In this document: piece after piece, positions 1 to 64,000 of the stretch
How the letters are laid out: every line of letters begins with the position of its first letter
How positions within the stretch are numbered: the stretch's first letter is position 1
NCBI GenBank assembly: GCA_023484515.1
Contig: JAMDAY010000028.1
Coordinates: 2,544 to 66,543 of the forward strand
Source of the DNA: Patescibacteria group bacterium
GTDB lineage: Bacteria; Patescibacteriota; Doudnabacteria; UBA920
Reading direction: 5' to 3'
Length of the DNA stretch: 64,000 nucleotides
Made by a program: the position numbers and the translations under genes
Notes under the pieces: model-generated
The model's database searches: none
Told to the model about the DNA's origin: nothing
What the model saw: the letters and a program-made list of their open reading frames with translations, nothing else

Positions 1-2118
1 TTCAATTTTAAAACAAGGGTTTTAGACCTGCTGATTAACCAGGAGGACGCGGCCAGGAAATCTTACATGCTGTCTGAGATTAAAATTGACGTGCCTATAG
101 AAATACATTTGCCCAAATACCAATTTGCCAAGGAAAATTTTGAAACTGCCTTTAAACTGTTCCAGGATTTGGAATTTAAAAGCTTAATTTCCAAATTGCC
201 CAAGACATATGGTTCTACCATTACGCCGGAAAGATTTATCATCGCCGGCGCTGACACCCTCTCTGCCTCGTCTGACTCGGCATCTCCCCCAGAGGGGGAG
301 AAAAATAATGTGCTTCGCGCTATTGGCGAACAAAAATATCAATTAGTGGACACTTTGGAAATGCTGGAAAAAGCCGTCAAGGATTTATCCAGGCAAAACG
401 AATTGTCGGTTGACACGGAAAGCAACAGCTTAAGCGCCGTAGAAGCGGACCTGGTAGGCTTGGGCTTGTGCTGCAACCAAGGCAGTGCGTTTTACATACC
501 CGCCCAAATAGTAAAGCAGAGCGGTCTGATAAAGAAATTATTGGAAAGCGACGTTAAGAAAATCGGGCATAATTTAAAATACGATCTGTTAGTTCTGCAA
601 AATGCCGGCATTAACCTGAAAAATTTGTCGTTTGACACCATGATCGCGTCTTATTTGCTCAATCCCGGCACCAGGCAGCACAACTTGTCGTCCCTGGCTT
701 TTTCCGAGCTTGGCTACCATATGCAGCCCATAGAAGAGCTGATCGGCAAGGGCAAAAAACAGATTACCATGGACCGGGTGGACGTGGAAAAAGTTTCGCG
801 CTATTGCTGCGAGGACGTGGATATGGCCATAAGGCTAAAAACCTTGTACGCGCCGCAGTTAAGGCGGGAAAAATTGGACAAGATTTTTTACGACATAGAA
901 ATGCCTTTGGTGGAAGTTTTGGCGGCCATGGAACGGCAGGGGATTCTACTGGATTCGGGGCTCTTGAACCGGCTGGCCGGCGAGGCGGAAGTGGAAATTA
1001 AGCAGTTGGAAACTGAAATCCACAAGCTTACCGGCGAAGAATTTAACGTTAATTCACCCAAGCAGCTTAAGGAAGTCCTGTTTGACAAGCTCGGGCTGGT
1101 GCCGGTGGACAACAAGAAAACCAAGACCGGCTTGTCCACCGCAGCCGGGGAACTGGAAAAGATGCTCGGCCAGCATCCGGTTATTGAAAAATTGCTGGAA
1201 TATCGCGAACTGGCAAAGCTATATTCCACTTATTTGCTTGCCTTGCCTGCCTTGGTTTCCAAAAAAACTGCAAGGCTGCATACCAGTTTTAACCAAACCG
1301 TCACTGCCACGGGCAGGCTGTCTTCCAGCGACCCGAATTTGCAGAATATTCCGGTGCGCGGGGCGGGTTTGGGCAGTAAAATCCGGCAGGGCTTTGTGGC
1401 CGAACATGGCTACAAGCTTTTGTCTTTGGATTATTCACAAATAGAACTGCGCATTGTGGCGCACTTGGCCCAGGACCAAAAAATGTTGGAAGTGTTCAAG
1501 CGGGGGGAAGACATCCATACCATGACGGCCATGGAAATTTTTGGCGTGCCAAAGGAGCAGGTGACCAAGGACATGCGGCGGGACGCCAAAACCATTAACT
1601 TCGGAATCCTTTACGGGCTGTCGTCTTTTGGGCTGTCGTCGCGCATTGGCCAGGTGTCGCGCGCGGAAGCCAAGGAATTCATAGGCAAATATTTTGCGGC
1701 GTATCCGCGCATTCAGGATTACATAGACAACATTGTCAAAATTGCGCACGACCAGGGTTTTGTGGCAAACGAGCTCGGGCGTATTAGGCGCTTTCCGGAA
1801 ATTTACGCGCGGCAATGGGCCGTGCGCGCCGCGGCCGAGCGGGCCGCCATAAATTTTCCCATCCAGTCATTGGCCGCCGACGTGATTAAGGTGGCCATGA
1901 TAAATATCTACAAAGAACTGAAAGGCAAGGAACAGGAAATAAGGATGCTGCTGCAAGTGCATGACGAACTGGTGTTTGAGGTCAGGGAGGGGAAAGAGCG
2001 GGAATGGGCAAAAATACTTATACCCATGATGGAAGGCGCCATTAAGCTGTCCGTCCCCGTGCGCGTGGAAGGCAAGGTGGGGAAAAATTGGGGGGAGATG
2101 GAAAAAATAGAATTATGA
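1..2118 (+). CDS. polA: DNA polymerase I, 5'-truncated at the window edge (3'-5' exo-like domain plus polymerase domain)
   Basis: The frame is open from nt 1. Exo I-like DTES is present. Pol A motifs DYSQIELR, RRDAKTINFGILYG and QVHDELVFE are present. Confidence 0.9.
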   Translation, partial: FNFKTRVLDLLINQEDAARKSYMLSEIKIDVPIEIHLPKYQFAKENFETAFKLFQDLEFKSLISKLPKTYGSTITPERFIIAGADTLSASSDSASPPEGEKNNVLRAIGEQKYQLVDTLEMLEKAVKDLSRQNELSVDTESNSLSAVEADLVGLGLCCNQGSAFYIPAQIVKQSGLIKKLLESDVKKIGHNLKYDLLVLQNAGINLKNLSFDTMIASYLLNPGTRQHNLSSLAFSELGYHMQPIEELIGKGKKQITMDRVDVEKVSRYCCEDVDMAIRLKTLYAPQLRREKLDKIFYDIEMPLVEVLAAMERQGILLDSGLLNRLAGEAEVEIKQLETEIHKLTGEEFNVNSPKQLKEVLFDKLGLVPVDNKKTKTGLSTAAGELEKMLGQHPVIEKLLEYRELAKLYSTYLLALPALVSKKTARLHTSFNQTVTATGRLSSSDPNLQNIPVRGAGLGSKIRQGFVAEHGYKLLSLDYSQIELRIVAHLAQDQKMLEVFKRGEDIHTMTAMEIFGVPKEQVTKDMRRDAKTINFGILYGLSSFGLSSRIGQVSRAEAKEFIGKYFAAYPRIQDYIDNIVKIAHDQGFVANELGRIRRFPEIYARQWAVRAAAERAAINFPIQSLAADVIKVAMINIYKELKGKEQEIRMLLQVHDELVFEVREGKEREWAKILIPMMEGAIKLSVPVRVEGKVGKNWGEMEKIEL

Positions 2119-2257
2119 ATTAAGAATTAGGAATTATGGAAAACTGCTTGCACCTGATTCCCATCAACCAAGGTAATGAACTTGATCCTCATCGCGCAAA
2201 ACATGCGGAATCTGAAGAGTTGGAGGTTATGGCGGGAAGAATTAAGAAAGAAATTAA

Positions 2258-2920
2258 ATGAAAATTTTGGAAATTTACCGAAAATACCAAATAATGCCGC
2301 AGCAGGCGGAACATCAGTTTAGGGTGGCTGCGGTTGCGGATTATATAGTAAAAAATATTGCCCGTTCCGTGCCTGTTGCTTTGGATAGCGAGGCAATTAT
2401 AAAAGCCTGCCTGCTGCATGACATGGGCAATCTGGTAAAATTTGATTTTAACTACACCAGGGAAAAATTTTTGGGATTGATTGACGTTAAGACTTTGCCC
2501 TATTGGGAACAAACGCAGCGGGAATTCCGGAAAAAATACGGGACAAACAGCCACCAGGCGACCATGAAAATAATTGAAGACCTGGGCATAGGCGGCCGGG
2601 TAAAGGAGCTGGTAAATTGCATTGGTTTTACTACCGGCAAGGCCAATGCCGAAAGCGGGGATTTTGGCAAGAAAATTTGCGCTTACAGCGACATGCGCGT
2701 GGAACCGCACGGGGTGGTATCTTTGGAAGAAAGGTTTAGGGGCTTGCGTGAGCGCTACCGGAACCACCCTACGGACACGGGAAGCAAAAGGGAAGAATTT
2801 GAACAGGCCTTGCGGGAAATTGAAAAGCAAATTTTTAACCAAGCCGAGATTAAGCCGGAGCAGGTTAAAAACCAGGCAATTGCCCCGCTTGCGGAAAAAC
2901 TAAGGGATTTTGAAATTTAA
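2258..2920 (+). CDS. HD-domain metal-dependent phosphohydrolase-like protein
   Basis: CLLHDMGN HD signature in the first third of the protein. Clean 220-aa ORF. Confidence 0.45.
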   Translation: MKILEIYRKYQIMPQQAEHQFRVAAVADYIVKNIARSVPVALDSEAIIKACLLHDMGNLVKFDFNYTREKFLGLIDVKTLPYWEQTQREFRKKYGTNSHQATMKIIEDLGIGGRVKELVNCIGFTTGKANAESGDFGKKICAYSDMRVEPHGVVSLEERFRGLRERYRNHPTDTGSKREEFEQALREIEKQIFNQAEIKPEQVKNQAIAPLAEKLRDFEI

Positions 2921-2981
2921 CTGAACAAATTTTAAATTTTCTGCTATCATAATAACAGAACAAATACAGTAAAAAATACAT

Positions 2982-3593
2982 ATGGCTTTATCTTTATACC
3001 ATCAACAATATGCCGCGCTTTCGGACGAGGAAATCCAGAAAAAATTGCAGCTTAAGGACATGGAGTTAAGGCAGGTTTTTTCCCAGATTTCCGTAAATTT
3101 TACCAATTCGCCCGTTACCGTGGCAGTATTCGGCTGCGGCGATCGGAGGCTTATTGCCGGGCATGAGGAAATTTTTGAAAAAATTTTGGGGCGGTCGGTG
3201 GAAATTACCACTTTTGACGTTACCACCGAACATTTACAAGGGGAAAAGAATATTGTCCAGCACGATTGCACCGAGCCTTTGTCCGAAGGCACGTTTAACA
3301 TAGTTTTTGCCCATTCCATGCTGAAGTTTGTGGAAGTGGAAAAGCAGTGGCGCATTATCCAAAATTCCTTCCAGGTGCTTACCGAAGGCGGGGTAGCCAT
3401 ACATATTTTGGACGACCGCGACCGCGCCGGGTCGGGCCAGGCCGGAGCGGATTATTTTTCCGTGCCCTGGGGCAGGTGGAAAGTAAATTTAATGACCGCC
3501 CAAATCCCTTTTTTAGACATACCTTTCCAGCCTGTGGAGGGGGTGGATTACGAAATTCCGGCCTCGGCCCTGGTATTGTTAAAGCAGATATAG
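2982..3593 (+). CDS. hypothetical protein (weak Rossmann/methyltransferase-like pattern VAVFGCGD)
   Basis: 203-aa ORF in the coding-dense polA-proximal block. No firm motif. Confidence 0.3.
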   Translation: MALSLYHQQYAALSDEEIQKKLQLKDMELRQVFSQISVNFTNSPVTVAVFGCGDRRLIAGHEEIFEKILGRSVEITTFDVTTEHLQGEKNIVQHDCTEPLSEGTFNIVFAHSMLKFVEVEKQWRIIQNSFQVLTEGGVAIHILDDRDRAGSGQAGADYFSVPWGRWKVNLMTAQIPFLDIPFQPVEGVDYEIPASALVLLKQI

Positions 3594-3638
3594 TAGTACT
3601 GCCCAGCGGGCATTAAAACAGCTTTATTTGCCAATCAT

Positions 3639-4652
3639 ATGAGCCAAGGAGAGCCTAAGGAAAAATTTCGGGGGGAAATAGTTATTTATCGCGACCAGGG
3701 CGGGCCGGAAATATCCATTAAGTTCCAGAATGGCGACCTTTGGGCCACGCAAAAAGAAATTGCCCAGCTTTTTGGCGTGCAGCGCGCGGCCATTACCAAA
3801 CATTTAAGCAATATCTTTAAGAGCGCGGAATTAAGCGAAAAAACAGTATGTTCCATTTTGGAACGGACTGCCGCTGACCTTAAAACTTACCAGACGAAGT
3901 ATTACAGCTTAGACGCGGTTATAGCCGTGGGCTACCGCGTCAATTCCAAAAAGGCTACTTTATTCCGCATTTGGGCAACGCAAAAATTAAAGGAATTGTT
4001 GTTAACGGGATATGCGCTGCAGGAACAGGCGTTAAAGGAGCAGCATAACCAAAAACTGGCGGAATTGCAGCAGGCTGTCCGGTTATTCCAGAATGTGATA
4101 GAAGCCAGGCGGGAAACGGGTTACGAAAAGGATCTGTTGAAATTAATTACGGACTACGCCAGTACCTGGGCTATCTTAAACGCCTTTGACCGGGGAACTT
4201 TGGAGGTGGGGGAAGTAAGCCACAGGGTTGCCCGCAGCCTGGAATTGGAAGAGGTAAGAAAAATTATCGGCAAGTTTAAAGCCAGGCTGGCCGGCAAAGG
4301 GCAGGCCGGTAATTTGTTCGGCAAAGAGAGTGGTGAAAGGCTGGCCGCCTTGCTGGCCGGCGTTTCCCAAACATACGGCGGGAAAGAATTGTACCCTTCC
4401 TTGGAAGAGAAAGCCGCGCATTTGCTGTATTTTACCATTAAGGACCATCCTTTTGCGGACGGCAACAAGCGCATCGGTTCCCTGCTGTTTTTGTTGTTCT
4501 TAATAGAAAACCACAGCCTTTACAATAGGAAGGGCGAACGCAAATTGAACGACAATGCCCTGGCTGCCCTGGCTTTGCTGGTTGCGGAAAGCAGACCGGA
4601 ACAAAAAAACGCGATGGTTAAGCTAGTTGCCAATTTAATTAGTAAAAAGTAG
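3639..4652 (+). CDS. Fic/Doc family protein with RhuM-like N-terminal domain
   Basis: N-terminus KEIAQLFGVQRAAITKHLSNIF resembles RhuM. C-terminus HPFADGNKRIG matches the Doc-type Fic motif HxFx(D/N)GNKR. Confidence 0.65.
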   Translation: MSQGEPKEKFRGEIVIYRDQGGPEISIKFQNGDLWATQKEIAQLFGVQRAAITKHLSNIFKSAELSEKTVCSILERTAADLKTYQTKYYSLDAVIAVGYRVNSKKATLFRIWATQKLKELLLTGYALQEQALKEQHNQKLAELQQAVRLFQNVIEARRETGYEKDLLKLITDYASTWAILNAFDRGTLEVGEVSHRVARSLELEEVRKIIGKFKARLAGKGQAGNLFGKESGERLAALLAGVSQTYGGKELYPSLEEKAAHLLYFTIKDHPFADGNKRIGSLLFLLFLIENHSLYNRKGERKLNDNALAALALLVAESRPEQKNAMVKLVANLISKK

Positions 4653-5131
4653 GGATTTTCGCTATAAATTAAAAATATTTTTTTCAAAATGCAGTGAAAA
4701 TTTGCATTGGCGGCGCATTCTAAAATAATTCTGGGGATAAGTTCAGCCAAAGAGAGTCAAATTAAAAAAAATCCTGATAATCATCGCTTAATTGGAAGCG
4801 GGCAAACTATTTGCCCGTTTGATATTTTAAAAATATAATAACTATAGTGTTAACACGGAAAAAGTTTAAACAAAACTTGGGGAACAAACACAAAATGCGG
4901 CCTCGCTTTTTCTTTTCGGTAAATGGGGAGAAAAGGCGAGGCTGGCAAAATATATCCGGCCGGCCGGATTTTATTTTTGAAATAACCGCGCCTTTTGGGC
5001 GTCTGCTTAAAAAGCATGTTGAAAATTATTTTTAAAAAAATTGAACTGGCGCTCTCCTGGCTAATTCATGTCCTGGCCGGATTGTTTTTATAGGCTGCAG
5101 CCAGGGTGAATATCCTCAAATATTAATTTTC

Positions 5132-5162
5132 CGCCTTAAGGCGGATTTTATTTTATGTATAT
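5132..5162 (+). terminator. hairpin ccgccttaaggcgg followed by a T-run, in the long AT-rich leader upstream of the repeat protein
   Basis: Perfect 5-bp GC stem with tetraloop, followed by attttatttt. No annotated gene ends here, so it may belong to a small RNA. Confidence 0.3.
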
Positions 5163-5344
5163 AACTTTGCGGACCGTGAGAAAAAGGGCAGTCTTGGTTT
5201 TGTCCTGGCTGGTTCATAGCATAGGGAAAATATTGGTAAAAAAATAACCGGTGCTTTTTAAGTTTAAAGGATGTTGTTAGTCTTATAATTTGGCAGTTTT
5301 ACCTTAAGGGGCAATATTTTTGGGGAGAAAGCAAAACAGCTTAT

Positions 5345-8300
5345 ATGAAAACAACAATTTTAAAATTAGGGCGTATTTCTGGGATAACTTTAGTGGCAGT
5401 TTTGCTCGCGTGGCCTTTTGGTTTTGTTAAGGCGGACGGGCCTTATTTGACCTTAAGCTCTTTCAGCGGAACGCCCCAAACCATACAGGCCAGCGGCGGC
5501 GGCTGGACTCCCGGCGAAACCATTTCCATTTATTTGGGCAGCGCTGTCGGTTCTCCGGTCGCGACCGCTAAGGCGGGGGCGGATTCATTTTTCGGTCCCG
5601 TGGGCATAACCATTCCGGCCAATACCCCCCAGGGAGCTTTGCCTATAATCGGGGTTGGTTCAAGCGGCGGACAAACGGCGTCTAATAGTTTTTATGTAAC
5701 CAATTTTTATCCGGGCATTAATATTATATCTTCCAATAATACGCCTGGAAGTTCGGTAACGGTTGATGGCAGCGGTTTTGCGCCGGCAGAAACGGTAACT
5801 TTTACCCTGGGCGGCCAAACCGTAGGCACAATTTCCGCAGGCGATAGCGGCAGTTTTACGGGATTTTCATTTATTGTGCCGAACCTGGCGCCGGACACTT
5901 ACCAGCTTCATGCAATTGGCAGCCTTTCCGGGGCGGAAGCGATTGCCTATTTTTATATTGGCGGATTTTATCCCAGCGCCGCGCCCTCCGTTTATTATTT
6001 AATGCCAGGCGGGACGTTGAGTTTTTCCGGCAACAATTTTTCTCCCAACGAGACAGTTGACGTGTCGGCGGGGAATAATCCCGATCCGGTCAGCACGATT
6101 ATAGTTTCCTCGGCTGGAGATTTTGCCAATGCCGGATCTTACGAAATTCCGGCAAGCGCTATTGGCGGCATTATGACTTTCCATCTAAAAAGTTCAAAAA
6201 CCGGAACCGACATTCCAATAATGGTTACCATTGGCCAATTTAACGCTTTGGTTTCGCCGGATAATTATTTTTTGGTTCCCGGCCAGGCCATAAAATTTTA
6301 CGGACAGGGTTTCGCGCCGAATGAAAAGGTGGATGTTTTCCAAAACCAGGACAGCGCGGCGGTTGCGGTAATTGCCGCTGACAAGGGCGGCGGCTTTGCG
6401 GACGCGGGCAATTTAATAATTCCGTTCTCGGACGCGGGCAGGGATGTTACTTTTCGCTTTGTGGGCCAGCAAAGCAATACCGCTTCGGCGTTTACGGTTT
6501 CCGTGGGCTCTTTTAACCCCCAAATTACCCCTTCGGAATATTATCTGATTCCGGGCAAGAGCTTTACTGTTTGGGGAACGGGATTTGCGCCGGAAGAAGA
6601 GGTGTCGGTCCAGGCGGGAGGGGAGTCGGATGTAGTGGTAACGGACAAATACGGGGTGTTTCAGACTTCGGGCCCGTTTGCCGCGCCTTATTCCGGCAGT
6701 GACAATATCCGGGTCAAGGCTGCCGGTTTAAACAGCGGCGTTTCCGCGGATTTGGACATTGGGATAGGCGGATTGTATCCCAACATTGTCCCGGACAATT
6801 ATTATATATTGTCAGGCGGGAAAATTAACTTTAGCGGTTACGGATTTGCTCCCAATGAAAATGTTACCATGTCTGACGGCCAAGACGCACTTGCCGTTAT
6901 TCCGACTGATGAATACGGCAATTTTACGGGACAGGCCGTAACCGCGCCTTTTGGGCCTGACCGTAACGTTACTTATAAATTTACGGGGGACAAAAGCGGG
7001 GCCAGCGCCGGCGCAGACATTGCCATTGCCGCCTTGCGCCCTTTGGTATCTTTGGATAGCTATTATGCCACGCCGGGTTCCACTATATACGTTTGGGGCA
7101 TAAATTTTTCTCCCGGAGAAACCGTTACCGTTACGGCCGGGTCTTCCACTGCCGCGTCCTTAGTGGACAAAAACGGCGTTGCCAGCACCACGCCCATTGT
7201 TTTGCCGTTTAATAATTCTTCCAATACCTTAGATGTGGTAATGACCGGCAACACCAGCAAGGCCAGCGGTTTTGCCGCTTTGTCCTTAGCCCCTTTCCTG
7301 GCCCAAGTTTACCCCAGCACTTATTACACCGCGCCGGGAACCGTTATAACTTTCAGCGGTTCCGGTTATGCAAAAAACGAAAAAGTCAACGTAAATTTTA
7401 ACAACAGCCCTTTGGGTTTTGTAAACGCTGACGCAAATGGCGGCTTTAATACCACCAAAATTACCATTCCCGTAACAGCTTCGGGCAGCGCCAATTTTGC
7501 GTTTGTGGGCGCGCAAAGCAACGCGTCGTCTTCGGTTGACATTGCCCTGGCGCCGTTTATGCCGCAGGTTTCACCCAGCGCGTATTACACGGTTCCCGGA
7601 ACGCCCGTAACGTTCACGGGCAGCGGGTTTGCTCCCGGCGAAGAGGTGAAGATATTTTTGAACAATTCTCCGGCAGCCGCCGTGACTGCGGATGCGGAAG
7701 GAAATATTGCGTCCGGCCCCGTTACTATTCCGTTTACCGCCGCTACCGCTAATTTCACGTTTAGCAGCTCGGTGACAAATTATAATACTGTATTAGATAT
7801 TGGAGTGGGTCAGTTGAATCCGGGTATTGTGTTAAGCGGTTATTATGGTTTTGGCGGGCAGCCGTTAAGCATTAACGGCCAGGGATTCGGCGGCAATGAA
7901 AAAGTGGACATAACTTTTGCGGGCGAGGCTTTGGGTAGCGCAAACACGGACGCGGCCGGGAACTTTACACTGAATACCGCTGTCCCTTATGCGGCAGCCG
8001 GGGACAAGGCGGTTAAAGCGATAGGGGAAAGCAGCGGGGCGCAAGCAAGCGCGACTTTTACCGAGCCGCAGGCTTACGTTAACGTCCAGCTCGGCTCCTA
8101 TGCCGGGGCGCCGGGCAGCGCGATAAATTTTATCGGTTCGGGATTCCTGCCTAACGAACCGGTGGAAATTACCACGGACCGGACAGGCAGCGCCGCTGTC
8201 CATACCATTGTAGCCGATGCCAAAGGCAGCTTTAACGACAGCGGCTATGTTGTCCCGCCTAATTTTGCCGAGGGAAATTTAAACCTGGCCATAACCGGCA

Positions 8301-8350
8301 CTTACAGCAAGTCTGTAACCGATATTGTTTATTACGTGGCCGGGAAGTAG
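5345..8350 (+). CDS. secreted repeat protein with about ten ~95-aa Ig-like repeats
   Basis: N-terminal signal peptide MKTTILKLGRISGITLVAVLLAWPFGFVKA. The unit YPxxxPxxYYxxPG...GxGFAPNExVxV recurs about 10 times. Confidence 0.7.
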   Translation: MKTTILKLGRISGITLVAVLLAWPFGFVKADGPYLTLSSFSGTPQTIQASGGGWTPGETISIYLGSAVGSPVATAKAGADSFFGPVGITIPANTPQGALPIIGVGSSGGQTASNSFYVTNFYPGINIISSNNTPGSSVTVDGSGFAPAETVTFTLGGQTVGTISAGDSGSFTGFSFIVPNLAPDTYQLHAIGSLSGAEAIAYFYIGGFYPSAAPSVYYLMPGGTLSFSGNNFSPNETVDVSAGNNPDPVSTIIVSSAGDFANAGSYEIPASAIGGIMTFHLKSSKTGTDIPIMVTIGQFNALVSPDNYFLVPGQAIKFYGQGFAPNEKVDVFQNQDSAAVAVIAADKGGGFADAGNLIIPFSDAGRDVTFRFVGQQSNTASAFTVSVGSFNPQITPSEYYLIPGKSFTVWGTGFAPEEEVSVQAGGESDVVVTDKYGVFQTSGPFAAPYSGSDNIRVKAAGLNSGVSADLDIGIGGLYPNIVPDNYYILSGGKINFSGYGFAPNENVTMSDGQDALAVIPTDEYGNFTGQAVTAPFGPDRNVTYKFTGDKSGASAGADIAIAALRPLVSLDSYYATPGSTIYVWGINFSPGETVTVTAGSSTAASLVDKNGVASTTPIVLPFNNSSNTLDVVMTGNTSKASGFAALSLAPFLAQVYPSTYYTAPGTVITFSGSGYAKNEKVNVNFNNSPLGFVNADANGGFNTTKITIPVTASGSANFAFVGAQSNASSSVDIALAPFMPQVSPSAYYTVPGTPVTFTGSGFAPGEEVKIFLNNSPAAAVTADAEGNIASGPVTIPFTAATANFTFSSSVTNYNTVLDIGVGQLNPGIVLSGYYGFGGQPLSINGQGFGGNEKVDITFAGEALGSANTDAAGNFTLNTAVPYAAAGDKAVKAIGESSGAQASATFTEPQAYVNVQLGSYAGAPGSAINFIGSGFLPNEPVEITTDRTGSAAVHTIVADAKGSFNDSGYVVPPNFAEGNLNLAITGTYSKSVTDIVYYVAGK

Positions 8351-8418
8351 CGCAATTGCCATCCTGTTTATGCGGGCAAAGATAAAAAAGTAAGCTGAAT
8401 AATTAAGCGCTTAAAACT

Positions 8419-8559
8419 ATGCTGGTAACTTTGGCAATCATATTTCTTATAATTTGGGTTCTGGGAATGTTTCTGCATTTTCTTGGAGGGTTAATTTATA
8501 TTTTTTTGGTTTTGGCCATAATATTTGCCATAATCCATTTTATCCGCCGCGCGGTATAG
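8419..8559 (+). CDS. small membrane protein, lmo0937-like (46 aa, not in the supplied ORF track)
   Basis: MLVTLAIIFLIIWVLGMFLHFLGGLIYIFLVLAIIFAIIHFIRRAV resembles the ~46-aa lmo0937 family. TAG stop at 8557-8559. Confidence 0.5.
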   Translation: MLVTLAIIFLIIWVLGMFLHFLGGLIYIFLVLAIIFAIIHFIRRAV

Positions 8560-8583
8560 GGCCTGCAGAATAAATTAAATTTT

Positions 8584-8617
8584 AACAGCCGTTTATGTTT
8601 ACGCATAAACGGCTGTT
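8584..8617. terminator. perfect 14-bp hairpin aacagccgtttatg/cataaacggctgtt
   Basis: Inverted repeat read directly from the sequence. It follows the small membrane gene. Flanks are A/T-rich. Confidence 0.45.
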
Positions 8618-8762
8618 AAAATTTGACAATAAGAATTTGCCAGTATATTCTTAAGGCAAGAATATCTCTTAATTAAGAAACAAAACCCAGCAGAGCTTCC
8701 TAGAAGGCCTCCGGTCCGGCGGCTAAAGAAAGCAAAACTGGGCATATTTTTTCTTAAAAAAT

Positions 8763-9146
8763 TTGGAAAAATTAACCGAGAAACCCAAACCAATGACCAA
8801 ACCTCAAAAAATCTGGCTGTCAGTATTTTTAGCAATGTTCCTAATTCCTGAACTATTATGGAGCCCGATAGGGAATTTTGCGTATGAATGGTTCCAAAAT
8901 ACAAACTCAGTCGTTCCTTTAAGAAATAACTTTTTAATGGATCTTAACAATATTAACTGGTTTAGCAGCGTAGTTTTTATCCAAATGGCGGGATTGCTAT
9001 TGCTGGTTGTGTATTTATTAATAATTAATAAAAATATTAAAAACAAATTGGCTTTATGGTCTGGCATAGTTTTGTCTTTTATATTGCTGGTTGCAGCGTT
9101 TTTTACTTTTGGCCTTTCGGTTTCCCTAAGGCATATAGGGTTTTAA
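8763..9146 (+). CDS. small integral membrane protein
   Basis: Three predicted hydrophobic helices. Its stop overlaps the start of the downstream hydrolase gene, suggesting an operon. Confidence 0.5.
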   Translation: MEKLTEKPKPMTKPQKIWLSVFLAMFLIPELLWSPIGNFAYEWFQNTNSVVPLRNNFLMDLNNINWFSSVVFIQMAGLLLLVVYLLIINKNIKNKLALWSGIVLSFILLVAAFFTFGLSVSLRHIGF

Positions 9147-9147
9147 T

Positions 9148-12030
9148 ATGAAAAAATATTTTATACTATTATTTTTTCTTTTATTGTTTTATTTCCCCAA
9201 AATAACCCATGCAGGAGTGGTTTTAGATACCACTTATGACCCTGTTTCCAACAACTATTGTTTAGACGACGACGGAAATAATATCCATTGCATTTTATAT
9301 GCTTACCGCTTTGATACTGGCCAAGGATACCCTATTCATTCCACCGGGAAACTGGAAAGCATTACCTTAAAGGTTGACTTAATCGGGTTTCCCCTTTTTG
9401 AACCGGAATACGCTAATCGTTATGTGGGAATTAGAATTGACGGTTCAAAAACGTTTTTTCACCGCTGCTATAGCAGGGACATGACTTATGGCGAGATATA
9501 TGCCCGTAATAATTCGTGGGTGGAAGTGACTTTTTATTGCGATCCCAATGACACAATAAATTTTGCCGAAGAAAAACTTGGGGTTATTTATGCCAACGAA
9601 GTTTCCCATCTTCATTTTGCCTTAACCACCCACGATTTAATTACTCCCACTACGCCTCCTTACGGAAATTGCCTTACTGACTATGCCAGCGAATATTACC
9701 ACGAGCCTCCAATTACGGACCGCGATCTTTGGATGAAAATTACTGACACGCCGCAGCAGCCTGCAAAAAACCCGGTATTGCTTATTCCGGGGATAATGGG
9801 CACGGAAATTTATAAAGGATCGGAAAAACTATGGCCAGATGTTAATAGGATGTTTTATTCATCTAGCGATGATTTTTTAAATCCTTTGTCTCTAAACGAT
9901 GGAGGTGTTCCTATATATACAGATGTGGTTTTAGGGGATATTGTAGGAAAGCCTAATACTCTTTTTGATTATAGTCAAGGGTTAATCAACGACCTCAAAT
10001 CCCAATCCTACACCGAAAACCAGACGCTTTTTACTTTTCCTTATGACTGGCGCAAGGAGTTGGGGAGCGTGGCGAACAATGAGCTAAAAAATAAGATTGA
10101 CGAAGTTTTAAATACTGCGTCATCGGCAAAGGTGGACGTTATTGCGCATAGCCAGGGCGGGCTGCTTATTAAGAAGCTGTTATACGACCACCCGGAATAT
10201 CAGGAAAAAATTAACAAAATCATTTTTGTGGGAGTGCCGAATTTGGGAGCGCCAAAAGCGGCCAAGGCCCTGCTTTACGGCGACAGCATGGACATTAGCT
10301 TTTTGGGGATGGGCTTAAACCCCGAAGAGATAAAATTTTTGGCGCACAATATGCCTTCGGTTTACGAATTGCTGCCAAGCGGGGAATATTTTAACCATTC
10401 CGGCGGCTACCTGGGAGCTGCCCAGCCGGCCTGGGTTTCTTTGCTGGATACGGGTAATGTATTTAATTACGAAGCCACCAACCAATATTTAACCGCCCAA
10501 AATTTGAATAACAATTTAATTGTCCAGGCGGCAAATTTTCACCAGCCCGATTACGACAACTTAAGTTTTTCCGGCAGCGGCATTAAAACTTACAATATTG
10601 TAGGCTGCCAGCAGCCGTCGCTGAGCGCGGTTTTGGACCGCGGCAAGGAAAGTCCCCTGTTAAGATACGGTCCGGGCGACGGCACGGTGCCGGTATTTTC
10701 GGCCAGCAATATTCCGGGCGCAACCACTTTTTATGCGTTAAATTCCAACCACGGGGAAATGCTTTCGCAAGAAGGCATCCGCCAGCAAATAGTAAGTTTA
10801 ATTGCCGGCAGCGGGTTGCCGGCCCAAAACGGCATTACAGCCGTCCAGACCGACTGCCGTTTTAACGGCCGCCAAATTTCCGTGCACAGCCCGGTAAATA
10901 TGCATATTTACGATGAAAGCCAAAACCACGTCGGGCTGGACAGCGAAGGGCAAATGGAAATTAACATTCCCGGCGTGCAGTTTGACGCTGTCGGCCACGA
11001 CCAGTATGCCTTTTTGCCCGAAGGCCATTCCTATACGGTAAAGTTGGCGGCTATTGGCAGCGGCAGCTTTGATTTTTATTCCACAATAATCCAAGACAGC
11101 CGGGAAGCTGGCACGGCTTTTTACCATAATATTCCGGTAGCAAGCTCTTCTTTGGCGGAAATTGCGCTGAATGCGGAAAATGACCAAAAAATTTTGTTGG
11201 ATGCAAGCGGCGACGGCGAGGCGAAAACGGAATACGGCCCTTCGGCCAGTTTGGACAGCGAACAAATGCTGGACATAACCGCGCCCGAAACAACCGTTTC
11301 CTTAAGCGGCCAGGCCGGCAAGGAGAACTATTTCCGGAGCAATGTTTCCGTAACTTTGTCCGCGGAAGACCCGGTTGTGTCCGGCAGGGCAAGCCAGGCG
11401 TCAGGGGTTTTGGAAACGGAATACAGCCTTGACTCCGGCCCGGGCTTCCAGGTTTACGCTGCCGGATCTCCCATAGTTGTGGGCAGCGAAGGCAAACACA
11501 AAATAGAATACTATTCCGTGGACAAGGCCGGCAACCGCGAAGAAACAAAAACTTTGGAATTTGTAATAGACAAGACCGCGCCCGAAGCGGTTATGCAATT
11601 TAATTACGACGCCAAAGATTTAATCGTATCCGGGCAAGACAGTCTTTCCTTGCCGGTTGACGCGGTTGACAGCGGCAACAGCGTTACTTTGTCCGACCAG
11701 GCGGGCAATGTTACTATTATTAAATTCAAAGAAAATGACAGGAAGCGCGCGCTTAGCGCGGAAATTGCGGCCATAACTTACAACGGCCGGCCTGCGGATA
11801 TAAGTAAAAACAAACTGGCCTTCTCCTGGAGCCTGGACAAGCAGGGGAATTTAAAACTGTTATCCCAGGACGCCAGGTCAATAAAAGATTTTAACGTGTC
11901 AGCAGTTTATAACGGCAAGCAGACAATAATTAAAGGCAGGGACGAAACCGGAAAAATTAACATTAAGTTTGGTTATCCTGTTTTCTTAAAGGTATTTACC
12001 CGGCAGGGCAGCCTGGGGTGGCAATATTAA
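9148..12030 (+). CDS. secreted alpha/beta-hydrolase (lipase/LCAT-like) with C-terminal beta-rich domains
   Basis: Signal peptide present. VLLIPGIMGTEIY motif and nucleophile elbow AHSQGG are present. Confidence 0.6.
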   Translation: MKKYFILLFFLLLFYFPKITHAGVVLDTTYDPVSNNYCLDDDGNNIHCILYAYRFDTGQGYPIHSTGKLESITLKVDLIGFPLFEPEYANRYVGIRIDGSKTFFHRCYSRDMTYGEIYARNNSWVEVTFYCDPNDTINFAEEKLGVIYANEVSHLHFALTTHDLITPTTPPYGNCLTDYASEYYHEPPITDRDLWMKITDTPQQPAKNPVLLIPGIMGTEIYKGSEKLWPDVNRMFYSSSDDFLNPLSLNDGGVPIYTDVVLGDIVGKPNTLFDYSQGLINDLKSQSYTENQTLFTFPYDWRKELGSVANNELKNKIDEVLNTASSAKVDVIAHSQGGLLIKKLLYDHPEYQEKINKIIFVGVPNLGAPKAAKALLYGDSMDISFLGMGLNPEEIKFLAHNMPSVYELLPSGEYFNHSGGYLGAAQPAWVSLLDTGNVFNYEATNQYLTAQNLNNNLIVQAANFHQPDYDNLSFSGSGIKTYNIVGCQQPSLSAVLDRGKESPLLRYGPGDGTVPVFSASNIPGATTFYALNSNHGEMLSQEGIRQQIVSLIAGSGLPAQNGITAVQTDCRFNGRQISVHSPVNMHIYDESQNHVGLDSEGQMEINIPGVQFDAVGHDQYAFLPEGHSYTVKLAAIGSGSFDFYSTIIQDSREAGTAFYHNIPVASSSLAEIALNAENDQKILLDASGDGEAKTEYGPSASLDSEQMLDITAPETTVSLSGQAGKENYFRSNVSVTLSAEDPVVSGRASQASGVLETEYSLDSGPGFQVYAAGSPIVVGSEGKHKIEYYSVDKAGNREETKTLEFVIDKTAPEAVMQFNYDAKDLIVSGQDSLSLPVDAVDSGNSVTLSDQAGNVTIIKFKENDRKRALSAEIAAITYNGRPADISKNKLAFSWSLDKQGNLKLLSQDARSIKDFNVSAVYNGKQTIIKGRDETGKINIKFGYPVFLKVFTRQGSLGWQY

Positions 12031-12060
12031 AATATTTCCAAGCGGTTTAAAAATAAATTT

Positions 12061-12085
12061 TCCCCTTTTACGGGGATTTTATTTT
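12061..12085 (+). terminator. short GC hairpin ccccttttacgggg followed by a T-run
   Basis: Lies directly after the hydrolase gene. Confidence 0.35.
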
Positions 12086-12256
12086 GGCTAAAGATAAAAA
12101 CCTTTTTACATAAGCGGGCAAGCTGTAAGTCCTAATGGCAAAAAAAGTCTTATACGTATGGAAAACAGAATGGTTTGGGCAGGCTGCGGCGGTTGTAAAT
12201 TAAAACCGTTTTTTAAAACGTCCGGAAACTAATAAATTAAAGGTCGAAACAATTTA

Positions 12257-12475
12257 TTGTCAATTAATATACAAAGGAGAAAATTTATTATGTGGCAACA
12301 ATGGTTAAACGGAATATTGGGCATCTGGGTAATTGTCGCGGCTTGGAGTTATATGTCATCCGGAACCGGTAGAACTTTGCTGATTATTACCGGAATAGTG
12401 GTGGCAATTTTGGGTTTCTGGGGCGCGTCTATGTCTCCAACCTATCGCGGCAGCAGCAGGCCGGGACAAATGTAA
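12257..12475 (+). CDS. small two-helix membrane protein
   Basis: 72 aa. Has a GxxxG-like hydrophobic segment. A terminator follows. Confidence 0.45.
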   Translation: MSINIQRRKFIMWQQWLNGILGIWVIVAAWSYMSSGTGRTLLIITGIVVAILGFWGASMSPTYRGSSRPGQM

Positions 12476-12493
12476 TTGGGTTTGCTTCTTAGT

Positions 12494-12528
12494 AACCGCT
12501 TCGGTTTTTGCCGAAGCGGTTATTTTGA
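12494..12528 (+). terminator. hairpin ccgcttcgg/ccgaagcgg followed by ttattttg
   Basis: 9-bp perfect stem with a T-run. Confidence 0.6.
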
Positions 12529-12536
12529 CGCAAATT

Positions 12537-12565
12537 TAAACAGCCCTTATTGCAAGGGCTGTTTG
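12537..12565 (-). terminator. hairpin acagccctt/aagggctgt terminating rpsT
   Basis: 9-bp stem. The minus strand is T-rich after it. It forms a convergent terminator pair with the previous hairpin. Confidence 0.6.
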
Positions 12566-12579
12566 GAAATTTTGATATA

Positions 12580-12843
12580 TTATGCCAATTTGGCAATAGC
12601 CTTGGCCAGGCGGGACTTTTTCCGGGATGCGGTATTTTTTTTGATGGTCTTGGTCTTGGTCGCTTTGTCCAGGGCGGACATGGCCGCCTTTAAGGCCTGG
12701 GCCGCTTCGCTCTTTTTGCCAGCGGTGATCAGCTTGCGCGTTTCTTTAATGGCGTCTTTGAACTTATTTTTAACTTTTAAGTTCCTGGCGCGGCGGCGCA
12801 GCGATTGCCTCATGGCCTTGGCCGCAGATTTAGTGTTGGGCAT
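12580..12843 (-). CDS. rpsT: 30S ribosomal protein S20
   Basis: MPNTKSAAKAMRQSLRRRARN...KKSRLAKAIAKLA matches the characteristic S20 sequence. Confidence 0.9.
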   Translation of the reverse strand: MPNTKSAAKAMRQSLRRRARNLKVKNKFKDAIKETRKLITAGKKSEAAQALKAAMSALDKATKTKTIKKNTASRKKSRLAKAIAKLA

Positions 12844-13022
12844 ACAGTAATTTAAGGATTTAATGATTGAAAATTGAAAGATTATGACACGGTTCCCGTA
12901 AAAATACAGCAGCCATTTTAGCGGGATAAGGTGATTTTACCAAAGATGGCGGAAAAGGGCAAGGGCCGCAAGTTTTAGTTCTATTTTTTAAAATTTGATT
13001 AATATCAAAATTTGGAAAAAAG

Positions 13023-13046
13023 AGGGGAGAGGTGCGAGTCTCCCCT
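13023..13046 (-). terminator. hairpin aggggaga/tctcccct overlapping the stop codon, followed by A6 on plus (T6 on minus)
   Basis: 8-bp stem read directly from the sequence. Confidence 0.5.
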
Positions 13047-13638
13047 AGAAGGTGCATGCAACACCTAGGCCCCCAGTTTGCACCTGTTTGCCGAAGTTGT
13101 ATTCGGCAAAGACAAGGAACTTGCCTTTGGGGATGGCAATACCAATTGGCCAGTTGTGCACCACGCCAGGCGGAGTGAACAGCTTATCCGCGGCATGCCC
13201 AAGCGGTACTGTGGCGCTATAGCCGCCGTAGAGCGTTGCCGCATGGAAATCGTGGCTGACAACTCCGGCCACAAACCAGATGGCCGCGGCTGCATCTTTC
13301 CGGCGGTTGAGCGGCGTACTCACCGTTTGGAACGTTGAGATATTCATCAGCTTGGTTTTAAGCAGATTAATGTTTGCTCCGCCGGAAATGGCCGTTTGCG
13401 CCTGGCCGAGCGCCGTGGTTTCGCTGACGCCGCCGAATACGTCGATCCGGTCGGTTACTCCACGCCACACCTGGGCCGTGGAAAACGTCTGCGTGGTGAA
13501 ATCTTTCACCATGAGCGCGTTAGCCGAAACGAAGGCCGCGGTTTTACCCTTACCCATGGTGTCTGCAGTTATCAGAGTTTGGGCGTTGGCTAACATCGTC
13601 AGAGCCAGAAGTACCATCGTCGCGGTAAAGGTTTTCAT
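13045..13638 (-). CDS. secreted beta-rich protein, possibly a small outer-membrane beta-barrel (ends in F)
   Basis: Signal peptide MKTFTATMVLLALTMLANAQ. Alternating hydrophobic pattern. C-terminal ...GVACTF. GC is higher than the surroundings. Confidence 0.4.
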   Translation of the reverse strand: MKTFTATMVLLALTMLANAQTLITADTMGKGKTAAFVSANALMVKDFTTQTFSTAQVWRGVTDRIDVFGGVSETTALGQAQTAISGGANINLLKTKLMNISTFQTVSTPLNRRKDAAAAIWFVAGVVSHDFHAATLYGGYSATVPLGHAADKLFTPPGVVHNWPIGIAIPKGKFLVFAEYNFGKQVQTGGLGVACTF

Positions 13639-13830
13639 AAGCCCCTCCTTTTAGAGACTGTTAAAACGTTGTTCGTTTTAACTGATAACTATACCATAAA
13701 TAATAAGGATAGTCAATAATTGTGACTAGGAAGTATGTGCAAATTAGCCTTTTTGTAGAGGAATTTAGCAGTAATACAATAATTTGTCAGAAAAATTGAC
13801 AAAATAGGAAAATAGGAATATAATTAGATT

Positions 13831-14598
13831 ATGGAAATAAGCGAAGTATTGAACCAAGTTGGCCTAAATAACAAAGAAACCCAAGTTTATTTGGGTTTAT
13901 TAGAACTGGGGACTGCCAGCGTGCAGTTAATCGCGCAAAAAGCGGGGATTAAGCGCCCAACTACATATTTGATATTGGACGATCTGCAGCGCAAAGGTTT
14001 GGTAAGTGTTGTGCCTCGCGCCAAGAAAGCTCTTTATACGGCTGAATCGCCACAGAAGATTTTGCACGACCTGCACCACAAACAAGAATTGGCAAAAAGA
14101 TTTTTACCGAACATGATGGCTTTGTATAATGCCAAGATAGACAAGCCGCAGGTGTTATTGTTTGAAGGCAGGGATGCGGTGCGCGAGGTCTACAAAAAAA
14201 TTTTAAAGGCCAAAGAAGTGGATTTTTTTTCCACTATCCGCGACATTATTTCCGCTTATCCCGATTACCCGAAACTTTTAAACCAAAAAGCCATGCAGGG
14301 TTCGGTCAAAGTGAGAGAGCTGCTGACAAGGAGCGAGGCGGATATTGTTTATGCTAATAGTATGGACCATGGCCAAAATTTTTTGCAAAGATTCACCCCG
14401 AGTCAAGGAGAATTTTTGACGGATAATTGCCTATATGATGGAAACGCGGTATTTTTTTCTTATCAACCTTACATTTTCGCGGTCCAAATCGCCAGCCAGG
14501 GGATATACAAGTCCTTAAGGAATCTTTTTGAATATGCCTGGCAGGCGGCGGAACCTTTTGAAAAACTTTTTTCTAAAGGTAAAACCGCCCTGGTATAG
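13831..14598 (+). CDS. TrmB-family transcriptional regulator
   Basis: N-terminal winged HTH: LNNKETQVYLGLLELGTASVQLIAQKAGIKRPTTYLILDDLQRKGLV. Confidence 0.7.
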   Translation: MEISEVLNQVGLNNKETQVYLGLLELGTASVQLIAQKAGIKRPTTYLILDDLQRKGLVSVVPRAKKALYTAESPQKILHDLHHKQELAKRFLPNMMALYNAKIDKPQVLLFEGRDAVREVYKKILKAKEVDFFSTIRDIISAYPDYPKLLNQKAMQGSVKVRELLTRSEADIVYANSMDHGQNFLQRFTPSQGEFLTDNCLYDGNAVFFSYQPYIFAVQIASQGIYKSLRNLFEYAWQAAEPFEKLFSKGKTALV

Positions 14599-14651
14599 GG
14601 CGGATAAGCCGGTTTTGGCTTTTACGTCAAAGGTTTTATAATAAGGACATT

Positions 14652-16766
14652 TTATTTTTTCCGTAGCTTTCGGATTTTTTTTACTTCGTTTAGACGGTCG
14701 CGAAGTTTGGCGGCCAGCTCAAATTCCAAATTTTTGGCGGCCAGGTCCATTTGTTCCCCCAGTTCTTCCAAGTAGAGCTTAAGTTCCTGGGCGTCCATTT
14801 TTAAAGGATCTATGCTGCCGGAAGACCGGACAGCATCCGCCTCCATACCCTTGGCTCCAGCCAGCCGGGTATCGGCAATGGCTTTTTTTATGGTTTGCGG
14901 AGTTATGCCGTGTTGTTTGTTATAAGCTTCCTGAAGCTTGCGGCGGCGGTTGGTTTCGTTTATGGCGCGATCCATGGAGCCGGTCTTTTTGTCCGCATAC
15001 ATAATAACGTGGCCGCGGACATGCCTGGCTGCGCGGCCCATCATTTGCATGAAAAAAGTTTCCGACCTTAAAAACCCTTCCTTGTCCGCATCCAAAATGG
15101 CCACCAGCGAAACCTCGGGCAAATCCAGGCCCTCGCGCAGCAAATTTATCCCCACCAGCACGTCGTAAACTCCCAAGCGCAAGTCGCGCAAGGTTTCCAA
15201 ACGTTCAAATGTGTCAACGTCGCTGTGCACGTAATGCACTTTTATGCCTTCTTCGTTCAGGTATTCGCTTAGTTCTTCGGCCATGCGCTTGGTCAGCGTG
15301 GCCGCTAATATCCTTTCATGGTTTTTTATCCGCCCGTTAATTTGTTCTATTAAGTCATCCACCTGGTTTTTAATGGGTTTGATTTCTATGGTCGGGTCAA
15401 GCAGGCCGGTAGGGCGGATAATCTGTTCTATGATGGAAGGGGGATTTAATGGTTTTGTAGGGGCCGCCTTTAGGCGCCCGCTATCATCGGACGGGCGGCT
15501 AAAGCTCGCCCCTACATTTTTCAACAATCGCTTTGGCCGAAAGTTCGCTTTTTGGGCAAGGGACGATTCAATTTCAAATTTGGCCGGCGTGGCGGAAACA
15601 AACACGGCTTGGGTTATTTTTTTTTCAAACTCGGCAAACTTTAACGGCCGGTTGTCCAGGGCGCTGGGCAGGCGGAAGCCGTAATCCACCAGCGTGGTTT
15701 TGCGCGACTTGTCGCCTTCGTACATGGCGCCAATCTGCGGCACGCTCTGGTGGGATTCGTCCAAAAACAGCAAAAAGTCGTCCGGAAAATAATCTATCAG
15801 GGTGGAAGGCGGTTCGCCCGGCGCGCGGCCGTCCAAATGCCGGGAATAATTTTCTATCCCCGCGACAAAACCGGTATTGGCCAGCATTTCCAAGTCAAAA
15901 TTCGTGCGCTGCTCCAGGCGCTGGGCTTCCAAAAGTTTGCCTTGGCTTTTAAGCTCCTTAAGCCTTTGGACCAGTTCCTGCCGAATGCTTTCCATTGCGG
16001 TTTGCAGTTTTTCTTCGGGCGTCACGAAATGCTTGGCCGGGAAAATGGTAAATTTTTCCAAGTCTTCCAGTTTCTCGTTGGTCAGGGCGTCCAGGCGCTC
16101 AATTTTCTCCACTTGGTCGCCAAAAAAATCCAGGCGGATAACCGTGTCCTCGGAAGACAAAATCAGCTCCACCACGTCGCCTTGGGCGCGGTAAGTTCCT
16201 CTTTGCAGATCCAGGTCATTGCGGTGGTATTGCAAGTCAGTCAGGCGGCGCAGCAGCTTGTCGCGCTTTACGGTTTCGCCGCGCTTAATTTCCATGGACA
16301 GGTCCAAATAGTCCGCCGGGTTGCCCAGGCCGTAAATGCAGGAAACGGACGCGCAAATTATCACGTCGCGCCGCGACAGCAGGGACTGCGTGGCCGCGTT
16401 GCGCAGGCGGTCAATTTCCTCGTTAATTTGCGTTTCCTTCTCTATATAAGTGTCGGTCCGGGGAATGTAAGCTTCGGGCTGGTAGTAATCGTAATACGAC
16501 ACAAAGTAGTGGACCGCGTTATTTGGGAAAAACTCCTGGAATTCGGCAGCGAGCTGCGCGGCCAAAGTCTTGTTGTGGGAAATAACCAAAGCCGGGCGCT
16601 GCAATTTTTGCACCACGTTGGCCATGGTAAAAGTCTTGCCTGAGCCGGTTACGCCCAAAAGCGTCTGGTATTTGCGGCCGGTTTGCAGGGATTTAATTAA
16701 GCCTTCTATCGCCCGGGGCTGGTCCCCGGCGGGTTGGAATTTGGATTTAAGCTTAAATTGGTTCAT
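14652..16766 (-). CDS. uvrB: excinuclease ABC subunit B, carrying an in-frame 60-bp REP-like insertion
   Basis: GVTGSGKTF Walker [11 protein letters not shown] and a C-terminal UvrB/UvrC interaction helix are present. The extra segment [23 protein letters not shown] is encoded by the palindrome at 15458-15517. Confidence 0.95.
15458..15517. repeat. REP-like GTAG-headed palindrome (TGTAGGGG...CCCCTACA), in frame inside uvrB
   Basis: tgtaggggccgcctttaggcgcccg...cgggcggctaaagctcgcccctaca. Closely similar to the copy at 21990-22046. Confidence 0.8.
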
Positions 16767-17122
16767 GTGTTATATTATAGGACGAATAGGGGGCATTGGG
16801 ACAAATAAGGCCTATGGGCCATCTTTTATCATAACAAAATTTTTTGGGTTTTGTCCACAATCTTAAAACTGCCCGCTTAACACGGATAGCAGGTTGTTTA
16901 AAATAAAAAAACGGGCCAGTCACGTTCTGGCCCAAGATCCAAGTGGAGGTAGGATGGGATAAGAGGGTCGGCAGGTTGGCCGGTTAAGGCCTGGCTACGA
17001 AATGCGTGAGACGAGCGTTGCTTTCCCGGTAAGGAAAGCCGTGTTCGTAATTTTCGTAGCACCCGGCGGGCTTTTATACCGCCAAGTTCCTGCCATAAAG
17101 TATAAATCCTCATTAAGATTGT

Positions 17123-17198
17123 TGGGGGAGCCGGAAGGAGTTGAACCTTCGACCTCCTGCTTGCAAAGCAGGCGCTCTGCCGTCTGAGCTACGGCCCC
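17123..17198 (-). tRNA. tRNA-Ala (anticodon UGC), CCA encoded
   Basis: The reverse complement folds as GGGGCCG-UA-GCUCAGACGG...CUGCUUUGCAAGCAG...GAAGGUUCAACUCCUUC-CGGCUCC-(N)CCA. G3:U70 is present. The anticodon loop is UUUGCAA. Confidence 0.85.
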
Positions 17199-17296
17199 AA
17201 CCGAATGAGCGGGCAAAAAGCGCCCGAGCGCAACCACAAAGGGCGCAAATTTTGCCCGCTCCCATGTGAAGAAAAGCTTACAGGATTTTTTTGCCT

Positions 17297-17325
17297 TTGT
17301 CAATAATCCGGGGAATTGGTAGAAT
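17297..17325 (+). promoter_or_regulatory. sigma70-like promoter TTGTCA-17-TAGAAT upstream of ruvA
   Basis: Hexamers and spacing read directly from the sequence. Confidence 0.45.
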
Positions 17326-17382
17326 ATAGCTACAGAGATGCTCCGGTGTAAAGTCGGAGCCGTCCGTAGTTTTAGCAGATTT

Positions 17383-17943
17383 ATGATCGCATACCTAAAA
17401 GGCACAATTTTAGAAAAAGGCCCGGCCTATATTATCCTGGAAACCAATGGGATAGGATATAAGGTTTTTGTGACGCCGGAAATTTTGGAGGCTAAAATAG
17501 GGGAGGCCGTGTCCGCTTATGTTTACCATAAAGTCAGCGAAGACGGGCAGGCCTTGTTTGGCGTGCCGGATTTTAACACTTTGCAGCTTTTTGAATTATT
17601 GGTTACGGTTTCCGGCGTGGGGCCGAAAGTCGCGCTGGCAATACTTTCGGCTACCAGGGCGGAAACAGTCAGGCAAGCCATTGCCAACCAGGACCCCGCC
17701 GTATTTACCCGCGTGTCCGGAGTGGGGACCAAAACCGCAGAGAGGATTATTTTGGAGTTAAAAAACAAGATGGGGGCGCTGGAAGTTTCCGGCGGCATAG
17801 CCGCGTCCGGCGACGTGTTTGACGCGCTTATCGCCCTGGGCTATTCGCAAAAGGAAGTGCGCGAAGCTTTAAAGAAAATAGACGCCAATTTGCCCAGCCA
17901 GCAGCAGCTTAAGGAAGCGCTAAAGATGCTGGGAAAAGCGTAA
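17383..17943 (+). CDS. ruvA: Holliday junction DNA helicase RuvA
   Basis: MIAYLKGTILEK...LVTVSGVGPKVALAILS...RVSGVGTKTAERII (two HhH motifs). The start was chosen at the conserved MIAYLKG. Confidence 0.9.
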   Translation: MIAYLKGTILEKGPAYIILETNGIGYKVFVTPEILEAKIGEAVSAYVYHKVSEDGQALFGVPDFNTLQLFELLVTVSGVGPKVALAILSATRAETVRQAIANQDPAVFTRVSGVGTKTAERIILELKNKMGALEVSGGIAASGDVFDALIALGYSQKEVREALKKIDANLPSQQQLKEALKMLGKA

Positions 17944-17947
17944 GATT

Positions 17948-18120
17948 ACGGAATACGGATTGATACGGATAAAGGGTGAAGACGGCCTTCCGGGACCGGC
18001 CTTCTATAGTTAGGATGATGATAAACAATATCCAATAATTTAAAATCTGTTTGTCCCGGAAGGCCGTCTTCACTGCCAGAAAGGATCAAGCATTTTTCCG
18101 ATTCGTAATCCGTAAAGTTT
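17948..18120. repeat. palindromic non-coding cassette: ACGGAT-type repeats x3, 21-bp IR gtgaagacggccttccgggac, 57-bp spacer, matching IR, ATCCGT-type repeats x2
   Basis: The perfect 21-bp inverted repeats sit at 17976-17996 and 18054-18074. The hexamer arrays lie at both ends in opposite orientation. Confidence 0.7.
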
Positions 18121-18132
18121 ATCTGCTCATAT

Positions 18133-19158
18133 ATGAACCTTGTCCAGGCAACAGAAGAATACAGGAAAGAATACAACCACTTTGTTGCAATGCAGCCGAG
18201 TGGCAGTTTTTTGCAGTCCTGGGAATGGGGGCAGTGGCAGGAAGAATTGGGGAGGAAGGCGTTTCGGTATTTTATAGCAGGCAGCGATAACGATCACCGG
18301 AAAGCGGCGGGGGCGGTCCAGTTAATAAAGATGCCGCTGCCAACGGGAAAATATTATCTTTACGCGCCCTATGGGCCGGTAGGTAATTTAAGATTTAAGA
18401 TTGGAGATTTAAGACCTGCTTTGCAGGAATTGCGCAGAAAATTTCCAGAAGCGATTTTTTTTAGATTTGAGCCAAAGTCTGGAATTTGCAATCTGGAATC
18501 TGCAATCCCGACGGCCCATATTCAGCCGAATAAAACTTTAATTTTAGATTTAACCAAATCCAAAGATCAATTACTAAAAGAGATGCGCCCCAAGACGCGC
18601 TATAATATCCGCCTGGCGCAAAGGCACGGCGTGCAGGTTAAAGCGGATTTGGCGGTTACGCCGGGGCACGGGCTGTATTTGCGGGAATCGCTGGAATTAA
18701 TTTTGCAGACCAGCCGCAGGCAAAAATTTAAGACTTTTCCGGAAAGCTATTACCAGAATTTTTTAAATTTTTTCGGAATAAGGAATGGCCAAAGCGCGGT
18801 AAAAGTATATGTTTATAAAGCCTTGTATAACAAGGATCTGCTGGCTGCGGCAATCATGGTGGATTTCGGAAGAGTGAGAACTTATTTATTTGGAGGATCT
18901 TCTTCCAGCCGGCGCGAAGTCATGGCCCCGCATTTGCTGCACTACCAGGCTTTGGTTGATGCCAAAGCGGCCGGCCTGGAGCGGTACGATTTTTGGGGCC
19001 TGGACACGGCGCGGGAAAAAGACCCGGGTTTTGCGCGGTTCAAATTGGGGTTTGGCGGCCAAGTTTTGCAGTATCCCGGGGCTTATGATATAGTGCAGCG
19101 TAAGCTGCAATACGGAATGTATGAATTTTTCAGGAAGGTGAACAGGGCGGTTCACTAG
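18133..19158 (+). CDS. FemAB-family peptidoglycan interpeptide-bridge transferase-like protein
   Basis: About 340 aa. N-terminus ...FLQSWEWGQWQEELGRK is typical of FemAB/Lipid II:amino acid transferases. Confidence 0.6.
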   Translation: MNLVQATEEYRKEYNHFVAMQPSGSFLQSWEWGQWQEELGRKAFRYFIAGSDNDHRKAAGAVQLIKMPLPTGKYYLYAPYGPVGNLRFKIGDLRPALQELRRKFPEAIFFRFEPKSGICNLESAIPTAHIQPNKTLILDLTKSKDQLLKEMRPKTRYNIRLAQRHGVQVKADLAVTPGHGLYLRESLELILQTSRRQKFKTFPESYYQNFLNFFGIRNGQSAVKVYVYKALYNKDLLAAAIMVDFGRVRTYLFGGSSSSRREVMAPHLLHYQALVDAKAAGLERYDFWGLDTAREKDPGFARFKLGFGGQVLQYPGAYDIVQRKLQYGMYEFFRKVNRAVH

Positions 19159-19177
19159 CCTGACGCAATAAAGGGGG

Positions 19178-20560
19178 TTGGCCAAGATTGATCATAACGC
19201 CCATAACATGCTTATGCAATATTTAAAAAAAATCATTCCCGAAAAGATACTGAAATTTTTACGCCCCTTTTACCACGGAGCTTTGGCTTTGGCCGGGCAT
19301 TTTTATTTTGGCCGGCCGTCCCGCCGGTTAATTGTTATTGGCGTGACCGGCACAAACGGCAAGTCCACCACCGTAAATTTAATCGCGCAAATCTTGCAGG
19401 AAGCCGGTTATAAAACCGGCTATACGTCTACCGTCACCATGAATGTCAACGGGAAGGAATATCTCAATAAAATAAAAATGACCATGCCTTCGGGCTGGGT
19501 GCTGCAAAAGCATATGCGGCAAATGTTAAAGTCCGGCTGCCAATATGCGGTGCTGGAAGTGTCCAGCGAAGGCTTGGCGCAGAACCGGCATTTGGGAATA
19601 AATTTTGACGCGGCTGTCTTTACCAATTTGACTCCCGAGCACTTGGAATCCCACGGCGGGTTTGAAAATTATAAGCTGGCAAAAAGCAAGCTTTTTGCTT
19701 CGCTTATAATGAATAAGATGTCCGCAGAAAAACGCAGGATAAACCGCAAATTGGGGAAGGCAATAGTTTTTAACGCAGATGACCAATATGGGAAATATTA
19801 CGCCAGTTTTAAGTCAGACCTATGCCTGTCATACGGTGTAAAGAACCGGCAAGCGGATTTAATCGCATCTGATATCAAATATTCGCCTGATGGATTGGAA
19901 TTCATAATTCATAATTCCAAATTCATAATTCATTTAAAGGGCCAGTTTGACGTTTACAATTCCCTGGCAGCCATAGCGGCCGCACAATCACAAAACATCA
20001 GTCTGGAAATTTGCAGATCGGCCTTGGAAAAAATTCCGGTGGTGCCGGGCAGGATGGAAATAATTCAGGGCAGTCCGTTTACGGTGCTGGTGGACTACGC
20101 CTACGAGCCGGAAGAAATGCGGCAGCTTTACGAAACCGTTTCCCGCTGGCCGCATGGCCGCATTATCCAGGTCTTAGGGCCGACCGGCGGCGGGCGGGAC
20201 AAGGCAAGAATTTTTACTTTGGGGGAAATGGCGGGAAAATTCGCGTCCGAAGCAATTATTACCACGGACGACCCTTATGACGAAGACCCTAAGGCCCTAA
20301 GCCGGCCCATGGTTGAAGGCGCGGCCGCCGGGGGCAAAACGGAAGGCCAGAATTTATTTTGCGAATACGACCGCCGCCTGGCAATCCGTCTCGCGCTGCG
20401 GCGCGCGCAAGCCGGCGACCTGGTGTTAATTACCGGCAAGGGCGCGGACCAGAAAATGGCGCTGGCCGCGGGAACCTACGCGGACTGGGACGACAGGGGA
20501 GTGGCAAGGGAGGAACTTAAAGAGTTACAAGTTCATCAAGTTATCAAGTTTATCAAGTAA
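19178..20560 (+). CDS. Mur ligase family protein (MurE/MurF-like), lacking the usual N-terminal domain
   Basis: GVTGTNGKSTT P-loop. MurE-like C-terminus TTDDPYDEDP...DRRLAIRLAL...ITGKGADQK. Confidence 0.7.
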   Translation: MAKIDHNAHNMLMQYLKKIIPEKILKFLRPFYHGALALAGHFYFGRPSRRLIVIGVTGTNGKSTTVNLIAQILQEAGYKTGYTSTVTMNVNGKEYLNKIKMTMPSGWVLQKHMRQMLKSGCQYAVLEVSSEGLAQNRHLGINFDAAVFTNLTPEHLESHGGFENYKLAKSKLFASLIMNKMSAEKRRINRKLGKAIVFNADDQYGKYYASFKSDLCLSYGVKNRQADLIASDIKYSPDGLEFIIHNSKFIIHLKGQFDVYNSLAAIAAAQSQNISLEICRSALEKIPVVPGRMEIIQGSPFTVLVDYAYEPEEMRQLYETVSRWPHGRIIQVLGPTGGGRDKARIFTLGEMAGKFASEAIITTDDPYDEDPKALSRPMVEGAAAGGKTEGQNLFCEYDRRLAIRLALRRAQAGDLVLITGKGADQKMALAAGTYADWDDRGVAREELKELQVHQVIKFIK

Positions 20561-20573
20561 AAACAATCAAGTA
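20528..20573. repeat. left inverted-repeat arm of CAAGTT-unit repeats, overlapping the 3' end of the Mur ligase gene
   Basis: caagttcatcaagttatcaagtttatcaagtaaaaacaatcaagta. The reverse complement recurs at 20926-20962. Confidence 0.7.
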
Positions 20574-20574
20574 T

Positions 20575-20919
20575 ATGAAAATAGAAAGATTCGAGGATAT
20601 TATTTCTTGGCAGAAAGGTATTGACCTTGCTATTATTGTTTATGGTGTTCTAAAAAGTAATAGGGATTTAAGTTTTAAAGATCAAATCCAAAGGGCAGTG
20701 GTAAGTATTTCAAACAACATTGCGGAAGGGTATGAAAGAAAAAGCAATAAGGAACTTGCACAATTTTTATATATTGCCAAGGGTTCTGCTGGAGAAGTCA
20801 GGTCCATGGTCCATATGGCTTTGAGGTTAAAATACATTACCCCATCTCAATTTGACGATATCTATCAAAGATGTTTGGAAATTTGTCGGCTACTTTCAGG
20901 TTTTATAAAAACTTTATAG
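20575..20919 (+). CDS. four-helix-bundle protein (23S rRNA IVS-protein / Avd-like, TIGR02436-type)
   Basis: ...AVVSISNNIAEGYERKSNKELAQFLYIAKGSAGEVRS... matches the family signature. 114 aa. Confidence 0.75.
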   Translation: MKIERFEDIISWQKGIDLAIIVYGVLKSNRDLSFKDQIQRAVVSISNNIAEGYERKSNKELAQFLYIAKGSAGEVRSMVHMALRLKYITPSQFDDIYQRCLEICRLLSGFIKTL

Positions 20920-20925
20920 ATTAGA

Positions 20926-20962
20926 AACTTGATAAACTTGACGAACTTGAAACTTGATAACT
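20926..20962. repeat. right inverted-repeat arm (AACTTG units), reverse complement of 20528-20573
   Basis: aaacttgataaacttgacgaacttgaaacttgataac. Confidence 0.7.
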
Positions 20963-20965
20963 TTT

Positions 20966-21268
20966 ATGGTTTTATACATTGACACAACTGATTTTGGCAA
21001 GATAACGTTTGCCGCAACGGACGGGAAAAAATTGTGGAAAAAATCCTGCAAAATTGACCCGCATAAATCGCATGAGACTTTGGGATGTCTGGAAAAATTT
21101 TTCAAGGCAGGAAAGTTTAGCCGTAGTCAGGTCAAAAAAATTGTGGTCAACAAAGGGCCGGGCAGTTATACAGGAACCAGGATTGGGGTAACAATTGCCC
21201 AGGCTTTGGGTTTTGCCTGGGGCGTGCCGGTTAAGTTTTTGCCCAAGGACAAGATGCCTGCCTTGTAA
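20966..21268 (+). CDS. tsaB: TsaB (YeaZ)-like N-terminal fragment, truncated after ~100 aa
   Basis: MVLYIDTTDF...GPGSYTGTRIGVTIAQALGFAWGVPV matches the TsaB N-domain. The ORF stops early and repeat-rich DNA follows. Confidence 0.55.
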   Translation: MVLYIDTTDFGKITFAATDGKKLWKKSCKIDPHKSHETLGCLEKFFKAGKFSRSQVKKIVVNKGPGSYTGTRIGVTIAQALGFAWGVPVKFLPKDKMPAL

Positions 21269-21428
21269 GGGAAGACTGGTGGTAACGGCTGCTTTGGCAA
21301 AATGCCAAGGCAGCTTTTTATGACGCGGATATTAACGCTGATCTTCTACGCCGATCCATCGCGAATCTAATAACCATAAGGAATGGGAAAGACGAAAACG
21401 TACTTCCGGGATAGAGTCAGTGATGACG

Positions 21429-21526
21429 CACATCTGGGATAATCTTGTTTAAGTTTGGTTGATGATGATTATTATCAGGTAATCTAAAGACCGCTTATCC
21501 CAGATGTGCGTCATCACCCAAAACAT
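21429..21526. repeat. perfect 23-bp inverted repeat gtgatgacgcacatctgggataa / ttatcccagatgtgcgtcatcac with a 52-nt loop
   Basis: Read directly from the sequence. Non-coding. Confidence 0.8.
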
Positions 21527-21719
21527 CTGTCTCCTTTGAACACCACAACACGTGTTGTGGTGTTCCCGCCATATAGGCCAGGCGGGTCTGTAGTTGCCTG
21601 ATTCATCAGGCTCTTTGCAAAGCTGAGTGAACTAAGCGACTACAGCTTAAGGGGGCAAGGCTTAAGGTTTATTGGAGGTTTTTTAAGGTTCTTTTCCCTA
21701 TGGCATTGCGTCCCCTTGG

Positions 21720-21889
21720 TGTCATTGCGAGGCACGTCGCTCGCGAACGACGTGCCGAGGAGCCAGGGCTTTAACTGGGCCGCGAAGCAATCTATCATAA
21801 GCACAAGAAAAAGATTGCTTCGCTCGGATGCACTCGCGATGACACGCGGGATAGATTGCTTCGCTCGGATGCACTCGCTCGCAATGACA
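21720..21889. mobile_element. MITE-like element with TGTCATTGCGAG terminal inverted repeats (copy 1, 170 bp)
   Basis: TIR tgtcattgcgag at 21720 and ctcgcaatgaca at 21878. The internal blocks agggctttaactgggccgcgaagcaatct and ttgcttcgctcggatgcactcg are shared with the copy at 40425-40662. Confidence 0.65.
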
Positions 21890-21989
21890 CCGCGCTTTAT
21901 GCCAGTAATGACACCGCATTTTGCATGCCCATTGCAAGCCAGGTACCAGGCGGCACTGTGGCAAGGGGAGTTAATTACAAATTATCCTT

Positions 21990-22046
21990 TGTAGGGGCTG
22001 CCCTTTGGGCGCCCGAACTTGCGGGCAGCTAAAGCTTGCCCCTACA
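21990..22046. repeat. REP-like GTAG-headed palindrome (intergenic copy)
   Basis: tgtaggggctgccctttgggcgcccgaacttgcgggcagctaaagcttgcccctaca. Confidence 0.8.
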
Positions 22047-22170
22047 TTCTTTATGGGTTTGTTGCCTGCTTTAGGGGGCAAGGTTTCCAAGTGTTCCGGT
22101 GTAACATTAAAATATGCGGAATAAGCAGCTTAATGAATTGGGCAACTGCAAGCTTAAGGAGGCTTTGCGC

Positions 22171-22206
22171 CTGTCCTTGTAGGGACAGGTCTAGACCTGT
22201 CCTTAC
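22171..22206. repeat. partial REP-like element containing the tgtaggg head and the gacaggtctagacctgtcc palindrome
   Basis: The same inner palindrome occurs in the valS-embedded copy at 48074-48131. Confidence 0.6.
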
Positions 22207-22665
22207 GTCCTTGACATCAATGACCAGCTTGGCAATGGCTTTATCCGGGACATTCTTGGGCCTGTTCCTACTGTCCGTGATATCTGTGATCAGTGATCTG
22301 CGCCTTGAACCGAAGACCTTCAGGCCAGCTGGAACAGAGGGTTTATCCGTAATCCGTGTTTATCTGTCTGCCTTGATCCGTGTTAATCTGTTTGCAGTCT
22401 AACACCGGTTTAGCCTTGACAAATGGCTGTTTTTTTGCTAATATATATATAGAAAAAGTATCGGATAGCCAATAGGCAATAGGCAAGCCAAAACTAGCTT
22501 GCTTAAACAAGCCTAAATAGGCTAGAGTGAAACAAAAAACTACAGAATATATGCGGATTAATACGCTGATTTAACGCTGAAAAATTACGGCGCGAATCAG
22601 TGTAAATTGGATATTTATATTCTATAGTAGTTAAAGAAACAAATATCAAATAACAATTTAATCCC

Positions 22666-22908
22666 TTGTCTTCCCAAGAACAGTTGTCAATGCTGACTTC
22701 GGGCAAGCTGATTTCCATCAGCCAGGCCGCGACTTTAACTCCGTATAGTGCGGAGTATTTGAGTTTATTGGCCCGCAAGGGGAGACTGAATGCGATAAAA
22801 ATTTCCCGCGACTGGCTGACTACGGAAGAGGCGGTTAAAAATTACGTGGCCAAGCAGGTCAAGAAGCACGAAAAAATGCTCAAGATGCTGGAAGGAGGAA
22901 AAATATGA
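22666..22908 (+). CDS. excisionase-like helix-turn-helix DNA-binding protein (paralog A)
   Basis: TPYSAEYLSLLARKGRLNAIKISRDWLTTEEAVKNYVAKQVKKHEKML is nearly identical to the 31916-32146 product. HTH_17-like pattern. Its stop overlaps the start of the giant gene (ATGA). Confidence 0.6.
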   Translation: MSSQEQLSMLTSGKLISISQAATLTPYSAEYLSLLARKGRLNAIKISRDWLTTEEAVKNYVAKQVKKHEKMLKMLEGGKI

Positions 22909-25900
22909 AATCCTTCCTGCAAAAAATTGGGAATGCCTTGGGGTTAAGGCAGCAGCCCGTGGTGATTAACGCGAAGTTTATTACTCCCCAAAGCCTGAAA
23001 GAAAATTCCAAACCGGCAGCTCCGGCCTTTGCGGCTGCGCCCCGCGTCCCGGAGTCCCGGATCCCGGACAAAAACAAAACTGCGCCGCTTGCCCGCCAAA
23101 CCGCCAAGAGCGCGCCTATGGCCAAATGGATCGGAAAAATTCCCAGGCCGAAATTCGTTTTGGCCGTGCCCAAGCCGCACCGCGCTTTGGCAGTTGTGCT
23201 GGCCAAAACGTCAGTCGTTCCGTTTAAGCTGCCGCAGTTGCCCGCGCCCCTAAAAAACAAAATGCTGGCTAAATTGCCTAACCGCGTTTTGGCGGGTTTG
23301 GCTGTGCTGCTGTTTGCCTTAAGCATGTCCTTGTGGGGCGCGGCCAAAGAGATACAGATAAAGCATGCGGTTCCCGCAGGGGTCAACTCCGGAATCCTGA
23401 AATCTTTGTCGTTCAGTATCCCTAATAATTTTTCAAACAACGGGCATTCAGGCAGCTCTGTTTCAGCGGCTGGCCAGCGCATTTATCAGCGCCCATTTGG
23501 CAAATACGAAAATTTGCCGGCCAAAGAAAAAGCAGTATTTTATCCAAGCAACGACAACCTTCATTTGCTGTCGTTGTTTACCGGCGGCATTGGCAACTGG
23601 TTCGGATATTTTGGAGGATTGCGGGCAGAGTATGCGCCGTATAAATACGCAGCGCAAAATAATTCAAAAGGCGAAGCGGTTAGCCGCCATGCGGATTTAG
23701 TAAAAGGCAGGGATTCTGAATTTGTTGGCCAGGCGGGCGGGGCCCCTAAGCTGCCAGTTGGGACAATAAATTTTTCAGCCAGGCTGCAAGCGGTTAAAAT
23801 TTCCGCCCGCACGCTGGCTTTGGTTTGGACGGATTTTCTGTTCCGCCATCCGGCCATAAATTTTGCAAGCCTGCAAAGCGCGGCCCAAAATTGGAAGACG
23901 GACATTAGCCGGTCGCTTAAGACAGGCGTTGCCGCTTTTGCCGGCGTGGGCAAATCGGACGCGCAAATTTGGGGGCAAGCTTTAACCTGGCAAATAAGCG
24001 TCCGGAAAAATTTGCCGGAAGCGGCAGACAGCCAACGCGTTGCCAGCCAGGATACAATTGCACGTTATTTTGTAACATTGCAAAACTTTAACTTAAAGGC
24101 GAAGCAGTCTTTTGCTGAAATAAAGACTGCCGCGGTTTCATATTTTAAAGTTAAAGATATTAATTTCCGCAATGACGCGGCAAGCGGCCGCGTCCAAAAG
24201 GGAGAAGTCTTGGGCGCGGTAGACTATCCCGCCGGCCAGGAATCAAAATTTATAAAAATTTTCACCAATGGAGTAGGGGAGTGGTTTAAAATTTTGCCCG
24301 ATGTAAAATATTCGGAGGCTAATCAACAGCAAAAAGCCGGCAAAGGCATGGTGCTGGGCTTGTCGTCCGCCAAGGAGAACAATTCTTCTACCGTGGGCAG
24401 TATTTCCTTAAATCGGCTGGCGCAAAAGAGCTTGCAAGGACTTAATAATGCGGCAGCCTGGGAAACAAGGCAGTTGGTAAAGTTGGCAAATTTTGGAAAA
24501 GTCGCAGCCAAAGGGGTGGGAAAAGTTTGGGGGCAGGTTGCCGGCGCGGGAAAAGGCGCCTGGAACCGCGCGGTGGCAACGGCAGGACATATTTTGCAGA
24601 CCGGCAGCGAAGAAAATGTTTTGCCTTTAATTACGCATGACAAGTTTGGGCAAATGGTGGGGAACAATGGGCCGGCAGGCAATGGCGAAGCCGCGAACTT
24701 AAATTCCCAAACGCCGCAAACCGGTCCAGAGGCCGGGCATTCGGCAGCCGCCATTTCCCAACCGGCAGGCGCGCCCAACGCGGGCAGCGGCAGGCCGGCG
24801 TCTGCAGCCGTTTTAACGGCCGTTGACCCCATGTTTGTTAACCGGCTAATTGACGCGCGGCTTAACCAGTATTTGGCCGAAGGCAAATTTAAAGGCGAAA
24901 AGGGCGAAAAAGGAGACAAGGGAGACAAGGGGGACACCGGCTTAATTACTAACCCCGCAACCAACCAGTCTTCCGCGGTTGTGGGCGGCTATCCCATTGT
25001 CACTTATGTTCCTCCGGTTCCCGCCCAGGGATTTGCCGGCACTTCTTTGGCGGGCTTTGGCAATTTGTCCGCTGCAATTTTGTCAGTCTCTGACCAGACA
25101 AGCTTAAACAATCTTACTGTTACCGGCAATGTCAGTTTGGCTACCACGACCGTTACCAGTTTGACTATTGCCAGGATAAATCCGCAATTCACCGCCGGCT
25201 CTGTTGTTTTTCAAGGATCTTCCGGCCTGGCCCAGGACAACAGCAACTTCTTTTACGATGAAACTAACCATAGATTGGGAATTGGCACCAGCACTCCGTT
25301 AACCGTGTTGGAAATTGACGCTACGGACGCTTTGCGCATTCCGGTGGGCAACACCGCGCAGAGGCCGGCCGTGGCTTTAACCGGCCAAATCCGCTATAAC
25401 CTGACCACGCACCAGTTTGAGGGTTACGGCAACAATAGCGTCTGGCAGGGTTTGGGCGGGGTTATTGATGCCGACCAGGACACTTACATTACGGCGGACA
25501 CGAGCAATGCCGACGAAGATACCTTGCGCCTGTTCACTTTGGGCAACGAGCGCTTGACCGTGACCAGCGCCGGCAATGTTGGCATTGGCACGACCACGCC
25601 GGGCTATGCCTTAACCGTGGTTGGCGACGGTTACTTTACGGGCAATGTTAACATTGGCCAAAACTTGACCGTAAATGACGGGGCGGTAATCATTGGCAGC
25701 GCTACCACGACCAGCCTGACCGTAAATGCGGCCATTGCTTCCAATTTAATTCCCGATGGCAACAATACCAGAAGCTTGGGGAGCGCTTCCTATTTCTGGA
25801 GCGATTTATACGTGGGCGAGTTGCATGCCAACTTGATTTCCGACGCCTCTTCCACTTTAAGCGGCACGCTTTCCGACAGCTTTACCATTAACAGCGACAA

Positions 25901-28900
25901 TGCCAGCGCCGATGCCGAAAACGCGGATTTAATCTTCTTCCGCGGCGCCTCCGGGGCAGACCCTAACGCCTTAATTTCCTGGAATTCTACAGCCAAGCGC
26001 TTTGACTTAAACCAGCCAACTTTTATCCAGAACGCCTCGCCTTCCACCACAACCATTCCAACTTTGCTGCTTCAAGGCTCTGTCAGCCAAACCGCGGATA
26101 TTTTCCTCGCAGCCTCTTCCTCCGGCACTTCCTTGTTTAATATCACTTCCTCCGGCAACGTCGGGATAGGGACGACGGCACCAAGCCAGTTGTTGACGGT
26201 TGGTAATAACAATCAGTTTACGGTTAGTAGTTCTGGTGCAGTTGTGGCCGCTGGGCAGATTCAAGCCAATTCACTTTATACTCTCGGAAATGTGTATGGG
26301 TACGGTTTCCAAAGTGTTAATGGACCCTCGCAATCTTACATTGACATGACAAGTTATAGTAAAGCTATAGCATTTTCAGCCAGTTCCACAGAGGTAATGA
26401 GGTTAACAGGAAACGGCAATATCGGCATCGGCACCACATCGCCAGCGAACAAGCTAACGGTGGTTGATGCGGATACAACCTCCCCGGCGGGGATAGGTTC
26501 GATTAAGCTTACCCAGAATATTTCAAATCCTTACGAATTATTTATGGGTGTCAACAGCACCTATGACAACAACGAAGGAAACGGAGCCGCGTATATACAG
26601 GCGCAGCATTCGGGGGTGAATGTTTCCGGTCTGCTGCTTAACCCGAACGGAGGCCGCGTGGGCATTGGGGTGCTTCATCCTCAATCCGCGTTGGATGTCA
26701 ATGGCGGAATGAGTATTGGTTCTTACGCCGGAACCAACACGGCTCCATCGAATGGATTAATAGTAAGCGGCAATGTGGGCATCGGGACAACAAGTCCGGC
26801 GGCGAAGTTGGATGTCGTTACTTCCAGTAATAATGAAATGAGGTTTTTGGACCAGATGACCTATGGTACTGCAAGCAGCAGCAATGCCACCGGATTGTTT
26901 CTGACCACTCCAACTTATAATAACGGCGGCGGACCGTCTATTGCTTTCGGCCGCGGCACAGGAATCAATGCTACGGAAATGTGGGAGACCGGCATAGACT
27001 ATCGCGGCGGCGGCAATTTGTGGAGCGGCGGCGGAGCGGGCGCATATATTTTAGCCTATCAATGGGAACCCAACGGCCAGTCGGCGGACCGCATCGCCGT
27101 CAAACCTTACGGCCAAACTTCTATTGGTCTGCCGGATGCCGGCTTGAGCCAGTTTACTGCCCAGTTAGAAATTAGAAATCAAATAGCTAGTTTGCCAGTG
27201 GAGATTCTTTACCCCAATTTGACCCAAAGCGGCGATGTCTGGCAGGTACGCACTACGAACAATGGTTCGTCGGCCATTTCTATACCTTCCGGCGCTGTGG
27301 ACGCTTCCAACGCTAACGCTATCGTTCCAATTTTAAGATTAATGCATCCCTCCGCTGCTAGCGGCGTCGGTAATGGCGCAGCCATTGATTTTGTCGCCTC
27401 TTCCGATGGCACGACCATTGGATCAGAAATCGCCGGGACGCGCGCGGCTTCAGGGGGCTGGGGTAACTTGCAGTTTTTGACTCGCAACGGTTCGGGTCTT
27501 TTGGAACGCATGAGGATAGATAATAACGGCAACGTCGGGATTGGGACAACAGGTCCCACATCGGCATTAGAGGTTACGTCTGGCTCTGGAAATGCTTCTG
27601 TAAAATTAAGTTCAAATGCTTATGGCGGAGTAATAAGTACTGCCTCGGGCAGCAATAGCGGATACTTGTATCTAACGCCAGTCGGACGGGTGGTTAGCTT
27701 GTACGATAATACCAACGCTTATAAATTGAATATTTATAACGGCAGTAATGCTGAGTTTTCGTTTGATTCAAACGGCAATAGCTGGTTAAACGCAACCACC
27801 GGCAACGTGGGCATCGGGACGACGAGTCCTGGGGCAAAGTTGCATGTATATGGGACAGATTATACCGGTGCCATTTTTCAAAACACCAATCCTGCCAATT
27901 TTGGGTATAACCAGTTTACTAACGCTGGTGCGGCCACTTCGTATCAATACTGGTTTGGTAATACGTATAGTTCTGCAACGAATAGGTATGTTCCATCATC
28001 ATTCTTGCTCGACGCAGCAGGGACAGGCGGTTTAGGTTTGGCCGCTTCAAATGCTTCTGGGGCTATTCGCTTTTATACTGGTGGGGATAATGAAAGGGTC
28101 AGGATAGATAATAACGGCAACGTCGGGATTGGGACGACGAGCCCAAGCACTAAGTTAGAAGTTTGGGATGGCAATGATGGTTCTGGCGGAGTTATTACTG
28201 CCAAGGACGGCGGAGCTATATTAATGGCCGCTGATAGTAGCTATCCGTTGCAAGTTGGAAATAACACCGGAGGCGCCAATAATATTAGATTCCGTATCGG
28301 ATCGGATGGCACTATTGATTGGAACAACAATAACAGTGCTATTCCCACGATAACTTTGCCGACAAACAAATATCTGGCAGTATCGGGTGGAAATGGAATG
28401 ACAATAGCTGGCAACGTCGGAATTGGGACGATAAATCCGGCGGAATTGCTTGATGTGGCAGGTAACATCCGGCTGACAAACTTTAGGACCCATAATGTTA
28501 CCAGGACTTTAAGTTCTGCTATTAACGGGGTGGTAGATATTGGCACCTTCAACTTCACGTTGGGCGCGGGGGAGTTGGACGTAACCATAGTCACGCAAGG
28601 CACAGGCTACTCTATTGCTAAAACTTACAGAATCCCGGTCAGATATGATGCTACAAGCAATGCTTGGAAAATTGTATTGCCTAATTACGATTCCGGAGTA
28701 TATTCTGGAAATAATTTCCAACTGGAGGTTAAAGTCGGCACTACGAATGCCTCTTTGCGTATTCGCTCGTTGACTGCCAATTCAGCGACCGCTTATATTA
28801 CCATCCAGCAAAATGGCTTGAATAGCGACAGTTTTACCGAATCCACAGCCACTTCCACCGAGGCGGCTATTACCCAGACTTATACTTACACCCCGGTTGC

Positions 28901-30632
28901 ATTTTATAACGGTAATCTGGGAGTGCAAGTTGCCGCGCCAGATGCTGAATTGCAGGTAAATTCAATGCCTGTAAACAAGGGTTCTTATTCATTGTCAAAC
29001 TGGAACAGTACCGGCTCCAGAGCCGCTGCGTTTTTTGCCACGCCGAATAACAACGGGGGCAACAGCTTGGCCAGCGCGGAACCGGCTTTGATCTTGGGCA
29101 GGGAGGGTGTAACAGGCCAATCTTATGCCAATTTTGCGGAATTTAAACTGGCACATTACGAAGTTTCGGGCACAGACGCCCGTACCAGGATGGATATTGC
29201 TTTGACACACGGAGCGGGCGATGCAGCCGGAACTAACGTTATGAGCTTGCTAAGCAACGGCAACGTCGGGATTGGCACTACCTCTCCTTCCCAAAAGCTG
29301 GATGTCTGGGGCAATTTGAACGTCGCTACGTCAACTACGCCTGCATTGTTTGTGAACACAGCCACGGGAATGGTGGGAATTGGAACCGCGACGCCTGGGC
29401 ATCTTATTACACTTTCCGGCGGCGCTTATAGCGACGGCGCGACTTGGGAAAACGCTTCGGACGTAAACTTAAAGGAAAACTTTATTGACCTTGACCCGGC
29501 GGAAATTTTAACCAAGATAAATTCCTTAAAAGTCAGCCAGTGGAATTATAAGACGGACAAGAGCATCTCCTATATTGGCCCGACCGCCCAGGACTTTTAT
29601 TCCACATTTAACGCCTTGCGCCCCAGCAGCTCGCCGACCTCCATTTCCACGGTGGACCCGGCAGGCGTTGCATTGTTGGGAATACAGGCTTTGGACAATA
29701 AATTCAACAATTTACAATTGACGATCAGTAATTTACAGGGAAGCCTGATGAATCAGGCAACTACGACTAATCTTGCTGTTTATAACCCTTCCAACTTCTC
29801 GGGCGACAGCGTGGGCCAGGCCAAAATTTTGTCCGGCGCGACCAGCACTTTGGTTTCCTTCCAAAACGCCTACCAATACCAGCCCATAGTTACCCTAACT
29901 CCGGCCGGCCCTTACACCGCCCGCTACTGGGTGGAAAACGCCAACGCAAACGGCTTTACCGTAGTTTTGGAACACGCGGAAGAATACGACGTTACCTTTA
30001 ACTGGCATTCGTTTGCCAGCCCCGAAGCGAAATTAACGGTCAGCGACGGCACCACGCTGGACATTGTTTTGGTTTTGCCGCCGGCCGACCCGCCGCCTCC
30101 GGCCGCGCCTTTGGTGGTGCAGCCTGCGGCGGGGGACGCTACAGGCGGCTCTGCCGGTAGCAATCTTACAGACACTAATCCTCCTGCCGGAGGCGCAGAT
30201 GGTTCTTCCGGCGACAACCTTTCTCCGGACGACTCTTCTAACAACAGCCTTTCCGGCGACAACCTTCCCGCAGGGGATCTCTCAGGAAATACTTCCGGCA
30301 ATAATCCTCCCGCAGACAGCCTTTCCGGCGGTAATCTTACAGACATTAATCCTCCGGCAGGGGATGGAACAGGGGAAGGCGATCCGTCCGCTGATGGGTC
30401 TGCTTCTTCCGGCCAGCAAGGCCAGGTTTCCGGCGCAACCACAATTTCGGGCGATTCCACTTCGGCAAGCACTGAAACTGCATCCGGCGGCGACAGTTCT
30501 GCCGCCGGCAGCGATTCGTTGTCCGGCAGCGGTTCGGGCCCTACAGATACCTCTGCCGGTGTAGATGCCTCCACCGGCGCCACAGACGCATCCGCCGGCA
30601 CTACGGACGCCTCTTCCGGAAGTACACCGTAA
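22905..30632 (+). CDS. giant cell-surface tail-fibre-like protein: TM anchor, collagen-like GEKGEKGDKGDKGDTG, ~11 NVGIGTT repeats, Peptidase-S74 intramolecular chaperone domain, P/S/G/D-rich tail
   Basis: GGAGG RBS upstream. Repeated GNVGIGTTSP..KL.V units. The C-terminal SDVNLKENFIDLDPAEIL...YIGPTAQDF matches the S74 autoprocessing-domain motifs (SDxxLKxNI, GxxAQ). Confidence 0.85.
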   Translation: MKSFLQKIGNALGLRQQPVVINAKFITPQSLKENSKPAAPAFAAAPRVPESRIPDKNKTAPLARQTAKSAPMAKWIGKIPRPKFVLAVPKPHRALAVVLAKTSVVPFKLPQLPAPLKNKMLAKLPNRVLAGLAVLLFALSMSLWGAAKEIQIKHAVPAGVNSGILKSLSFSIPNNFSNNGHSGSSVSAAGQRIYQRPFGKYENLPAKEKAVFYPSNDNLHLLSLFTGGIGNWFGYFGGLRAEYAPYKYAAQNNSKGEAVSRHADLVKGRDSEFVGQAGGAPKLPVGTINFSARLQAVKISARTLALVWTDFLFRHPAINFASLQSAAQNWKTDISRSLKTGVAAFAGVGKSDAQIWGQALTWQISVRKNLPEAADSQRVASQDTIARYFVTLQNFNLKAKQSFAEIKTAAVSYFKVKDINFRNDAASGRVQKGEVLGAVDYPAGQESKFIKIFTNGVGEWFKILPDVKYSEANQQQKAGKGMVLGLSSAKENNSSTVGSISLNRLAQKSLQGLNNAAAWETRQLVKLANFGKVAAKGVGKVWGQVAGAGKGAWNRAVATAGHILQTGSEENVLPLITHDKFGQMVGNNGPAGNGEAANLNSQTPQTGPEAGHSAAAISQPAGAPNAGSGRPASAAVLTAVDPMFVNRLIDARLNQYLAEGKFKGEKGEKGDKGDKGDTGLITNPATNQSSAVVGGYPIVTYVPPVPAQGFAGTSLAGFGNLSAAILSVSDQTSLNNLTVTGNVSLATTTVTSLTIARINPQFTAGSVVFQGSSGLAQDNSNFFYDETNHRLGIGTSTPLTVLEIDATDALRIPVGNTAQRPAVALTGQIRYNLTTHQFEGYGNNSVWQGLGGVIDADQDTYITADTSNADEDTLRLFTLGNERLTVTSAGNVGIGTTTPGYALTVVGDGYFTGNVNIGQNLTVNDGAVIIGSATTTSLTVNAAIASNLIPDGNNTRSLGSASYFWSDLYVGELHANLISDASSTLSGTLSDSFTINSDNASADAENADLIFFRGASGADPNALISWNSTAKRFDLNQPTFIQNASPSTTTIPTLLLQGSVSQTADIFLAASSSGTSLFNITSSGNVGIGTTAPSQLLTVGNNNQFTVSSSGAVVAAGQIQANSLYTLGNVYGYGFQSVNGPSQSYIDMTSYSKAIAFSASSTEVMRLTGNGNIGIGTTSPANKLTVVDADTTSPAGIGSIKLTQNISNPYELFMGVNSTYDNNEGNGAAYIQAQHSGVNVSGLLLNPNGGRVGIGVLHPQSALDVNGGMSIGSYAGTNTAPSNGLIVSGNVGIGTTSPAAKLDVVTSSNNEMRFLDQMTYGTASSSNATGLFLTTPTYNNGGGPSIAFGRGTGINATEMWETGIDYRGGGNLWSGGGAGAYILAYQWEPNGQSADRIAVKPYGQTSIGLPDAGLSQFTAQLEIRNQIASLPVEILYPNLTQSGDVWQVRTTNNGSSAISIPSGAVDASNANAIVPILRLMHPSAASGVGNGAAIDFVASSDGTTIGSEIAGTRAASGGWGNLQFLTRNGSGLLERMRIDNNGNVGIGTTGPTSALEVTSGSGNASVKLSSNAYGGVISTASGSNSGYLYLTPVGRVVSLYDNTNAYKLNIYNGSNAEFSFDSNGNSWLNATTGNVGIGTTSPGAKLHVYGTDYTGAIFQNTNPANFGYNQFTNAGAATSYQYWFGNTYSSATNRYVPSSFLLDAAGTGGLGLAASNASGAIRFYTGGDNERVRIDNNGNVGIGTTSPSTKLEVWDGNDGSGGVITAKDGGAILMAADSSYPLQVGNNTGGANNIRFRIGSDGTIDWNNNNSAIPTITLPTNKYLAVSGGNGMTIAGNVGIGTINPAELLDVAGNIRLTNFRTHNVTRTLSSAINGVVDIGTFNFTLGAGELDVTIVTQGTGYSIAKTYRIPVRYDATSNAWKIVLPNYDSGVYSGNNFQLEVKVGTTNASLRIRSLTANSATAYITIQQNGLNSDSFTESTATSTEAAITQTYTYTPVAFYNGNLGVQVAAPDAELQVNSMPVNKGSYSLSNWNSTGSRAAAFFATPNNNGGNSLASAEPALILGREGVTGQSYANFAEFKLAHYEVSGTDARTRMDIALTHGAGDAAGTNVMSLLSNGNVGIGTTSPSQKLDVWGNLNVATSTTPALFVNTATGMVGIGTATPGHLITLSGGAYSDGATWENASDVNLKENFIDLDPAEILTKINSLKVSQWNYKTDKSISYIGPTAQDFYSTFNALRPSSSPTSISTVDPAGVALLGIQALDNKFNNLQLTISNLQGSLMNQATTTNLAVYNPSNFSGDSVGQAKILSGATSTLVSFQNAYQYQPIVTLTPAGPYTARYWVENANANGFTVVLEHAEEYDVTFNWHSFASPEAKLTVSDGTTLDIVLVLPPADPPPPAAPLVVQPAAGDATGGSAGSNLTDTNPPAGGADGSSGDNLSPDDSSNNSLSGDNLPAGDLSGNTSGNNPPADSLSGGNLTDINPPAGDGTGEGDPSADGSASSGQQGQVSGATTISGDSTSASTETASGGDSSAAGSDSLSGSGSGPTDTSAGVDASTGATDASAGTTDASSGSTP

Positions 30633-30715
30633 GAAATAGGACATATAAGACAAATAAGACAAATAGGACATATAAGACCTATAGGACTAATAGGACTAAT
30701 AAAACCAATAAATTT
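30633..30715. repeat. 9-bp minisatellite (ATAGGACAA / ATAAGACAA units) upstream of the 208-aa Avd-like gene
   Basis: Tandem units read directly. Translates to SYL/SYM runs on the minus strand. Confidence 0.8.
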
Positions 30716-31342
30716 ATGACAGAATTAATCGCCAAGCACGGCGGCTACAAAAACTTAAAATCTTTCCAGGCGGCGGAAATTGTTTACGACTACACCTTTG
30801 AATTCATTAACCGCTATGTCCAATTTTACAAAGACAAGGAGCAAATGGAAGGCGCGGCGCGCGGCGGCAAGCAGAACATCGGCGAAGGCAGCCAGACCGG
30901 CGGCACCTCCAGGCAAAGCGAAATTAGGCTGACAGATGTCGCCCGCGCCTCGCTGGAAGAACTGAAGCTGGATTACGAAGATTTTTTGCGCAAACAAAGC
31001 CTGCCGCAATGGGGCAAAAACGACCCGCGCGCGCTAGCCGTGCGCAAGCTGGCATACGAAAAGAATAGGACATATGGGACTTATAGGACATATATGTCAG
31101 AGCCAGAAACAGCGGCCAACTGCGCCTTGTGCTTAATTAACCAGGCAACTTATTTACTGGACAAACAACTGGCGGCGTTAGACAAGCAGTTAGGGCGGGA
31201 GGAGGACTTTAAAGAGCGTTACAGGCAAGTCCGCAAGGAACAAATATTCGGAGCAAAAGACGACTATGATGAATTTTTAAAGCAGTTTGGCAAGAAACGG
31301 CTGGAAAACGGGAGGGTGGTGCCGCTGGATGCGCCGGATTGA
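30716..31342 (+). CDS. extended four-helix-bundle (Avd-like) family protein
   Basis: QNIGEGSQ...VARASLEELKLDYEDFL parallels the NIAEGxxR...IAKGSxxEL motifs of TIGR02436. Repeat units also lie inside the ORF at 31060-31095 (RTYGTYRTYM). Confidence 0.45.
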   Translation: MTELIAKHGGYKNLKSFQAAEIVYDYTFEFINRYVQFYKDKEQMEGAARGGKQNIGEGSQTGGTSRQSEIRLTDVARASLEELKLDYEDFLRKQSLPQWGKNDPRALAVRKLAYEKNRTYGTYRTYMSEPETAANCALCLINQATYLLDKQLAALDKQLGREEDFKERYRQVRKEQIFGAKDDYDEFLKQFGKKRLENGRVVPLDAPD

Positions 31343-31560
31343 ACAAGGTGAATAGGACAAATAGGACGCATAGGACAGATAGGGCAGAGGGGCAAGGCCT
31401 ATGCGACCAGTAAGACGAATAGGACGTATAAGAACAATAAGACAAATAGGACATATAGGACATATAAGACAAATAGGACAAATAGGACAAATAGGACATA
31501 TAAGTCCTATAAGACCTATAAGTCCTATAAAGACCTATAACCTATAAAACCAAAACAGCC
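31343..31560. repeat. 9-bp minisatellite array, forward units then inverted units (self-palindromic)
   Basis: ataggacaa... followed by gtcctataagacctataagtcctat. Confidence 0.8.
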
Positions 31561-31915
31561 AAGCCTAAAACCACTCCCCTGCCTTAAATAAGAGCTAAAA
31601 AGTATCGGATAAACAATATTTAATCGTTTAAACTAACATAGTTAGATTGACCAATATATATTTGGATAAACAATATAAGATTGGATAAACTATACAAGAT
31701 AGTTTAAATGATATATAATTGTTTTATCAATATAAGATCGTCAAAACAAACTAATATAGTTTAAAAAACCTTATATTGGTTAAACAGCTAAATATCGTTT
31801 AAAAAATAATAAATCGTTTAAACAATCAAAGTAGCTCTAGACGATACTAATTGCAAATAATCCCCAATAATTTTCCACAAATAAACAAACAGCAGTCACA
31901 AAATAAAGAAACAAA

Positions 31916-32146
31916 ATGGCCTCCCCTAACTTACAATTAATTTCCGGCGCGCTTATCTCCATGCATCAGGCAGCAAAAATGACCCCGTATTCGGCGGAGT
32001 ATTTAAGCTTGCTCGCGCGCAAGGGGAGGCTAAAGGCGGTAAAAATCGGCAGGGACTGGCTGACCAATGAAGAGGCAATTAAGGAATACGTGCAAAAGCA
32101 GGTCAAAAAGCACGAAAAAATGCTGGCGGCATTGGGAAAACTATAA
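31916..32146 (+). CDS. excisionase-like helix-turn-helix DNA-binding protein (paralog B)
   Basis: TPYSAEYLSLLARKGRLKAVKIGRDWLTNEEAIKEYVQKQVKKHEKML. Paralog of 22666-22908. Confidence 0.6.
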   Translation: MASPNLQLISGALISMHQAAKMTPYSAEYLSLLARKGRLKAVKIGRDWLTNEEAIKEYVQKQVKKHEKMLAALGKL

Positions 32147-32149
32147 AAA

Positions 32150-32197
32150 ACGGATTTACACGGATACCGTCAAACGGATGCTCACGGATCACGGATA
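32150..32197. repeat. array of 5 ACGGAT hexamers (left flank of the GxxExxY cassette)
   Basis: cggatttacacggataccgtcaaacggatgctcacggatcacggata. Confidence 0.75.
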
Positions 32198-32217
32198 AAA
32201 TACATATGTAAAAATAT

Positions 32218-32654
32218 ATGGACAGTAAAGAAAAAGGGAAATTATTAGAAGAAGGATTGTGTTCAAATATTATTCGGGCGTTTTATGATGTTGCAAATAA
32301 ATATGGCAGCGGTTTAAAGGAAATTGTTTACCAAAAAGCCTTGGTTGAAATTTTGGAAAAAATGGGGCTAAAAACTGAACAGCAAAAAAGATAAGCATTT
32401 ATTCCCTTGATTCAGGGAAAACACTGGGAACATATGTGCCGGATTTAATAGTAGAAGGCAAGGTTGTTGTAGAAATTAAGGCTACCGATTATACAATTGG
32501 CCGCAATATTAATCAACAAAGGTCTTATTTAAAAGCCAGTAAGTATGAAATTGGATACCTGGTAAACTTTGGAACCCCTAGATTATTTTTTAAGAGATCA
32601 ATTTATACCAACGACCGCAAACCGTTTATTATATTATTAACCAATCATCCGTGA
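32218..32654 (+). pseudogene. GxxExxY-family protein gene split by a frameshift in an A6 run (32384-32389)
   Basis: The N-terminal ORF 32218-32394 contains GLKEIVY. The C-terminal ORF has DLIVEGKVVVEIKA...YLVNFG. Adding one A restores a single ~145-aa ORF. Confidence 0.55.
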
Positions 32655-32693
32655 TCCGTGGAAATCCGTAAGCAGTATCCGTGTTTATCCGTT
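32646..32693. repeat. array of 5 ATCCGT hexamers (right flank, inverted relative to 32150-32197)
   Basis: catccgtgatccgtggaaatccgtaagcagtatccgtgtttatccgttt. Confidence 0.75.
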
Positions 32694-33935
32694 TAAATAT
32701 GTCATTTATCGCCAGAAACAAATTCCTAAACAAATATTTGCCCTTAATTCTTTCCGCCATATTGCTTGTTACCGCGTATGGGGCTTATTTTGTCGCACAA
32801 AAATCCAAAACCGCAGAGTCTGCCTGGTTTACTTCTTCTTCCACTGCCGGTACCTGGAACTACCGGCAAAGAATTGTCATTGACCACACCAAGGTCGGGT
32901 AATCGTTAAAACAAAATTTAACCGATTTTCCGGTTTTGGTTTCCACGACCAATGTGCTGTTTAAGTCCGTAAACAACGGGGGACATGTGGGGTTAGACAG
33001 CGGCTACGACATTGTCTTTACCTCCGCGGACGGCGCCACCAAACTAGCGCACGAAATAGAAAAATACGACCCCGCAACCGGCCAGCTAATTGCCTGGGTT
33101 AAAACCAATTTATCTTCGTCTTCCGACACCGTCTTGTATCTTTACTACGGCAACTCTTCCGCCCCCGACATGCAAACCGTAGATCCGGTTAAGACTGCGG
33201 TCTGGGACAGCAACTATAAAGGCGTCTGGCATCTTGGAGAAACCGGCAGGGGCATCAGGCGATTATAAAGACAGCACAACAAATAATAGTAATAGCATCA
33301 GTACTGCTAGCCAGCCTTCCGCGGCTGCCGGCAAAATAGGTAACGCGCAAAATTTTAACAATTCCTACATCCAATTTGACGGTTCAGGCTCCTTAAATAT
33401 TTATTCCAGCCCCATAACCATTGAGGCCTGGATTAAGCCGACAACGCTTGACGCCACGCTTAGGGCGGTAGTTGATAAAGGGAGTGCTACTTATTTAATG
33501 GGGGTCTCCAGTTATCCAAGCACGGGCCATGCCAATACTTTCAGTATTAGCGGAAGCGGGGGGAGTGGTAATTATGTCGCACCTCAAAATTCTATAAGTA
33601 CGGGGGTATGGTATCATTTAGTTGTACAAGGTATAAATAATCCAAAATGGTATGCCAACGGAGCGTATTTAGGGTACTACGATACCCTTATGACCTTGAT
33701 TTCTAATACCGATGTTCTTTCCATTGGCGATAACTCCTTGCATACCCGCAAGTTTAGCGGATTAATTGAGGAAGTCCGCATTTCCAACATAGCCCGCACC
33801 CCCGAATGGATTAAAACCGAATACAACAACCAGTCCGCGCCCTCTGCTTTTTACGCGATTTCCGCGTCCAACGCTTCCTCCCGCCCCGCTGACAAGCCCC
33901 TCATCAAAACCCGCTCCGGCGTGAAGTTCCGCTAA
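32681..33935 (+). pseudogene. DUF2341 + LamG/concanavalin-like surface protein gene, disrupted by an in-frame TAA (32903) and a frameshift (~33240)
   Basis: Signal/TM present. WNYRQRIVIDHTKVG*...FPVLVSTT...DIVFTSADG...YYGN...VWHL matches DUF2341. The third ORF has GKIGNAQNFNNSYIQFDGS...EAWIKP (LamG). Confidence 0.55.
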
Positions 33936-33948
33936 TGAAAACAAAAAA

Positions 33949-33985
33949 CAATGGGCACCATTGTGCTGCACAATGGTGCCCATTG
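33949..33985. repeat. REP hairpin caatgggcaccattgtg-ctg-cacaatggtgcccattg, immediately upstream of RAYT-1
   Basis: 17-bp perfect arms. Confidence 0.8.
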
Positions 33986-33998
33986 TAACCAGCTTAAT

Positions 33999-34652
33999 AT
34001 GAATAACCGGGATTATAAATTTTTTGCGCCCAATACAATCCATCATGTATACAACCGCGGAAATGGTAAAATGGATATTTTTAGGGACGGACAGGATTTT
34101 GCAAATCTGATTAAAAGAATAGCTTTAACTTTAGGCAAGGCGAAAGAGACCGCAACGGTGCCCATTGGCTGCCAATGGGCACCGTTGCGTATTGCGCCTT
34201 TTCCAAAGAACGCTTTTACCATACTGTGTTATTGCCTTATGCCTAACCATTTTCACTTCCTTATCAGGCAGAATACTGAAATTGCGATAAGTGATTTTAT
34301 TTCAAAACTTTGCAGTAGCTATGGTAAATTTTTTAATAAAAAATACGAACACGCTGGCGGCTTGTTCCAAGATCAGTTTAAAGCTGTGCGCGTTGAAAAT
34401 GATTCCCAGTTACTGTGGGCATCCGCCTACATCCACAACAACCCCAAAACCGCCGGACTTGTCCAAAAGTTGGAAGATTATGCCTGGAGCAGTTATTTGG
34501 ATTATATCGGCAAGCGGCAGGGAACTTTGTGCGACAAGGAATTTATTTTAAAGATGATCGGCGGCGCGGAAAAGTATAAAAGATTTACGGAAGGCGGCTT
34601 TGAAAAAATCAAGGGGAGAAAAGAATTGGAACATTTGCTGCTGGATAATTAA
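33999..34652 (+). CDS. REP-associated tyrosine transposase (RAYT, IS200/Y1 HuH family), copy 1
   Basis: HHVYNRGN and YCLMPNHFHFLI (HuH) motifs. The start was chosen at MNNRDYK by alignment to copy 2. An internal REP hairpin at 34151-34189 is translated as TATVPIGCQWAPLRIAP. Confidence 0.8.
   Translation: MNNRDYKFFAPNTIHHVYNRGNGKMDIFRDGQDFANLIKRIALTLGKAKETATVPIGCQWAPLRIAPFPKNAFTILCYCLMPNHFHFLIRQNTEIAISDFISKLCSSYGKFFNKKYEHAGGLFQDQFKAVRVENDSQLLWASAYIHNNPKTAGLVQKLEDYAWSSYLDYIGKRQGTLCDKEFILKMIGGAEKYKRFTEGGFEKIKGRKELEHLLLDN
34151..34189. repeat. REP hairpin cgcaacggtgcccattgg-ctg-ccaatgggcaccgttgcg, inside the RAYT-1 ORF
   Basis: 18-bp perfect arms. Shares the ggtgcccattg core with the upstream hairpin. 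Confidence 0.8.
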
Positions 34653-34655
34653 AAT

Positions 34656-34677
34656 CCCCAGAGGCCGGCCTCTGGGG
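34656..34677. terminator. perfect palindrome ccccagaggcc/ggcctctgggg between convergent genes
   Basis: 11-bp arms with no loop spacer. Lies between the RAYT-1 stop and the ABC permease stop. Confidence 0.5.
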
Positions 34678-34687
34678 AAGATGGACG

Positions 34688-35431
34688 TTATTCTTTTAGT
34701 TTGAATACTTTAACCGTTATCAGCAGCAGCGCTGCCAGCCAAATGCCTAAGATCGCCAGGTCAAAGGCGATTTTTTTTAAGTCAAACGCGGACAAGTAGG
34801 CGGTGCGCAGGCCCTCGGCCAAATAAGTAATGGGCAAAATTTTGGCAATTTTTTGCAAGGCCTCCGGCAGCACGCTTAGCGGATAAAACACGCTGCTTAA
34901 AAAAGTCAGGGGCAGGCCCACGGCCGAGGTGATGGGCGCGGCCGAATCGTAGCTGTTGGCATAATTGGCTATGAGCAGGCCAACTAGCAGGAAAATTGCC
35001 CCACCGGCCACAATTAGCAGGAACGAGGAAATAATATTGCCGGCAAATTGGGCGCGGAACGCCAAAACTCCCAGCAAGGTTAGAATGACCGCCTGCATTA
35101 CCACTATTACCAGGCGCGCGCAAACCAGGCTGACTACCAGTTGCCATTGCTTGAGCGGCGTGGCCAGCAAACGCTTGGTAACGCCGCGCGCCTTTAAGTC
35201 CACCATCCAATAGGCCAGGCTGTATATACCTCCCTGCATAATGGTCATGGCAATAATTCCGGGCAGGACAAAACTGGAGTAAACGGTCTGGGAATTTATA
35301 ATCTTGCCGATGGGAATAATCGACAGCGCGGTATAAATAAAAGCCGGCATCAGCACCGTCCAGTAAAAACCCTCCTTTTCGCGGTAGAACATTTTAAAAT
35401 TGGCGAGGAATAGTTGGTAGAAGCTGGACAT
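34688..35431 (-). CDS. ABC-2 type transporter permease
   Basis: Six hydrophobic segments. Adjacent to the ABC ATPase. Confidence 0.7.
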   Translation of the reverse strand: MSSFYQLFLANFKMFYREKEGFYWTVLMPAFIYTALSIIPIGKIINSQTVYSSFVLPGIIAMTIMQGGIYSLAYWMVDLKARGVTKRLLATPLKQWQLVVSLVCARLVIVVMQAVILTLLGVLAFRAQFAGNIISSFLLIVAGGAIFLLVGLLIANYANSYDSAAPITSAVGLPLTFLSSVFYPLSVLPEALQKIAKILPITYLAEGLRTAYLSAFDLKKIAFDLAILGIWLAALLLITVKVFKLKE

Positions 35432-35610
35432 ACGATTTTAGGGTTTTTCTAAAATTAAAAACCTGTAAATTATTCTAATTTTTAATTGACCTAATTATTT
35501 TAAACAATATCCAATTCCTAATTCCCAATATCCAACTACTGCAGTTCATTGGGAATTGGATATTGGGTATTGGAAATTATTTAGGGTACTTAGGAATTAG
35601 GTTAATTTTG

Positions 35611-36606
35611 TCACTCTTCCCCATACTCTTTCCCCGTCAGTTCCAAATACACGTCTTCCAAGGTGGCGGTTTTCACCATGAAGCCGTAAAAGGCGATACC
35701 TTCCTTTTTTAGCAAATTTACAATGGCGGAAATTTTGTCCAAACTGGAAATCTCCAAAATGACCTTAGGATAACTGGCGTGGATTTTTTTAACTTCCGGC
35801 AGGGCAGTGAATAATTCGGGAGTAATTCGCCCCTCCGTGAAAAAGGAAACCTGGGTCGTTTCGGAAAGCCGGTCAATAAGTTTTTTGGGCTGGTCAATTT
35901 CCAAAATTTTTCCCTGGTCCATAATGGCCACATGGTGGCAAAGGAATTCCGCCTCTTCCATGTAATGGGTAGTCAGGACAATGGTAATGCCTTCGGCATT
36001 GATTTTTTTAATAAGCCCCCAAAGGCTCCGGCGTGCGGCCGGGTCCAAACCAGTGGTTGGTTCGTCTAAAAACAAAATTTCCGGCCGGTTAACCAGGGAA
36101 ACGGCAATGGCAAAGCGCTGTTTTTGTCCGCCGGAAAGGCTGGCGAATTCTTCACTGGCCTTGTCTTCCAGGTTCACCACCTGTAACGGGCTTGTGCTAT
36201 TTGTCCCTGCGCCTTTGGGCTGCTTATAAAAAGAGGAAAACAAATCCAACAACTCTTTTAGCGACAAGTGGTGCAAATACTGGCTGGATTGCAATTGCAC
36301 GCCTATGCGCTTTTTAACTTCTTCTGCGTCTGCAATGTTATCCAGTCCCAATATAGCTACTTTCCCGCTGGTTTGCCGCTTTAAGCCTTCAATAATTTCC
36401 AGGGTGGTGGTCTTTCCTGCGCCATTGGGACCGAGCAATCCGAAAATTTCCCCTTTTTCCACGGAAAAAGAAATGCCGTTAACCGCGGTTAAAAATTTGT
36501 TCCCTTGCCGGCCCAGCTTTTTGGCAAGGGGATAAGTTTTTGTTAAATTTTGGATCTCAATTACTTTTTCCATATTTTCCTGCTTTATTATATCACATTG
36601 TGTCAA
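35611..36606 (-). CDS. ABC transporter ATP-binding protein
   Basis: GLLGPNGAGKTTT Walker A, LSGGQKQRFAIAVSL signature and LFLDEPTTGLD Walker B are present. Confidence 0.85.
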   Translation of the reverse strand: MTQCDIIKQENMEKVIEIQNLTKTYPLAKKLGRQGNKFLTAVNGISFSVEKGEIFGLLGPNGAGKTTTLEIIEGLKRQTSGKVAILGLDNIADAEEVKKRIGVQLQSSQYLHHLSLKELLDLFSSFYKQPKGAGTNSTSPLQVVNLEDKASEEFASLSGGQKQRFAIAVSLVNRPEILFLDEPTTGLDPAARRSLWGLIKKINAEGITIVLTTHYMEEAEFLCHHVAIMDQGKILEIDQPKKLIDRLSETTQVSFFTEGRITPELFTALPEVKKIHASYPKVILEISSLDKISAIVNLLKKEGIAFYGFMVKTATLEDVYLELTGKEYGEE

Positions 36607-36713
36607 CTGTTTTTTTATGCTATCATATAAGTGTACATTTCCATTGCGGAGGGTAAAAATGGCATTCCTAAGATCCCGCCGGCTTTAGGCCGGGGAATTG
36701 GGGAAGCTGTCAC

Positions 36714-36741
36714 TTGACAAATTAGTCTTGACAGGTATAAT
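36714..36741 (+). promoter_or_regulatory. consensus sigma70 promoter TTGACA-16-TATAAT upstream of rpoB
   Basis: Read directly from the sequence. Confidence 0.5.
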
Positions 36742-36792
36742 GCCAATATGCACAATTTCATAAGATTTTAAGCCTTAACGCCACGGCCTTTT

Positions 36793-39700
36793 TTGCATAT
36801 GCAAAAAAGGAAATGTTTTATGCACTCCAAATCTAAAACTCCTCAAGAACAAGCCATTTTTAAAGCGCAGGCGGACAAAACTTTGCCCAGGAAATTTTTT
36901 AACCACGGGCACGAAACTTCCCTGTTGCCGAATTTAATAGAAGTCCAGTTGGATTCTTACCGCTGGTTTTTGGAAAAAGGCTTAAAGGAACTGCTCGGGG
37001 AAATTAATCCCATCCGCGACTTTACCGGCAAAAATTTGGAACTTTTTTTCGGCGATTATTTTTTGGACAAGCCCAAATACGACGAATTCACTTCCCGCGA
37101 ACGCAATACCACTTTTGAAGCCCCGCTGTATGTAAGCGCGAAATTGGCAAACAAGGTTAACGGCAAGACCAAGACCCAGGACGTTTACTTCGGCGACTTT
37201 CCCTTAATGACCCCCCGCGGCACGTTTATCATCAACGGCGTGGAGCGCGTGGTGGTAAACCAGCTCATTAAGTCTCCCGGCGTGTTCTTTACCGCAGAAG
37301 GCCTGCGCGGCAAGAATTTTTACGGGGCCAAGATTATCCCCAACCGCGGCGCCTGGCTGGAGCTGGATACGGACGCAGCCGGCGTCATTGGCGTCAAAAT
37401 TGACCGCAAGCGCAGAATACCCATTACCGCTTTGCTGCGCGTTTTCGGCTTGTCTTCCAATGAAGAAATTTTGCAGGCGTTCCGCGACGTTGACACCGAT
37501 CCCGATACCAAATATATCCAGGCCACTTTGGAAAAGGACGCAAGCACTAACAGCGACGAAGGCTATAAGGAAGTTTACAAAAGGATCCGCCCGGGCGACC
37601 TGGCCACGGTGGACAACGCCAAGTCCTTAATTTCCGGGATGTTCTTTAATGCCGAGCGCTATGACTTGTCCGAAGTCGGTCGCTACAAGTTTAACCAGCG
37701 GCTGAATGTGGAAGAAAACAAAGGGCAAATTTTAACTAAAGAAGATCTAGTAACCGTAATCCGCGAAATTATCCGCCTGAACAATACCCAGCAGCCGGCC
37801 GACGACATTGACCATTTGGCCAACCGCCGCGTGCGCGCGGTGGGGGAATTAATCCAGACCCGCTTCCGCGTAGGGCTGGCCCGCATGGCCAGAATCGCCA
37901 AAGACCGCATGAGCCTGGCCGACCTGGACACCGTGACCCCGGCCCAGCTTATCCATGTGCGCCCGATTGTCGCCACCATGCAGGAATTTTTCTCTTCTTC
38001 CCAATTGTCCCAGTTTATGGACCAGACCAACCCCTTGGCCGAACTGGAGCACAAGCGCAGGCTTTCCGCCATGGGTCCGGGCGGGCTTTCCCGCGAGCGG
38101 GCCGGTTTTGAAGTCCGCGACGTGCACCACAGCCACTACGGCCGGTTGTGCCCCATTACCACTCCCGAAGGGCCGAACATCGGGCTGGTGGCCCATTTGG
38201 CCACCTACGCCCGCGTGAACGATTTCGGGTTCATAGAAACCCCTTACCGGGTGGTCAAAAAATTTGCCAAGAACGACGGCAAGGACGCGGCAGGCGAAAT
38301 TGCCTTGTTTGACGTTAAGTCCCAGGAAGGCGGAATTTTAGCCGCCGCCGGCCAGGCGGTGAGCGAAAAGCAGGCCAAGGACTTGGCCAAGCACGGGGAG
38401 ATTTTGGAAATCCGCATCAAGCCCCGCCTGACGGACAAGGTTGTCTATTTGGACGCTTACGAAGAAGAAAAATTGACCATTGGCCAGGCGAACATTGAGG
38501 TGGACGGGAAAGGGTATTTTACCGCGCCCCGCGCTTCGGTCCGCGTGCATACCGTGCCGAGCATTGCTTCCACCGACGACATTGACTGCATAGACGTTTC
38601 GCCCAAGCAGATTATTTCCATAACTACTTCATTAATTCCGTTTTTGGAACACGATGACGCTAACCGCGCCCTTATGGGCAGCAACATGCAACGCCAGGCC
38701 GTGTCCTGCATCCGTCCCGAAGCCCCCTTGGTGGGCACGGGTATGGAAAGCAAGGCCGCCCACGACAGCGGCACCGTGGTTTTGGCCGAAGAAGACGGGG
38801 AAGTGCTTTCCGTTACCGGCGACAAAATTATAGTGGCAGGGGACAAAGGCAAGAAAAACGAATATCAGTTGCTTAAATTCTTGCGCACCAATTCGGCCAC
38901 GGCCATTAACCAGATTGCCCGCGTCACCAAAGGCCAAAAGGTGAAAAAAGGCGACCTGCTGGCAGACGGCGCTTCCACGGAAAACGGGGAGCTGGCCTTG
39001 GGTCAGAACGTGCTGGTGGCCTTTATGTCCTGGGAAGGCGGCAACTACGAAGACGCGGTGCTGCTTTCGGAGCGCGTAGTGCAGCAGGACCGTTATTCCT
39101 CCATTCATATTGACGACTTTAAGATAGACGTGCGCGACACCAAGCTCGGTCCGGAACAGATTACCCGCGACATCCCCAATGTCGGGGAAGAAAAATTGAA
39201 GGATTTGGACGAGAACGGCATTATCCGCATTGGCGCGCAAGTAAAAGCAGGGGATATTTTGGTGGGTAAGATTACCCCCAAAGGCGAAACTGACCTGACT
39301 GCGGAAGAAAAATTGCTGCGCGTCATTTTCGGGGAAAAATCCCGCGACGTAAAAGATACCTCCTTAACTTTGCCGCACGGCGAATACGGCAAGGTTGTGA
39401 ATATTCGCCAGTTTACCCGTGAAGCCGGGGACAAATTGCCTTCCGGCGTGGTGCGCTCCATTCAGGTGTCCGTGGCCGTGCTCCGCAAGGTCCAGGTCGG
39501 CGACAAAATGGCCGGCCGCCATGGCAACAAGGGCGTTATTTCCAAAATTATTCCGGTGGAAGACTTGCCTTTCATGGAAGACGGCCGCGCCGTGGACGTG
39601 GTGCTGAACCCCTTGGGCGTGGTGTCCCGTATGAACTTGGGACAGATTTTGGAGACGCACTTGGGCATGGCCGCTTATCGTCTTGGCTACAAGGCGGCTA

Positions 39701-40317
39701 CTCCGGTCCTGGAAGGGGTAGTAGAGCGGCAAATTAAGGAAGAACTGGCCAAGTCCGGCATTCCGGAAGACGGCAAAGTGGTATTGTATGACGGCAAGAC
39801 CGGCGAGCGATTTGACGAAAAAGTCACGGTCGGCGTGATGTATTTCTTAAAGCTCCATCACTTGGTAGACGACAAGATGCACGCCCGGTCCACGGGTCCC
39901 TATTCGCTAATTACCCAGCAGCCGTTGGGCGGCAAGGCCCAGTTTGGCGGCCAGCGTTTCGGAGAAATGGAAGTGTGGGCCCTGGAAGGATACGGCGCCG
40001 CCCATACTTTGCAGGAAATGCTTACTATAAAATCGGACGACGTAGTCGGAAGGTCCAAGACTTACGAAGCTATTGTGAAGGGCGAGCCCATTAAGAAGCC
40101 GAACATTCCGGAAAGCTTCCGCGTGCTGGTCAAGGAATTGCAAAGCTTGTGCATGGACGTGGAACTGCTTGGCGCGGACGGGGCAATAATGTCCGCCTCG
40201 GAAGAGAGCGAAGTGGTGGTTCCCGGCCCAATACAGCAGCCCGTAACCGTGCCCGAAGTTTCGCTGTTTGAGGAAGAAAAGCCTAAGGAAAAGAAAAGCA
40301 AGAAAAAGGCGAAGTAA
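36793..40317 (+). CDS. rpoB: DNA-directed RNA polymerase subunit beta
   Basis: 1174 aa with conserved beta-subunit blocks (GDKMAGRHGNKGV, NMQRQAVS and others). Confidence 0.95.
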   Translation: MHMQKRKCFMHSKSKTPQEQAIFKAQADKTLPRKFFNHGHETSLLPNLIEVQLDSYRWFLEKGLKELLGEINPIRDFTGKNLELFFGDYFLDKPKYDEFTSRERNTTFEAPLYVSAKLANKVNGKTKTQDVYFGDFPLMTPRGTFIINGVERVVVNQLIKSPGVFFTAEGLRGKNFYGAKIIPNRGAWLELDTDAAGVIGVKIDRKRRIPITALLRVFGLSSNEEILQAFRDVDTDPDTKYIQATLEKDASTNSDEGYKEVYKRIRPGDLATVDNAKSLISGMFFNAERYDLSEVGRYKFNQRLNVEENKGQILTKEDLVTVIREIIRLNNTQQPADDIDHLANRRVRAVGELIQTRFRVGLARMARIAKDRMSLADLDTVTPAQLIHVRPIVATMQEFFSSSQLSQFMDQTNPLAELEHKRRLSAMGPGGLSRERAGFEVRDVHHSHYGRLCPITTPEGPNIGLVAHLATYARVNDFGFIETPYRVVKKFAKNDGKDAAGEIALFDVKSQEGGILAAAGQAVSEKQAKDLAKHGEILEIRIKPRLTDKVVYLDAYEEEKLTIGQANIEVDGKGYFTAPRASVRVHTVPSIASTDDIDCIDVSPKQIISITTSLIPFLEHDDANRALMGSNMQRQAVSCIRPEAPLVGTGMESKAAHDSGTVVLAEEDGEVLSVTGDKIIVAGDKGKKNEYQLLKFLRTNSATAINQIARVTKGQKVKKGDLLADGASTENGELALGQNVLVAFMSWEGGNYEDAVLLSERVVQQDRYSSIHIDDFKIDVRDTKLGPEQITRDIPNVGEEKLKDLDENGIIRIGAQVKAGDILVGKITPKGETDLTAEEKLLRVIFGEKSRDVKDTSLTLPHGEYGKVVNIRQFTREAGDKLPSGVVRSIQVSVAVLRKVQVGDKMAGRHGNKGVISKIIPVEDLPFMEDGRAVDVVLNPLGVVSRMNLGQILETHLGMAAYRLGYKAATPVLEGVVERQIKEELAKSGIPEDGKVVLYDGKTGERFDEKVTVGVMYFLKLHHLVDDKMHARSTGPYSLITQQPLGGKAQFGGQRFGEMEVWALEGYGAAHTLQEMLTIKSDDVVGRSKTYEAIVKGEPIKKPNIPESFRVLVKELQSLCMDVELLGADGAIMSASEESEVVVPGPIQQPVTVPEVSLFEEEKPKEKKSKKKAK

Positions 40318-40347
40318 CAATAACTAATAACTATAACAATATATAGA

Positions 40348-40405
40348 TGTAGGGGCGGGCATTGCCCGCCCGCCACAGAACGGGCGGCCGATGGCCGCCC
40401 CTACA
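40348..40405. repeat. REP-like GTAG-headed palindrome in the rpoB-rpoC spacer
   Basis: tgtaggggcgggcattgcccgcccgccacagaacgggcggccgatggccgcccctaca. Confidence 0.8.
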
Positions 40406-40424
40406 GGAACCTAAAAAAATTTGT

Positions 40425-40662
40425 GTCATTGCGAGGTCAGGGCTTTATCTGGCCGAAGCAATCTTTTCCTTATGATATAGTAAGTAAAATAATTTTTTAG
40501 CCTTCAATAGCGACAGCCAAATACGAGTGCATTGTAGTTGCCTGATTTATCAGGCTCAAAGGGCCCCATAAATGGGGCAACTACGCAAGGGGCGGCTAAA
40601 AATTTATTTGATTCACTATAGTTTGCTTCGCCCCTCGGATGCACTCGGGGCTCGCAATGACA
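40425..40662. mobile_element. MITE-like element with TGTCATTGCGAG terminal inverted repeats (copy 2, 238 bp)
   Basis: TIRs at 40425-40436 and 40651-40662. The internal blocks match copy 1. It also contains gtagttgcctgatttatcaggctc, which has a related sequence at 21590. Confidence 0.65.
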
Positions 40663-40857
40663 TAAAAAAAGCGCCGCGTCCGTCCTTGCCCGAAGGCAAA
40701 TCGGATTTTCAATAATGTTGAAATTTAAAAAATTTAAGAATTGGGCATTTATTGGAAATTAGAAATTGGGAATTTGAAATTTTTAACTACAAATTATCAA
40801 ATAGCCACTAAAGTGGCAAAGCCATCAAGTATTAATTTTTAAGAAGAACGTTAATTT

Positions 40858-43800
40858 ATGTTCACCCAAACCGAAGACTTCAAGGGAGTACGCTTGAAAC
40901 TGGCCAGCCCGGATACCATTTTGCAATGGTCCCACGGCGAAGTCACCAAGCCGGAAACCATCAACTACCGCACCCAGCGTCCGGAAAAGGACGGGCTTTT
41001 CGACGAGAAAATTTTCGGGCCCATTAAGGACTGGGAATGCTACTGCGGCAAATACAAAAGGATCCGCTACAAAGGGATAGTGTGCGACAAGTGCGGCGTG
41101 GAAGTCACCAAGTCCTCGGTGCGGCGCGAGCGCATGGGGCACATTAAGCTGGCCGTGCCCGTGGCCCATATTTGGTTTTTGCGCGGCGTGCCTTCGCGCC
41201 TCGGCTTAATATTGGATTTGGGCGTGCAGGAACTGGAAAAAGTGGTATACTTTGCCGCTTACATTATTACTAACGTGGACGAAGAAGTCCGCATGTCCAC
41301 CCTGGATCAGATTGAACGGGAATTCAAGGCCAAGAAAAAGAACATAGAAGAAAAATATGAAACCTTGATCGGAAAAGCGCGCAGCGGCATCCAGCAGCAC
41401 GGCGGCAGCAAGGACCAGGACGTGGTGCAGGCCGAAATAGACGCGGAAGTTACCAGGCTTAAAGACGCCTGGGCCAAGGAAGTGGACGGCCTGGAATCTA
41501 TCCGCGACCAGGCGCGCAGCGAACTAAAATCCATCAAAAAATACCAGATTATCAGCGAACTGCAATATCGCGACCTGTCCTTAAAATACGGCCCCGTGTT
41601 TTCCGCAGGCATTGGCGCGGAAGCGTTAAAGGGCTTATTGGAAGAGACTAATCTGGAGAATTTGGCGCAGGAACTGCAGACCGAACTGCCCAATTTGGAG
41701 GGCCAGGCTAACCGTAAAGTTTTAAAGCGGCTCAAACTGGTCAAGTCCTTAATTTTGTCGGGCCTAAGGCCGGAATGGATGCTGGTGACCATGCTGCCGG
41801 TTATTCCGCCGGACCTGCGGCCCATGGTGCAGTTGGACGGCGGCCGGTTTGCCGCGTCCGACTTGAATGACTTATACCGCCGCGTCATTAACCGCAATAA
41901 CCGTTTAAAGAAACTTTTGGAAATTAAGGCGCCGGAAGTTATAACCCGCAACGAAAAGCGCATGTTGCAGGAAGCCGTGGACGCGCTTATAGACAATTCC
42001 ATCCGCCACGGCAAGGAAGTTACAGCTTCCACAGGGCAAAAGCGCAAGCTGCGCTCTTTGGCCGACATGCTTAAAGGCAAGCAGGGGCGGTTCCGCCAAA
42101 ACTTACTTGGTAAGCGCGTGGACTACTCCGGCCGCAGCGTTATTGTGGTCGGCCCGCACTTGAAATTGCACCAGTGCGGCCTGCCGAAATTTATGGCCCT
42201 GGAATTGTTTAAGCCGTTTGTCATTTCCAAGCTGATTGCCCGCGAATATGCGCACAACGTGCGCAGCGCCAACCGCTTAATAGAGCAGGGGCGCACCGAA
42301 GTTTACGACATCCTGGAAGAAGTGACCAGCGACCATTATGTGCTGCTTAACCGCGCGCCGACTTTGCATCGTTTGGGTTTTCAGGCATTCCAGCCGGTAT
42401 TGATAGAAGGTAAGGCCATCCAGTTGCACCCTATGGTGTGTGCCGCGTTCAACGCGGATTTTGACGGCGACCAGATGGCCGTGCACGTGCCTTTGACCGA
42501 ACTGGCGCAAAAGGAAGCCAAGGAAATTATGGTTTCCGCGCATAACCTGCTCAAACCGGCTTCCGGCGACCCGGTGATGACCCCGGACAAGGACGTGGTA
42601 GTCGGCTGCTACTATATAACCAAGACCCGCGAAGGCTTAAAGGGCGAAGGTAAATATTTTTCCAATCCGCAGGAAGCCATTTTGGCTTACAATAATCATT
42701 TCGTGCACATCCAGGCAAAAATCAAAGTAAGGATGCCTGCGGAAGACGGCGCCGCAGAGGAGATGGTAGAAACGTCCGTGGGCCGCCTTATCTTTAACAA
42801 AATTATCCCCAAGGAATTGGGTTTTAAGAACGACGCCTTTGACAAGAAAAAATTGCAGGCTTTGGTCCGCGAAGCGCACCGCCAGTTGGGCAACGAGCGC
42901 ACTGCGGAATTGATTGACGAAATTAAGCGCACCGGCTTTACCTATATGAAACAGTCGGGATTGTCCTGGGGCATGGACGATTTGCGCGTGCCGCAAAACA
43001 AGTATGAACTGTTCGGCACGGCCGATACGGAAGTGGAATCCACTTACCAGCAGTACCGCGAAGGCTTGCTGACCGAGGAAGAGCGCAAGAACCGCGTGGT
43101 GGAAATTTGGGCTGACACCAGCGAACGCATTGCCAAGAGCGTAACCCAGACCGTGGACGAGCACAGCACGGTTAATTACATGGTCAGCAGCGGAGCCAGG
43201 GGGTCGTTTTCCCAAATTACGCAGATGTCAGGCATGAAAGGACTGGTGGTCAACCCGGCCGGCGACGTTATTGAATTGCCGGTCCGCGGCAGCTTTAAGG
43301 AAGGCCTGGCCGTATTGGAATATTTTATTTCCACGCACGGCTCGCGGAAAGGCATGTCGGACACGGCTTTAAGGACCGCGGACGCCGGCTACCTGACCAG
43401 GAGGCTGGTGGACGTGGCGCAGGATATTGTGATTAACGCGGAAGACTGCGGCACTGAAGAATATGACTTAATAACTTTGGCTGACAGCCAGAGAATGGGC
43501 AAGCCTTTGGATCGCCGCTTGTTCGGCCGCGTAGTCGCCGAAGACCTCAAGGACAAGGAAGGCAATATTATAGTGGCCAAAAACCAGGGCATTGACGATT
43601 TCCTGGCCAAACAAATTGTGGAACTGGGCATAACCGAAGTCAAGTGCCGCAGCGTGCTCAAGTGCAAGCTGACCCGCGGCATTTGCCGCCTGTGTTACGG
43701 GTTTGACCTGGGCTTTAACAAGATGGTCCAGCCCGGCGCGGCCGCCGGCATTGTGGCCGCCCAGGCCATTGGCGAACCGGGCACGCAGCTGACCATGAGA

Positions 43801-44757
43801 ACTTTCCATACCGGCGGTTCGGCCAGCGTAAAAGACATTACCCAAGGTTTGCCTCGCGTGGAAGAACTGTTTGAAGCGCGTGAACCAAAAGGGGAAGCCA
43901 CGGTTTCGGAAATTGACGGGCAGGCATATATTAGCAAGCCTAACAACAAGGAATACATAGTGCGCGTGCAGGGCGCGGACGTGGAAACCGACGTTTACGA
44001 ATTAGGGGGCGCCCATGCCGCAGTCAAGGACGGCAGCAAGGTGTCCGCTGGCGAAACTTTGTATCTGGACGAGGCAGGCAAGCCTGTCCGGTCCAAGGAC
44101 GCGGGCTTTGTGCGCGTGGAAAAAGGGCGGATTGCGGTAGTGCACGAGAGCGACGACGTTAAGGAATACGTTATTCCGGCTTCGTTCAGCCTTTTAATCA
44201 AGGACGGCGACCTGGTAACCAAAGGACAGCAGTTGACCGAAGGCAACTTAAATCCCAACTTAATTATGAAATTGCGCGGCGTGGAAGAAGCGCAAAAATA
44301 CATTACCAGGGAAGTCCAGGACATTTACGTGTCCCAGGGACAGAACATCCACGACAAGCACATTGAAGTGATTGTCCGGCAGATGTTCTCCAAGATGCGC
44401 ATTGCCGATTCCGGGGACAGTGAATTCGTGGTGGGGGAGATAGTGGACAAATCCAAGCTGAATTATATTAACGAAGGCCTGCTGAAAAACGGGCAGCGCC
44501 CGGCCCAGGCCGAACAGTTGCTGATGGGAATTACCAAAGTATCCCTTAATACCGATTCGTTTCTGGCAGCCGCTTCTTTCCAGGAAACTACTCGCGTTTT
44601 GATTGAAGCCGCGGTGACCGGCAAGACCGACTACTTGCGCGGGCTTAAGGAAAACGTGATTATTGGCAAGCTCATTCCGGCCGGCACCGGCTTTAGCAAA
44701 GAAATCGCCAAGGAAAACCTGCAGGCCGAAGAGGCGGTATCGCTGGCTTCGGAGTAG
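40858..44757 (+). CDS. rpoC: DNA-directed RNA polymerase subunit beta' (with a lineage-specific insertion after the zinc-binding region)
   Basis: N-terminal Cys-ligand spacing C..C..(x12)..C..C within ...[28 protein letters not shown]. The catalytic loop reads [15 protein letters not shown]. Confidence 0.95.
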
Positions 44758-44856
44758 CATCCAAACGGATTTACGCGAATGCAAAAACGAATAATTACGA
44801 ATACGTGAATATACGGACGGATACCATCCGCTCCTGCAAATTGATTAATTTAGAAA

Positions 44857-44884
44857 GGGACGGCCAAACGCCGCCCCTTTTTCG
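44857..44884 (+). terminator. GC-rich hairpin gggacggc/gccgcccc followed by T5, downstream of rpoC
   Basis: Seven of 8 bp pair in the stem, followed by a T-run. Confidence 0.45.
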
Positions 44885-45001
44885 CGCTTGGATAAATTTT
44901 AAAAGGTTGGTTGCGGACCAGTTTTTTGAATTCGGTCCCTAATTTTGTGTTTGACTTGGAACCTGCAATCGTCTAATATTAATATGAAAAGACGGAGACG
45001 C

Positions 45002-45226
45002 ATGAAAACATTATTTTTAGAATCAGCGGTCTGGAAAGAGGGCAAATTTTACGTTGCCCAGTGTTTAAACGTGGATGTTTCCAGTTTTGGCAAAACCAAA
45101 AAAGAAGCTTTAAAAAACTTGCAGGAAGCCTTGGAACTTTATTTTGAGGACGAAAGCATAAAGCCTTCAAAAATAGCTTCCGTGGAAAAACCGGAACTGA
45201 CCAGGCTGCCCATAGCTTATGCCTAA
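45002..45226 (+). CDS. hicB: HicB-family antitoxin
   Basis: KFYVAQCLNVDVSSFGKTKKEALKNLQEALELYFE matches the HicB/UPF0150 pattern. A TTGACT-17-TAATAT promoter lies at 44950-44978. Confidence 0.6.
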   Translation: MKTLFLESAVWKEGKFYVAQCLNVDVSSFGKTKKEALKNLQEALELYFEDESIKPSKIASVEKPELTRLPIAYA

Positions 45227-45431
45227 ATTATATTCTTCAAGCCAAATTATCAAAGTCCTGGAAAGCCGGGGCTTTGTTTTTGTTTCCCAAAAAGGCAGCC
45301 ATGTCAAATATCGCAAATATGGTAATCCTACCTTGACCGTAATAGTTACGGCGAATAAAAGACAGATTCCTTTAGGAACTTTTAAGTCTATTTTAAGGCA
45401 GTCCGGGTTAATGGAAGAAGATTTTAGTTGA
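45219..45431 (+). CDS. hicA: HicA-family mRNA interferase toxin
   Basis: IKVLESRGFVFVSQKGSHVKYRK matches the HicA/YcfA pattern. Overlaps hicB by 8 nt. Confidence 0.65.
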   Translation: MPKLYSSSQIIKVLESRGFVFVSQKGSHVKYRKYGNPTLTVIVTANKRQIPLGTFKSILRQSGLMEEDFS

Positions 45432-45483
45432 TGTATTTTGGGTATCACTATAGTTTGGAGGCAAAATCTGTTACAATAAAACC

Positions 45484-46713
45484 ATGAATAAACTCCAAAT
45501 TTCCCAACGCGCGCAAAAGATAATTGCTTCTCCCATAAGGAAGTTTTTGCCATTGATGCTGGAAGCGGAAAAACGGGGGATTAAAATATATAAGATCAAC
45601 GTGGGCGACCCGGATTTATTGCCACCGCCGGAATTTTACCGGGAAATAAAACGGCATTTGGCCGGCAATTTGGGTTATGCTCCTTCTCCCGGCATTGCCA
45701 GCCATGTGGCAGCCTGGCAGGAATATTACAGTCAAATGGGCGTAAATTTGCAGCCGGGAAATATTATCCCCACGCAGGGCGGCGCAGAAGCTATTTTACT
45801 GGCCATGCAGGCCGTGGCAGACCAGGGCGACGAGGTGGTAGTGTTTGAGCCTTTGTATGTCAGTTACCGGTCCTTTGCCGCCATGGCCGGCATTAAGCTG
45901 GTGCCCGTAACGTTGTCTATTGCCAACAACTTTAGCCTGCCTTCCGTTTCAGTTTTGAAAAATAAAATCACTAGCAGAACAAAGGCAATTGTAATTGTGA
46001 ATCCTGACAACCCCACAGGCAAGCTATGGAGCAAAAAAGAACTGGACCAGATAATCCAGGTTGCCAAAAAACATAACCTCTATATTATTTCCGACGAAAC
46101 TTACCGCGAAATTAGGTTTGACGGCAAAAAATTTTCCTGTCTTTTGACGCGCAAGGATGCCGCGGAAAATATAATATTATGCGACAGCGTGTCTAAGCGT
46201 TTTTCCATGCCCGGCGCGCGCATTGGCTGCGTGGCCAGTTTTAACAAAGAGATAATGTCAAGCGTGCTCAAGTTTGCCCAGGCCAGGCTTTCCGCCGGAA
46301 CTTTGGAACAGTTGGCCCTAGTTCCGCTGATAAAAAATAGCCGCTCCTATACCCGGAAAGTCCAAAAAGAATATTTGCGGCGGCGCAACGCGGTGGCAGC
46401 GGGCTTAAAAAATATTCCCGGCGCCGTATTCCGGCCGGCCCAGGGCGCATTTTACCAGGCCGTAAAACTGCCGGTTAAGTCCGCTGAGGATTTCGTAAAA
46501 TTTATGATCAGCGAATTCCAATACAAAGGCGCTACCGTCATGGTCACGCCCATGAAAGATTTCTACCTGACGCTGGGTTTAGGCGAAAATGAAGTCCGCA
46601 TAGCTTATGTGCTGAATGTTAAAGATTTGTCCGCAGCCATGGATGTTTTGCACAGAGGACTAATAGCATATAAAACGAGTCCCTTGAAGAGACCCTTCAA
46701 GGGGACCACATGA
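45484..46713 (+). CDS. class I/II PLP-dependent aminotransferase
   Basis: SKRFSMPGARIG (PLP-lysine region). About 409 aa. The last codons run into the REP hairpin at 46681-46704. Confidence 0.75.
   Translation: MNKLQISQRAQKIIASPIRKFLPLMLEAEKRGIKIYKINVGDPDLLPPPEFYREIKRHLAGNLGYAPSPGIASHVAAWQEYYSQMGVNLQPGNIIPTQGGAEAILLAMQAVADQGDEVVVFEPLYVSYRSFAAMAGIKLVPVTLSIANNFSLPSVSVLKNKITSRTKAIVIVNPDNPTGKLWSKKELDQIIQVAKKHNLYIISDETYREIRFDGKKFSCLLTRKDAAENIILCDSVSKRFSMPGARIGCVASFNKEIMSSVLKFAQARLSAGTLEQLALVPLIKNSRSYTRKVQKEYLRRRNAVAAGLKNIPGAVFRPAQGAFYQAVKLPVKSAEDFVKFMISEFQYKGATVMVTPMKDFYLTLGLGENEVRIAYVLNVKDLSAAMDVLHRGLIAYKTSPLKRPFKGTT
46681..46704. repeat. REP hairpin cccttgaagagacccttcaagggg (upstream flank of RAYT-2, within the aminotransferase 3' end)
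   Basis: Arms cccttgaag / cttcaaggg. Confidence 0.8.
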
Positions 46714-47390
46714 AATATAGAGATTACAAGGTGTTTGCACCGGGAGGATATTATCATGTATATAATCGCGGTGTAGCTAAAACTGATATCTTTTTAGACG
46801 ATGACGACCGCAAATTTTTTCTATTTCGCCTTAAAGAATATTTGTTTCCCTTGAAGGGTCTCTTCAAGGGAAAAAGGCAGAATTTACCTGGAGGGGCGGC
46901 AATTGTGGCCGAAACCCATACCCCTTATAAAAGAAAAATGTTGCCTCCAGACAGTTTTTCCTTGCTTTGTTATTGCCTTATGCCTAACCACTTCCATTTT
47001 CTTATTAGGCAGGAAGGTGTGTTGGAGGTCCGGAAGCTGTTGGCTAAAGTTTGCACCAGTTATTCTAAATTTTTTAACCAAAAATATGGAAGAGTTGGAA
47101 GCTTATTTCAGGATGCCTTTAAAGCCATTTCTGTAGAAAATGATCCGCAACTCCTTTGGGTTTCATCATACATCCATAATAATCCAAAAACAGCTAACCT
47201 TGTCGATAACCTAACTGATTATCCTTGGAGCAGCTATTTGGATTATATCGGCAAGCGGCAGGGAACTTTGTGCGACAAGGAATTTATTTTAAAGATGATC
47301 GGGGGCGCGGAAAAGTATAAAAGATTTGCGGAAGACAGCTTTGCGAAAATAAAGGAAAGGAAAGATTGTGAAGGATTATTTTTAGATTAA
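46710..47390 (+). CDS. REP-associated tyrosine transposase (RAYT), copy 2
   Basis: YHVYNRG and YCLMPNHFHFLI motifs. The 3' ~100 bp are about 95% identical in DNA to RAYT-1. An internal REP copy at 46848-46870 encodes LFPLKGLFKGK. Confidence 0.8.
   Translation: MKYRDYKVFAPGGYYHVYNRGVAKTDIFLDDDDRKFFLFRLKEYLFPLKGLFKGKRQNLPGGAAIVAETHTPYKRKMLPPDSFSLLCYCLMPNHFHFLIRQEGVLEVRKLLAKVCTSYSKFFNQKYGRVGSLFQDAFKAISVENDPQLLWVSSYIHNNPKTANLVDNLTDYPWSSYLDYIGKRQGTLCDKEFILKMIGGAEKYKRFAEDSFAKIKERKDCEGLFLD
46848..46870. repeat. REP hairpin cccttgaagggtctcttcaaggg inside the RAYT-2 ORF
   Basis: Same arms as the flanking copies. Confidence 0.8.
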
Positions 47391-47392
47391 AT

Positions 47393-47417
47393 CCCCTTGA
47401 AGGGTCTCTTCAAGGGG
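47393..47417. repeat. REP hairpin ccccttgaagggtctcttcaagggg (downstream flank of RAYT-2, inverted loop relative to the upstream copy)
   Basis: Loop gggtctct versus agagaccc upstream. Confidence 0.8.
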
Positions 47418-47423
47418 ATATTT

Positions 47424-47681
47424 TTAAGCGCTTTTTGACTTTTGGACAACCATCCAGCCGCCAAGGGCCGGCGGGGAAATTTCCAGCTTGTCTTTTTGCA
47501 GATAATATTTGGACGCGGATTTTCCATCAATCAGAACGGCGTATACATTCCCATTTTTGTCCTTTTTGTAAACTTTCCATTCGGCGCCTCCGCTGCCGTC
47601 GTTAAGGCAGGTGATTATATCGCCTTCCGAAAATTCATTGCCGTTTGGAATCTCCCTAAATTCATTTTTATTGTTTCGCAT
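47424..47681 (-). CDS. hypothetical small protein
   Basis: 85-aa ORF between RAYT-2 and valS. No recognisable motif. Confidence 0.3.
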   Translation of the reverse strand: MRNNKNEFREIPNGNEFSEGDIITCLNDGSGGAEWKVYKKDKNGNVYAVLIDGKSASKYYLQKDKLEISPPALGGWMVVQKSKSA

Positions 47682-47725
47682 AAAATTATGTTTTAAGCCG
47701 TTAAGGCTATGTTAATTAATTTTGA

Positions 47726-50182
47726 TTATTTATGCGGTTGCGGCCACTTGGAAACCATCAGCATGGGGTCGTTGCCTAGTAATTTTGCCTCATGCATTAT
47801 TGACCACAGCTCTTCTGTAATAAACGGCATAAAGGGGTGCAGGAGCTTTATGGAATTAATAAGCACGTGAAGCAGGAGTTTTTGGGTGCTTTCTTTCAAG
47901 TTTTCGTCGGCCAGTTGTTTTTTGGAAGCTTCAATATAAATGTCCGCGAATTCGTGCCAGACAAACTGGTAAATTTCCTGCGCGGCTTCGTGCAGGCGGA
48001 AGTTTTCGAGATGGTTAGTGGCCGAAATTTTTAGCGCTTCCAGCTTGCCGTTGATTTCCTTGTCCGCATCGGTTGTAGGGGAGGGTCTTGACCCTCCCTC
48101 CTTGGAGGACAGGTCTAGACCTGTCCCTACAGCCGCGCTATCTATATTTGCCAGCACGAACCTTGCAATATTCCACAGTTTGTTGCCAAAGTGCTTCATG
48201 CCTTTTATTTTGTCTTCGGACAAGGGAATGTCGTTGCCAGCCGCAGTAGAGAAGACAAGCGCAAACCGAAGCGCGTCCGTTCCATAGGTGTCAATTACGC
48301 CCAAAGGGTCTATTACGTTGCCTTTGCTTTTGCTCATCTTCTGCCGGTCCTTGTCGCGCACCAGGCCGTGCAAAAAGACACGTTCAAAAGGCGGTTTGCC
48401 AACGCGGTAATAGGAAAACATAATCATTCGCGCGACCCAGAAGAACAAAATATCCCAGGCGGTTTCCATGACTTGGGTCGGATAGTAGTTTTCCAAAGTC
48501 TTGGTGCCATGCTTGGCGTCGTTGGCCATCATAGTGGCATACGGCCATTGGCCGGATGAAAACCAGGTATCGAAAGTATCAGGATCCTGATACCAACCTA
48601 TTTCTTGTGGAGGTTTCTCCCCAATAAACCTTTCGGCTTCTCGTTGTGGTCTTGGAACCTTGTTTTTTTCTATCCAGGAGTCTTCCAAAATTCCTTTTTG
48701 CTTTAGTAAATCAACATAACCTATATACATTTGTATAATTCCGTCTTGGAAAGAAGCCCATGATATATTTTTATCTTTCCACCTACTTTCTTGTTTCAAG
48801 TCCCAGGAAAATTTATTGAATTCTTTTTCATCGGTCAAGCCTAACTTTTTACAGATGACCTCGCTTTTGAAATGAAATGCTTCTTTATCAGAACCCACCT
48901 CAGTTTTATACCAGACCGGGATCGGAATGCCCCACCAGATTTGGCGGGAAATTGGCCAGTCGCGGATGTTTTCCATCCAATGCCGGAAGATTTTTTCAAA
49001 GCGCTCGGTTACAATTTTAACCTCGCCTTTGTCCAAAGCCTGCAAAGCCATATCGCGCAAAGAAGGCCTGTCGTCCTTCAGCGGTTCGGTCATTTTCACG
49101 AACCACTGCGGAATTATTTGCGGCTCTATGAGCGTGCCGCATTTATAGCAAAGCTGGACATTGTGCTTGTAGTTTTCGTCTATATGGTCAACTAAACTTT
49201 TAGCCTTGAGCTTTTCAATAATTTTCGGCCGCGCTTCCAGAATTTTCATTCCCGCAAATTCGCCGGCAATGGGAAGCAACCGTCCGCGATGGTCAATAAT
49301 TTGCTCTTTGTCCAGCTTGAGGCGTTCGGCCATTTCAAAGTCAACCGGGTCATGCCAGGGAGTTATGGTCATTACGCCGGTACCGAATTCCATATCCACC
49401 GCTTTGTCCTTAATTACCGTTGCGGTTATGGGGCCGTTTATCCATTCCAATTCTATTTTTTGCCCGTTTTTGTATTGCCCGTATCTTTTGTCGTCAGGAT
49501 GCATAACCACGTATTTGTCACCGAATTTGGTTTCTGGACGAGAAGTTGAGATAATGAACGGACCATATTTAAGATAGTAGAAAGGTTCTTGCCGTTCTTC
49601 GTATTTAGTTTCCAAATCGGACAGTGCGGTCTGGTGTTTGGGACACCAGTTGCCCAGGCGGTCGCCGCGGTAAATAAGGCCGTCTTTATACATCATTTCA
49701 AACGTTCGGTAAACAACTTTGACAATTTCCGGGTCAAGCGTAAAAATATTGCGGCTCCAGTCGCACGAGGCTCCAAGGCGGCGTATGCTTTCTTCGGTAA
49801 TATGCTTGTTGGCCTGCACGTAATCCCAGCATTCTTTGTAAAATTCGTCGCGTTGCATCTTAAAGCGCGATTTGCCTTCCTTTTCCAGTTTTTTTTCAAA
49901 CACCACTTGGGTTTCAAACCCGGCATGATCGGTTCCGGGCAGCCATAAAGTTTTTTTACCGCGCATCCGGTTAAAACGGATTAAAATATCCTGGATGGTA
50001 AAACCCAAGGCATGGCCGACGTGCGCCGGCGCGTTGGCGTTGGACGGCGGCATAATAATGGCGTAGGGCTCCCGGTTTTCCGCATCGGGAAGATTGTCAG
50101 GATTAAAATACCCCGACTCCAGCCATTTTTGGTAAATTTTGCCTTCCACTGTCGCGTGGTTGTATGCTTTGTCTAGTTCCAT
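47726..50182 (-). CDS. valS: valine--tRNA ligase, carrying an in-frame REP-like insertion
   Basis: PYAIIMPP...HVGHA (HIGH) and KMSKSKGN (KMSKS) motifs are present. The extra segment SKEGGSRPSPTT is encoded by the palindrome at 48074-48131. Confidence 0.8.
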   Translation of the reverse strand: MELDKAYNHATVEGKIYQKWLESGYFNPDNLPDAENREPYAIIMPPSNANAPAHVGHALGFTIQDILIRFNRMRGKKTLWLPGTDHAGFETQVVFEKKLEKEGKSRFKMQRDEFYKECWDYVQANKHITEESIRRLGASCDWSRNIFTLDPEIVKVVYRTFEMMYKDGLIYRGDRLGNWCPKHQTALSDLETKYEERQEPFYYLKYGPFIISTSRPETKFGDKYVVMHPDDKRYGQYKNGQKIELEWINGPITATVIKDKAVDMEFGTGVMTITPWHDPVDFEMAERLKLDKEQIIDHRGRLLPIAGEFAGMKILEARPKIIEKLKAKSLVDHIDENYKHNVQLCYKCGTLIEPQIIPQWFVKMTEPLKDDRPSLRDMALQALDKGEVKIVTERFEKIFRHWMENIRDWPISRQIWWGIPIPVWYKTEVGSDKEAFHFKSEVICKKLGLTDEKEFNKFSWDLKQESRWKDKNISWASFQDGIIQMYIGYVDLLKQKGILEDSWIEKNKVPRPQREAERFIGEKPPQEIGWYQDPDTFDTWFSSGQWPYATMMANDAKHGTKTLENYYPTQVMETAWDILFFWVARMIMFSYYRVGKPPFERVFLHGLVRDKDRQKMSKSKGNVIDPLGVIDTYGTDALRFALVFSTAAGNDIPLSEDKIKGMKHFGNKLWNIARFVLANIDSAAVGTGLDLSSKEGGSRPSPTTDADKEINGKLEALKISATNHLENFRLHEAAQEIYQFVWHEFADIYIEASKKQLADENLKESTQKLLLHVLINSIKLLHPFMPFITEELWSIMHEAKLLGNDPMLMVSKWPQPHK
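48074..48131. repeat. REP-like GTAG-headed palindrome, in frame inside valS
   Basis: tgtaggggagggtcttgaccctccctccttggaggacaggtctagacctgtccctaca. Confidence 0.8.
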
Positions 50183-50186
50183 ATTC

Positions 50187-50275
50187 CGCTGATTTCTCGC
50201 TGATGGTTACGCTGATCTAACGCTGATCAGCGTTAGATCAGCGCTGGTGTTAAAATCAGCGTCCGTTCGGCGGTA
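50187..50275. repeat. seven CGCTGAT/ATCAGCG heptamers, including the perfect palindrome ctaacgctgatcagcgttag, in the valS 5'UTR
   Basis: Read directly from the sequence. Confidence 0.7.
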
Positions 50276-50276
50276 T

Positions 50277-50345
50277 TAAAAATAAAAACACTCCCAAAGA
50301 GTGCTCAAGAGCCTGTCGGGCGACGGGCGGTACCATCTTGATTTA
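50277..50345 (-). promoter_or_regulatory. possible T-box riboswitch core (AAGAUGGUACCGCCCG) plus terminator hairpin in the valS leader
   Basis: The minus-strand RNA reads ...aucaagAUGGUACCGCCcg...gagCACUCuuuggGAGUGuuuuuauuuuu. The T-box consensus is AGGGUGGNACCGCG. Confidence 0.35.
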
Positions 50346-50541
50346 TCTGCTTAGATAATTACCTGGATTTCCAGGCAGATATCTAACCAGATCTTAATTT
50401 AACCGCTTTAACGGGCGGCCTCCGGATGGGTCTAATGGTGCAGTTGCCCAATTATTGAGCTGAGGGCCTCATAAATGAGGCAACTACAGGTTCTTCCATC
50501 GCCTGCCGTTCCGGCGACATCCGGAACATAAGCTTTATAAC

Positions 50542-50570
50542 ATTATACTTATTTTAAAATAGCATGTAAA
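50542..50570 (-). promoter_or_regulatory. sigma70-like promoter TTTACA-17-TATAAT for the valS leader (minus strand)
   Basis: Hexamers read on the reverse complement. Confidence 0.4.
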
Positions 50571-50586
50571 GTGGGAGAGGTAAACC

Positions 50587-51714
50587 TTAAAGCTCCAAGT
50601 TCGGGTCTGCCTTTACAGCCTTGTAGCTTTTTGGTTTATAACCGTTAAACAGCATGAAAGCCGCGGCCATGCCTATTATTTCCGCGTTGTCGCCGGTTAG
50701 GGACAAGGGAGGGGCGAAAAATTTTAAATTGAAGGTTTTAGATTTTAGATTTAAAGATTTTCGGAGCGCAAGGTTTGCCGAAACGCCGCCGGACAGGCTT
50801 ATGGACCTGGCTTTAAATTCATTGGCTGCGCGCAGGGTTTTGGCAGCCAGCACGTCAACCACGGCCTGCTGGAAGGAAGCGCATACATTAGTTTTTAGCT
50901 TATAGCTTTTAGCTGTTGGGGGATTATCGCGTAAATAGTAAAGCACTGCGGTTTTCAGGCCGGCAAACGAAAAGTTGTAATCTTTGGAATTAATCATGGG
51001 CCGCGGGAAATTTATGGCTGCAGGGTTTCCTTTGGCGGCCAATTTGCCAATTTGCGGACCGCCCGGATAAGGGAGGCCTAAAAGTTTTGCCACTTTATCA
51101 AAAGCCTCGCCTGCCGCGTCGTCCACGGTCTGGCCCAGGACTTTGTAATGTTTAATATCTTCCATTAATACTAAAATCGTATGGCCGCCGCTTACGATGA
51201 GGCTGATCATGGGGAAAAAATTAGCTTTTAGCTTATAGCTTTTAGCTGTTAGTCGGCCAAAAGGCGAATAGAGGTGGCCGGACAAATGATTAACCGGAAT
51301 AACAGGTTTGCCCGTAGCCAGCGACAGCGCCTTGGCGAACTCCACGCCTACGATTAGCGAAGGAATAAGGCCAGGACCGGCCGTGACCGCAATATAATCA
51401 ATTTGGCTTAAAACGTCCTCGCCGTTTTTGCAACTCAATTTTTGACGGCCGTCAAAAATTGAGTTGCAGGCGCCGGTTAAAGCTTTTTTTACGACCGGCA
51501 AAATATTTTTCACGTGCGCGCGGGCCGCCGCTTCGGGCACCACGCCGCCCATTTTGCTGTGCAGGCTAATTTGTGATTTTACCACCGAAGACAGGGTTTT
51601 AATCTTGGGGAAGCCCGCTGCAGAGCCTGAATTTTCCAGGCGCAAGACCGCCGCGGCTGTTTCGTCGCAACTGCTTTCTATGGCAAGGATGGTTTTACGG
51701 TTTTGTACGGTCAT
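50587..51714 (-). CDS. tsaD: tRNA N6-adenosine threonylcarbamoyltransferase TsaD, with in-frame lysine-rich repeat insertions
   Basis: ILAIESSCDETAAAV and the HLSGH metal site are present. The repeat ttagcttatagcttttagctgtt occurs twice (50892-50916 and 51220-51244) and encodes TAKSYKLK. Confidence 0.85.
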   Translation of the reverse strand: MTVQNRKTILAIESSCDETAAAVLRLENSGSAAGFPKIKTLSSVVKSQISLHSKMGGVVPEAAARAHVKNILPVVKKALTGACNSIFDGRQKLSCKNGEDVLSQIDYIAVTAGPGLIPSLIVGVEFAKALSLATGKPVIPVNHLSGHLYSPFGRLTAKSYKLKANFFPMISLIVSGGHTILVLMEDIKHYKVLGQTVDDAAGEAFDKVAKLLGLPYPGGPQIGKLAAKGNPAAINFPRPMINSKDYNFSFAGLKTAVLYYLRDNPPTAKSYKLKTNVCASFQQAVVDVLAAKTLRAANEFKARSISLSGGVSANLALRKSLNLKSKTFNLKFFAPPLSLTGDNAEIIGMAAAFMLFNGYKPKSYKAVKADPNLEL

Positions 51715-51730
51715 AAAATGCCTTTAACGT

Positions 51731-52438
51731 TCAGGCGTTTATCCTAAACGGATTAAAATTAGTGCCAATATCATAGGTATCGGAATTCTCCGTAATTTTT
51801 AAATAGCCGATAACCGCGTAAGTCAGGGGAGTGGCTACCACCTCTATCAAAACTTTAAAAACATAGATGGTTGCCATTAAATTTATAACCGCTGGCAGGG
51901 GCATGGTTCCGTAAAAAGCGCAAAGGCCGAAGACCAGGGAGTCAAGCGCCTCGCCGGCAATGGTGGAGCCAATGGTGCGCGTCCATAAATATCTTCCCTT
52001 GGTCCATATTTTCATTTTGGCCAGCACGAACGAATTGGTAAATTCGCCGGCCCAGTAGCCGGCAATGCTGGCTAAGACCAAGCGAGGGACAAAACCCAAA
52101 ATGGTTTCGTAAGCCGCCTGGTTTTGCCAATCCCTAGCAGGAGGCAAGTATTGGACAATGGCGAAAGTAATGGCCATAAGAACTAGGCAGGCAAAGCCAA
52201 GCCAAATGACCCGCCGTGATTTGCGGTAGCCGTAAACTTCGGTCAAAACGTCGCCAAAAATGTAGGAAACGGGGAATAAAATAGTCCCGGCGTCGTAATT
52301 AAACGGACCCAGGCTTGCCACTTTGGCCGAGGCAATGTTGGAAATTATTAAAATTGCCACGAACAGCCCGGTAATCACGTCAAAATATTTTAACCCCTTG
52401 GTCTCTAAATCCATATTGGTTATAATATCAGATTTCAA
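51731..52438 (-). CDS. queuosine-precursor transporter (YhhQ/VUT family)
   Basis: Multi-TM protein. ...FPVSYIFGDVLTEVYGYRKSRRVIWLGF matches the COG1738 pattern. Confidence 0.6.
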   Translation of the reverse strand: MKSDIITNMDLETKGLKYFDVITGLFVAILIISNIASAKVASLGPFNYDAGTILFPVSYIFGDVLTEVYGYRKSRRVIWLGFACLVLMAITFAIVQYLPPARDWQNQAAYETILGFVPRLVLASIAGYWAGEFTNSFVLAKMKIWTKGRYLWTRTIGSTIAGEALDSLVFGLCAFYGTMPLPAVINLMATIYVFKVLIEVVATPLTYAVIGYLKITENSDTYDIGTNFNPFRINA

Positions 52439-52620
52439 GCAGGGGAGGAATGGGAGATTTTAAACAGATAAATATTGGTGGGTTTTTCGTCATATATTTA
52501 GGCTTTAAACCAAAGCAGATTTAAGGAGGAAACTGTTTGTCTTGCGCATGGCAGGAACGCCATCCTGTTCGGATTGGAATTTTTGCCAGGTATTTTAAAA
52601 GCAGCGAAGGAGTAGGAAAG

Positions 52621-53169
52621 ATGGCAGTAAGGAAAAATGCAAAAAAGGACGTCCGCGGGCGGTTGTCCAAGACGGACATTATCCGTTCAAATTGGGGCAA
52701 AGACAAGGCGGCAATGCTGGAGGCTTTAAGGAGGCATTATCCCAGCGCAAACATGCATGACGTGCATGCGAACTGGACTCGCGTAAAAAAAGAGATGCTG
52801 CACAAGGCACAGAGCGACAGTTTGGCAAAGGCCAGAGCGGCAAAAAGAGCCAAGGCCGTCGGAGAGCCAGAAAGGACTCTTTCACCCAAAGAGGCAGGAC
52901 CGGCAATCGTTTCCGCAGGACCGGCAGCCAAGGAAATTTTTGCCGTTGCGCCTGCTAAAGCTGTTCCCGCAGAAAAGCGCGATATAGTGTTTCGGATGCG
53001 CGAATTCAAGCAGGACATAGACGGCAATCTGGAAGAAATACGCAAAGAAAAGGAAAGGCTGCAAAAACAGCTTGCCGAGCTGGAAGAACTGGAAGGCATG
53101 CTGCAGCGGGCCAGGCAAGCGGAGTCGGTAAAGGCCGGCAAGTCTGGGGGGGAAGACAAATCTTCCTGA
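52621..53169 (+). CDS. hypothetical Lys/Ala-rich protein with C-terminal coiled coil
   Basis: A GGAGG-like RBS lies upstream of the chosen ATG. Confidence 0.4.
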   Translation: MAVRKNAKKDVRGRLSKTDIIRSNWGKDKAAMLEALRRHYPSANMHDVHANWTRVKKEMLHKAQSDSLAKARAAKRAKAVGEPERTLSPKEAGPAIVSAGPAAKEIFAVAPAKAVPAEKRDIVFRMREFKQDIDGNLEEIRKEKERLQKQLAELEELEGMLQRARQAESVKAGKSGGEDKSS

Positions 53170-53271
53170 TTTTTTCCGGTTGGTCACAAAAACCCTTGTC
53201 GGCTGCCTGACAAAGGCAGTTTGGCAAGGGTTTTTTAAAGCTATTTTTTTGCGAAGCTTATTAAATTTCCA

Positions 53272-53670
53272 TTAGGCGACTTGGGGAATTTCTTCAAATA
53301 TCCGCTTGACGCGATTCGTTAACACGCCCACTGTTACGTCCGCCTTGGTGAAATAGGCTTCTATGCCCTGGCTTTGCGCGCGGTTAATGCTTTCCTGGTC
53401 GGCAAGGTTGCTGACTACCAGGACCGGAATTTTGGCAACTGCCGGGTCAGGATTGGCGCGCAGTTTTTCCAGAATATCAAAGCCGCTAACCTTGGGCAGG
53501 AGCAGGTCTAGAATGATCAAATTCGGCCTTTCTTTTTCTATTTCCCGCAAGGCCTCTTCCCCGTCCTTGGCCGGGAAGGTGGTGTATTGTTTGGTAAATT
53601 GGTCCATTAAAATGCCCCGCAGCATGTCGTCATCTTCTATTATTAGGACTTTTTTATTGTGGTCGTCCAT
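53272..53670 (-). CDS. stand-alone response-regulator receiver domain protein
   Basis: VLIIEDDDMLRG...LIILDLLLP matches the CheY-like fold pattern. Confidence 0.75.
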   Translation of the reverse strand: MDDHNKKVLIIEDDDMLRGILMDQFTKQYTTFPAKDGEEALREIEKERPNLIILDLLLPKVSGFDILEKLRANPDPAVAKIPVLVVSNLADQESINRAQSQGIEAYFTKADVTVGVLTNRVKRIFEEIPQVA

Positions 53671-53781
53671 ATGTTTGGTAGATTATTTGCTGTCTTAATA
53701 ATTATACCACTTTTTTTCCGCTGTCAAAATATTGGGCAAGAGTGGGGATTGACAGATATAGGTATTTGATATATAGTTGAT

Positions 53782-54219
53782 TTGTTAATTATTAATCAAG
53801 TATTTATGGTAACCATAAGCAATAAGTTAAAATTATTAATGAAAGTGGTTAAGGCGGGGACAATAATTTCGCGCAAATTCGGCAGCCAAGGCCTGGGTTT
53901 CGGGGATTTAGCGGTGCTTTACGCCATCAACCAGGCTCCGGAAGGGAAAATCCGCAGGATTGACCTGGCTGACGCGGTAGGGCTTACCCCTTCCGGCGTG
54001 ACCAGGATGCTTATTCCTTTGGAGAAAATCGGCGTAATAAAAAGGGAAGCGCACGAACGCGATGCCCGCGCCAGTTACGTGGCCATGACCGAATCAGGCC
54101 GGGAAATGTTCCAGAACGCCCTAAGGCACATAGACGACAAATGCGGCGATTTGCTGTTAAACGAACCGGAAAAAAAGCTAAAAGACGCGGCCTTGCTTTT
54201 GGACAAAATTTCCCAGTAA
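53782..54219 (+). CDS. MarR-family transcriptional regulator
   Basis: Winged HTH IRRIDLADAVGLTPSGVTRMLIPLEKIGVIKREAHERDARASYV. Confidence 0.7.
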   Translation: MLIINQVFMVTISNKLKLLMKVVKAGTIISRKFGSQGLGFGDLAVLYAINQAPEGKIRRIDLADAVGLTPSGVTRMLIPLEKIGVIKREAHERDARASYVAMTESGREMFQNALRHIDDKCGDLLLNEPEKKLKDAALLLDKISQ

Positions 54220-54436
54220 GGGGTCTTTCCAATCTTTATCCCACATAAATTTTCCCTATGCCGGAAGGCGCGCCTTCCGGCATAGGGAAGCATTGCTGTC
54301 TTGCGCAAATTCCGAGGCGTAACTCCCCACAACTCCCCAAAGCCTTGATAAATTAAGGGAAATATGTTAAACTGACAAAGCTGTTGAGGTTGCGGAAATT
54401 TTTAAATTTTAAATTTTCAATCTTTAAATTTATCTT

Positions 54437-54511
54437 GGCGCATTCGTCTAGTGGCTAGGACATCAGGTTTTCAGCCTGAGAACAAGGGTTCGATTCCCTT
54501 ATGCGCTACCA
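54437..54511 (+). tRNA. tRNA-Glu (anticodon UUC), CCA encoded
   Basis: GGCGCAU-UC-GUCUAGUGGCUAGGAC...UCAGGUUUUCAGCCUGA...AAGGGUUCGAUUCCCUU-AUGCGCU-A-CCA. Confidence 0.85.
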
Positions 54512-54666
54512 CGAACATTCAAAGCGCCCGAAAGGGTGTTTTTGATTTGGTTTTATTGGTGCAAAATAAGTTTTCCAAAATTTTGGTATGATGGAAGTAC
54601 TTATCAAATAAGCGTATAATTAAAGTAAATTAGTTTTCAATCATCTTTGGTATCCAACATCACAAC

Positions 54667-55533
54667 ATGACCCACAAAACTCCACTTGATAATTTAATAA
54701 GACAAATCCATTTTGATATATGGTCAAATCATAAAAGTGATGAACGTTTAGTATTTTGTAATGAACAACTTCGTTCTTTAAAAGTAACTTATAATCTGAT
54801 GAGGCAGTTTGATTTCAGTAGGGTCAAAGAAAAGATCAGAAATGAAGGTAAAAATACCCTATTAGTTAAAATGAATGATCTAGCGGATCAAAAAATAGTA
54901 TCGGCCTATTTAGGATTTTACTTTTTTGTAATGTTACTGAAAAAGTTTGCTGACAATTTAGATAAAAGGAAAATTGTAAGTTTGGATGAATTTCCAAATT
55001 ATCTTTTTGTTAAACTGTTTAGAAATAAAGTAACTCAACATTGGGATGAATACACAAAAACTATGGGTCTTGGCAGATTAGCCCATCTTTCCGAGTGTCC
55101 CATATCAGTTCCCCTTATACATGAAATAACTATTTCTGCGGAACGCATAAAATTTTTAGTAAATAAAATAATAGAAACCTTTCAATCTTATGGTATTTCA
55201 ATAAGTAAAGATAAATTTCCATCAGAACCAGGTATAAAGCATTTTCTTTTCATTTCAAAATCTAATTATCATAGCACTTTATACACTTCTTTAAGTATAT
55301 TAGCTATGAAAAATAAAGGTAAAATACCAGATTCAATTACAGAATCTTTATTTGAATTGGGTTTCCCTTTACCCATGGCTAATGTAGATGAATATTTAGA
55401 AATTTTGGCACAATTATTAGAAGGTAAATTAAAATCATTAGGATCACTTAGTGACAAAATCAATACCAGAAAAGCAATTTACCATCATGGTTTCCTTGGT
55501 TTTTACAAATCAGATGGTGATATAGTCGTATAG
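54667..55533 (+). CDS. AT-rich orphan protein (288 aa), island cargo next to the tRNA
   Basis: About 30% GC against ~48% in the surroundings. No motif recognised. Confidence 0.5.
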   Translation: MTHKTPLDNLIRQIHFDIWSNHKSDERLVFCNEQLRSLKVTYNLMRQFDFSRVKEKIRNEGKNTLLVKMNDLADQKIVSAYLGFYFFVMLLKKFADNLDKRKIVSLDEFPNYLFVKLFRNKVTQHWDEYTKTMGLGRLAHLSECPISVPLIHEITISAERIKFLVNKIIETFQSYGISISKDKFPSEPGIKHFLFISKSNYHSTLYTSLSILAMKNKGKIPDSITESLFELGFPLPMANVDEYLEILAQLLEGKLKSLGSLSDKINTRKAIYHHGFLGFYKSDGDIVV

Positions 55534-55808
55534 TTCTTTTACTAACACTAAATAAGTTTTCCAGTCATTCAGACGACCTCTACCACGAGTTTCCGTTATC
55601 GAGGGATGCTGAAGCCTCAAGTTGCTTAGAAAAGTTTTAGACACTGATGCTTAAAAAAATAAATTTGATAGTGTGAACTCGCAAAATCACGACTTAAAAT
55701 AGGTCGTGATTTTGTATTAAAACAAAAAAGCGTACATCCCGGGCAATGTTTCCAGGCGGACGCTTTTTGCTTTTTGCTAAGATTTTCCCTCCTTGATTAT
55801 AAACGTGT

Positions 55809-56033
55809 TTACTGCACCTTGAGCTTTTGCTGTTCCCAAGCCTCAAAGAACAATATGATACAGCCGACGGAAACCTTGCTGCTACTGCCTAACTCAGGTC
55901 CGTCGAGTTCATCCAGAACTGCTCGCCGTACGCCAGGGTCAAGATACATCCGCTCCGTAACCTGGTTAGGCTGCAGATTATGGTGTTTGGCAACCACGAG
56001 AATCACTTTTTCTCGTATGGTTTCTCTTTGCAT
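55809..56033 (-). CDS. small hypothetical protein (weak carrier-protein-like helical pattern)
   Basis: Lies 5 nt downstream of the DUF62 gene on the same strand. Confidence 0.3.
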   Translation of the reverse strand: MQRETIREKVILVVAKHHNLQPNQVTERMYLDPGVRRAVLDELDGPELGSSSKVSVGCIILFFEAWEQQKLKVQ

Positions 56034-56038
56034 TTCCG

Positions 56039-56917
56039 TTACTCCTCTATGACAACCTTGGCTCCGATCGGCGGGTAGCCAAATAAAGCCTGGGCGCTGG
56101 AACCAACGACAACCAGATAGTGAACCGGCTGACCGTTAAGCTTGAGGCTACCTGTGGTAAGCGTAGGTTCTCCGGTCTGGCCGGCGAAAATACCGTCAAC
56201 GTGACGAAGCCGGGCAATCTTTTCGCCGACGCGAAACACGCGATATTCGCCAAGGGCAGGAACCCACCCCTCAGATCCGATTGAAACGACGTAGAGGTTT
56301 CCGTGTTCATCCCAATCGGCGACGAAAATTCCCTGTTCCGGCTCGGGAACTATTAACGGTTTGGTCGTAAGTTCGATATTTTTATGATCCCGCGCGCCCA
56401 GAACTTTGGCTAGCGTCGGCACCATGACTTCCATTGAGCGGAAAGGCGTGGTCATTCCGGAAGTATCGGTGACCAAATAGGACTCGCGAATGCGTGACTG
56501 AATGAAGTAAAAATTCAAGCCCGCATTCGGACCGACTACCCACACATTATTGTCGAGCAGTAATGCGTAAATTTCTTCCCCTTCGCCTTTGCGGCCATCT
56601 CCCCTCAATTTTTTTCCGTTTTCGGTGCCATGTCTAGGCGCGGCATTGTCGAGGATGCCGATTTTCTCGTCAATGGTGAAGAACGGAGCATCGTCCCTCT
56701 CTTCAATGGGACCGAAATGGTCGATTGTGGAGAGTGCATGGGCTGCGGTGGTGAACCCTGCATGCAAAGTGTTCATACTTTGAGTTCCGAAAAAAGTCAA
56801 TTGTGGCTCTTTCGGCCAAAAACTGCGCCGGGCAGCGATTTCGTAACGGCCGCGATCGCTTCCGCCGCAGTCCGTTACCAAAACCAAATGAAAGCTTCTT
56901 AGAATGTTTTTCGACAT
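56039..56917 (-). CDS. SAM hydroxide adenosyltransferase / fluorinase-chlorinase family (DUF62) protein
   Basis: N-terminus LVLVTDCGGSDRGRY follows the family L(V/T)DFG..D pattern. The PEPEQ segment resembles fluorinase PEQPEP. About 290 aa. Confidence 0.5.
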   Translation of the reverse strand: MSKNILRSFHLVLVTDCGGSDRGRYEIAARRSFWPKEPQLTFFGTQSMNTLHAGFTTAAHALSTIDHFGPIEERDDAPFFTIDEKIGILDNAAPRHGTENGKKLRGDGRKGEGEEIYALLLDNNVWVVGPNAGLNFYFIQSRIRESYLVTDTSGMTTPFRSMEVMVPTLAKVLGARDHKNIELTTKPLIVPEPEQGIFVADWDEHGNLYVVSIGSEGWVPALGEYRVFRVGEKIARLRHVDGIFAGQTGEPTLTTGSLKLNGQPVHYLVVVGSSAQALFGYPPIGAKVVIEE

Positions 56918-57147
56918 TGGGTCCTCCTGTTATTTTTGTTCTGCGTTAGTTCGCATGGCTGGCGGGATTGCCAGAACCACGACCTCCGCACAAAACAAAG
57001 CCGCCTCAATCTTTTCGTGAAAGAGGCGGTGTCAGGAATGAATATTATCATACCCAAGACGGCCGCTTCCACAGAGGCTCGGCCATCATCATATTTATAT
57101 TTTTTGGAATAAATTGCATAAATATCTATTACAGGCTGTAAATAAAA

Positions 57148-57477
57148 TTAATCTCCTTTGCTGTCTAAAACCTTTGGTTCAAACATTAAAACGTATGCTC
57201 CTTTTTCGCTTTTTGGACAATGCCTGACACCCTTTGGGACAACCGCCATTTTACCCTCTTGTAAGATTATAGCGGGTTGATTTTCTAACTGTATAACAAT
57301 AGTGCCTTTTACCACATAGAAAAATTCATCTTCATCTCTATGTTCGTGCCAATGATATTCTCCTTGCATCAAAGCCAAACGGACTACCTGATTATTAACT
57401 ATTGCGATGTTAATCAGAAACCACGGCTTACCGTTAATTTTTTTGATTTGTTCTTCTAAGTTGACTGGCTCAATCAT
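57148..57477 (-). CDS. cupin-domain protein
   Basis: HWHEHRDEDEFFYVVKG...VPKGVRH is the two-motif cupin signature. Confidence 0.65.
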   Translation of the reverse strand: MIEPVNLEEQIKKINGKPWFLINIAIVNNQVVRLALMQGEYHWHEHRDEDEFFYVVKGTIVIQLENQPAIILQEGKMAVVPKGVRHCPKSEKGAYVLMFEPKVLDSKGD

Positions 57478-57680
57478 AAAGTTAAGTTTAATAATAAAAG
57501 CCCTCTTGCAAGGGCTTTGAAATGTTGAAGAAAATTTCGGGTAACTTAAATCCAGCCCTTGCGATTAAGGTTCATCAGTTGCATCATCATTTCGGTTTTG
57601 GCAAATTTAAGCTGGTTCATATGCTTCAATTATACGCTATCTAAGAAAAGTGTCAAGGATACGAGTGTCAAGGATACGAG

Positions 57681-59015
57681 TTATTTTCCTAAAACTACTA
57701 TTTTATTTTCCAGTATTAATTTGCTTTTTAGGCTACTCAGCAATTCTCGTTTTTCAATCGCACTTCCTGACTTTAGTAAATATTTGGCGTAAGATTTGGG
57801 GTCTATGGCTGGCGGATTCTTGACATCAACTTTTTCTCCGCCCAACATCCCCTGAAATTTATTGTACCGTTCAAATTCCTGGTCAATCTGATGCCGCACG
57901 CTCAGCCCGTTTACATCCATTTGGTCTATTAAATTTATTAGCTGCGCGATTAATTCTTCTTCCCGCAAATACCCGCCCTTGCATTTTAAGTCCCTCGCCC
58001 GGGTACAGCCGTAGTAAATATACCTAGCGGTCGTGCCATCTTTGAGCTGCTTAAGCTTGTCCTGGGCGGTTATGCCAGAACCGCAATGACCGCAGGTGAT
58101 CAGTTTGATAAAAGCAAATTCCTTAATATTATATGGATGACCTTCTTTGTTCAGTTGCTCCTGGACTTTTTGGAATAACTCCTGGGTTATGATGGGAGTA
58201 AATTTTCCAGTATACCATTGGCCGCTCTTTTCCGGCCATTCGTGGACGCCGTAGTACATAGTGCGGCGTAAAATTCGGTAAATGTTTCCTAGCGCCAGGT
58301 GTTTGCCGTTTTTGGTCGTAAATTTTATTTTGTCTTTCAGCCAGAAGTATAGTTCCCTGCCACTGCTGTGCTGGTAAGCCACTCGCTCAAACATTTTTTT
58401 AATAATTGGCGCTCGCTTGGGGTCGATTATTAAACTTCCTTTGCGATCGGAACGATTTTCGTTAAGATAGCCAGTCGGGGCCTGCCCCGGCCACATGCCC
58501 ATTTCTACTCTGGCTCGCAGTCCCCGTTTGACGTTTACGCTCTTGTTATCGTTCTCCAATTTGGCCTGGCTACACAAAATCATTAGCAGGAATTTTTCAC
58601 TTGGCGAGTTGGTAAATTTTTGGCCATAGGTACGGATTTCCAGCAGTAGCTTTTGGTCCATCAAATCTACCAGACTGCCTAAATCCCCGGCATTGCGGGA
58701 AAGCCTGTCCGGCGCCCAGGTCAGGATAGCATTAAATTTCCCCGACCTGATTTCCGAAACAATCTCGTTAAAAGTTTCCCGTCCACCTGATGCTTTAGCC
58801 GAGTGGCTTTCTCGTTTTGTCTCTACTATATTAAGTCCCTCCCGCTCCGCAATCTGCAGCATTTCTTTAATTTGGCTGTCTATAGAAAGGATCTGTTTTT
58901 CCTCCTGCTCCGTGCTTTTACGGGCATAGAGGCAGTACTTAATTGGCACGGCCGCTGCGGTCGGGTTGGCCGCTTTAGTCCTCTCCAAAACTCTCTGTAA
59001 TACTTGATCATTCAT
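57681..59015 (-). CDS. large serine recombinase (resolvase catalytic domain, recombinase domain, zinc ribbon)
   Basis: CLYARKSTEQEE (catalytic Ser), ...DRLSRN and C-terminal CGHCG...YYGCTRARDLKCK are present. Confidence 0.85.
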   Translation of the reverse strand: MNDQVLQRVLERTKAANPTAAAVPIKYCLYARKSTEQEEKQILSIDSQIKEMLQIAEREGLNIVETKRESHSAKASGGRETFNEIVSEIRSGKFNAILTWAPDRLSRNAGDLGSLVDLMDQKLLLEIRTYGQKFTNSPSEKFLLMILCSQAKLENDNKSVNVKRGLRARVEMGMWPGQAPTGYLNENRSDRKGSLIIDPKRAPIIKKMFERVAYQHSSGRELYFWLKDKIKFTTKNGKHLALGNIYRILRRTMYYGVHEWPEKSGQWYTGKFTPIITQELFQKVQEQLNKEGHPYNIKEFAFIKLITCGHCGSGITAQDKLKQLKDGTTARYIYYGCTRARDLKCKGGYLREEELIAQLINLIDQMDVNGLSVRHQIDQEFERYNKFQGMLGGEKVDVKNPPAIDPKSYAKYLLKSGSAIEKRELLSSLKSKLILENKIVVLGK

Positions 59016-59166
59016 GGCTTATGTTATTAATGATTACAACACATTAATGACGCGACCCTGGTGAGTAGTCTAGACGCAGAAGTAGATAAACTGTAGGTAA
59101 CCAACATTTCCAAAAACCCCACAAAAATGCTAAGATTAGTGGGTACTTTACTTCTTAAATCGCCTT

Positions 59167-60807
59167 ATGAACAAAGCTGAATCAATACCGGATATCTTAT
59201 CCCGGCGCAAGGAAATTGAACAGGAAATAGAAGGCTTGCTGCGGCAAACCGGCAGCAATTTTAATTTGAGAGACATAAAAGAAGCAATCTATAACGAAAC
59301 TGAGCAAAATGATCTTGCTAAAATGCTTCGGATGTTCGACACCGGCCAAGAAGGCATCGAATTAAATAATATTATGGAAACGCTTATGGATGCCTGGAAC
59401 TATTTTCCTCATAAATCCTTGGGCGGCATCTCGCCAGCCGAGAAATCTTTGGAATCACCAAAGGGCAGCCGCCCGACCACCGGCTTCGTCCCTTTTGAAA
59501 TCCGTTTTCCCAAGCTGGCCGAAAAATATCTGATTAATTTTACCATCCCGCCGGGACATGCAACTTTGCCTGGCGGAGTATACACCGTCAAACCCAGCTT
59601 TTGCCTGGAAATCTACGACGGCTGTGACTGCCGCAAGTCAATTTTGAATGTTTACGACAAAAAGAGCGAACATCTGGCCTCGGTACATTACGGATGGGAA
59701 GATCCAAGTTACTATGTCCGCAAATTTCCTGATGTCCCCGGCGTGGACGAAATGTCTGGCCTATATCTGGAACCGATGTGCTATCAAAGCAAGCTTGCTC
59801 CAGCTATACTTGATGAACTTAAAAATGGTTTTAATAATTTGCAATGGGATAAAATCATTGAGCTGCAATACAAAGTCTGGTATCAGTGCCTGACCGGAGA
59901 AAATGTCGCGGAAGTCAAGGACAATGAAACTGCCTATGCATTATTAGACCAGCAGCTTTATGGCATCCCCTATAATGCCATCAAATTTTTAAGGCAGCAG
60001 CCGACCACGACACAATTATTCGATCAGATTATTTTTTCTTCAATCCACGCCTACGATGACACCTATTATGACGAGCAGTTTGACTGGAACCACGCCACGC
60101 CCTTGTGGTATGCGATAGTGGCCGAAAATCACTTAACCGAAAAGTTGATTGATCCGGTGCTCGCTTTGTTTGCCGAAGATTCTAATGAAACCTGGGATTT
60201 TTTGGATGAGCAGGGAGAAAAACTTTTAGGCTTGCTGGTAGATAAATTTCCAGGAAAAACCATTGCCAAAACCAAAACCTTTTTGGATAAGCTGCTCAAG
60301 AAAAACATCAAGTCACCGTATCTGCATACTGCCGCAGTTTTTGAACATAAAGCCGCCAGAGCTGAAATTCCCTGGCTACTGAAATTTATCAGCCACCCCA
60401 ATAATCAGTGGCAGGGATACTATGCTTACTTGCTTGCCAAACAAGGTATTACGGAAGCCATACCAACCTTAAAGGCCATGCATGCAAAAATCAAAAATGA
60501 CCTGGAGCGGCGAGAGATTGAGACTGCGATTGAAGACTTGGAATATTTGAAGACTACCGGCAAAAAAAGATCGGATGAGGATATTCTCGAATACAACGAA
60601 GATTACAATTGGGAAACTCATTTTAAAAAATTTGAAGACCGCTTTTACCCCGATGAAGAGGATAATGAAGATGACGCAGGTGAGATATTTGATGAAGAAT
60701 TTGAGGAACGCACTGGCAAATACTTATATGCCAAGCCGGGCACGCCCAGGAACGCGCCTTGCCCCTGCGGCAGCGGTAAAAAATATCGCAAATGCCATGG
60801 AAAATAA
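59167..60807 (+). CDS. SEC-C motif protein with helical-repeat body
   Basis: The C-terminal PCPCGSGKKYRKCHGK is the SEC-C metal-binding motif. Confidence 0.55.
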   Translation: MNKAESIPDILSRRKEIEQEIEGLLRQTGSNFNLRDIKEAIYNETEQNDLAKMLRMFDTGQEGIELNNIMETLMDAWNYFPHKSLGGISPAEKSLESPKGSRPTTGFVPFEIRFPKLAEKYLINFTIPPGHATLPGGVYTVKPSFCLEIYDGCDCRKSILNVYDKKSEHLASVHYGWEDPSYYVRKFPDVPGVDEMSGLYLEPMCYQSKLAPAILDELKNGFNNLQWDKIIELQYKVWYQCLTGENVAEVKDNETAYALLDQQLYGIPYNAIKFLRQQPTTTQLFDQIIFSSIHAYDDTYYDEQFDWNHATPLWYAIVAENHLTEKLIDPVLALFAEDSNETWDFLDEQGEKLLGLLVDKFPGKTIAKTKTFLDKLLKKNIKSPYLHTAAVFEHKAARAEIPWLLKFISHPNNQWQGYYAYLLAKQGITEAIPTLKAMHAKIKNDLERREIETAIEDLEYLKTTGKKRSDEDILEYNEDYNWETHFKKFEDRFYPDEEDNEDDAGEIFDEEFEERTGKYLYAKPGTPRNAPCPCGSGKKYRKCHGK

Positions 60808-61104
60808 TTTTTAGCTCTTGCGGATTATCCATGAGGTTTTGCGCCCATGCGCTCAGTTGCCACGTATTGCGTTTAGGGCAGGTGGTTCTTACCGCCGTCT
60901 ATCCGCTGTTTTGTGTAATTGTCAGCGGCCTTACCGCAAGATATAAATTTTTCTGCGGGGACATTAATGCCGGACTGGCAACTGTTCGTCAAGTTGGTAA
61001 CTTTTCGCTTAAAAACCTTGTAAAATTATGTTTCCTCACGCGTTAAATAAAATGGACAAAACAATGGTATTCGTGATAATATTTAACTACAAAGGATTAA
61101 TCAT

Positions 61105-61305
61105 ATGGCTATAGACTGGTCCAAAATCTATAAAAAATACAAAGGTCTCTGGGTGGCATTAAAGGATGATGAGCAGACCGTGGTTGCCAGTGGCAAGACC
61201 GCCAAGCAGGCTTTGGATATGGCAAAAGAAAAAGGTTTTAAGGAACCCATTTTGCACCGCGTACCGACCGAGGTTATGCCGTATGTCGGCAGCGCTTGGC
61301 TATGA
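61105..61305 (+). CDS. small DUF5678-like protein, partner of the retropepsin-like gene
   Basis: 66 aa. Overlaps the next ORF by 10 nt. Confidence 0.4.
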   Translation: MAIDWSKIYKKYKGLWVALKDDEQTVVASGKTAKQALDMAKEKGFKEPILHRVPTEVMPYVGSAWL

Positions 61306-61730
61306 CCATAAAGTTCAAATATAAAAAGATCCCCTTAACCGTAAAAGCCCCGCTTTTCGGTTTTTCTATTTTACGGCCAATTATACCGGTTCAGTTATTT
61401 GGCAATGGAGAAAAAATCAGCTACGAAGTCCTGCTGGATTCCGGAGCAGACACTTGCGTGTTTGACGGAAGCATTGGCGAGCTGTTAGGGCTTGATGTTA
61501 CCGCGGGAACGCCCGTGCAATTTAGCGGGGTGCAAAATGCAGCGGCTGCCAAAGCTTATTTGCATACGGTAGACTTAAGTTTAGGCGGACACAAACTATC
61601 CATTCCGGCCATTTTTTCTTTTGACCTCTCCGATAGAGGTTATGGGATTTTAGGACAAAAAGGATTTTTTGATTTGTTCTGTGTTAAATTTGATTATCAA
61701 AAAGAAGAAATTGAACTTAAGCAAAAATAA
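61296..61730 (+). CDS. retropepsin-like (clan AA) aspartic protease
   Basis: VLLDSGADTCVF contains the DSGA active-site motif. About 144 aa. Confidence 0.5.
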   Translation: MAMTIKFKYKKIPLTVKAPLFGFSILRPIIPVQLFGNGEKISYEVLLDSGADTCVFDGSIGELLGLDVTAGTPVQFSGVQNAAAAKAYLHTVDLSLGGHKLSIPAIFSFDLSDRGYGILGQKGFFDLFCVKFDYQKEEIELKQK

Positions 61731-61734
61731 TTTT

Positions 61735-62331
61735 ATGATTACCAATCCACACCGAAAAAAACAAATTGAAGAATTTACCGACAAAGACCATGCTGTCATG
61801 AGCAAGTTTTATGATGTCACAGAAGAGATAGCAGACCGCAAAAAATTAAAAAAAGAAATGCGCCAACTTATTGAGGAAGATCCGCTATTCTTTGATCCAT
61901 ACATAACTTTAGCCGACTTGCTTCTGGACGAAGGAAAGGAAACAGAAGCGAAGAAGTTAATCAACGACGCATATCAAAAGGCCATGCTACTGATTGCGGA
62001 TAAAGACGGAAACTGGCCAAAGGAAATGGCTTGGGGCTGGCTGGAAAATCGCCATATTATGAGAGCCATAGAGCATTATGCCTACCAAGTATGGGAAGAA
62101 GGTAAGGCTGAAGAGGCTCTGGATATTTTCCGCAGGCTGCTTAAAACAAATCCAGGAGATAACCAGGGCGCAAGGCATAGCATTTTAGCCATTCGTTTAG
62201 GTCTGAACACCGATTGGGAAGAACAGTTCATGGTCAAAGACGGCCCCATGGCGGGCCAGGCTTTGGAAGCAGGCCCTTTACACGAATGGTTCGATAAAAA
62301 TGCCAAGAAATTTCCGGAAGAATTTGATTGA
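61735..62331 (+). CDS. helical-repeat (TPR-like) hypothetical protein
   Basis: The start was chosen at MITNPHRK after the preceding stop. The ORF is clean. Confidence 0.45.
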   Translation: MITNPHRKKQIEEFTDKDHAVMSKFYDVTEEIADRKKLKKEMRQLIEEDPLFFDPYITLADLLLDEGKETEAKKLINDAYQKAMLLIADKDGNWPKEMAWGWLENRHIMRAIEHYAYQVWEEGKAEEALDIFRRLLKTNPGDNQGARHSILAIRLGLNTDWEEQFMVKDGPMAGQALEAGPLHEWFDKNAKKFPEEFD

Positions 62332-62719
62332 AAAAAGCGGCTAACCCGGCCGCCGGTTGTGTCTACTAAACGGGGTACGCATCACCATAGACTGTCTCAT
62401 ACTGTCCCATTTTCCGGTTTTAGACCAGCGACGCGGGTGCTTCGAGTAGCTACGGAAAAGACACCCCAAAACCCTTTGAAAGACTGCCCAAGACTTGTTT
62501 ATACACGCCAGTGCACTACCAAATTAAAATAGCCAAAATTTTGGCTATTTTAATTTGTTCCGAGCGAAGGCCACATAGCGGGAGGAGAAGAGAGGTGTGT
62601 AATTAAAGGGCGTGCAAAATAGAAATTTTATATTTGGCTCCTCTTTATGAGTTGGGTTTGGTTTTTGTTTTTTAAGAATAAAGGAAGTTTTGCGTTTTAT
62701 TATATTGTCGGGAAATAGT

Positions 62720-62748
62720 TTGACATACAAAATATTTGAGAGTAGAAT
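62720..62748 (+). promoter_or_regulatory. sigma70 promoter TTGACA-17-TAGAAT upstream of marR
   Basis: Read directly from the sequence. Confidence 0.5.
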
Positions 62749-62770
62749 GAACTTACTTAAGCTGATAAAT

Positions 62771-63220
62771 ATGCCCCAAGAGATAAAACGTTCCATTTTA
62801 AGCCATTTGCACCATGTGGGCCGGTATATGCGGCAGCAGGGGGAAATGGGCATGGGCGTGGAGCATCTCACCATGCACCAGGTCCAGGCCTTGTTTTTCG
62901 TAAAAAAACGCCAGCCCGTGCGGATGCGCGATTTGGCGGAAAATTTGCGCATTTCCCCGGGTTCTACTTCGCTGTTTTCCGACCGCCTGGTCGAATCCGG
63001 CTGGCTATCGCGCTGCCAGGACAAAAACGACCGGCGCGCAGTTTGCCTGAAGCTTTCATTGGCGGCGGAAAAAAAACTGGACCGGATGTTCAAAGAGAGG
63101 TTTGAGCGCGTCGGCCGCATGCTGGACGCGCTAAGTCCCAAGGACCAGCGCGAACTTGACCGCATATTGGGGCAGCTTGAGGATTTTGCATCCCGCAATA
63201 TCGCAAAGGCGAGAGAATAA
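62771..63220 (+). CDS. MarR-family transcriptional regulator
   Basis: LTMHQVQALFFVKKRQPVRMRDLAENLRISPGSTSLFSDRLVESGWLSRCQDKNDRRAVCL. The start was chosen downstream of the predicted promoter. Confidence 0.65.
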   Translation: MPQEIKRSILSHLHHVGRYMRQQGEMGMGVEHLTMHQVQALFFVKKRQPVRMRDLAENLRISPGSTSLFSDRLVESGWLSRCQDKNDRRAVCLKLSLAAEKKLDRMFKERFERVGRMLDALSPKDQRELDRILGQLEDFASRNIAKARE

Positions 63221-63410
63221 AGGCGTCCGGCAGGATGGTTTTACGGTCACCGCCAAGGACACAGCCAATCAAGAGGTTGTTGAAAAATATTATCAGGCCA
63301 TACTAAAGGATAAATCCTTCTTGGCGAATATCAAGAAAGCATTGGGACTAAATTTTTGTATTGCAGCCAGGCAATGTTGTTGGCCTGTTTTTATAATCAT
63401 AAAAAACATC

Positions 63411-64000
63411 CATGAGAAAACTTTTTAAATACCTTATTCCTTATGCCGGACCGTTAATTTTGCTGGTTGCCTTAACCTATGGACAGGTTGCGGCCAATTT
63501 GGCCCTGCCCGATTATATGGCCAGCATAGTGAACCGGGGAATTGTGGGGCAAAGTTCCGGCATTATTTACCATTACGGGTGGTTGATGCTTTTGGTCACC
63601 CTGGCCGGCGGCTTGTGCATGGTCGCGGTCGGCTATATTGCTTCCCGAATTGCCGCCGGGTTCGCACAGCGCGTGCGCGACCTGGCTTTTTCCAAAGTGG
63701 AAGATTTTTCCCTGGTGGAATTCAATAAATTTTCCACTGCTTCGCTCATTACCAGGAATACTAACGATATCCAGCAAATCCAAACCATTTTGGTTATGCT
63801 GCTCAGGCTGGCTTTAAGGGCGCCGCTCATGGGCGCCTTGTCCATTTGGAAGGCCTACCAACTGGCCCCTTCCATGACCTGGATTATGGCAGCGGCGGTT
63901 ACGGCCTTGATAGTGTTGGTTTCCGTCCTGTTTGCCATAGCAATGCCGCGATTTACCAAACTGCAGAAATTGGTGGACAAGCTTAACCTGGTGACCCGCG
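63411..64000 (+). CDS. ABC multidrug-exporter-type permease/ATPase, N-terminal TM domain (3'-truncated at the window edge)
   Basis: MRKLFKYLIPYAGPLILLVALTYGQVAANLALPDYMASIVNRGI... is typical of the MsbA/LmrA-type TMD N-terminus. The frame is open to nt 64000. It is not in the supplied ORF track because it has no stop. Confidence 0.6.

Follow-up and report, generated by a model that had tools for sequence, protein, structure and literature searches.

Two diverged TnpA-REP-like genes of Patescibacteria with in-frame internal copies of their cognate hairpins

Two genes for small Y1 HUH proteins, here called RAYT-1 and RAYT-2, lie in the 64-kb stretch of Patescibacteria DNA analysed here (the window), and each carries within its own reading frame a palindrome of the kind that also stands outside it. 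The question raised by this locus is how a hairpin associated with a transposase-family gene came to lie inside that gene, and whether the internal copy is a working part of the system or a passenger. A previous reading of the DNA letters without database searches (the sequence-only reading) had described RAYT-2 as a classic REP-RAYT unit that shares its 3' end with RAYT-1.

Two genes and their palindromes

The RAYT-2 gene directly follows an aminotransferase gene, its ATG overlapping the aminotransferase stop codon (ATGA). The encoded protein has HFH at residues 94-96 and a catalytic tyrosine, Tyr154, within YIHNNP. The features of the locus are as follows.

45484..46713, plus strand: class I/II aminotransferase gene, its last codons contributed by the RAYT-2 upstream hairpin
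46681..46703, no strand: RAYT-2 upstream cognate hairpin, 9-bp stem, loop AGACC
46710..47390, plus strand: RAYT-2 gene, 226-aa Y1 HUH protein, TnpA-REP-like
46845..46873, no strand: RAYT-2 internal in-frame hairpin, 12-bp stem, core 46848-46870, loop GGTCT
47391..47419, no strand: RAYT-2 downstream cognate hairpin, 12-13-bp stem, core 47394-47416, loop GGTCT
47424..47681, minus strand: 85-aa ORF between RAYT-2 and valS, function not assigned

The hairpin CCCTTGAAG-N5-CTTCAAGGG occurs three times in the 64 kb, at 46681, 46848 and 47394; with at most two mismatches allowed, the search gave three matches in the window and none across 100 shuffles used as a control. The upstream copy sits within the final aminotransferase codons and ends 6 nt 5' of the RAYT-2 ATG, and the downstream copy begins 1 nt past the stop codon and is followed by ATTTTT. 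The upstream and downstream loops, AGACC and GGTCT, are reverse complements of each other; the bracket of hairpins with opposite loops that the sequence-only reading had described is thus present. The third copy, which had been placed inside the ORF and translated as LFPLKGLFKGK, was found in frame at 46848-46870. The internal hairpin corresponds to residues 47-54 (PLKGLFKG) and lies at a position termed site A, the start of a low-confidence loop leading from helix alphaA to strand beta2. When folded as single-stranded DNA, the upstream, internal and downstream hairpins reach -9, -12.1 and -12.9 kcal/mol, with z between -3.7 and -6.6. None of the three has a GT[AG]G foot, their flanks reading GAGT/GACC, GTTT/AAAA and AAAT/ATAT. 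By a consensus scan, the downstream hairpin is terminator-like on the plus strand and the upstream hairpin on the minus strand only; the internal hairpin is listed on neither strand. No Rfam family was found at E <= 0.1 within 33000-48500. A metagenome-wide scan for the same pattern of arms and N5 loop returned at least 120 unrelated single matches, and among the matches listed none had a GGTCT/AGACC loop or a RAYT gene.

Comparison with related genomes bears on how RAYT-2 came to its present location. In these genomes, the orthologous aminotransferase gene is followed by a convergent valS gene after 54-115 bp, and because aminotransferase leads directly to valS in the relatives, the RAYT-2 unit is an insertion relative to them. 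With only ~70% identity to these relatives in the neighbouring protein, the inserted block is not delimited to the nucleotide; no same-species empty site was found, the sole same-species contig (L205) having the insertion. The upstream hairpin supplies the last 9-11 aminotransferase codons (SPLKRPFKGTT), and orthologues stop at about residue 398-400. The 85-aa ORF is missing from orthologous aminotransferase-valS spacers and may, with some uncertainty, be part of the inserted block.

RAYT-1 is associated with palindromes of a different family.

33948..33986, no strand: RAYT-1 upstream palindrome, 19-bp stem
33999..34652, plus strand: RAYT-1 gene, 217-aa paralogue, start at MNNRDYK as in the family
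34151..34189, no strand: RAYT-1 internal palindrome, 19-bp stem, in frame, site A

The longest RAYT-1 ORF begins at 33951, within the upstream hairpin, and the NCBI annotation begins at an internal Met. The upstream palindrome is a doublet in which a small unit, CAATGG-GCA-CCATTG, is paired with its inverse. The internal palindrome, which encodes TVPIGCQWAPL, has the two units in the reverse order, and the core GGTGCCCATTG is common to both. The suggestion that RAYT-1 carries a different hairpin at the same position as RAYT-2 is borne out by the protein alignment, which puts both internal hairpins in one variable loop; among homologues, the site A loop ranges from ~8 to 35 aa. Across three genomes (the window and two others), the upstream hairpin of RAYT-1 is 92-97% identical and the coding DNA 64-72%, and one of the differences among the three hairpins is a compensatory pair. 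No cognate hairpin is present 3' of RAYT-1; instead, 34655-34678 forms an unrelated hairpin that resembles a terminator for the convergent ABC-2 permease gene. No tnpB-sized ORF adjoins either RAYT gene.

Both window proteins pass the cut-off of the Pfam Y1_Tnp family (PF01797; E = 5e-9 and 5e-11, 36.7 and 43.4 bits vs a cut-off of 23), and Pfam detected no HTH domain in them. The H-F-H and the Y of YIHNNP are invariant in the family alignments. The tyrosine motif is Y-x3-NP, not Y-x3-Q, and reads YIHNNP in the window proteins and YIH[NQLR]NP family-wide. In an AlphaFold model of RAYT-2 (pLDDT 83.5, residues 53-72 of the permissive loop below 50), the predicted HUH/Tyr fold is shown to be closest to that of E. 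coli TnpA-REP. The best Foldseek match in the PDB is 4ER8, TnpA-REP with a REP hairpin (E = 5e-7, TM 0.73), the next are IS608, ISDra2 and IS200 TnpA, and the top 31 PDB matches are all TnpA-REP/IS608/ISDra2/IS200 transposases except for one Thg1 chain. At the sequence level, the resemblance to 4ER8 is marginal (E = 0.005). Paralogues within a genome are 58% identical in the window and 35-67% identical in five other genomes with two or three copies, and near-identical copies within one genome were found neither in the window nor in these five. A literature search found no relevant work on RAYT in Patescibacteria.

Cognate hairpins across homologues and the origin of internal copies

Of more than 2400 homologues, a set of 74 genes, mostly from Patescibacteria, was compared; among the GTDB representatives, the best locus is 56% identical. 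Shared sequence was defined by 13-mers (1.4% false positives), 10-mers having given 39% in non-cognate controls. A lineage-specific hairpin lies on both sides of the gene in 54 of the 74 loci, with at least 13 nt common to the upstream and downstream flanks, as against 0.7% of non-cognate pairs; an internal copy of the flank hairpin is present in 25 of the 74 ORFs, as against 1.4% in non-cognate controls. The internal sites number 28 and fall almost entirely in two surface loops, with 14 before the HUH strand, 13 no more than 100 nt after the Tyr codon and one elsewhere, a doubtful case between HuH and Tyr. Hairpin density in the gene is 0.65 per kb; the 826 kb of flanking sequence contains 11 copies, a density of 0.013 per kb (about one stray per 75 kb), and it is because of this ~49-fold difference that the hairpins are described here as low-copy REP-like. 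Complete stray hairpins do occur in relatives, some within giant ORFs, which speaks for independent mobility, and the one in L044 is a doublet of a small hairpin and its inverse.

The term classic REP-RAYT therefore has to be qualified. The position of the gene between cognate hairpins is upheld, given the 54 of 74 loci, but "classic" overstates the likeness. Neither hairpin family has a copy outside its own locus in the 64-kb window, an outcome that the sequence-only reading had itself named in advance as speaking against it. The hairpins have no GT[AG]G foot, and the proteins fall under the 80-bit cut-off of the NCBIfam equivalog for REP-associated tyrosine transposases (NF047646; 48.0 and 56.2 bits, with matches confined to the C-terminal two thirds of the model). 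How the upstream and downstream loops are oriented to each other also varies among relatives. The upstream, internal and downstream loops were compared for a shared orientation that would mark an active strand, and the orientations are mixed even among close relatives.

The reading considered probable is that the window holds two diverged REPtron-like units whose internal hairpins spread in cis and are tolerated as passengers, with the DNA tract shared by the two genes (discussed below) resulting from a separate conversion. Each unit would consist of a class-2 Y1 HUH gene (TnpA-REP/RAYT-like) and a lineage-specific DNA hairpin, a type that appears to be widespread in Patescibacteria. The hairpin is presumably a single-stranded DNA substrate that the Y1 enzyme binds and cuts. 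The enzyme may propagate or homogenise its own hairpin mainly in cis, and because propagation would be mainly in cis, its own gene would be the most exposed target. The only survivors would be copies that keep the reading frame and lie in loops able to accommodate additional residues, and these might then be kept flank-like by re-copying or conversion, or else decay. Internal copies would accordingly be tolerated passengers rather than required parts. The range of states in close relatives can be set beside this model: the internal hairpin is perfect in the window RAYT-2, carries a 10-nt hairpin-loop insertion in L083, is a 49-nt doublet in L082 and is decayed in L081 and L213. A 49-fold enrichment within the gene would require an unusually strong cis bias, which to our knowledge has been demonstrated for no RAYT.

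It is rather unlikely that the internal hairpin is instead a maintained functional recognition site, bound or even cut in the enzyme's own gene or transcript, whether for self-regulation of expression or as a partner site in a strand transfer that keeps the three copies alike. Several observations favour function: besides their much higher density in the ORF than in the flanks, cognate copies occupy two sharply defined positions and are repeatedly read in one frame (L-K/Q-G-x-T-F/L-K-G); both window genes have orthologues, 57-67% identical in amino acids, with the hairpin at the same position, its sequence tracking the flanks of each genome, and codon position and frame agree in orthologues that are only 60-67% identical; internal stems are no less perfect than flanking stems, and often match or exceed them in length; and L029 has internal hairpins without detectable flanking copies. 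The conserved position and frame, the long internal stems and L029 fit selection for function at least as well as they fit the passenger model. Against function, a recognisable internal copy is missing in two thirds of the family, it has decayed in the close relatives L081 and L213, and its orientation relative to the gene is inconstant. Its location also differs by lineage, being before the HUH strand, after the Tyr or, in subclass 2.4, between HuH and Y (PMC6006769). The data do not separate selection from repeated re-copying. A specific form of this idea, in which the Y1 enzyme recognises its own coding single-stranded DNA or mRNA at a conserved working site that sets its level or serves as a third partner in strand exchange, seems unlikely as well; it would explain why the three copies are alike while the hairpin differs between lineages.

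An improbable alternative is that each unit is an autonomous insertion sequence of the IS200 type, with the outer hairpins as its left and right subterminal ends and no separate REP population. The near restriction of hairpins to gene ends, the presence of the RAYT-2 unit at a spot where relatives lack it and the many homologues on 1-1.5-kb contigs would suit such elements. However, the tyrosine motif is that of class 2 and TnpA-REP rather than the Y-x3-Q of IS200, and copies in one genome are 35-67% identical and never near-identical. The end hairpins of IS200/IS605 elements, including IS608, lie on one strand, unlike the inverted upstream and downstream loops of RAYT-2. In addition, the closest structure is TnpA-REP, and solo stray hairpins are present in relatives.

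In vivo movement of a REP by a RAYT is not known to have been demonstrated, and both the spread of REPs and the matching of enzymes to them are unsettled. In Patescibacteria, small and diverged pairs of enzyme and hairpin number in the thousands, and almost no hairpins remain beyond the gene itself; this stripped-down form has two flanking copies and, in about one case out of three, one or two further copies in frame at fixed loops. Oligonucleotides and recoded genes could address enzyme-hairpin specificity, cis preference and the homogenisation of the three copies. Were the working-site reading true, a transposase-family gene would be its own substrate, and a tractable system for the co-evolution of REP hairpins and their enzymes would be available.

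The tract shared by the two genes

The sequence-only reading had put the two proteins at about 50% identity and the ends of their genes at near-identity in DNA. The proteins are in fact 58% identical in amino acids, or 52% outside the shared tract. The near-identity of the DNA is real (97%), but it does not extend to the end of the gene: the tract stops 53 nt short of the stop codon, and the 3' remainder is diverged.

47226..47334, plus strand: conversion tract, RAYT-2 copy, putative donor, encoding WSSYLDYIGKRQGTLCDKEFILKMIGGAEKYKRF
34485..34593, plus strand: conversion tract, RAYT-1 copy, putative recipient

The two copies are 109 nt long and differ by 3 mismatches, with 57% identity elsewhere in the genes. 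At residues that are identical in both proteins, the third codon position is identical in 31 of 33 cases in the tract versus 45 of 92 outside it (p = 2e-6). A conserved DNA element was rejected as the source of the tract because, in other genomes, the orthologous genes show no greater conservation within the tract than outside it (68-69% vs 64-66% in nucleotides). Within the tract, RAYT-1 is 65-71% identical in amino acids to the RAYT-2 clade versus 41-44% to its own clade. Gene conversion between the paralogues, as previously suggested, is thus borne out by third-position identity, orthologue comparison and clade affinity, and these sequence comparisons support a probable transfer of the 109-nt patch from RAYT-2 to RAYT-1. 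Ordinary gene conversion between two same-strand paralogues 12.7 kb apart probably produced it.

It is very improbable that the tract arose as a chimera during assembly and that the hairpins are ordinary transcription terminators unrelated to the gene, as the T-rich tail of the RAYT-2 downstream hairpin and the potential of MAG contigs to be chimeric at repeats might suggest. The tract copies differ at 3 positions on one contig and each has a distinct 3' end, and the aminotransferase...valS order spanning RAYT-2 agrees with relatives. Window positions 42912-47264 recur without a difference in a second assembly, Logan SRR10252151, which breaks off precisely 30 nt after the perfectly shared stretch begins; this is the behaviour of a k=31 graph at a true repeat. 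The identical 23-nt hairpin also occurs 5' of the start codon and within the RAYT-2 ORF, positions at which it cannot terminate RAYT-2, and in 54 of the 74 loci the sequence of the hairpin varies together with the lineage of the gene. Such hairpins have practical consequences as well: housekeeping proteins gain residues from them, as the aminotransferase does here, annotated proteins acquire spurious N-terminal extensions, and short-read assemblies are interrupted.

Comparison with known systems

The RAYT-2 unit resembles IS200/IS608 in its minimal form, a single Y1 gene with a similar hairpin on either side, and its upstream hairpin, lying over AAGGGG 6 nt before the ATG, may by analogy recall the stem that sequesters the ribosome-binding site in IS200. 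Unlike IS200/IS608, the units here have no Y-x3-Q motif, do not occur as multiple near-identical copies and do not have both ends on one strand. REPINs, which are reportedly inverted REP doublets (Bertels and Rainey 2011), provide a second parallel: the RAYT-1 palindromes, the L082 internal hairpin and the L044 stray are likewise inverse doublets that fold into one long hairpin, but there is no spacer between the units and no large doublet population. The E. coli REPtron (YafM, PDB 4ER8, with flanking REP/BIME) shares the inverted hairpin bracket, the low-copy gene and the association of one hairpin family with each paralogue. Its REPs, however, number in the hundreds, are extragenic and have a GTAG guide, whereas none were found outside the two loci in the 64 kb examined here.

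Among the subclasses of tnpA-REP-related genes, two are most relevant. Judged by the published motif table, subclass 2.1 (TnpA-Y1/TIRYT, Bertels RAYT group 1) is similar in its NH[YF]H, FQ and Y[IV]H-NP motifs and the SS motif of its tail, as well as in its length of ~220-240 aa and its one or two diverged copies per genome. It is, however, reported without nearby REP-like structures and with HTH-type C-terminal domains, while the window family has clear cognate hairpins.

Subclass 2.4, equivalent to Bertels RAYT group 4, also combines a class-2 Y1 HUH gene with cognate flanking palindromes and in-frame copies in a variable peripheral loop, and its NH[IFV]H and YIxNNP motifs fit the window proteins. 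It differs in that its REPs have a GT[AG]G foot, absent from the window hairpins; in having WQ and no C-terminal tail, where the window family has FQ and a ~70-aa tail with the WSSY "SS" motif; and in its hosts, which are Cyanobacteria and Bacteroidetes rather than Patescibacteria. Its insertions lie between HuH and Tyr, whereas 27 of the 28 internal sites found here lie before the HuH strand or after the Tyr. Because in-frame REPs inside subclass 2.4 tnpA-REP genes have already been reported, and read as peripheral-loop insertions (Quentin, Siguier, Chandler and Fichant 2018, BMC Genomics 19:475; PMC6006769), the intragenic in-frame hairpin is itself already known in kind, and the Patescibacteria case is one that uses another site.

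Hairpins and proteins of the two window genes

RAYT-2, one of two paralogous Y1 HUH genes lying 12.7 kb apart on the same strand, is associated with a perfect palindrome, CCCTTGAAG-N5-CTTCAAGGG, of which the 64-kb window has exactly three copies and shuffled sequence none. The sequence-only reading had placed copies upstream, downstream and inside the ORF, and all three are there:

46681-46703, upstream hairpin, loop AGACC
46710-47390, + strand, RAYT-2 ORF, 226 aa, with three hairpin copies around and within it
46848-46870, internal hairpin, loop GGTCT
47394-47416, downstream hairpin, loop GGTCT

Read in frame, the internal copy codes for PLKGLFKG. Folded as single-stranded DNA, the copies reach -9 to -12.9 kcal/mol (z = -3.7 to -6.6). 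At RAYT-1, both palindromes share a core, GGTGCCCATTG, laid out as a small hairpin and its inverse:

33948-33986, upstream palindrome, 19-bp stem
33999-34652, + strand, RAYT-1, 217 aa, start taken at MNNRDYK
34151-34189, internal palindrome, within the ORF

On its 3' side RAYT-1 has no cognate hairpin (the lineage-specific palindrome found around, and at times inside, such a gene), only an unrelated one that resembles a terminator for the convergent ABC-2 permease gene. The internal palindromes had been said to occupy equivalent positions, and protein alignment does place them in the same variable loop. The proteins are 58% identical rather than about 50%.

Both proteins, from a Patescibacteria MAG, match Pfam Y1_Tnp, and score 48 and 56 bits against the NCBIfam RAYT model, short of its cut-off of 80. 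Invariant in the alignments are H-F-H, the HUH motif, and the YIHNNP tyrosine. The AlphaFold model (pLDDT 83.5) has the order beta1, alphaA (31-45), loop, beta2, beta3 (HUH), alphaC, beta4 and alphaD (Tyr154); the loop after alphaA is about 37 residues long, with pLDDT <50 at residues 53-72. The closest solved structure is that of E. coli TnpA-REP in complex with a REP hairpin (4ER8, E = 5e-7), a match that is marginal by sequence only, followed by the IS608, ISDra2 and IS200 transposases.

The longest RAYT-1 ORF (extension 33951-33998) begins within the upstream palindrome and so gains a spurious N-terminal stretch, MGTIVLHNGAHC; P0241 and P0243 in the database (loci L211 and L212) show the same artefact (MGTVVQHNGAHC, MGTVVRHNGAHC). 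In the NCBI annotation the start of RAYT-1 is set at a Met further into the gene (193 aa, P0081), and strand beta1 is thereby lost. RAYT-1 lies directly 3' of a Laminin_G_3 protein gene (33234-33935), two RAYT-2-clade relatives (L081 1-2851; L083 1-2904) lie directly 3' of giant DUF2341/Laminin_G_3 proteins, and two RAYT-1-clade relatives (L212, L213) come after a Peptidase_S8 gene. These recurrent neighbours could point to a favoured genomic setting or to synteny that has been conserved.

The hairpin across the family and its probable origin

Homologues number >2400, almost all in Patescibacteria. Eighty loci from GTDB representative genomes gave 74 intact genes, the two window genes included, and flanking copies were scored as at least 13 identical nt (in practice a hairpin) upstream and downstream, with non-cognate pairs as the control. 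A cognate hairpin flanks 54 of the 74 genes on both sides (control 0.7%), 20-80 nt 5' of the start and just past the stop; its sequence differs by lineage, with one per lineage. The same sequence also lies within the ORF in 25/74 genes (control 1.4%). The 28 internal sites comprise 14 at site A, the loop before the HUH strand (RAYT-2 among them), 13 at site B, no more than 100 nt past the Tyr codon, and one doubtful case elsewhere; three genes have both sites occupied. The RAYT-1 palindrome is at site A and was left out of this count, having only 11 nt in common with its flank. Because only 11 copies were found in 826 kb of flank beyond the gene +/-400 bp, copies are about 49 times denser within the gene (Poisson P ~1e-37). 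Gene copies in one genome are 35-67% identical.

The stray flank copies are genuine full hairpins, some within giant ORFs. Those at L033 (+5488 from the RAYT start), L044 (+910, a doublet) and L019 (-4005) fall within stop-free stretches of 923, 2514 and 1999 codons respectively, and may be in-frame insertions in giant genes. Both internal sites of locus L029 (gene 163-825) are occupied by strong, related hairpins (TTACAAGGGCCGGACCCTTGTAA at +173, CACTGCAAGGGCCAGGCCCTTGCAGTG at +447), and neither flank has a recognisable copy. Hairpin tips across subfamilies share the theme ...AAGG(G/T)-N3-5-(A/C)CCTT..., seen at many loci (e.g. L033, L036, L044, L045, L052, L056, L067, L080 and window RAYT-2). 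Several site-A cases have one common reading frame, L-K/Q-G-x-T-F/L-K-G, so that the palindrome-encoded peptide resembles a conserved protein motif.

Relatives of RAYT-2 (L081, L082 and L083; 66-67% aa identity) have hairpins of the type CCC[CT](T)GAAG...CTTC(A)[GA]GGG at its codon position as well as in the flanks. Internal stems match the flanks of their own genome in the window and in L083 (CCCTTGAAG vs CCCCGAAG); the internal hairpin has a 10-nt loop insertion in L083, is a 49-nt doublet in L082 and is decayed in L081. Relatives of RAYT-1 (L211, L212 and L213; 57-62% aa identity) repeat the pattern, here with hairpins of the CAATGGGCA family: in L212 the copy inside the gene agrees with the one downstream of it, and L213 has lost its internal copy. 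The internal position either predates these lineages or is hit repeatedly. In three genomes the hairpin upstream of RAYT-1 is 92-97% identical, the differences being a single compensatory pair and the base at the centre of the loop, whereas coding DNA there is only 64-72% identical. The hairpins are therefore under tighter constraint than any other DNA at these loci.

It seems reasonably probable that the hairpin is copied or homogenised, mostly in cis, by the predicted hairpin-specific ssDNA nuclease/transferase that each gene would encode; in-frame copies would persist in two tolerant loops, and the survivors would thereafter track the flanks or decay. That the internal hairpin is instead a functional site is rather unlikely. 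Its fixed positions, its recurrent reading frame, the strong enrichment of copies within the gene and the well-formed internal stems speak for function, but selection and repeated re-copying both fit the present data, and the perfect-to-decayed range among close relatives, together with the absence of an internal copy from two thirds of the genes, favours a passenger. An autonomous element of the IS200 type is improbable, more so than a functional site, and an artefact or terminator-only reading is very improbable.

RAYT-2 insertion, shared tract and other palindromes

Aminotransferase orthologues (70-71% aa) stop at about residue 398-400, with a convergent valS 54-115 bp further on and ordinary terminator hairpins between. 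The window aminotransferase has 9-11 extra C-terminal residues (SPLKRPFKGTT), encoded by the RAYT-2 upstream hairpin (46678-46713), and RAYT-2 and a further ORF stand between it and valS:

47424-47681, - strand, 85-aa ORF between RAYT-2 and valS; no significant family match, DUF2103 below cut-off

At the position of this ORF, relatives have a short spacer only or a different gene (NAD_binding_1 in locus L209). Because orthologues have the aminotransferase followed by valS, the RAYT-2 unit is an insertion relative to them, with ends not placeable to the nucleotide at this distance. The aminotransferase stop and the RAYT-2 start share bases (ATGA), an overlap suggestive of co-transcription with translational coupling.

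The last ~100 bp of the two genes had been described as near-identical. Codon-aware comparison finds a tract of 109 nt (47226-47334 and 34485-34593) with three mismatches, against 57% identity elsewhere, but it is not literally the 3' end, stopping 53 nt before the stop codon. Third positions at identical residues agree in 31/33 cases within the tract vs 45/92 outside (p = 2e-6), and this excess supports the gene conversion proposed in the sequence-only reading. A conserved nucleic-acid element is ruled out, since orthologues from elsewhere match the window genes at 68-69% within the tract and equally well over the remaining sequence. Beyond the tract, the nearest proteins to RAYT-1 are P0241, P0243 and P0244 (62-67% aa); inside, RAYT-1 is only 41-44% identical to these proteins but 65-71% to RAYT-2-clade proteins, an affinity that points to copying from RAYT-2 into RAYT-1. 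In an independent Logan assembly, the sequence agrees base for base with window 42912-47264 and breaks off 30 nt into the run that both copies share exactly, as expected of a k=31 graph that meets a real repeat. As the gene order across RAYT-2 also agrees with relatives, a chimeric contig is an unlikely source of the tract.

Short-read contigs end at the shared tract (L205, from the same species, at window 47264) or in a hairpin (L211, downstream), and very many homologues are on 1-1.5-kb contigs; RAYT-like elements appear to fragment metagenome assemblies.

Other palindromes occur in the window:

50210-50243, 54252-54289 and 62520-62557, loop-less perfect palindromes, 34-38 nt, in short inter-ORF gaps
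50587-51723, - strand, tsaD, 378 aa, Pfam TsaD E = 2e-82
51429-51468, 40-nt perfect palindrome (TGCAACTCAATTTTTGACGGCC|GGCCGTCAAAAATTGAGTTGCA), in frame within tsaD

The first three have no sequence relation to one another or to the RAYT hairpins, and one lies just 5' of the valS start. In the tsaD protein, the 264-position profile is stretched over 307 residues, and the 40-nt palindrome may be another palindrome inserted in a housekeeping gene.

Comparison with known systems

The RAYT-2/RAYT-1 locus is an entry point to a large, unusually simple enzyme-hairpin system, and a literature search turned up no publication that treats such genes from Patescibacteria. Quentin, Siguier, Chandler and Fichant (2018, PMC6006769) split TnpA-Y1 proteins into 12 subclasses. 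In subclass 2.4, REPs in frame inside the tnpA-REP gene were called a 'unique feature'; they generally lie between the HuH and Tyr motifs and were interpreted as peripheral-loop insertions (PMC6006769). An in-frame hairpin inside the gene thus already has precedent. By its motifs (NHFH, FQ, YIH-NP, WSSY tail), compared with the published descriptions, the window family is nearer to subclass 2.1, in which no REPs were found (PMC6006769), than to subclass 2.4. In RAYT groups 1 and 4, flanking repeats are only of low abundance (Bertels et al. 2017, PMC5581495). Unlike subclass 2.4, the Patescibacteria family has its internal sites in other loops, and its hairpins are without the GT[AG]G foot and almost restricted to the gene. 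The RAYT-2 locus had been called a classic REP-RAYT arrangement; that label is partly apt, holding for the cognate hairpins around the gene but not for their foot or their near confinement to it.

What the first reader, a model, noticed from the sequence alone, without database searches (positions are those of the whole stretch)
50587..51714. tsaD carries in-frame lysine-rich repeat insertions
The 23-bp AT-rich unit ttagcttatagcttttagctgtt occurs twice inside tsaD, at 50892-50916 and 51220-51244, giving ...TAKSYKLKANFF... and ...TAKSYKLKTNV.... A third AT-rich insertion (tttagattttagatttaaa) gives SLNLKSKTFNLKFF near the C-terminus. The protein is 375 aa against about 340 for typical TsaD. Together with uvrB and valS, three essential genes in 64 kb tolerate repeat insertions.
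Basis: partly seen in the sequence, partly recalled or inferred. Interest (0 to 1): 0.55.

Follow-up and report, generated by a model that had tools for sequence, protein, structure and literature searches.

The report
Translated 7-base repeat arrays in tsaD
Two loops of the essential tRNA-modification enzyme TsaD in this Patescibacteria genome are encoded by copies of a short 7-base tandem repeat that also sits, letter for letter, inside dozens of other housekeeping genes of related bacteria, so the extra amino acids come from repeat DNA living inside genes rather than from ordinary protein evolution.

Summary
tsaD (50587-51714, minus strand, 375 aa) carries the exact 23-mer at 50895-50917 and 51228-51250, extendable to about 33 nt with 2 mismatches. 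Both copies are read as TAKSYKLK(A/T)N. Each copy is a tandem array of a 7-nt unit, (AGCTAWA)x4-5. The first adds 7 aa and the second 5 aa relative to array-free TsaDs.

The third "insertion" is not an insertion. It aligns without a gap to Thermotoga TsaD and models as helix plus strand, although it is also heptamer-built.

Period-7 arrays are about 90-fold over chance in the window. They are 4-10 times denser in Patescibacteria contigs than in other bacteria. 112 TsaD relatives show 7-aa periodicity at the same four sites.

The exact 21-mer occurs in at least 120 metagenome contigs. It lies in frame in about 70 protein families, sometimes at the same position in proteins only 28-45% identical. 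Synonymous codons inside the array are nearly fixed, and in one relative every unit carries the same G-to-C change.

Best reading: a DNA-level heptanucleotide repeat family, translated passively in tolerant loops. How it spreads and whether it has a function remain unresolved.

The parts
50587..51714 (-). tsaD coding sequence (375 aa), intact and full length
   Evidence: ORF. TIGR03723 equivalog 368.5 bits, above the 296 cut-off. Best PDB matches are TsaD chains at E about 1e-76. The metal-binding His143/His147 and other motifs are invariant in alignment A1.
51220..51252 (-). Heptanucleotide array, site 1. Coding strand CTA ACA GCT AAA AGC TAT AAG CTA AAA GCT AAT, about 5 units of AGCTAWA, encoding L155-N165 (LTAKSYKLKAN). 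It lies in the loop after the HxxxH motif.
   Evidence: TRF gives period 7 x4.6. Exact 23-mer. +7 aa versus T. maritima. Exactly 21 nt longer than the empty site in L207. pLDDT below 50 at residues 155-159.
50887..50919 (-). Heptanucleotide array, site 2. Same unit order as site 1, encoding T267-N276 (TAKSYKLKTN), at the loop/N-cap of helix 268-299.
   Evidence: +5 aa versus T. maritima and P0037. Near-identical DNA in L082, L085, L207 and L209, with codon identity 87-100% against 33-47% elsewhere in the gene.
50716..50757 (-). Heptamer-built segment, site 3 (SLNLKSKTFNLKFF; units TTAAATC/TAAAATC). It encodes a regular helix-turn-strand and is not an insertion.
   Evidence: Period-7 array at 78% identity. 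Gap-free alignment to 6n9a_D. Helix 315-327 and strand 331-333 at high pLDDT. Lag-7 identity of 0.34 at this site across 112 homologues.
51429..51468 (.). 40-nt perfect palindrome (TGCAACTCAATTTTTGAC GGCC GTCAAAAATTGAGTTGCA) inside tsaD. It encodes part of the +17-aa loop at residues 80-103 (site 0).
   Evidence: Stem of 20, loop of 0. Relatives L081, L084, L085 and L086 have palindromes at the same site with the same GACGGCCGTC-type centre and different arms. 14 of 20 pairs change on both sides and 91% of cells pair, against 34-46% when the partner is slid. pLDDT below 50 at residues 86-89.

Best explanation
The two repeated segments are copies of a heptanucleotide tandem array, (AGCTAAA/AGCTATA)n. 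The array belongs to a library of 7-nt microsatellite-like arrays carried by this Patescibacteria lineage, in intergenic DNA and in structurally tolerant loops of housekeeping genes.

In a coding region the array can survive in only one orientation and one frame. There, three units (21 nt) are read as a 7-aa period (AKSYKLK). The TAT in every second unit is what removes the in-frame TAA of the pure repeat. I infer that translation is incidental: the unit of inheritance and change is the DNA repeat, not the peptide.

Shown here:
- 7-nt periodicity and its strong excess.
- Residence at four fixed TsaD sites across the clade.
- The same 21-30-mer in many unrelated genes.
- Near-fixed synonymous sites.
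- Parallel change of all units in one relative.
- A net gain of exactly three units at site 1.

Inferred:
- Arrays are kept periodic by replication slippage, template switching or gene conversion. This would be concerted evolution of a shared 'satellite library'.
- The two near-identical tsaD copies, with the same order of unit variants and 333 nt apart, arose by copying between sites rather than independently.
- TsaD stays active because sites 0 and 1 are flexible surface loops and site 2 extends a helix cap.

Not resolved: whether the family persists through such copying alone or through recognition by a conserved factor.
For: Excess of period 7:
- 9 arrays in the window against 0.1 expected. 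Periods 6 and 8 give 1 and 0.
- Density is 200-241 per Mb in these contigs and 107 per Mb in tsaD-selected Patescibacteria loci. It is 24 per Mb in 68 loci from other bacteria.

Clade-wide signal:
- In 112 TsaD homologues, identity at lag 7 aa is 0.25-0.36 in four loops. Other lags mostly give 0.02-0.09, with up to 0.17 at site 3.
- The DNA of relatives shows heptamers AGCTAWA, ACTAAAA, CTACAAA and GGATTAA at the same sites.

Not peptide-driven:
- Codon identity at identical residues is 87-100% inside the site-2 array and 33-47% in the rest of the gene. This covers five genomes, with Fisher p of 0.001-0.02 per pair.
- In L210 all four units carry the same G-to-C change. The peptide changes from TAKSYKLKA to TPKTYNLKP while periodicity is kept.

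Dispersal:
- The exact 21-mer is in at least 120 metagenome contigs, with 125 occurrences.
- 73 of these lie in ORFs of 150 aa or more, always read as KSYKLKA.
- The ORFs match about 70 Pfam families: TsaD 8; Aminotran_5, KsgA and GT1 4 each; aaRS, TIM, MiaA, UvrC and Mur ligase 3 each.
- TsaDs carrying it are only 42-49% identical to this one and hold it at site 0, 1 or 2.
- 24 of 60 homologous ORF pairs have it at the same aligned position, down to 28-45% aa identity.

Other points:
- Site 1 and site 2 share 4-mers within one protein in 10 of 112 cases, against 2.4 expected. No permutation out of 2000 reached 10.
- The empty site 1 in L207 is exactly 21 nt shorter.
- The AF2 model places sites 0 and 1 in low-confidence loops.
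Against: - The extreme conservation is more than simple neutral repeat DNA predicts. Arrays are 100% identical in orthologue pairs whose flanks are 84-92% identical. The same 21-mer sits at orthologous positions in proteins 28-45% identical. Some selection or a continuing resetting process is required, and I could not identify it.
- No terminal inverted repeats, target duplications or conserved flanks mark a mobile element.
- No copy-number variation was seen among about 10 near-identical contigs. Frequent slippage is therefore not demonstrated.
- Only two copies of this unit family lie in the 64-kb window.
- The heptamers are very diverse: 110 canonical units among 196 arrays. A single copy-and-paste family cannot explain all arrays.
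- The taxonomic origin of the individual metagenome contigs was not checked.
- My literature search was limited to open-access full text.
Confidence: 0.65

Rival explanations
1. The arrays are functional cis-elements in DNA or RNA, recognised by a trans-acting factor conserved across Patescibacteria. Candidates include a protein that binds consecutive heptads, a nucleoid or RNA-binding protein, or a recombination or uptake signal. Purifying selection on the nucleotide sequence keeps them in place, and protein loops are simply where they can be accommodated.
For: - Synonymous positions are nearly fixed.
- Arrays are identical in orthologues whose flanks have diverged.
- The same 21-mer sits at orthologous positions in proteins 28-45% identical.
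- Copy number is stable.
- 37% of non-coding arrays have an inverted partner within 120 nt, so they could form hairpins.
- Heptad arrays bound cooperatively by ribbon-helix-helix repressors are a known precedent (own knowledge). Cold-shock proteins binding one heptamer each are cited in PMC4679880.
Against: - More than 100 different heptamers occur, and at least 8 occur in this window alone. That is hard to reconcile with one recognition sequence.
- The unit can change in all copies at once, as in L210.
- Density of any one family is a few tens per Mb, far below known uptake sequences.
- No candidate factor was identified.
Confidence: 0.2
2. The segments are lineage-specific, lysine-rich protein loops selected for TsaD function, such as tRNA or TsaB/TsaE contacts. 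On this view the DNA repetition is a by-product.
For: - The loops sit at conserved positions in all relatives.
- Site 2 is modelled with high confidence as a helix extension.
- Many host proteins of the same array act on tRNA, rRNA or DNA.
Against: - The peptides at the same site are unrelated between relatives: KDKGLKIKD, LQTTNYKLQ, RLNAKRYPLNA. Only the 7-nt periodicity is shared.
- Codon choice is fixed beyond what the peptide requires.
- The G-to-C change in all units alters four residues at once.
- The same array lies in TIM, aminotransferases, glycosyltransferases and Mur ligases.
- Some relatives lack the site-1 array altogether.
Confidence: 0.07
3. The arrays are footprints or cargo of a conventional mobile element. 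This could be a MITE/RPE-like insertion or a REP mobilised by the RAYT-like Y1 transposases encoded in the window.
For: - Identical sequence appears in many unrelated genes and in intergenic DNA.
- Two RAYT-like genes lie in the window.
- GTAG-headed palindromes are inserted in frame in uvrB and valS.
- In-frame selfish repeats are known from Rickettsia. I recall these RPE elements from memory; the search returned papers on the topic, which I did not read.
Against: - The arrays are direct repeats, not palindromes.
- No inverted termini, target duplications or conserved flanks were seen in 111 contexts.
- There is no GTAG head.
- Length is 21-35 nt, against 100-150 nt for RPEs.
- Array unit number and unit sequence vary continuously.
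Confidence: 0.06
4. The arrays are a phase-variable contingency locus. Gain or loss of one 7-nt unit would shift the frame and switch tsaD off and on.
For: The unit length is not a multiple of three and lies inside a coding region. Heptanucleotide phase variation exists in other bacteria (papers listed).
Against: - tsaD is a core housekeeping gene.
- Arrays have identical unit numbers in orthologues at 84-92% nt identity and in about 10 near-identical contigs.
- Arrays are short (3-5 units) and interrupted by unit variants.
Confidence: 0.02

Closest known systems
Heptanucleotide simple-sequence repeats of bacteria: the long SSRs of Mrazek and co-workers 2007, the STRR repeats of Calothrix/Nostoc, and GGGAATC repeats of Xanthomonas (as summarised in PMC4692102 and PMC4679880)
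   Same: Tandem head-to-tail 7-nt units in a few copies. Period 7 is specifically over-represented relative to neighbouring periods. Many dispersed loci per genome. Some occur as inverted pairs. The function is unknown, and polymerase slippage has been proposed as the origin.
   Different: Those repeats are described as essentially intergenic. Here more than half of the arrays lie inside long ORFs. They sit at conserved loop positions of essential enzymes. The same 21-30-mer is shared by lineages whose host proteins are only 28-49% identical. Units are AT-rich and of many kinds.
TAACTGA direct repeats of marine Beggiatoaceae, cyanobacteria and Bacteroidetes (PMC4679880)
   Same: One specific heptamer is repeated 2-6 times at many loci and shared across distant lineages, with no visible vehicle. 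The authors note that only one orientation can be translated (giving LSVISYQ) and that stop codons limit where it can sit.
   Different: TAACTGA repeats are mainly 5' of start codons, and a translational regulatory role was suggested. The arrays here are internal to coding regions, in frame. They include a unit variant (TAT for TAA) that keeps the frame open.
Rickettsia palindromic elements (RPEs) and other in-frame selfish repeats, including Coxiella MITEs (PMC5896051) and coding palindromes of Nematomorpha mitochondria (PMC6649704)
   Same: Repeat DNA is inserted in frame into housekeeping genes and translated. It is tolerated because it lands in surface-exposed segments. The same element is seen in many unrelated genes. 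The 40-nt palindrome in tsaD and the GTAG palindromes in uvrB and valS resemble this class most closely.
   Different: RPEs are 100-150-nt palindromic elements with a defined consensus. The tsaD arrays are 21-35-nt direct tandem repeats without palindromy or termini, and their unit sequence evolves in concert.
Eukaryotic satellite DNA 'library' model and concerted evolution (own knowledge)
   Same: A set of related repeat variants is shared among lineages. Whole arrays switch or homogenise to one variant, as with the G-to-C change in every unit of L210.
   Different: The arrays here are tiny (3-5 units), lie in bacterial genes and are translated.

Membership tests
TsaD (tRNA N6-adenosine threonylcarbamoyltransferase, TIGR03723) | Full-length match above the curated equivalog cut-off | tested here: met
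   368.5 bits against a 296.1 cut-off, covering residues 9-353 of the query and positions 1-311 of 314 in the profile.
TsaD (tRNA N6-adenosine threonylcarbamoyltransferase, TIGR03723) | Conserved HxxxH metal-binding motif and ASKHA-fold core | tested here: met
   H143 and H147 are invariant in 34 homologues. AF2 model has pLDDT 83 and pTM 0.81 with the expected strand/helix order. Aligns to solved TsaDs at E about 1e-76.
TsaD (tRNA N6-adenosine threonylcarbamoyltransferase, TIGR03723) | t6A synthesis activity with TsaB/TsaE | not testable with these tools
Bacterial heptanucleotide SSR / STRR-type repeats | Tandem head-to-tail copies of a 7-nt unit, 3 or more copies | tested here: met
   TRF gives period 7 x4.6 at 51221-51252 and x2.7 at 50896-50914. 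My own scan agrees.
Bacterial heptanucleotide SSR / STRR-type repeats | Period 7 over-represented relative to chance and to other periods | tested here: met
   9 arrays against 0.1 in shuffles; periods 6 and 8 give 1 and 0. 200-241 per Mb against 24 per Mb in other bacteria.
Bacterial heptanucleotide SSR / STRR-type repeats | Same unit dispersed at many loci of a genome | tested here: inconclusive
   Only two AGCTAWA arrays lie in the 64-kb window. In contigs that carry the 21-mer, 14 further AAAAGCT-unit arrays and 8 with the related units AAGCTAT and AAGCTAC were found after masking the seed. No complete genome was available.
Bacterial heptanucleotide SSR / STRR-type repeats | Predominantly intergenic location | tested here: not met
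   All three tsaD arrays are coding. 107 of 196 arrays in related contigs lie in ORFs of 100 aa or more.
In-frame selfish palindromic elements (RPE-like) | Palindromic element of about 100-150 nt with a family consensus | tested here: not met
   The arrays are direct repeats of 21-35 nt with no conserved flanks. The tsaD palindrome is 40 nt, and its arms differ between genomes.
In-frame selfish palindromic elements (RPE-like) | In-frame insertion in many unrelated housekeeping genes, at surface positions | tested here: met
   About 70 Pfam families carry the same 21-mer in frame. Sites 0 and 1 of TsaD are low-pLDDT loops.
REP / RAYT system | Short imperfect palindrome with a conserved GTAG head, multiple copies, and a RAYT gene flanked by them | tested here: not met
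   The heptamer arrays have neither palindromy nor a GTAG head. The window does hold GTAG palindromes and two RAYT-like ORFs below the family cut-off (56 and 48 bits against 80), but these are separate features.
Phase-variable contingency SSR | Unit-number polymorphism between closely related genomes | tested here: not met
   No length differences among about 10 near-identical contigs, and identical arrays in orthologue pairs at 84-92% nt identity. No reads of the source sample were available.

The most novel reading that the evidence does not exclude
Patescibacteria may maintain a conserved repertoire of heptanucleotide arrays by an active, sequence-aware process. That process could be a dedicated copying or insertion mechanism. 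Alternatively, a conserved protein or RNA could read consecutive heptads.

On this reading, the arrays inside essential genes are functional nucleic-acid elements that the proteins have to accommodate. Site 3 of TsaD, where array sequence encodes a normal helix-strand element, would be an example of array sequence overwriting coding sequence.

This reading would explain three observations:
- Identical 21-30-mers at orthologous positions in proteins only 28-45% identical.
- Near-fixed synonymous sites.
- Persistence of periodicity at four TsaD sites across the clade.
Probability: 0.25. Interest if true: 0.85.

Novelty: new variant of a known kind. Interest (0 to 1): 0.62.

Why it matters
If the pattern holds genome-wide, a substantial share of the lineage-specific insertions that make Patescibacteria (CPR) proteins longer than their homologues would not be protein innovations. 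They would be translated repeat DNA: 7-nt arrays and perfect palindromes.

This matters in several ways:
- It affects how CPR protein insertions are interpreted and how orthologues are aligned and modelled.
- It affects how repeat dynamics are understood in very small genomes with reduced repair.
- Nucleotide-level conservation of a 21-30-nt array across deeply diverged lineages and unrelated genes needs an explanation. The candidates are a conserved reader, a copying mechanism or horizontal exchange. Each is directly testable in cultivated Saccharibacteria.
- The two 33-nt direct repeats lie 333 nt apart in an essential gene. Recombination between them would give an in-frame 111-codon deletion, so they are a built-in liability.

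Tried and rejected
- **Genome scan.** It returned mostly distant TsaDs from other phyla. These served only as a control set for repeat density. Close relatives had to be fetched one by one.
- **Known RNA genes.** Rfam at gathering thresholds and ARAGORN found only two tRNAs in the window and nothing in or next to tsaD.
- **Mobile-element signature.** I looked for conserved flanks, inverted termini or target duplications around the array in 111 contexts and found none.
- **Phase variation.** Near-identical contigs showed no unit-number differences.
- **Shared YTA/TAR core.** The idea that all heptamers share such a core holds for 92% of arrays in the window set but only 56-62% elsewhere, so it was dropped as a definition.
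- **Uptake-signal reading.** Considered and set aside, because one family reaches only tens of copies per Mb and units are too diverse.
- **TIGR-Tas guide arrays.** Considered after a literature hit. Those have 36-nt units with variable spacers and box C/D motifs, which the heptamer arrays lack.
- **Cross-site sharing.** Sharing of peptide words within one protein was significant only for site 1 versus site 2, not for the other site pairs.
- **Literature.** Searches found no description of in-frame heptamer arrays in Patescibacteria. The library covers open-access papers only.
Full report
**What is at the locus**

The ORF at 50587-51714 on the minus strand encodes a 375-aa protein. It is a full-length TsaD: it scores 368.5 bits on the NCBIfam equivalog TIGR03723 (cut-off 296). 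It matches solved TsaD chains at E about 1e-76. An identical protein is on record from a Patescibacteria metagenome-assembled genome, on a 78-kb contig.

None of 100 dinucleotide shuffles gave a match. Reading the sequence, the similarity runs for about 33 nt with two mismatches. The copies are 333 nt apart, a multiple of three.

On the coding strand both copies read CTA/CCA ACA GCT AAA AGC TAT AAG CTA AAA G/ACT AAT. Tandem Repeats Finder reports a 7-nt period in both. The '23-bp unit' is therefore four to five copies of AGCTAAA/AGCTATA.

**Are they insertions?**

- **Versus Thermotoga.** Against T. maritima TsaD (6n9a), the query is 7 aa longer at the first array (residues about 153-166). It is 5 aa longer at the second (residues about 263-276).
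- **Versus close relatives.** Some close homologues lack the arrays. P0008 has PLGRLPVSLFP at site 1, and its DNA (L207) is exactly 21 nt, or three heptamers, shorter. P0037 (L208) is 15 nt shorter at site 2.
- **In the structural model.** An AlphaFold2 model built on 34 homologues has mean pLDDT 83. It puts site 1 in a low-confidence loop (residues 155-159, pLDDT below 50). It puts site 2 at the N-terminal cap of helix 268-299. It puts the third segment in a confident helix (315-327) and strand (331-333).
- **Where the extra length comes from.** Most of it comes from an N-terminal loop (+10 aa) and a +17-aa loop at residues 80-103.

**The repeats are a clade-wide, DNA-level feature**

Period-7 arrays are strongly enriched:
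- With 3 or more copies at 85% identity or better, there are 9 in the window against 0.1 in shuffles. Periods 6 and 8 give 1 and 0.
- At a looser threshold there are 16. Three are in tsaD, two in a FemAB-like gene, one in a Mur ligase gene and one in a giant ORF. Three more lie in short unannotated ORFs. Six are intergenic.

In 112 Patescibacteria TsaD homologues (59-73% identical in the BLASTP listing), four loops show amino-acid identity of 0.25-0.36 at lag 7. At other lags it is mostly 0.02-0.09, with up to 0.17 at site 3. That is the signature of 21 nt, or three heptamers, read through all three frames.

The DNA of eleven relatives confirms heptamer arrays at the same sites with different units:

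| Locus | Unit or feature |
|---|---|
| L082, L085, L207, L209 | AGCTAWA |
| L081 | ACTAAAA |
| L083 | CTACAAA; also a CTTAGCA array at site 0 |
| L084, L086 | GGATTAA |

The peptides differ completely between relatives (KDKGLKIKD, LQTTNYKLQ, RLNAKRYPLNA). Only the periodicity is shared.

**Evidence that the nucleotide sequence, not the peptide, is what is inherited**

- **Synonymous codons.** In five genomes whose TsaDs are 66-75% identical, codons for identical residues match in 87-100% of cases inside the site-2 array. In the rest of the gene they match in 33-47% (Fisher p 0.001-0.02 for every pair).
- **Parallel change.** In L210 the same array carries a G-to-C change in all four units. 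CTA ACA CCT AAA ACC TAT AAC CTA AAA CCT replaces ...GCT AAA AGC TAT AAG CTA AAA GCT. This turns TAKSYKLKA into TPKTYNLKP while keeping the repeat. Parallel change of every unit is concerted evolution of a repeat, not peptide conservation.
- **Frame constraint.** The pure unit AGCTAAA would give an in-frame TAA every third unit. The ATA variant supplies TAT at exactly that place. This follows directly from the sequence.

**The same array in many other genes**

- Of 125 occurrences, 73 lie in ORFs of 150 aa or more. All are read as KSYKLKA, the only forward frame without a stop.
- The 72 ORFs match about 70 Pfam families. These include TsaD (8), class-V aminotransferases, KsgA and glycosyltransferases (4 each). 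They also include class-I aminoacyl-tRNA synthetases, triosephosphate isomerase, MiaA, UvrC and Mur ligases (3 each), plus TGT, TrmD, TsaE, RNase HII and Fpg.
- The TsaDs among them are only 42-49% identical to the window's protein. They carry the array at site 0, site 1 or site 2.
- Among 60 homologous ORF pairs, 24 have the 21-mer at the same aligned position, down to 28-45% protein identity.
- Orthologue pairs whose flanks are 84-92% identical have 100% identical arrays.
- About ten near-identical contigs show no unit-number variation.
- No conserved flanks, inverted termini or target duplications surround the array.

Array density and diversity across contig sets:

| Contig set | Period-7 arrays per Mb |
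|---|---|
| Contigs carrying the 21-mer, seed masked | 241 |
| Window plus the first six fetched relatives (L081-L086) | 200 |
| Patescibacteria loci chosen only for tsaD | 107 |
| 68 loci from other bacteria | 24 |

Units are very diverse, with 110 canonical heptamers among 196 arrays. More than half of the arrays lie in long ORFs. 37% of the non-coding ones have an inverted partner nearby.

**The palindrome in tsaD**

Residues 83-96 are encoded by a 40-nt perfect palindrome at 51429-51468. Four relatives have a palindrome at the same place with the same GACGGCCGTC-type centre but different arms.
- On a 5-sequence alignment, 14 of 20 pairs change on both sides and 91% of cells pair. With slid partners, 34-46% pair, and none of 500 shuffles reached the observed values.
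- Almost no G-U pairs occur, and the symmetry runs through the centre. This points to a DNA-level symmetry rather than an RNA hairpin under selection (inference).
- Template switching at quasi-palindromes is a known process that perfects inverted repeats (own knowledge). It would explain the pattern without selection.
- The window holds 19 such hairpins or palindromes against 1-4 in shuffles.

**Interpretation**

The best-supported reading is that the two tsaD segments belong to a lineage-wide library of heptanucleotide arrays. These arrays live in intergenic DNA and in tolerant loops of housekeeping proteins, and they are translated passively.

The two copies share the same order of unit variants. 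They are the only two copies of this unit in 64 kb. Site 1 and site 2 also share words within a protein more often than expected (10 of 112 against 2.4). I therefore infer copying between the sites, by gene conversion or template switching.

What keeps the family so constant across deep divergence is unresolved. Continuing homogenisation from a shared library and selection by a conserved reader are both compatible with the data.

Rejected readings: protein-level adaptation, a classical mobile element, phase variation and artefact. Each is contradicted by specific results given in the rival explanations.

**Relation to known things**

Over-representation of heptanucleotide repeats in bacteria, with a proposed polymerase-slippage origin, has been reported. 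So have the STRR repeats of cyanobacteria, GGGAATC repeats of Xanthomonas and TAACTGA repeats of Beggiatoaceae. All of these are described as essentially intergenic (PMC4692102, PMC4679880).

In-frame selfish repeats are known from Rickettsia (RPEs) and Coxiella, and coding palindromes from Nematomorpha mitochondria. The search returned papers on these topics. I did not read them, so what I say about RPE properties rests on my own knowledge.

I found no description of in-frame heptamer arrays at conserved loop positions of essential genes in Patescibacteria. That search covered open-access text only. I therefore class this as a new variant of a known kind.

**Limits**

- Only 64 kb of the genome was available.
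- The taxonomy of the individual metagenome contigs was not established.
- The pairwise tests are not phylogenetically independent.
- The palindrome alignment was centred by me on the symmetry axis.
- No read data or experiments were possible.

Noticed in passing
window 15438-15560 (uvrB, ORF 14652-16766, minus strand): UvrB has a segment of about 40 aa (residues 403-443) with no counterpart in solved UvrBs. Its DNA contains an imperfect palindrome of about 60 nt that starts with GTAGGGGC and ends with GCCCCTAC. This looks like a REP-like element inserted in frame.
   Followed up: partly
window 48106-48131 (valS) and 22178-22203: ValS carries the palindrome GTAGGGACAGGTCTAGACCTGTCCCTAC, read as VGTGLDLS, in a loop about 10 aa longer than in T. 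thermophilus ValRS. An exact 26-nt reverse-complement copy lies at 22178-22203. ValS also has an extra segment of about 80 aa at residues 428-507.
   Followed up: partly
window 33951-34652 and 46710-47390: Two paralogous Y1 (IS200-like) transposase ORFs, with a 300-nt stretch 78% identical. Their best NCBIfam match is 'REP-associated tyrosine transposase', at 56 and 48 bits, below the cut-off of 80. The second is flanked by inverted CCCTTGAAG..CTTCAAGGG hairpins (46681, 46848, 47394). They may mobilise the GTAG palindromes.
   Followed up: partly
window 21590-21612, 29742-29764, 40534-40556, 50463-50489: Four copies of a 23-27-nt hairpin with a GTAG head (GTAGTTGCCTGATTCATCAGGCT). One lies just downstream of tsaD. 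This is a REP-like family.
   Followed up: no
window 30634-30711 and 31352-31551, flanking ORF 30716-31342: Long arrays of a 9-nt unit (WATARGACN, with TRF also reporting periods 18, 27 and 36) lie on both sides of a 208-aa ORF. The ORF matches the four-helix-bundle / 23S-rRNA-intervening-sequence protein family and its suffix domain. Their purpose is unknown. They do not look like TIGR arrays, because they have no variable spacers.
   Followed up: partly
window 18385-18410, 18480-18508 (FemAB-like ORF); 19895-19934 (Mur ligase ORF); 2108-2140; 35505-35578; 40751-40782; 54395-54427: Further heptamer arrays. Two lie in a FemAB-family gene and one in a Mur ligase gene (read as EFIIHNSKFIIH). One overlaps the stop codon of polA. 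An inverted pair lies between two minus-strand genes. One lies in the rpoB-rpoC spacer and one just upstream of tRNA-Glu. Many have a 14-nt super-period of alternating unit variants.
   Followed up: partly
window 21538, 21731, 22179, 34655, 36787, 50210, 51429, 54252, 62518 (start positions): Nine perfect palindromes with no loop (24-42 nt), among 19 hairpins where shuffles give 1-4. Symmetry through the centre suggests a DNA-level origin, or dyad-symmetric protein sites, rather than RNA hairpins.
   Followed up: partly
L084 around 290-350 (site N); L209 site 1; P0021, P0030, P0047, P0092 and P0095 in alignment A1: Relatives carry peptides such as LSLKGEG, PSPRGRG and GGGLGRGD in the same TsaD loops. 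In L084 the DNA is a GC-rich palindrome (CCCTCTCCCTTAAGGGAGAGGG). A second class of translated palindromes therefore uses the same sites.
   Followed up: partly
L210 1001-2194, site 1: This array has an 8-nt unit (AAGTTATC x3-4, read as AKLSSYQVIK). Period-8 arrays are also about 9 times denser in the 21-mer contigs than in other bacteria.
   Followed up: no
window 22905-30632: Giant ORF of 2575 aa with an internal repeat of about 34-48 nt (CGGCAAYGTSGGSATYGGSAC...) recurring every 260-1100 nt. It is probably a repeat-domain surface protein.
   Followed up: no

Follow-up and report, generated by a model that had tools for sequence, protein, structure and literature searches.

A patchwork locus beside a tRNA-Glu gene of a Patescibacteria genome, with a resident operon that looks methionine-responsive

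Does a tRNA-Glu gene followed by AT-rich DNA, a DUF62-like gene, a cupin gene and a serine recombinase gene mark a single mobile island? The first-pass annotation of the window, a 64 kb stretch of a Patescibacteria MAG, read positions 54437–59015 in this way and saw in them a possible small-molecule cassette. The five open reading frames of the interval are present as claimed, encoding 288, 74, 292, 109 and 444 aa at 54667–55533, 55809–56033, 56039–56917, 57148–57477 and 57681–59015, and every feature reported was found in the window at its coordinates. Yet the interval is a patchwork and not a tRNA-linked mobile island, and its resident two-gene operon is of most interest. With a probability of about 0.62, we regard it as a mosaic of three unrelated parts: a methionine-responsive resident operon, a variable slot behind the tRNA gene and a solo phage-type integrase.

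The tRNA-Glu gene (anticodon UUC; 54437–54511, plus strand; ARAGORN; Rfam tRNA, 62 bits) is intact with an encoded CCA, and the terminator scan places a terminator-like hairpin 3′ of it (54521–54542). The DNA at this point is AT-rich as described (28–32% GC over 54400–55600), but low GC is confined to the orphan gene (29%) and the cupin gene (37%). A conserved element of ~115 nt with a TATAAT box (54528–54641, plus strand) precedes a variable gene slot. This element is ~85% identical to positions 618–506 of locus L026, where a piece similar to a tRNA 3′ end lies before the copy and an AbiTii gene behind it; the two sequences cease to be homologous ~25 nt ahead of either start codon. The conserved, promoter-bearing element may drive the AT-rich orphan here and the AbiTii gene in the related genome. 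The orphan itself (54667–55533, plus strand, 288 aa) matches only itself among 5.8 billion proteins, in agreement with its earlier description, and obtained no match, and no predicted function, from Pfam, NCBIfam, PHROG or PADLOC; its AlphaFold model (pLDDT 36) is unusable. A chance origin of this frame is very unlikely (P about 2.5e-11 at local composition), and with a GC z-score of −5.4 it looks like the sole clearly foreign gene in the interval. It is flanked by a 27-nt imperfect direct repeat (54551–54577 and 55537–55563). Further downstream, an intergenic repeat element (55577–55716, plus strand) ends in a hairpin (55682–55714, inverted repeat I9), and blastn finds copies of it in L027 (two), L028 (two) and L029, where they sit in intergenic DNA of recombinase loci of related genomes.

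At the other end of the interval, the large serine recombinase (57681–59015, minus strand, 444 aa) is intact and belongs to the integrases of a Patescibacteria phage lineage. It matches Pfam Resolvase, Recombinase and Zn_ribbon_recom, which bears out the zinc ribbon noted at first reading, as well as the PHROG 95 integrases (3e-60) and, weakly, the NCBIfam entries CcrB and XisF. Its relatives number at least 8000; the best 120, from many Patescibacteria lineages, share at least 62% identity, an unusual degree of conservation compared with phage-type recombinases. Relatives are encoded at phage-like genome ends and adjoin terminase genes, with the order large terminase then recombinase in L026 and L032, whereas the window copy has no phage or terminase partners beside it. 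The cargo of the relatives (terminase and other phage genes) lies on the 5′ side of the recombinase gene, a side that in the window faces away from the proposed island, and homology between loci ends at the recombinase stop codon. Attachment sites are not identifiable at the window copy. A conserved cis element upstream of the gene (59016–59116, minus strand; GTTAyCnAC ... CTrGACT ... GCGTCAT) recurs in both cellular and viral loci (L026, L027, L029 and L031–L034) and is either a promoter/operator or an attachment-site arm. The solo integrase is probably a prophage remnant, and the prophage body would formerly have lain on its other side, above 59.0 kb.

That all these parts form one accessory island, inserted at tRNA-Glu by the recombinase and carrying a halogenase-type cassette of the 74-aa protein, the DUF62 enzyme and the cupin, is highly improbable. 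The intact recombinase, whose relatives flank variable accessory genes, speaks in its favor, as do the AT-rich DNA directly past the tRNA gene, the break of an independent assembly at 54260 and the codon scores over 54.6–59.0 kb, all of which fall under the host mean (0.108, sd 0.049). The same assembly breaks again at 62549, and the two breaks could delimit a larger variable segment. However, the tRNA 3′ end, expected to recur as an att-like repeat, is copied nowhere in the window, and the cargo of related recombinases lies in the opposite direction. Composition is that of a mosaic: the 292-aa gene (52% GC), the 74-aa ORF (49%) and the recombinase gene (45%) lie in the range of host genes (48.3 ± 3.6%). 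Moreover, genomes with conserved synteny have these genes but no recombinase, part of what the first-pass annotation itself named as refuting the island, and in ~20 other genomes the 292-aa gene, together with its leader, sits among housekeeping genes with no recombinase in the fetched flanks; the exception, L017, has an unrelated recombinase (26% identical) 5 kb away. These neighbors and the host-like GC speak against the 292-aa gene as island cargo. What stands of the supposed cassette is the pairing of the cupin with the 292-aa gene; there are no genes of a halogenated-metabolite pathway, and the 74-aa ORF is not carrier-like. No empty-site comparator was found, and therefore there is still a slight chance that the operon was co-mobilized with the recombinase in the distant past.

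The resident operon would occupy about 55.8–57.66 kb of the minus strand, beginning with a promoter, a Met-rich leader ORF with its terminator and the cupin gene, and continuing with a second Met-rich leader ORF and terminator, the 292-aa enzyme gene and possibly the 74-aa ORF. The promoter is a perfect sigma-70-type one (57629–57656, minus strand; TTGACA, 16 nt, TATAAT; 12/12 matches), has a similar counterpart in L011 and places the predicted start site ~2 nt ahead of the cupin leader ATG. Its −35 box lies within an exact 15-nt tandem duplication (AGTGTCAAGGATACG twice; 57649–57678, plus strand; family D15 of the repeat scan), placed where the recombinase stop codon meets the cupin promoter. 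The first gene (57148–57477, minus strand) encodes a metal-type cupin of 109 aa, called a cupin at first reading and now matching Cupin_2 (3.6e-12), and the nearest solved structures are the uncharacterized cupins 3d82 and 2i45. In L011 (63% identity) and L024 (43%), orthologs of the cupin gene likewise stand ahead of the SAM-enzyme homolog, which makes three genomes, including that of the window, in which the two are adjacent; by this adjacency and by the Met leaders on both, the cupin gene and the 292-aa gene are a functional unit. The GC content of the L011 cupin ortholog is as low as here. The 74-aa ORF (55809–56033, minus strand) starts 5 nt past the stop codon of the 292-aa gene and has a poor codon score. 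None of the fetched loci contains a homolog, Pfam, PHROG and PADLOC return nothing for it, and it has no carrier-protein signature; it may be the operon's final gene, or no gene at all.

The 292-aa protein (56039–56917, minus strand) is a divergent member of the SAM hydroxide adenosyltransferase/halogenase fold superfamily. It has no sequence match in Pfam, NCBIfam or PDB, and HMM searches returned nothing against PF01887, even at E ≤ 10, or against PF20257. The DUF62-type assignment nevertheless holds for its fold: all 35 significant PDB matches of the AlphaFold model (pLDDT 92.6) in Foldseek are DUF62, SalL, ClA or FlA (E down to 4e-13). Furthermore, an exhaustive profile search ties the clade to borderline PF20257/PF01887 proteins, and the bridging profile reaches MJ1651 (5e-13), 2zbu (9e-9) and PH0463 (6e-6) over the full length. 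As such, the assignment is one by structure and bridging profiles, the direct PF01887 search being negative. Throughout the clade, the nucleoside-binding Asp (D16) and the superfamily DxxGN motif are invariant, and Cys17, Arg24, Tyr25 and Arg95 are invariant or nearly so. The His-Arg-Asp triad of the hydrolases is missing, with Asp68 replaced by Ala93 and His127 by Arg160, both invariant in the clade, and a charged loop of about 15–20 residues (97–115) is added. The nucleophile-activating residues are unlike those of every characterized member. The most likely reaction would be attack at C5′ of S-adenosylmethionine, giving L-methionine and adenosine or another 5′-substituted adenosine; the substrate might also be other than SAM. 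The nearest outgroup gene lies directly 3′ of S-adenosylhomocysteine hydrolase, and with a codon score of +0.008 the window gene ranks near the bottom of the host-gene range.

Both genes of the unit follow a short methionine-rich frame. That of the 292-aa gene, MQFIPKNINMMMAEPLWKRPSWV followed by a stop codon (57048–57119, minus strand; Met run at 57084–57092), stands before a predicted intrinsic terminator (56991–57028, minus strand; CCGCCTC ... GAGGCGG, then a T-run), and its 3′ part, UGGAAGCGGCC, is able to pair with the terminator 5′ arm, an antiterminator of −20.4 kcal/mol under constrained folding. The cupin leader ORF, MNQLKFAKTEMMMQLMNLNRKGWI with its stop codon (57546–57620, minus strand), is built alike: a predicted intrinsic terminator (AAAGCCCTT gcaa GAGGGCTTT, then a T-run; 57497–57518, minus strand) follows it, whose 5′ arm pairs with GCAAGGGCU, the 3′ part of the ORF, in an antiterminator of −16.4 kcal/mol. 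Both antiterminators overlap the 3′ ends of their leader ORFs. Across the entire 64 kb window, these two are the only Met leaders. A short ORF with three or more Met among 7 residues precedes the SAM-enzyme homolog in 16 of 22 loci (15 of 21, plus L041), against a background of 2.8% in 5000 random segments; six loci lack a clear one, L024 has two in tandem, and the L011 cupin has a homologous leader, MNRTEFVKTGMMEMMNP. Of the 21 upstream regions, 12 contain ATGATGATG, where 0.013 would be expected. Between Met run and gene start, hairpins of differing sequence are found in 13 of the 21 loci examined (the window, L006–L009, L011–L015, L017, L022 and L023), while in L016, L018, L019, L020, L024 and L025 the hairpins are weak or differently placed. 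The leaders look like a previously undescribed methionine-sensing attenuator, a type of which we found no description in the searched literature or in Rfam.

We thus propose classical ribosome-mediated attenuation at both leaders. When charged Met-tRNA is scarce, the ribosome would stall on the run of Met codons and free the leader 3′ segment, which could then pair with the terminator 5′ arm and permit transcriptional readthrough. When methionine is plentiful, a ribosome at the leader stop codon would cover this segment and the terminator would form. The initiator codon likewise requires methionine, which complicates Met sensing. On the best reading, the operon would be induced by methionine starvation and its enzyme would free methionine from SAM, supplying the amino acid to a host that is probably unable to make it. 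The proposed methionine regulation points to methionine, and not the adenosyl product, as the product that counts.

Two other readings bear on this proposal. The 292-aa protein could be a canonical DUF62, that is, a housekeeping (R)-SAM hydrolase removing the inactive sulfonium epimer, with the Met-rich ORFs incidental or serving another role. The common fold, the housekeeping contexts of the gene and a homology that can be detected to (R)-SAM hydrolases (MJ1651, for example) agree with this. We consider it unlikely: invariant Ala93 and Arg160 replace a triad that is reported to be strictly conserved among DUF62 hydrolases (PMC10491745), Met-run leaders and terminators accompany the gene far more often than the background predicts, a repair enzyme would not obviously need methionine control, and what DUF62 does physiologically is itself a matter of dispute (PMC12120602). 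Quite unlikely, too, is that the upstream elements are RNA that binds a protein or a metabolite, for instance a riboswitch not yet described, or that they are constitutive terminators next to chance ATG runs. Met codons allow no synonymous variation, and leader translation is therefore deduced solely from frame, length and position. The leader ORFs have no clear Shine-Dalgarno sequence upstream, and one subclade conserves, at the RNA level, the segment immediately downstream of its Met run (LWKRP / UGGAAGCGGCC); both would suit such an element. Against it, the Met runs are always in frame, within ORFs of 14–31 codons that end just ahead of the terminator, and the leader sequences are otherwise unrelated across subclades (MMMAMMM, MRMM, MMEMM) while the architecture is retained. 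In addition, the cupin, an unrelated gene, shows the identical architecture, and the leader regions match no Rfam family. Translated, methionine-sensing leaders thus remain our preferred reading.

How does the locus compare with known systems? The recombinase shares with the large serine recombinases of PHROG 95 the Resolvase, Recombinase and zinc-ribbon domains and the catalytic YxRxS motif (YARKST here). With DUF62 proteins (PH0463, 1WU8/2WR8; the (R)-SAM hydrolase MJ1651, 2F4N; Thermotoga 2ZBU), the 292-aa protein has in common the two-domain fold (TM 0.6–0.75), the N-terminal Asp of the TDFG motif (TDCG here) and DxxGN. However, identity is just 11–16%, the triad is absent, the charged loop is extra, and the gene is under putative methionine-type attenuation. 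The halogenases FlA, SalL and ClA, of the same fold, also lack the hydrolase triad (PMC10491745). Unlike their genes, the one studied here has housekeeping neighbors, with no biosynthetic cluster and no 5′-haloadenosine-processing genes at the locus. In the alignment, Ser161 of the 292-aa protein stands opposite the Gly in the canonical TFHGRD motif, a position that we take to be that of the fluorinase halide-binding Ser158.

At the RNA level, S-box and other SAM riboswitches and Met T-boxes control termination at methionine/SAM genes and have the same physiological output; they sense SAM or uncharged tRNA via RNA structure, whereas translation of Met codons is proposed here, and Rfam detects no SAM riboswitch or T-box at the locus. 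The leaders trpL, hisL, pheL, thrL, leuL and ilvL consist, as here, of a short ORF with a run of codons for a single amino acid and a subsequent intrinsic terminator, with an antiterminator that overlaps the 3′ part of the ORF and an architecture conserved while sequence varies. The present leaders differ from these in that the cupin leader appears nearly leaderless, the host belongs to the Patescibacteria and the sensed amino acid would be methionine; and whereas classical attenuators control biosynthetic operons, the genes controlled here would be a SAM-enzyme homolog and a cupin.

The most valuable content of the interval 54437-59015 is a pair of putative attenuators built on Met codons, one in front of a triad-less homolog of SAM-cleaving enzymes and one in front of a cupin. 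The first of these genes (292 aa, 56039-56917, minus strand) had been taken in a first-pass annotation for a member of the DUF62 family of SAM hydroxide adenosyltransferases. This holds at the level of superfamily and fold, supported by Foldseek and by a bridging profile, while the catalytic signature of the family is absent. The HMM comparison with PF01887, which had been proposed as the check, gave no match even at E ≤ 10, and at this threshold neither Pfam nor NCBIfam contained any matching model; PHROG and PADLOC likewise returned nothing, and no PDB sequence was matched by phmmer or by a profile of 49 clade sequences. An identical protein is on record as 'MAG: hypothetical protein M1383_05020 [Patescibacteria group bacterium]'. 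The family is tight, comprising 105 clusters at 49-84% identity that originate almost entirely from Patescibacteria-labelled MAGs, and no member carries a Pfam domain. The AlphaFold model, built on the family alignment (pLDDT 92.6, pTM 0.91), contains the two-domain SAM_HAT fold, as a Foldseek search of the PDB revealed: each of the top 35 matches is a DUF62 SAM hydrolase, a chlorinase (SalL or ClA) or a fluorinase (E 4e-13 to 3e-8, TM 0.6-0.75, identity 11-16%), and the next match follows at E 0.05.

Furthermore, an exhaustive HMM search of 1.84 billion representatives retrieved the 292-aa clade and then about 100 distant proteins of 260-300 aa. Eight of the ten distant proteins tested match PF20257 and two of these additionally PF01887 (E ≤ 0.001), with scores that mostly lie just above the cut-off for PF20257 and just below it for PF01887. 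A bridging profile that includes the distant proteins matches, over the full length, the (R)-SAM hydrolase MJ1651 (5e-13), Thermotoga 2zbu (9e-9) and PH0463 (6e-6), and by this chain of profiles sequence homology is traceable from the clade to characterised DUF62 members. Judged from the predicted fold and the profile chain, the superfamily assignment is right, although invisible to Pfam. The protein P0112, closest outgroup to the clade and with a score on PF20257, is encoded in another genome (locus L040, 3644-5906) about 100 nt downstream of an S-adenosylhomocysteine hydrolase gene on the same strand, and thus the wider group is tied to SAM/SAH metabolism. The outgroup gene has a HIT-family gene just upstream and no Met leader.

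In DUF62 hydrolases, a water-activating triad of His, Arg and Asp is strictly conserved, formed in PH0463 by Asp68, Arg75 and His127 (PMC10491745). According to the HMMER alignment, on which this mapping is based because MAFFT --add placed PH0463 two residues off at TFHGRD and misaligned it at DDFGN, Asp68 corresponds to Ala93 of the 292-aa protein (Ala in 15 of the 15 clade sequences used and in 29 of 38 intermediates), His127 to Arg160, which is invariant in the clade, and Arg75 to an inserted charged loop of lower pLDDT (residues 97-115) that offers no conserved counterpart. D16, the N-terminal Asp of TDFG (which reads T-D16-C17-G here), is kept and invariant, as are D203, G206 and N207 of the DxxGN motif. 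With the triad lost and these elements kept, the aligned sequences thus identify the clade as a distinct branch, in which the nucleoside-binding scaffold would be retained and the nucleophile site remodelled. The likewise invariant Ser161 is aligned with the Gly of the canonical TFHGRD, a position that may correspond to the halide-binding Ser158 of fluorinase. Since the triad is missing and Arg95, Arg160 and Ser161 are all invariant in the clade, the nucleophile of the predicted enzyme could be either water that is activated in another way or an anion.

Alignment of the upstream regions across the comparison loci from other genomes showed a conserved ATGATGATG, which opens or lies inside a short ORF and is followed by a GC-rich hairpin and a T-run. 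An ORF of 14-31 codons with at least three Met per 7-residue window is present upstream of the gene in 15 of 21 loci, as compared to a background of 2.8% among 5000 random 320-nt segments from the same loci, in which the leaders themselves are included; ATGATGATG occurs in 12 of the 21 upstream regions vs 0.013 expected. A deeper member of the clade (L041) carries MKIMISKIMAMRMQ... plus a terminator, which brings the total to 16/22 loci. The leader peptide of the window reads MQFIPKNIN-MMM-AEPLWKRPSWV, and those of three other loci read MQRNLFVAG-MMMAMMM-RSE... (L012), MTSTRRAASTG-MMMSMMM-KTS... (L017) and MIVSKHMNRVGS-MRMM-RSP... (L022). The best hairpin is located between Met run and gene start in 13 of the 21 loci examined and in L041, and the hairpin sequences are unrelated. 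At two loci (L018 and L019), the best hairpin begins where the leader ORF ends or slightly earlier, and at four (L016, L020, L024 and L025) it is weak or displaced; a scan anchored at the stop codon finds post-leader hairpins in L016 and L024.

In the window, the leader ORF of the 292-aa gene spans 57119-57048 on the minus strand, with the Met run at 57092-57084 and the terminator at 57028-56991. When a ribosome is held at the Met run in constrained folding, carried out in silico for the two leaders of the window, UGGAAGCGGCC, which lies in the last codons of the ORF, pairs with the 5' arm of the terminator (-20.4 kcal/mol). A ribosome that reaches the stop codon of this leader would cover UGGAAGCGGCC.

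The second leader precedes the cupin (109 aa, 57148-57477, minus strand; Pfam Cupin_2, 3.6e-12), which has a His/His/Glu/His-type motif and whose nearest solved structures are uncharacterised. A perfect TTGACA-16-TATAAT promoter at 57656-57629 (minus strand) is followed on the same strand by the leader ORF MNQLKFAKTE-MMM-QLM-NLNRKGWI (57620-57546) and a terminator at 57518-57497; the energy of the antiterminator is -16.4 kcal/mol. Cupin genes are also found directly upstream of 292-aa homologs at L011 (63% identity) and at L024, the locus of the closest relative (43%). The cupin leader at L011 is homologous (MNRTEFVKTG-MMEMM-NP), and two tandem Met leaders lie between cupin and enzyme gene at L024, so that a Met leader of the cupin itself is present in two of three loci. 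The cupin is presumably part of the same methionine-related route. The operon starts within 25 nt of the recombinase stop codon, at a 15-nt duplication that holds the -35 box of the promoter. This duplication is an exact tandem one (57649-57678, AGTGTCAAGGATACG twice), directly follows the recombinase stop, doubles the cupin -35 box and is located exactly where homology to other recombinase loci stops.

A scan of the whole window and of loci L002-L029 found units of Met leader and terminator essentially only before these two genes. Rfam holds no family for the Met leaders, and no description of a methionine-rich leader-peptide attenuator was found in the full-text literature searched, which is not proof of novelty.

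The same annotation had read the two genes as cargo of an island that begins at the tRNA-Glu gene and ends in a serine recombinase. Its components are in place: ARAGORN and Rfam both call tRNA-Glu(UUC) at 54437-54511, the ORFs that it listed are present, and GC content is 28-32% over 54.4-55.6 kb. The left flank is ordinary chromosome, with genes for rpoB, rpoC, a class I aminoacyl-tRNA synthetase, TsaD, a Vut_1 transporter, a response regulator and a MarR regulator. The reading as cargo finds no support: in 18 species-representative genomes and further contigs, the 292-aa gene sits amid housekeeping genes with no related recombinase near; its neighbours there include HisRS, AspRS, DnaE, ribosomal protein L11, GatB, Tmk, PEP carboxylase, PfkB and Vut_1. 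The sole recombinase near a 292-aa homolog, 5 kb away at L017, is 26% identical. By ORF clustering of 20 loci, no conserved operon partner was found except the cupin (3 genomes) and Vut_1 within a few kb (4/20). Nor is GC content atypical throughout the proposed island. Compared with host genes (48.3 +/- 3.6%), the deviation is confined to the 288-aa orphan gene next to the tRNA (29%, z -5.4) and the cupin (37%, z -3.2), and the 292-aa gene (52%, z +1.0), a 74-aa ORF (49%, z +0.2) and the recombinase (45%, z -0.9) are unremarkable. The cupin ortholog of L011 has a GC content of 35% in a 48% locus, and low GC is thus a property of this gene, not a sign of recent arrival; across loci, the GC contents of gene and flank correlate with r = 0.61.

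An att-like repeat of the tRNA 3' end, as the island would suggest, did not appear: at up to three mismatches only the tRNA itself matches, loose blastn gives chance 8-11-mers, and a repeat finder yielded no convincing flanking repeat for an island boundary. Serine recombinases need only very short cores, so that the absence of a tRNA repeat alone is not decisive. A scan of metagenomes for empty sites, with the MarR gene beside the tRNA as the query, returned only relatives of 59-68% identity that have no tRNA-Glu downstream, none of them close enough. In Logan, where the same sequence has been assembled independently, the contig breaks fall at about 54260 and 62549, perhaps because a larger segment varies between strains. 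The 74-aa ORF (55809-56033, minus strand), thought to be carrier-like, showed no homolog in the comparison loci and no PP-binding motif, and reading it as a truncated gene was likewise rejected. Altogether, tRNA, integrase and AT-rich patch are probably three independent features, not one island, and their joint occurrence is a caution for island calling, as integrase, tRNA and AT-rich patch together do not make an island.

The recombinase (444 aa, 57681-59015, minus strand) is full length, with matches to PF00239 Resolvase (5e-19), PF07508 Recombinase (2e-11), PF13408 Zn_ribbon_recom (4e-8) and the PHROG 95 integrase (3e-60), and its sequence contains a YARKST motif. At least 8000 matches were found in Patescibacteria, the best 120 of which are at least 62% identical over nearly the full length. 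Close relatives in other genomes stand beside variable accessory DNA, namely AbiTii, ThsB and phage genes (L026), GmrSD, HNH, AAA and methylase genes (L027) or APH, zeta-toxin and nucleotidyltransferase genes (L029). IMG/VR viral contigs hold relatives at 59-64% identity, at the contig end in three of four cases. DNA homology between loci ends at the recombinase stop codon and reaches about 100-140 nt upstream of the gene, where a conserved cis element of about 100 nt (GTTAyCnAC...CTrGACT...GCGTCAT) has no Rfam family and allows no crossover point to be defined. In L026 and the viral contig L032 the recombinase comes last, after ParB-methyltransferase, small terminase and large terminase; this order, together with homology on the 5' side only, places the body of the element on the 5' side of the recombinase, that is, in the window to the right, above 59.0 kb. 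This region holds no phage gene, only a SEC-C-motif protein, a pair of DUF5678 and retropepsin-like genes and a TPR protein, so that the window copy stands as a solo integrase, for which a prophage remnant is the simplest reading. The integrase family itself is abundant and highly conserved across Patescibacteria lineages, and the upstream element is kept on viral contigs as well, pointing to a widespread phage lineage or to strong constraint.

The orphan (54667-55533, plus strand) belongs to no family in protein, PHROG and PADLOC searches, and its single-sequence AlphaFold model is unusable (pLDDT 36); a relationship to AbiTii was considered and dropped at E = 5. Past the tRNA terminator, 115 nt (54528-54641) have a counterpart of about 85% identity in L026, which lies behind a fragment similar to a tRNA 3' end and immediately ahead of the AbiTii gene, and the homology stops about 25 nt short of either start codon. 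The arrangement resembles a small variable slot whose promoter element is shared, and nowhere else in the interval does the DNA behave as if exchanged recently. The orphan is bracketed by imperfect 27-nt direct repeats (54551-54577 and 55537-55563) with the exact 14-nt core AAATAAGTTTTCCA, which may mark the boundary of a cassette-like unit or have arisen by chance, the DNA being AT-rich. The fragment of L026 (about 860-693, minus strand), between phage-like genes and the AbiTii gene, ends in GGGTCGATTCCCCTATGGGCTACCA and matches the last 22 nt of the window tRNA-Glu at 20/22 positions; neither ARAGORN nor Rfam calls a tRNA there, and the fragment may be what is left of an attachment site, or else a tRNA-like RNA of an unusual kind. 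An intergenic element at 55577-55716 recurs between accessory genes of recombinase loci (L027, 12080-12214 and 12980-13024; L029, 9890-9930). Rfam has no family for these intergenic repeats, its asX2 and miRNA matches being chance hits to hairpins, and a tRNA fragment at 55577-55621 was rejected, as just the GGTAGAG string matches and no arm can be folded.

Further features of the window lie outside the interval. A candidate conserved ncRNA of about 130 nt, at 62388-62556 (plus strand) and in L026 at about 1030-870 (minus strand), has common blocks GACTGTCyCAT..., CCAAAAnCCTTT and ACGCCAGTGCACTACCA, then terminator hairpins of different sequence; Rfam returned no family, only chance miRNA-type hairpin matches, and the independent Logan contig ends inside its terminator. 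At 61105-61730 (plus strand), the DUF5678 gene overlaps the retropepsin-like Asp_protease_2 gene, the latter with a weak PADLOC PDC-M52B match, and the two genes, right of the recombinase, may together form an accessory or defence-like module. A second MarR-type regulator is encoded at 62690-63220 (plus strand), and the longer ORF of 217 aa that runs opposite to it (62545-63198) is probably not a real gene. A gene for an IS200-like Y1 transposase (46710-47390, plus strand; GC 39%, z = -2.7) lies between aminotransferase and aminoacyl-tRNA synthetase genes.

How would the two leaders act? Scarcity of charged Met-tRNA would stall the ribosome at the Met run, the antiterminator would form, and the operon would be transcribed. 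In all reactions characterised for the superfamily, L-methionine is displaced from C5' of SAM (PMC10491745), and the 292-aa enzyme would, on the simplest reading, likewise release methionine under methionine shortage, its substrate being SAM or a close sulfonium analogue. A fuller account, to which we give a probability of roughly one in five, is that an undescribed Met-sensing, ribosome-mediated attenuator controls a new branch of SAM adenosyltransferases with an Ala/Arg/Ser pocket; the enzyme would cleave SAM, possibly derived from a host, with a nucleophile other than hydroxide (an anion, e.g. phosphate or halide) and deliver methionine and an adenosine derivative to an organism that makes neither, the cupin acting in the same route.

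What DUF62-type SAM-cleaving enzymes do physiologically is still debated (PMC12120602). A clade whose expression appears to be wired to Met codons provides a testable hypothesis for this role, namely that methionine release is the point of the reaction. The leaders may also represent a new, methionine-specific class of attenuator. Patescibacteria are uncultured and metabolically reduced symbionts, whose regulatory logic can seldom be read from sequence, and here the leaders point to scavenging of methionine or SAM as the controlled process.

The clade resembles the halogenases FlA and SalL in having the superfamily fold without the hydrolase triad, a criterion taken from the literature (PMC10491745). 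Its surroundings are not those expected of a halogenase, for which a cluster that turns 5'-haloadenosine into a natural product would be looked for: the neighbours of the 292-aa gene in 22 loci are housekeeping or unrelated genes that form no conserved cluster. Known leader-peptide attenuators respond to Trp, His, Phe, Thr, Leu and Ile/Val, and methionine is an odd regulatory amino acid, since initiation uses Met too. The anatomy found here matches a classical leader-peptide attenuator in which Met serves as regulatory codon, is kept across many species and on two different genes, and shares with the classical systems an ORF with a codon run for one amino acid, a terminator before the gene and, in the two leaders of the window, an antiterminator arm in the last codons of the ORF.
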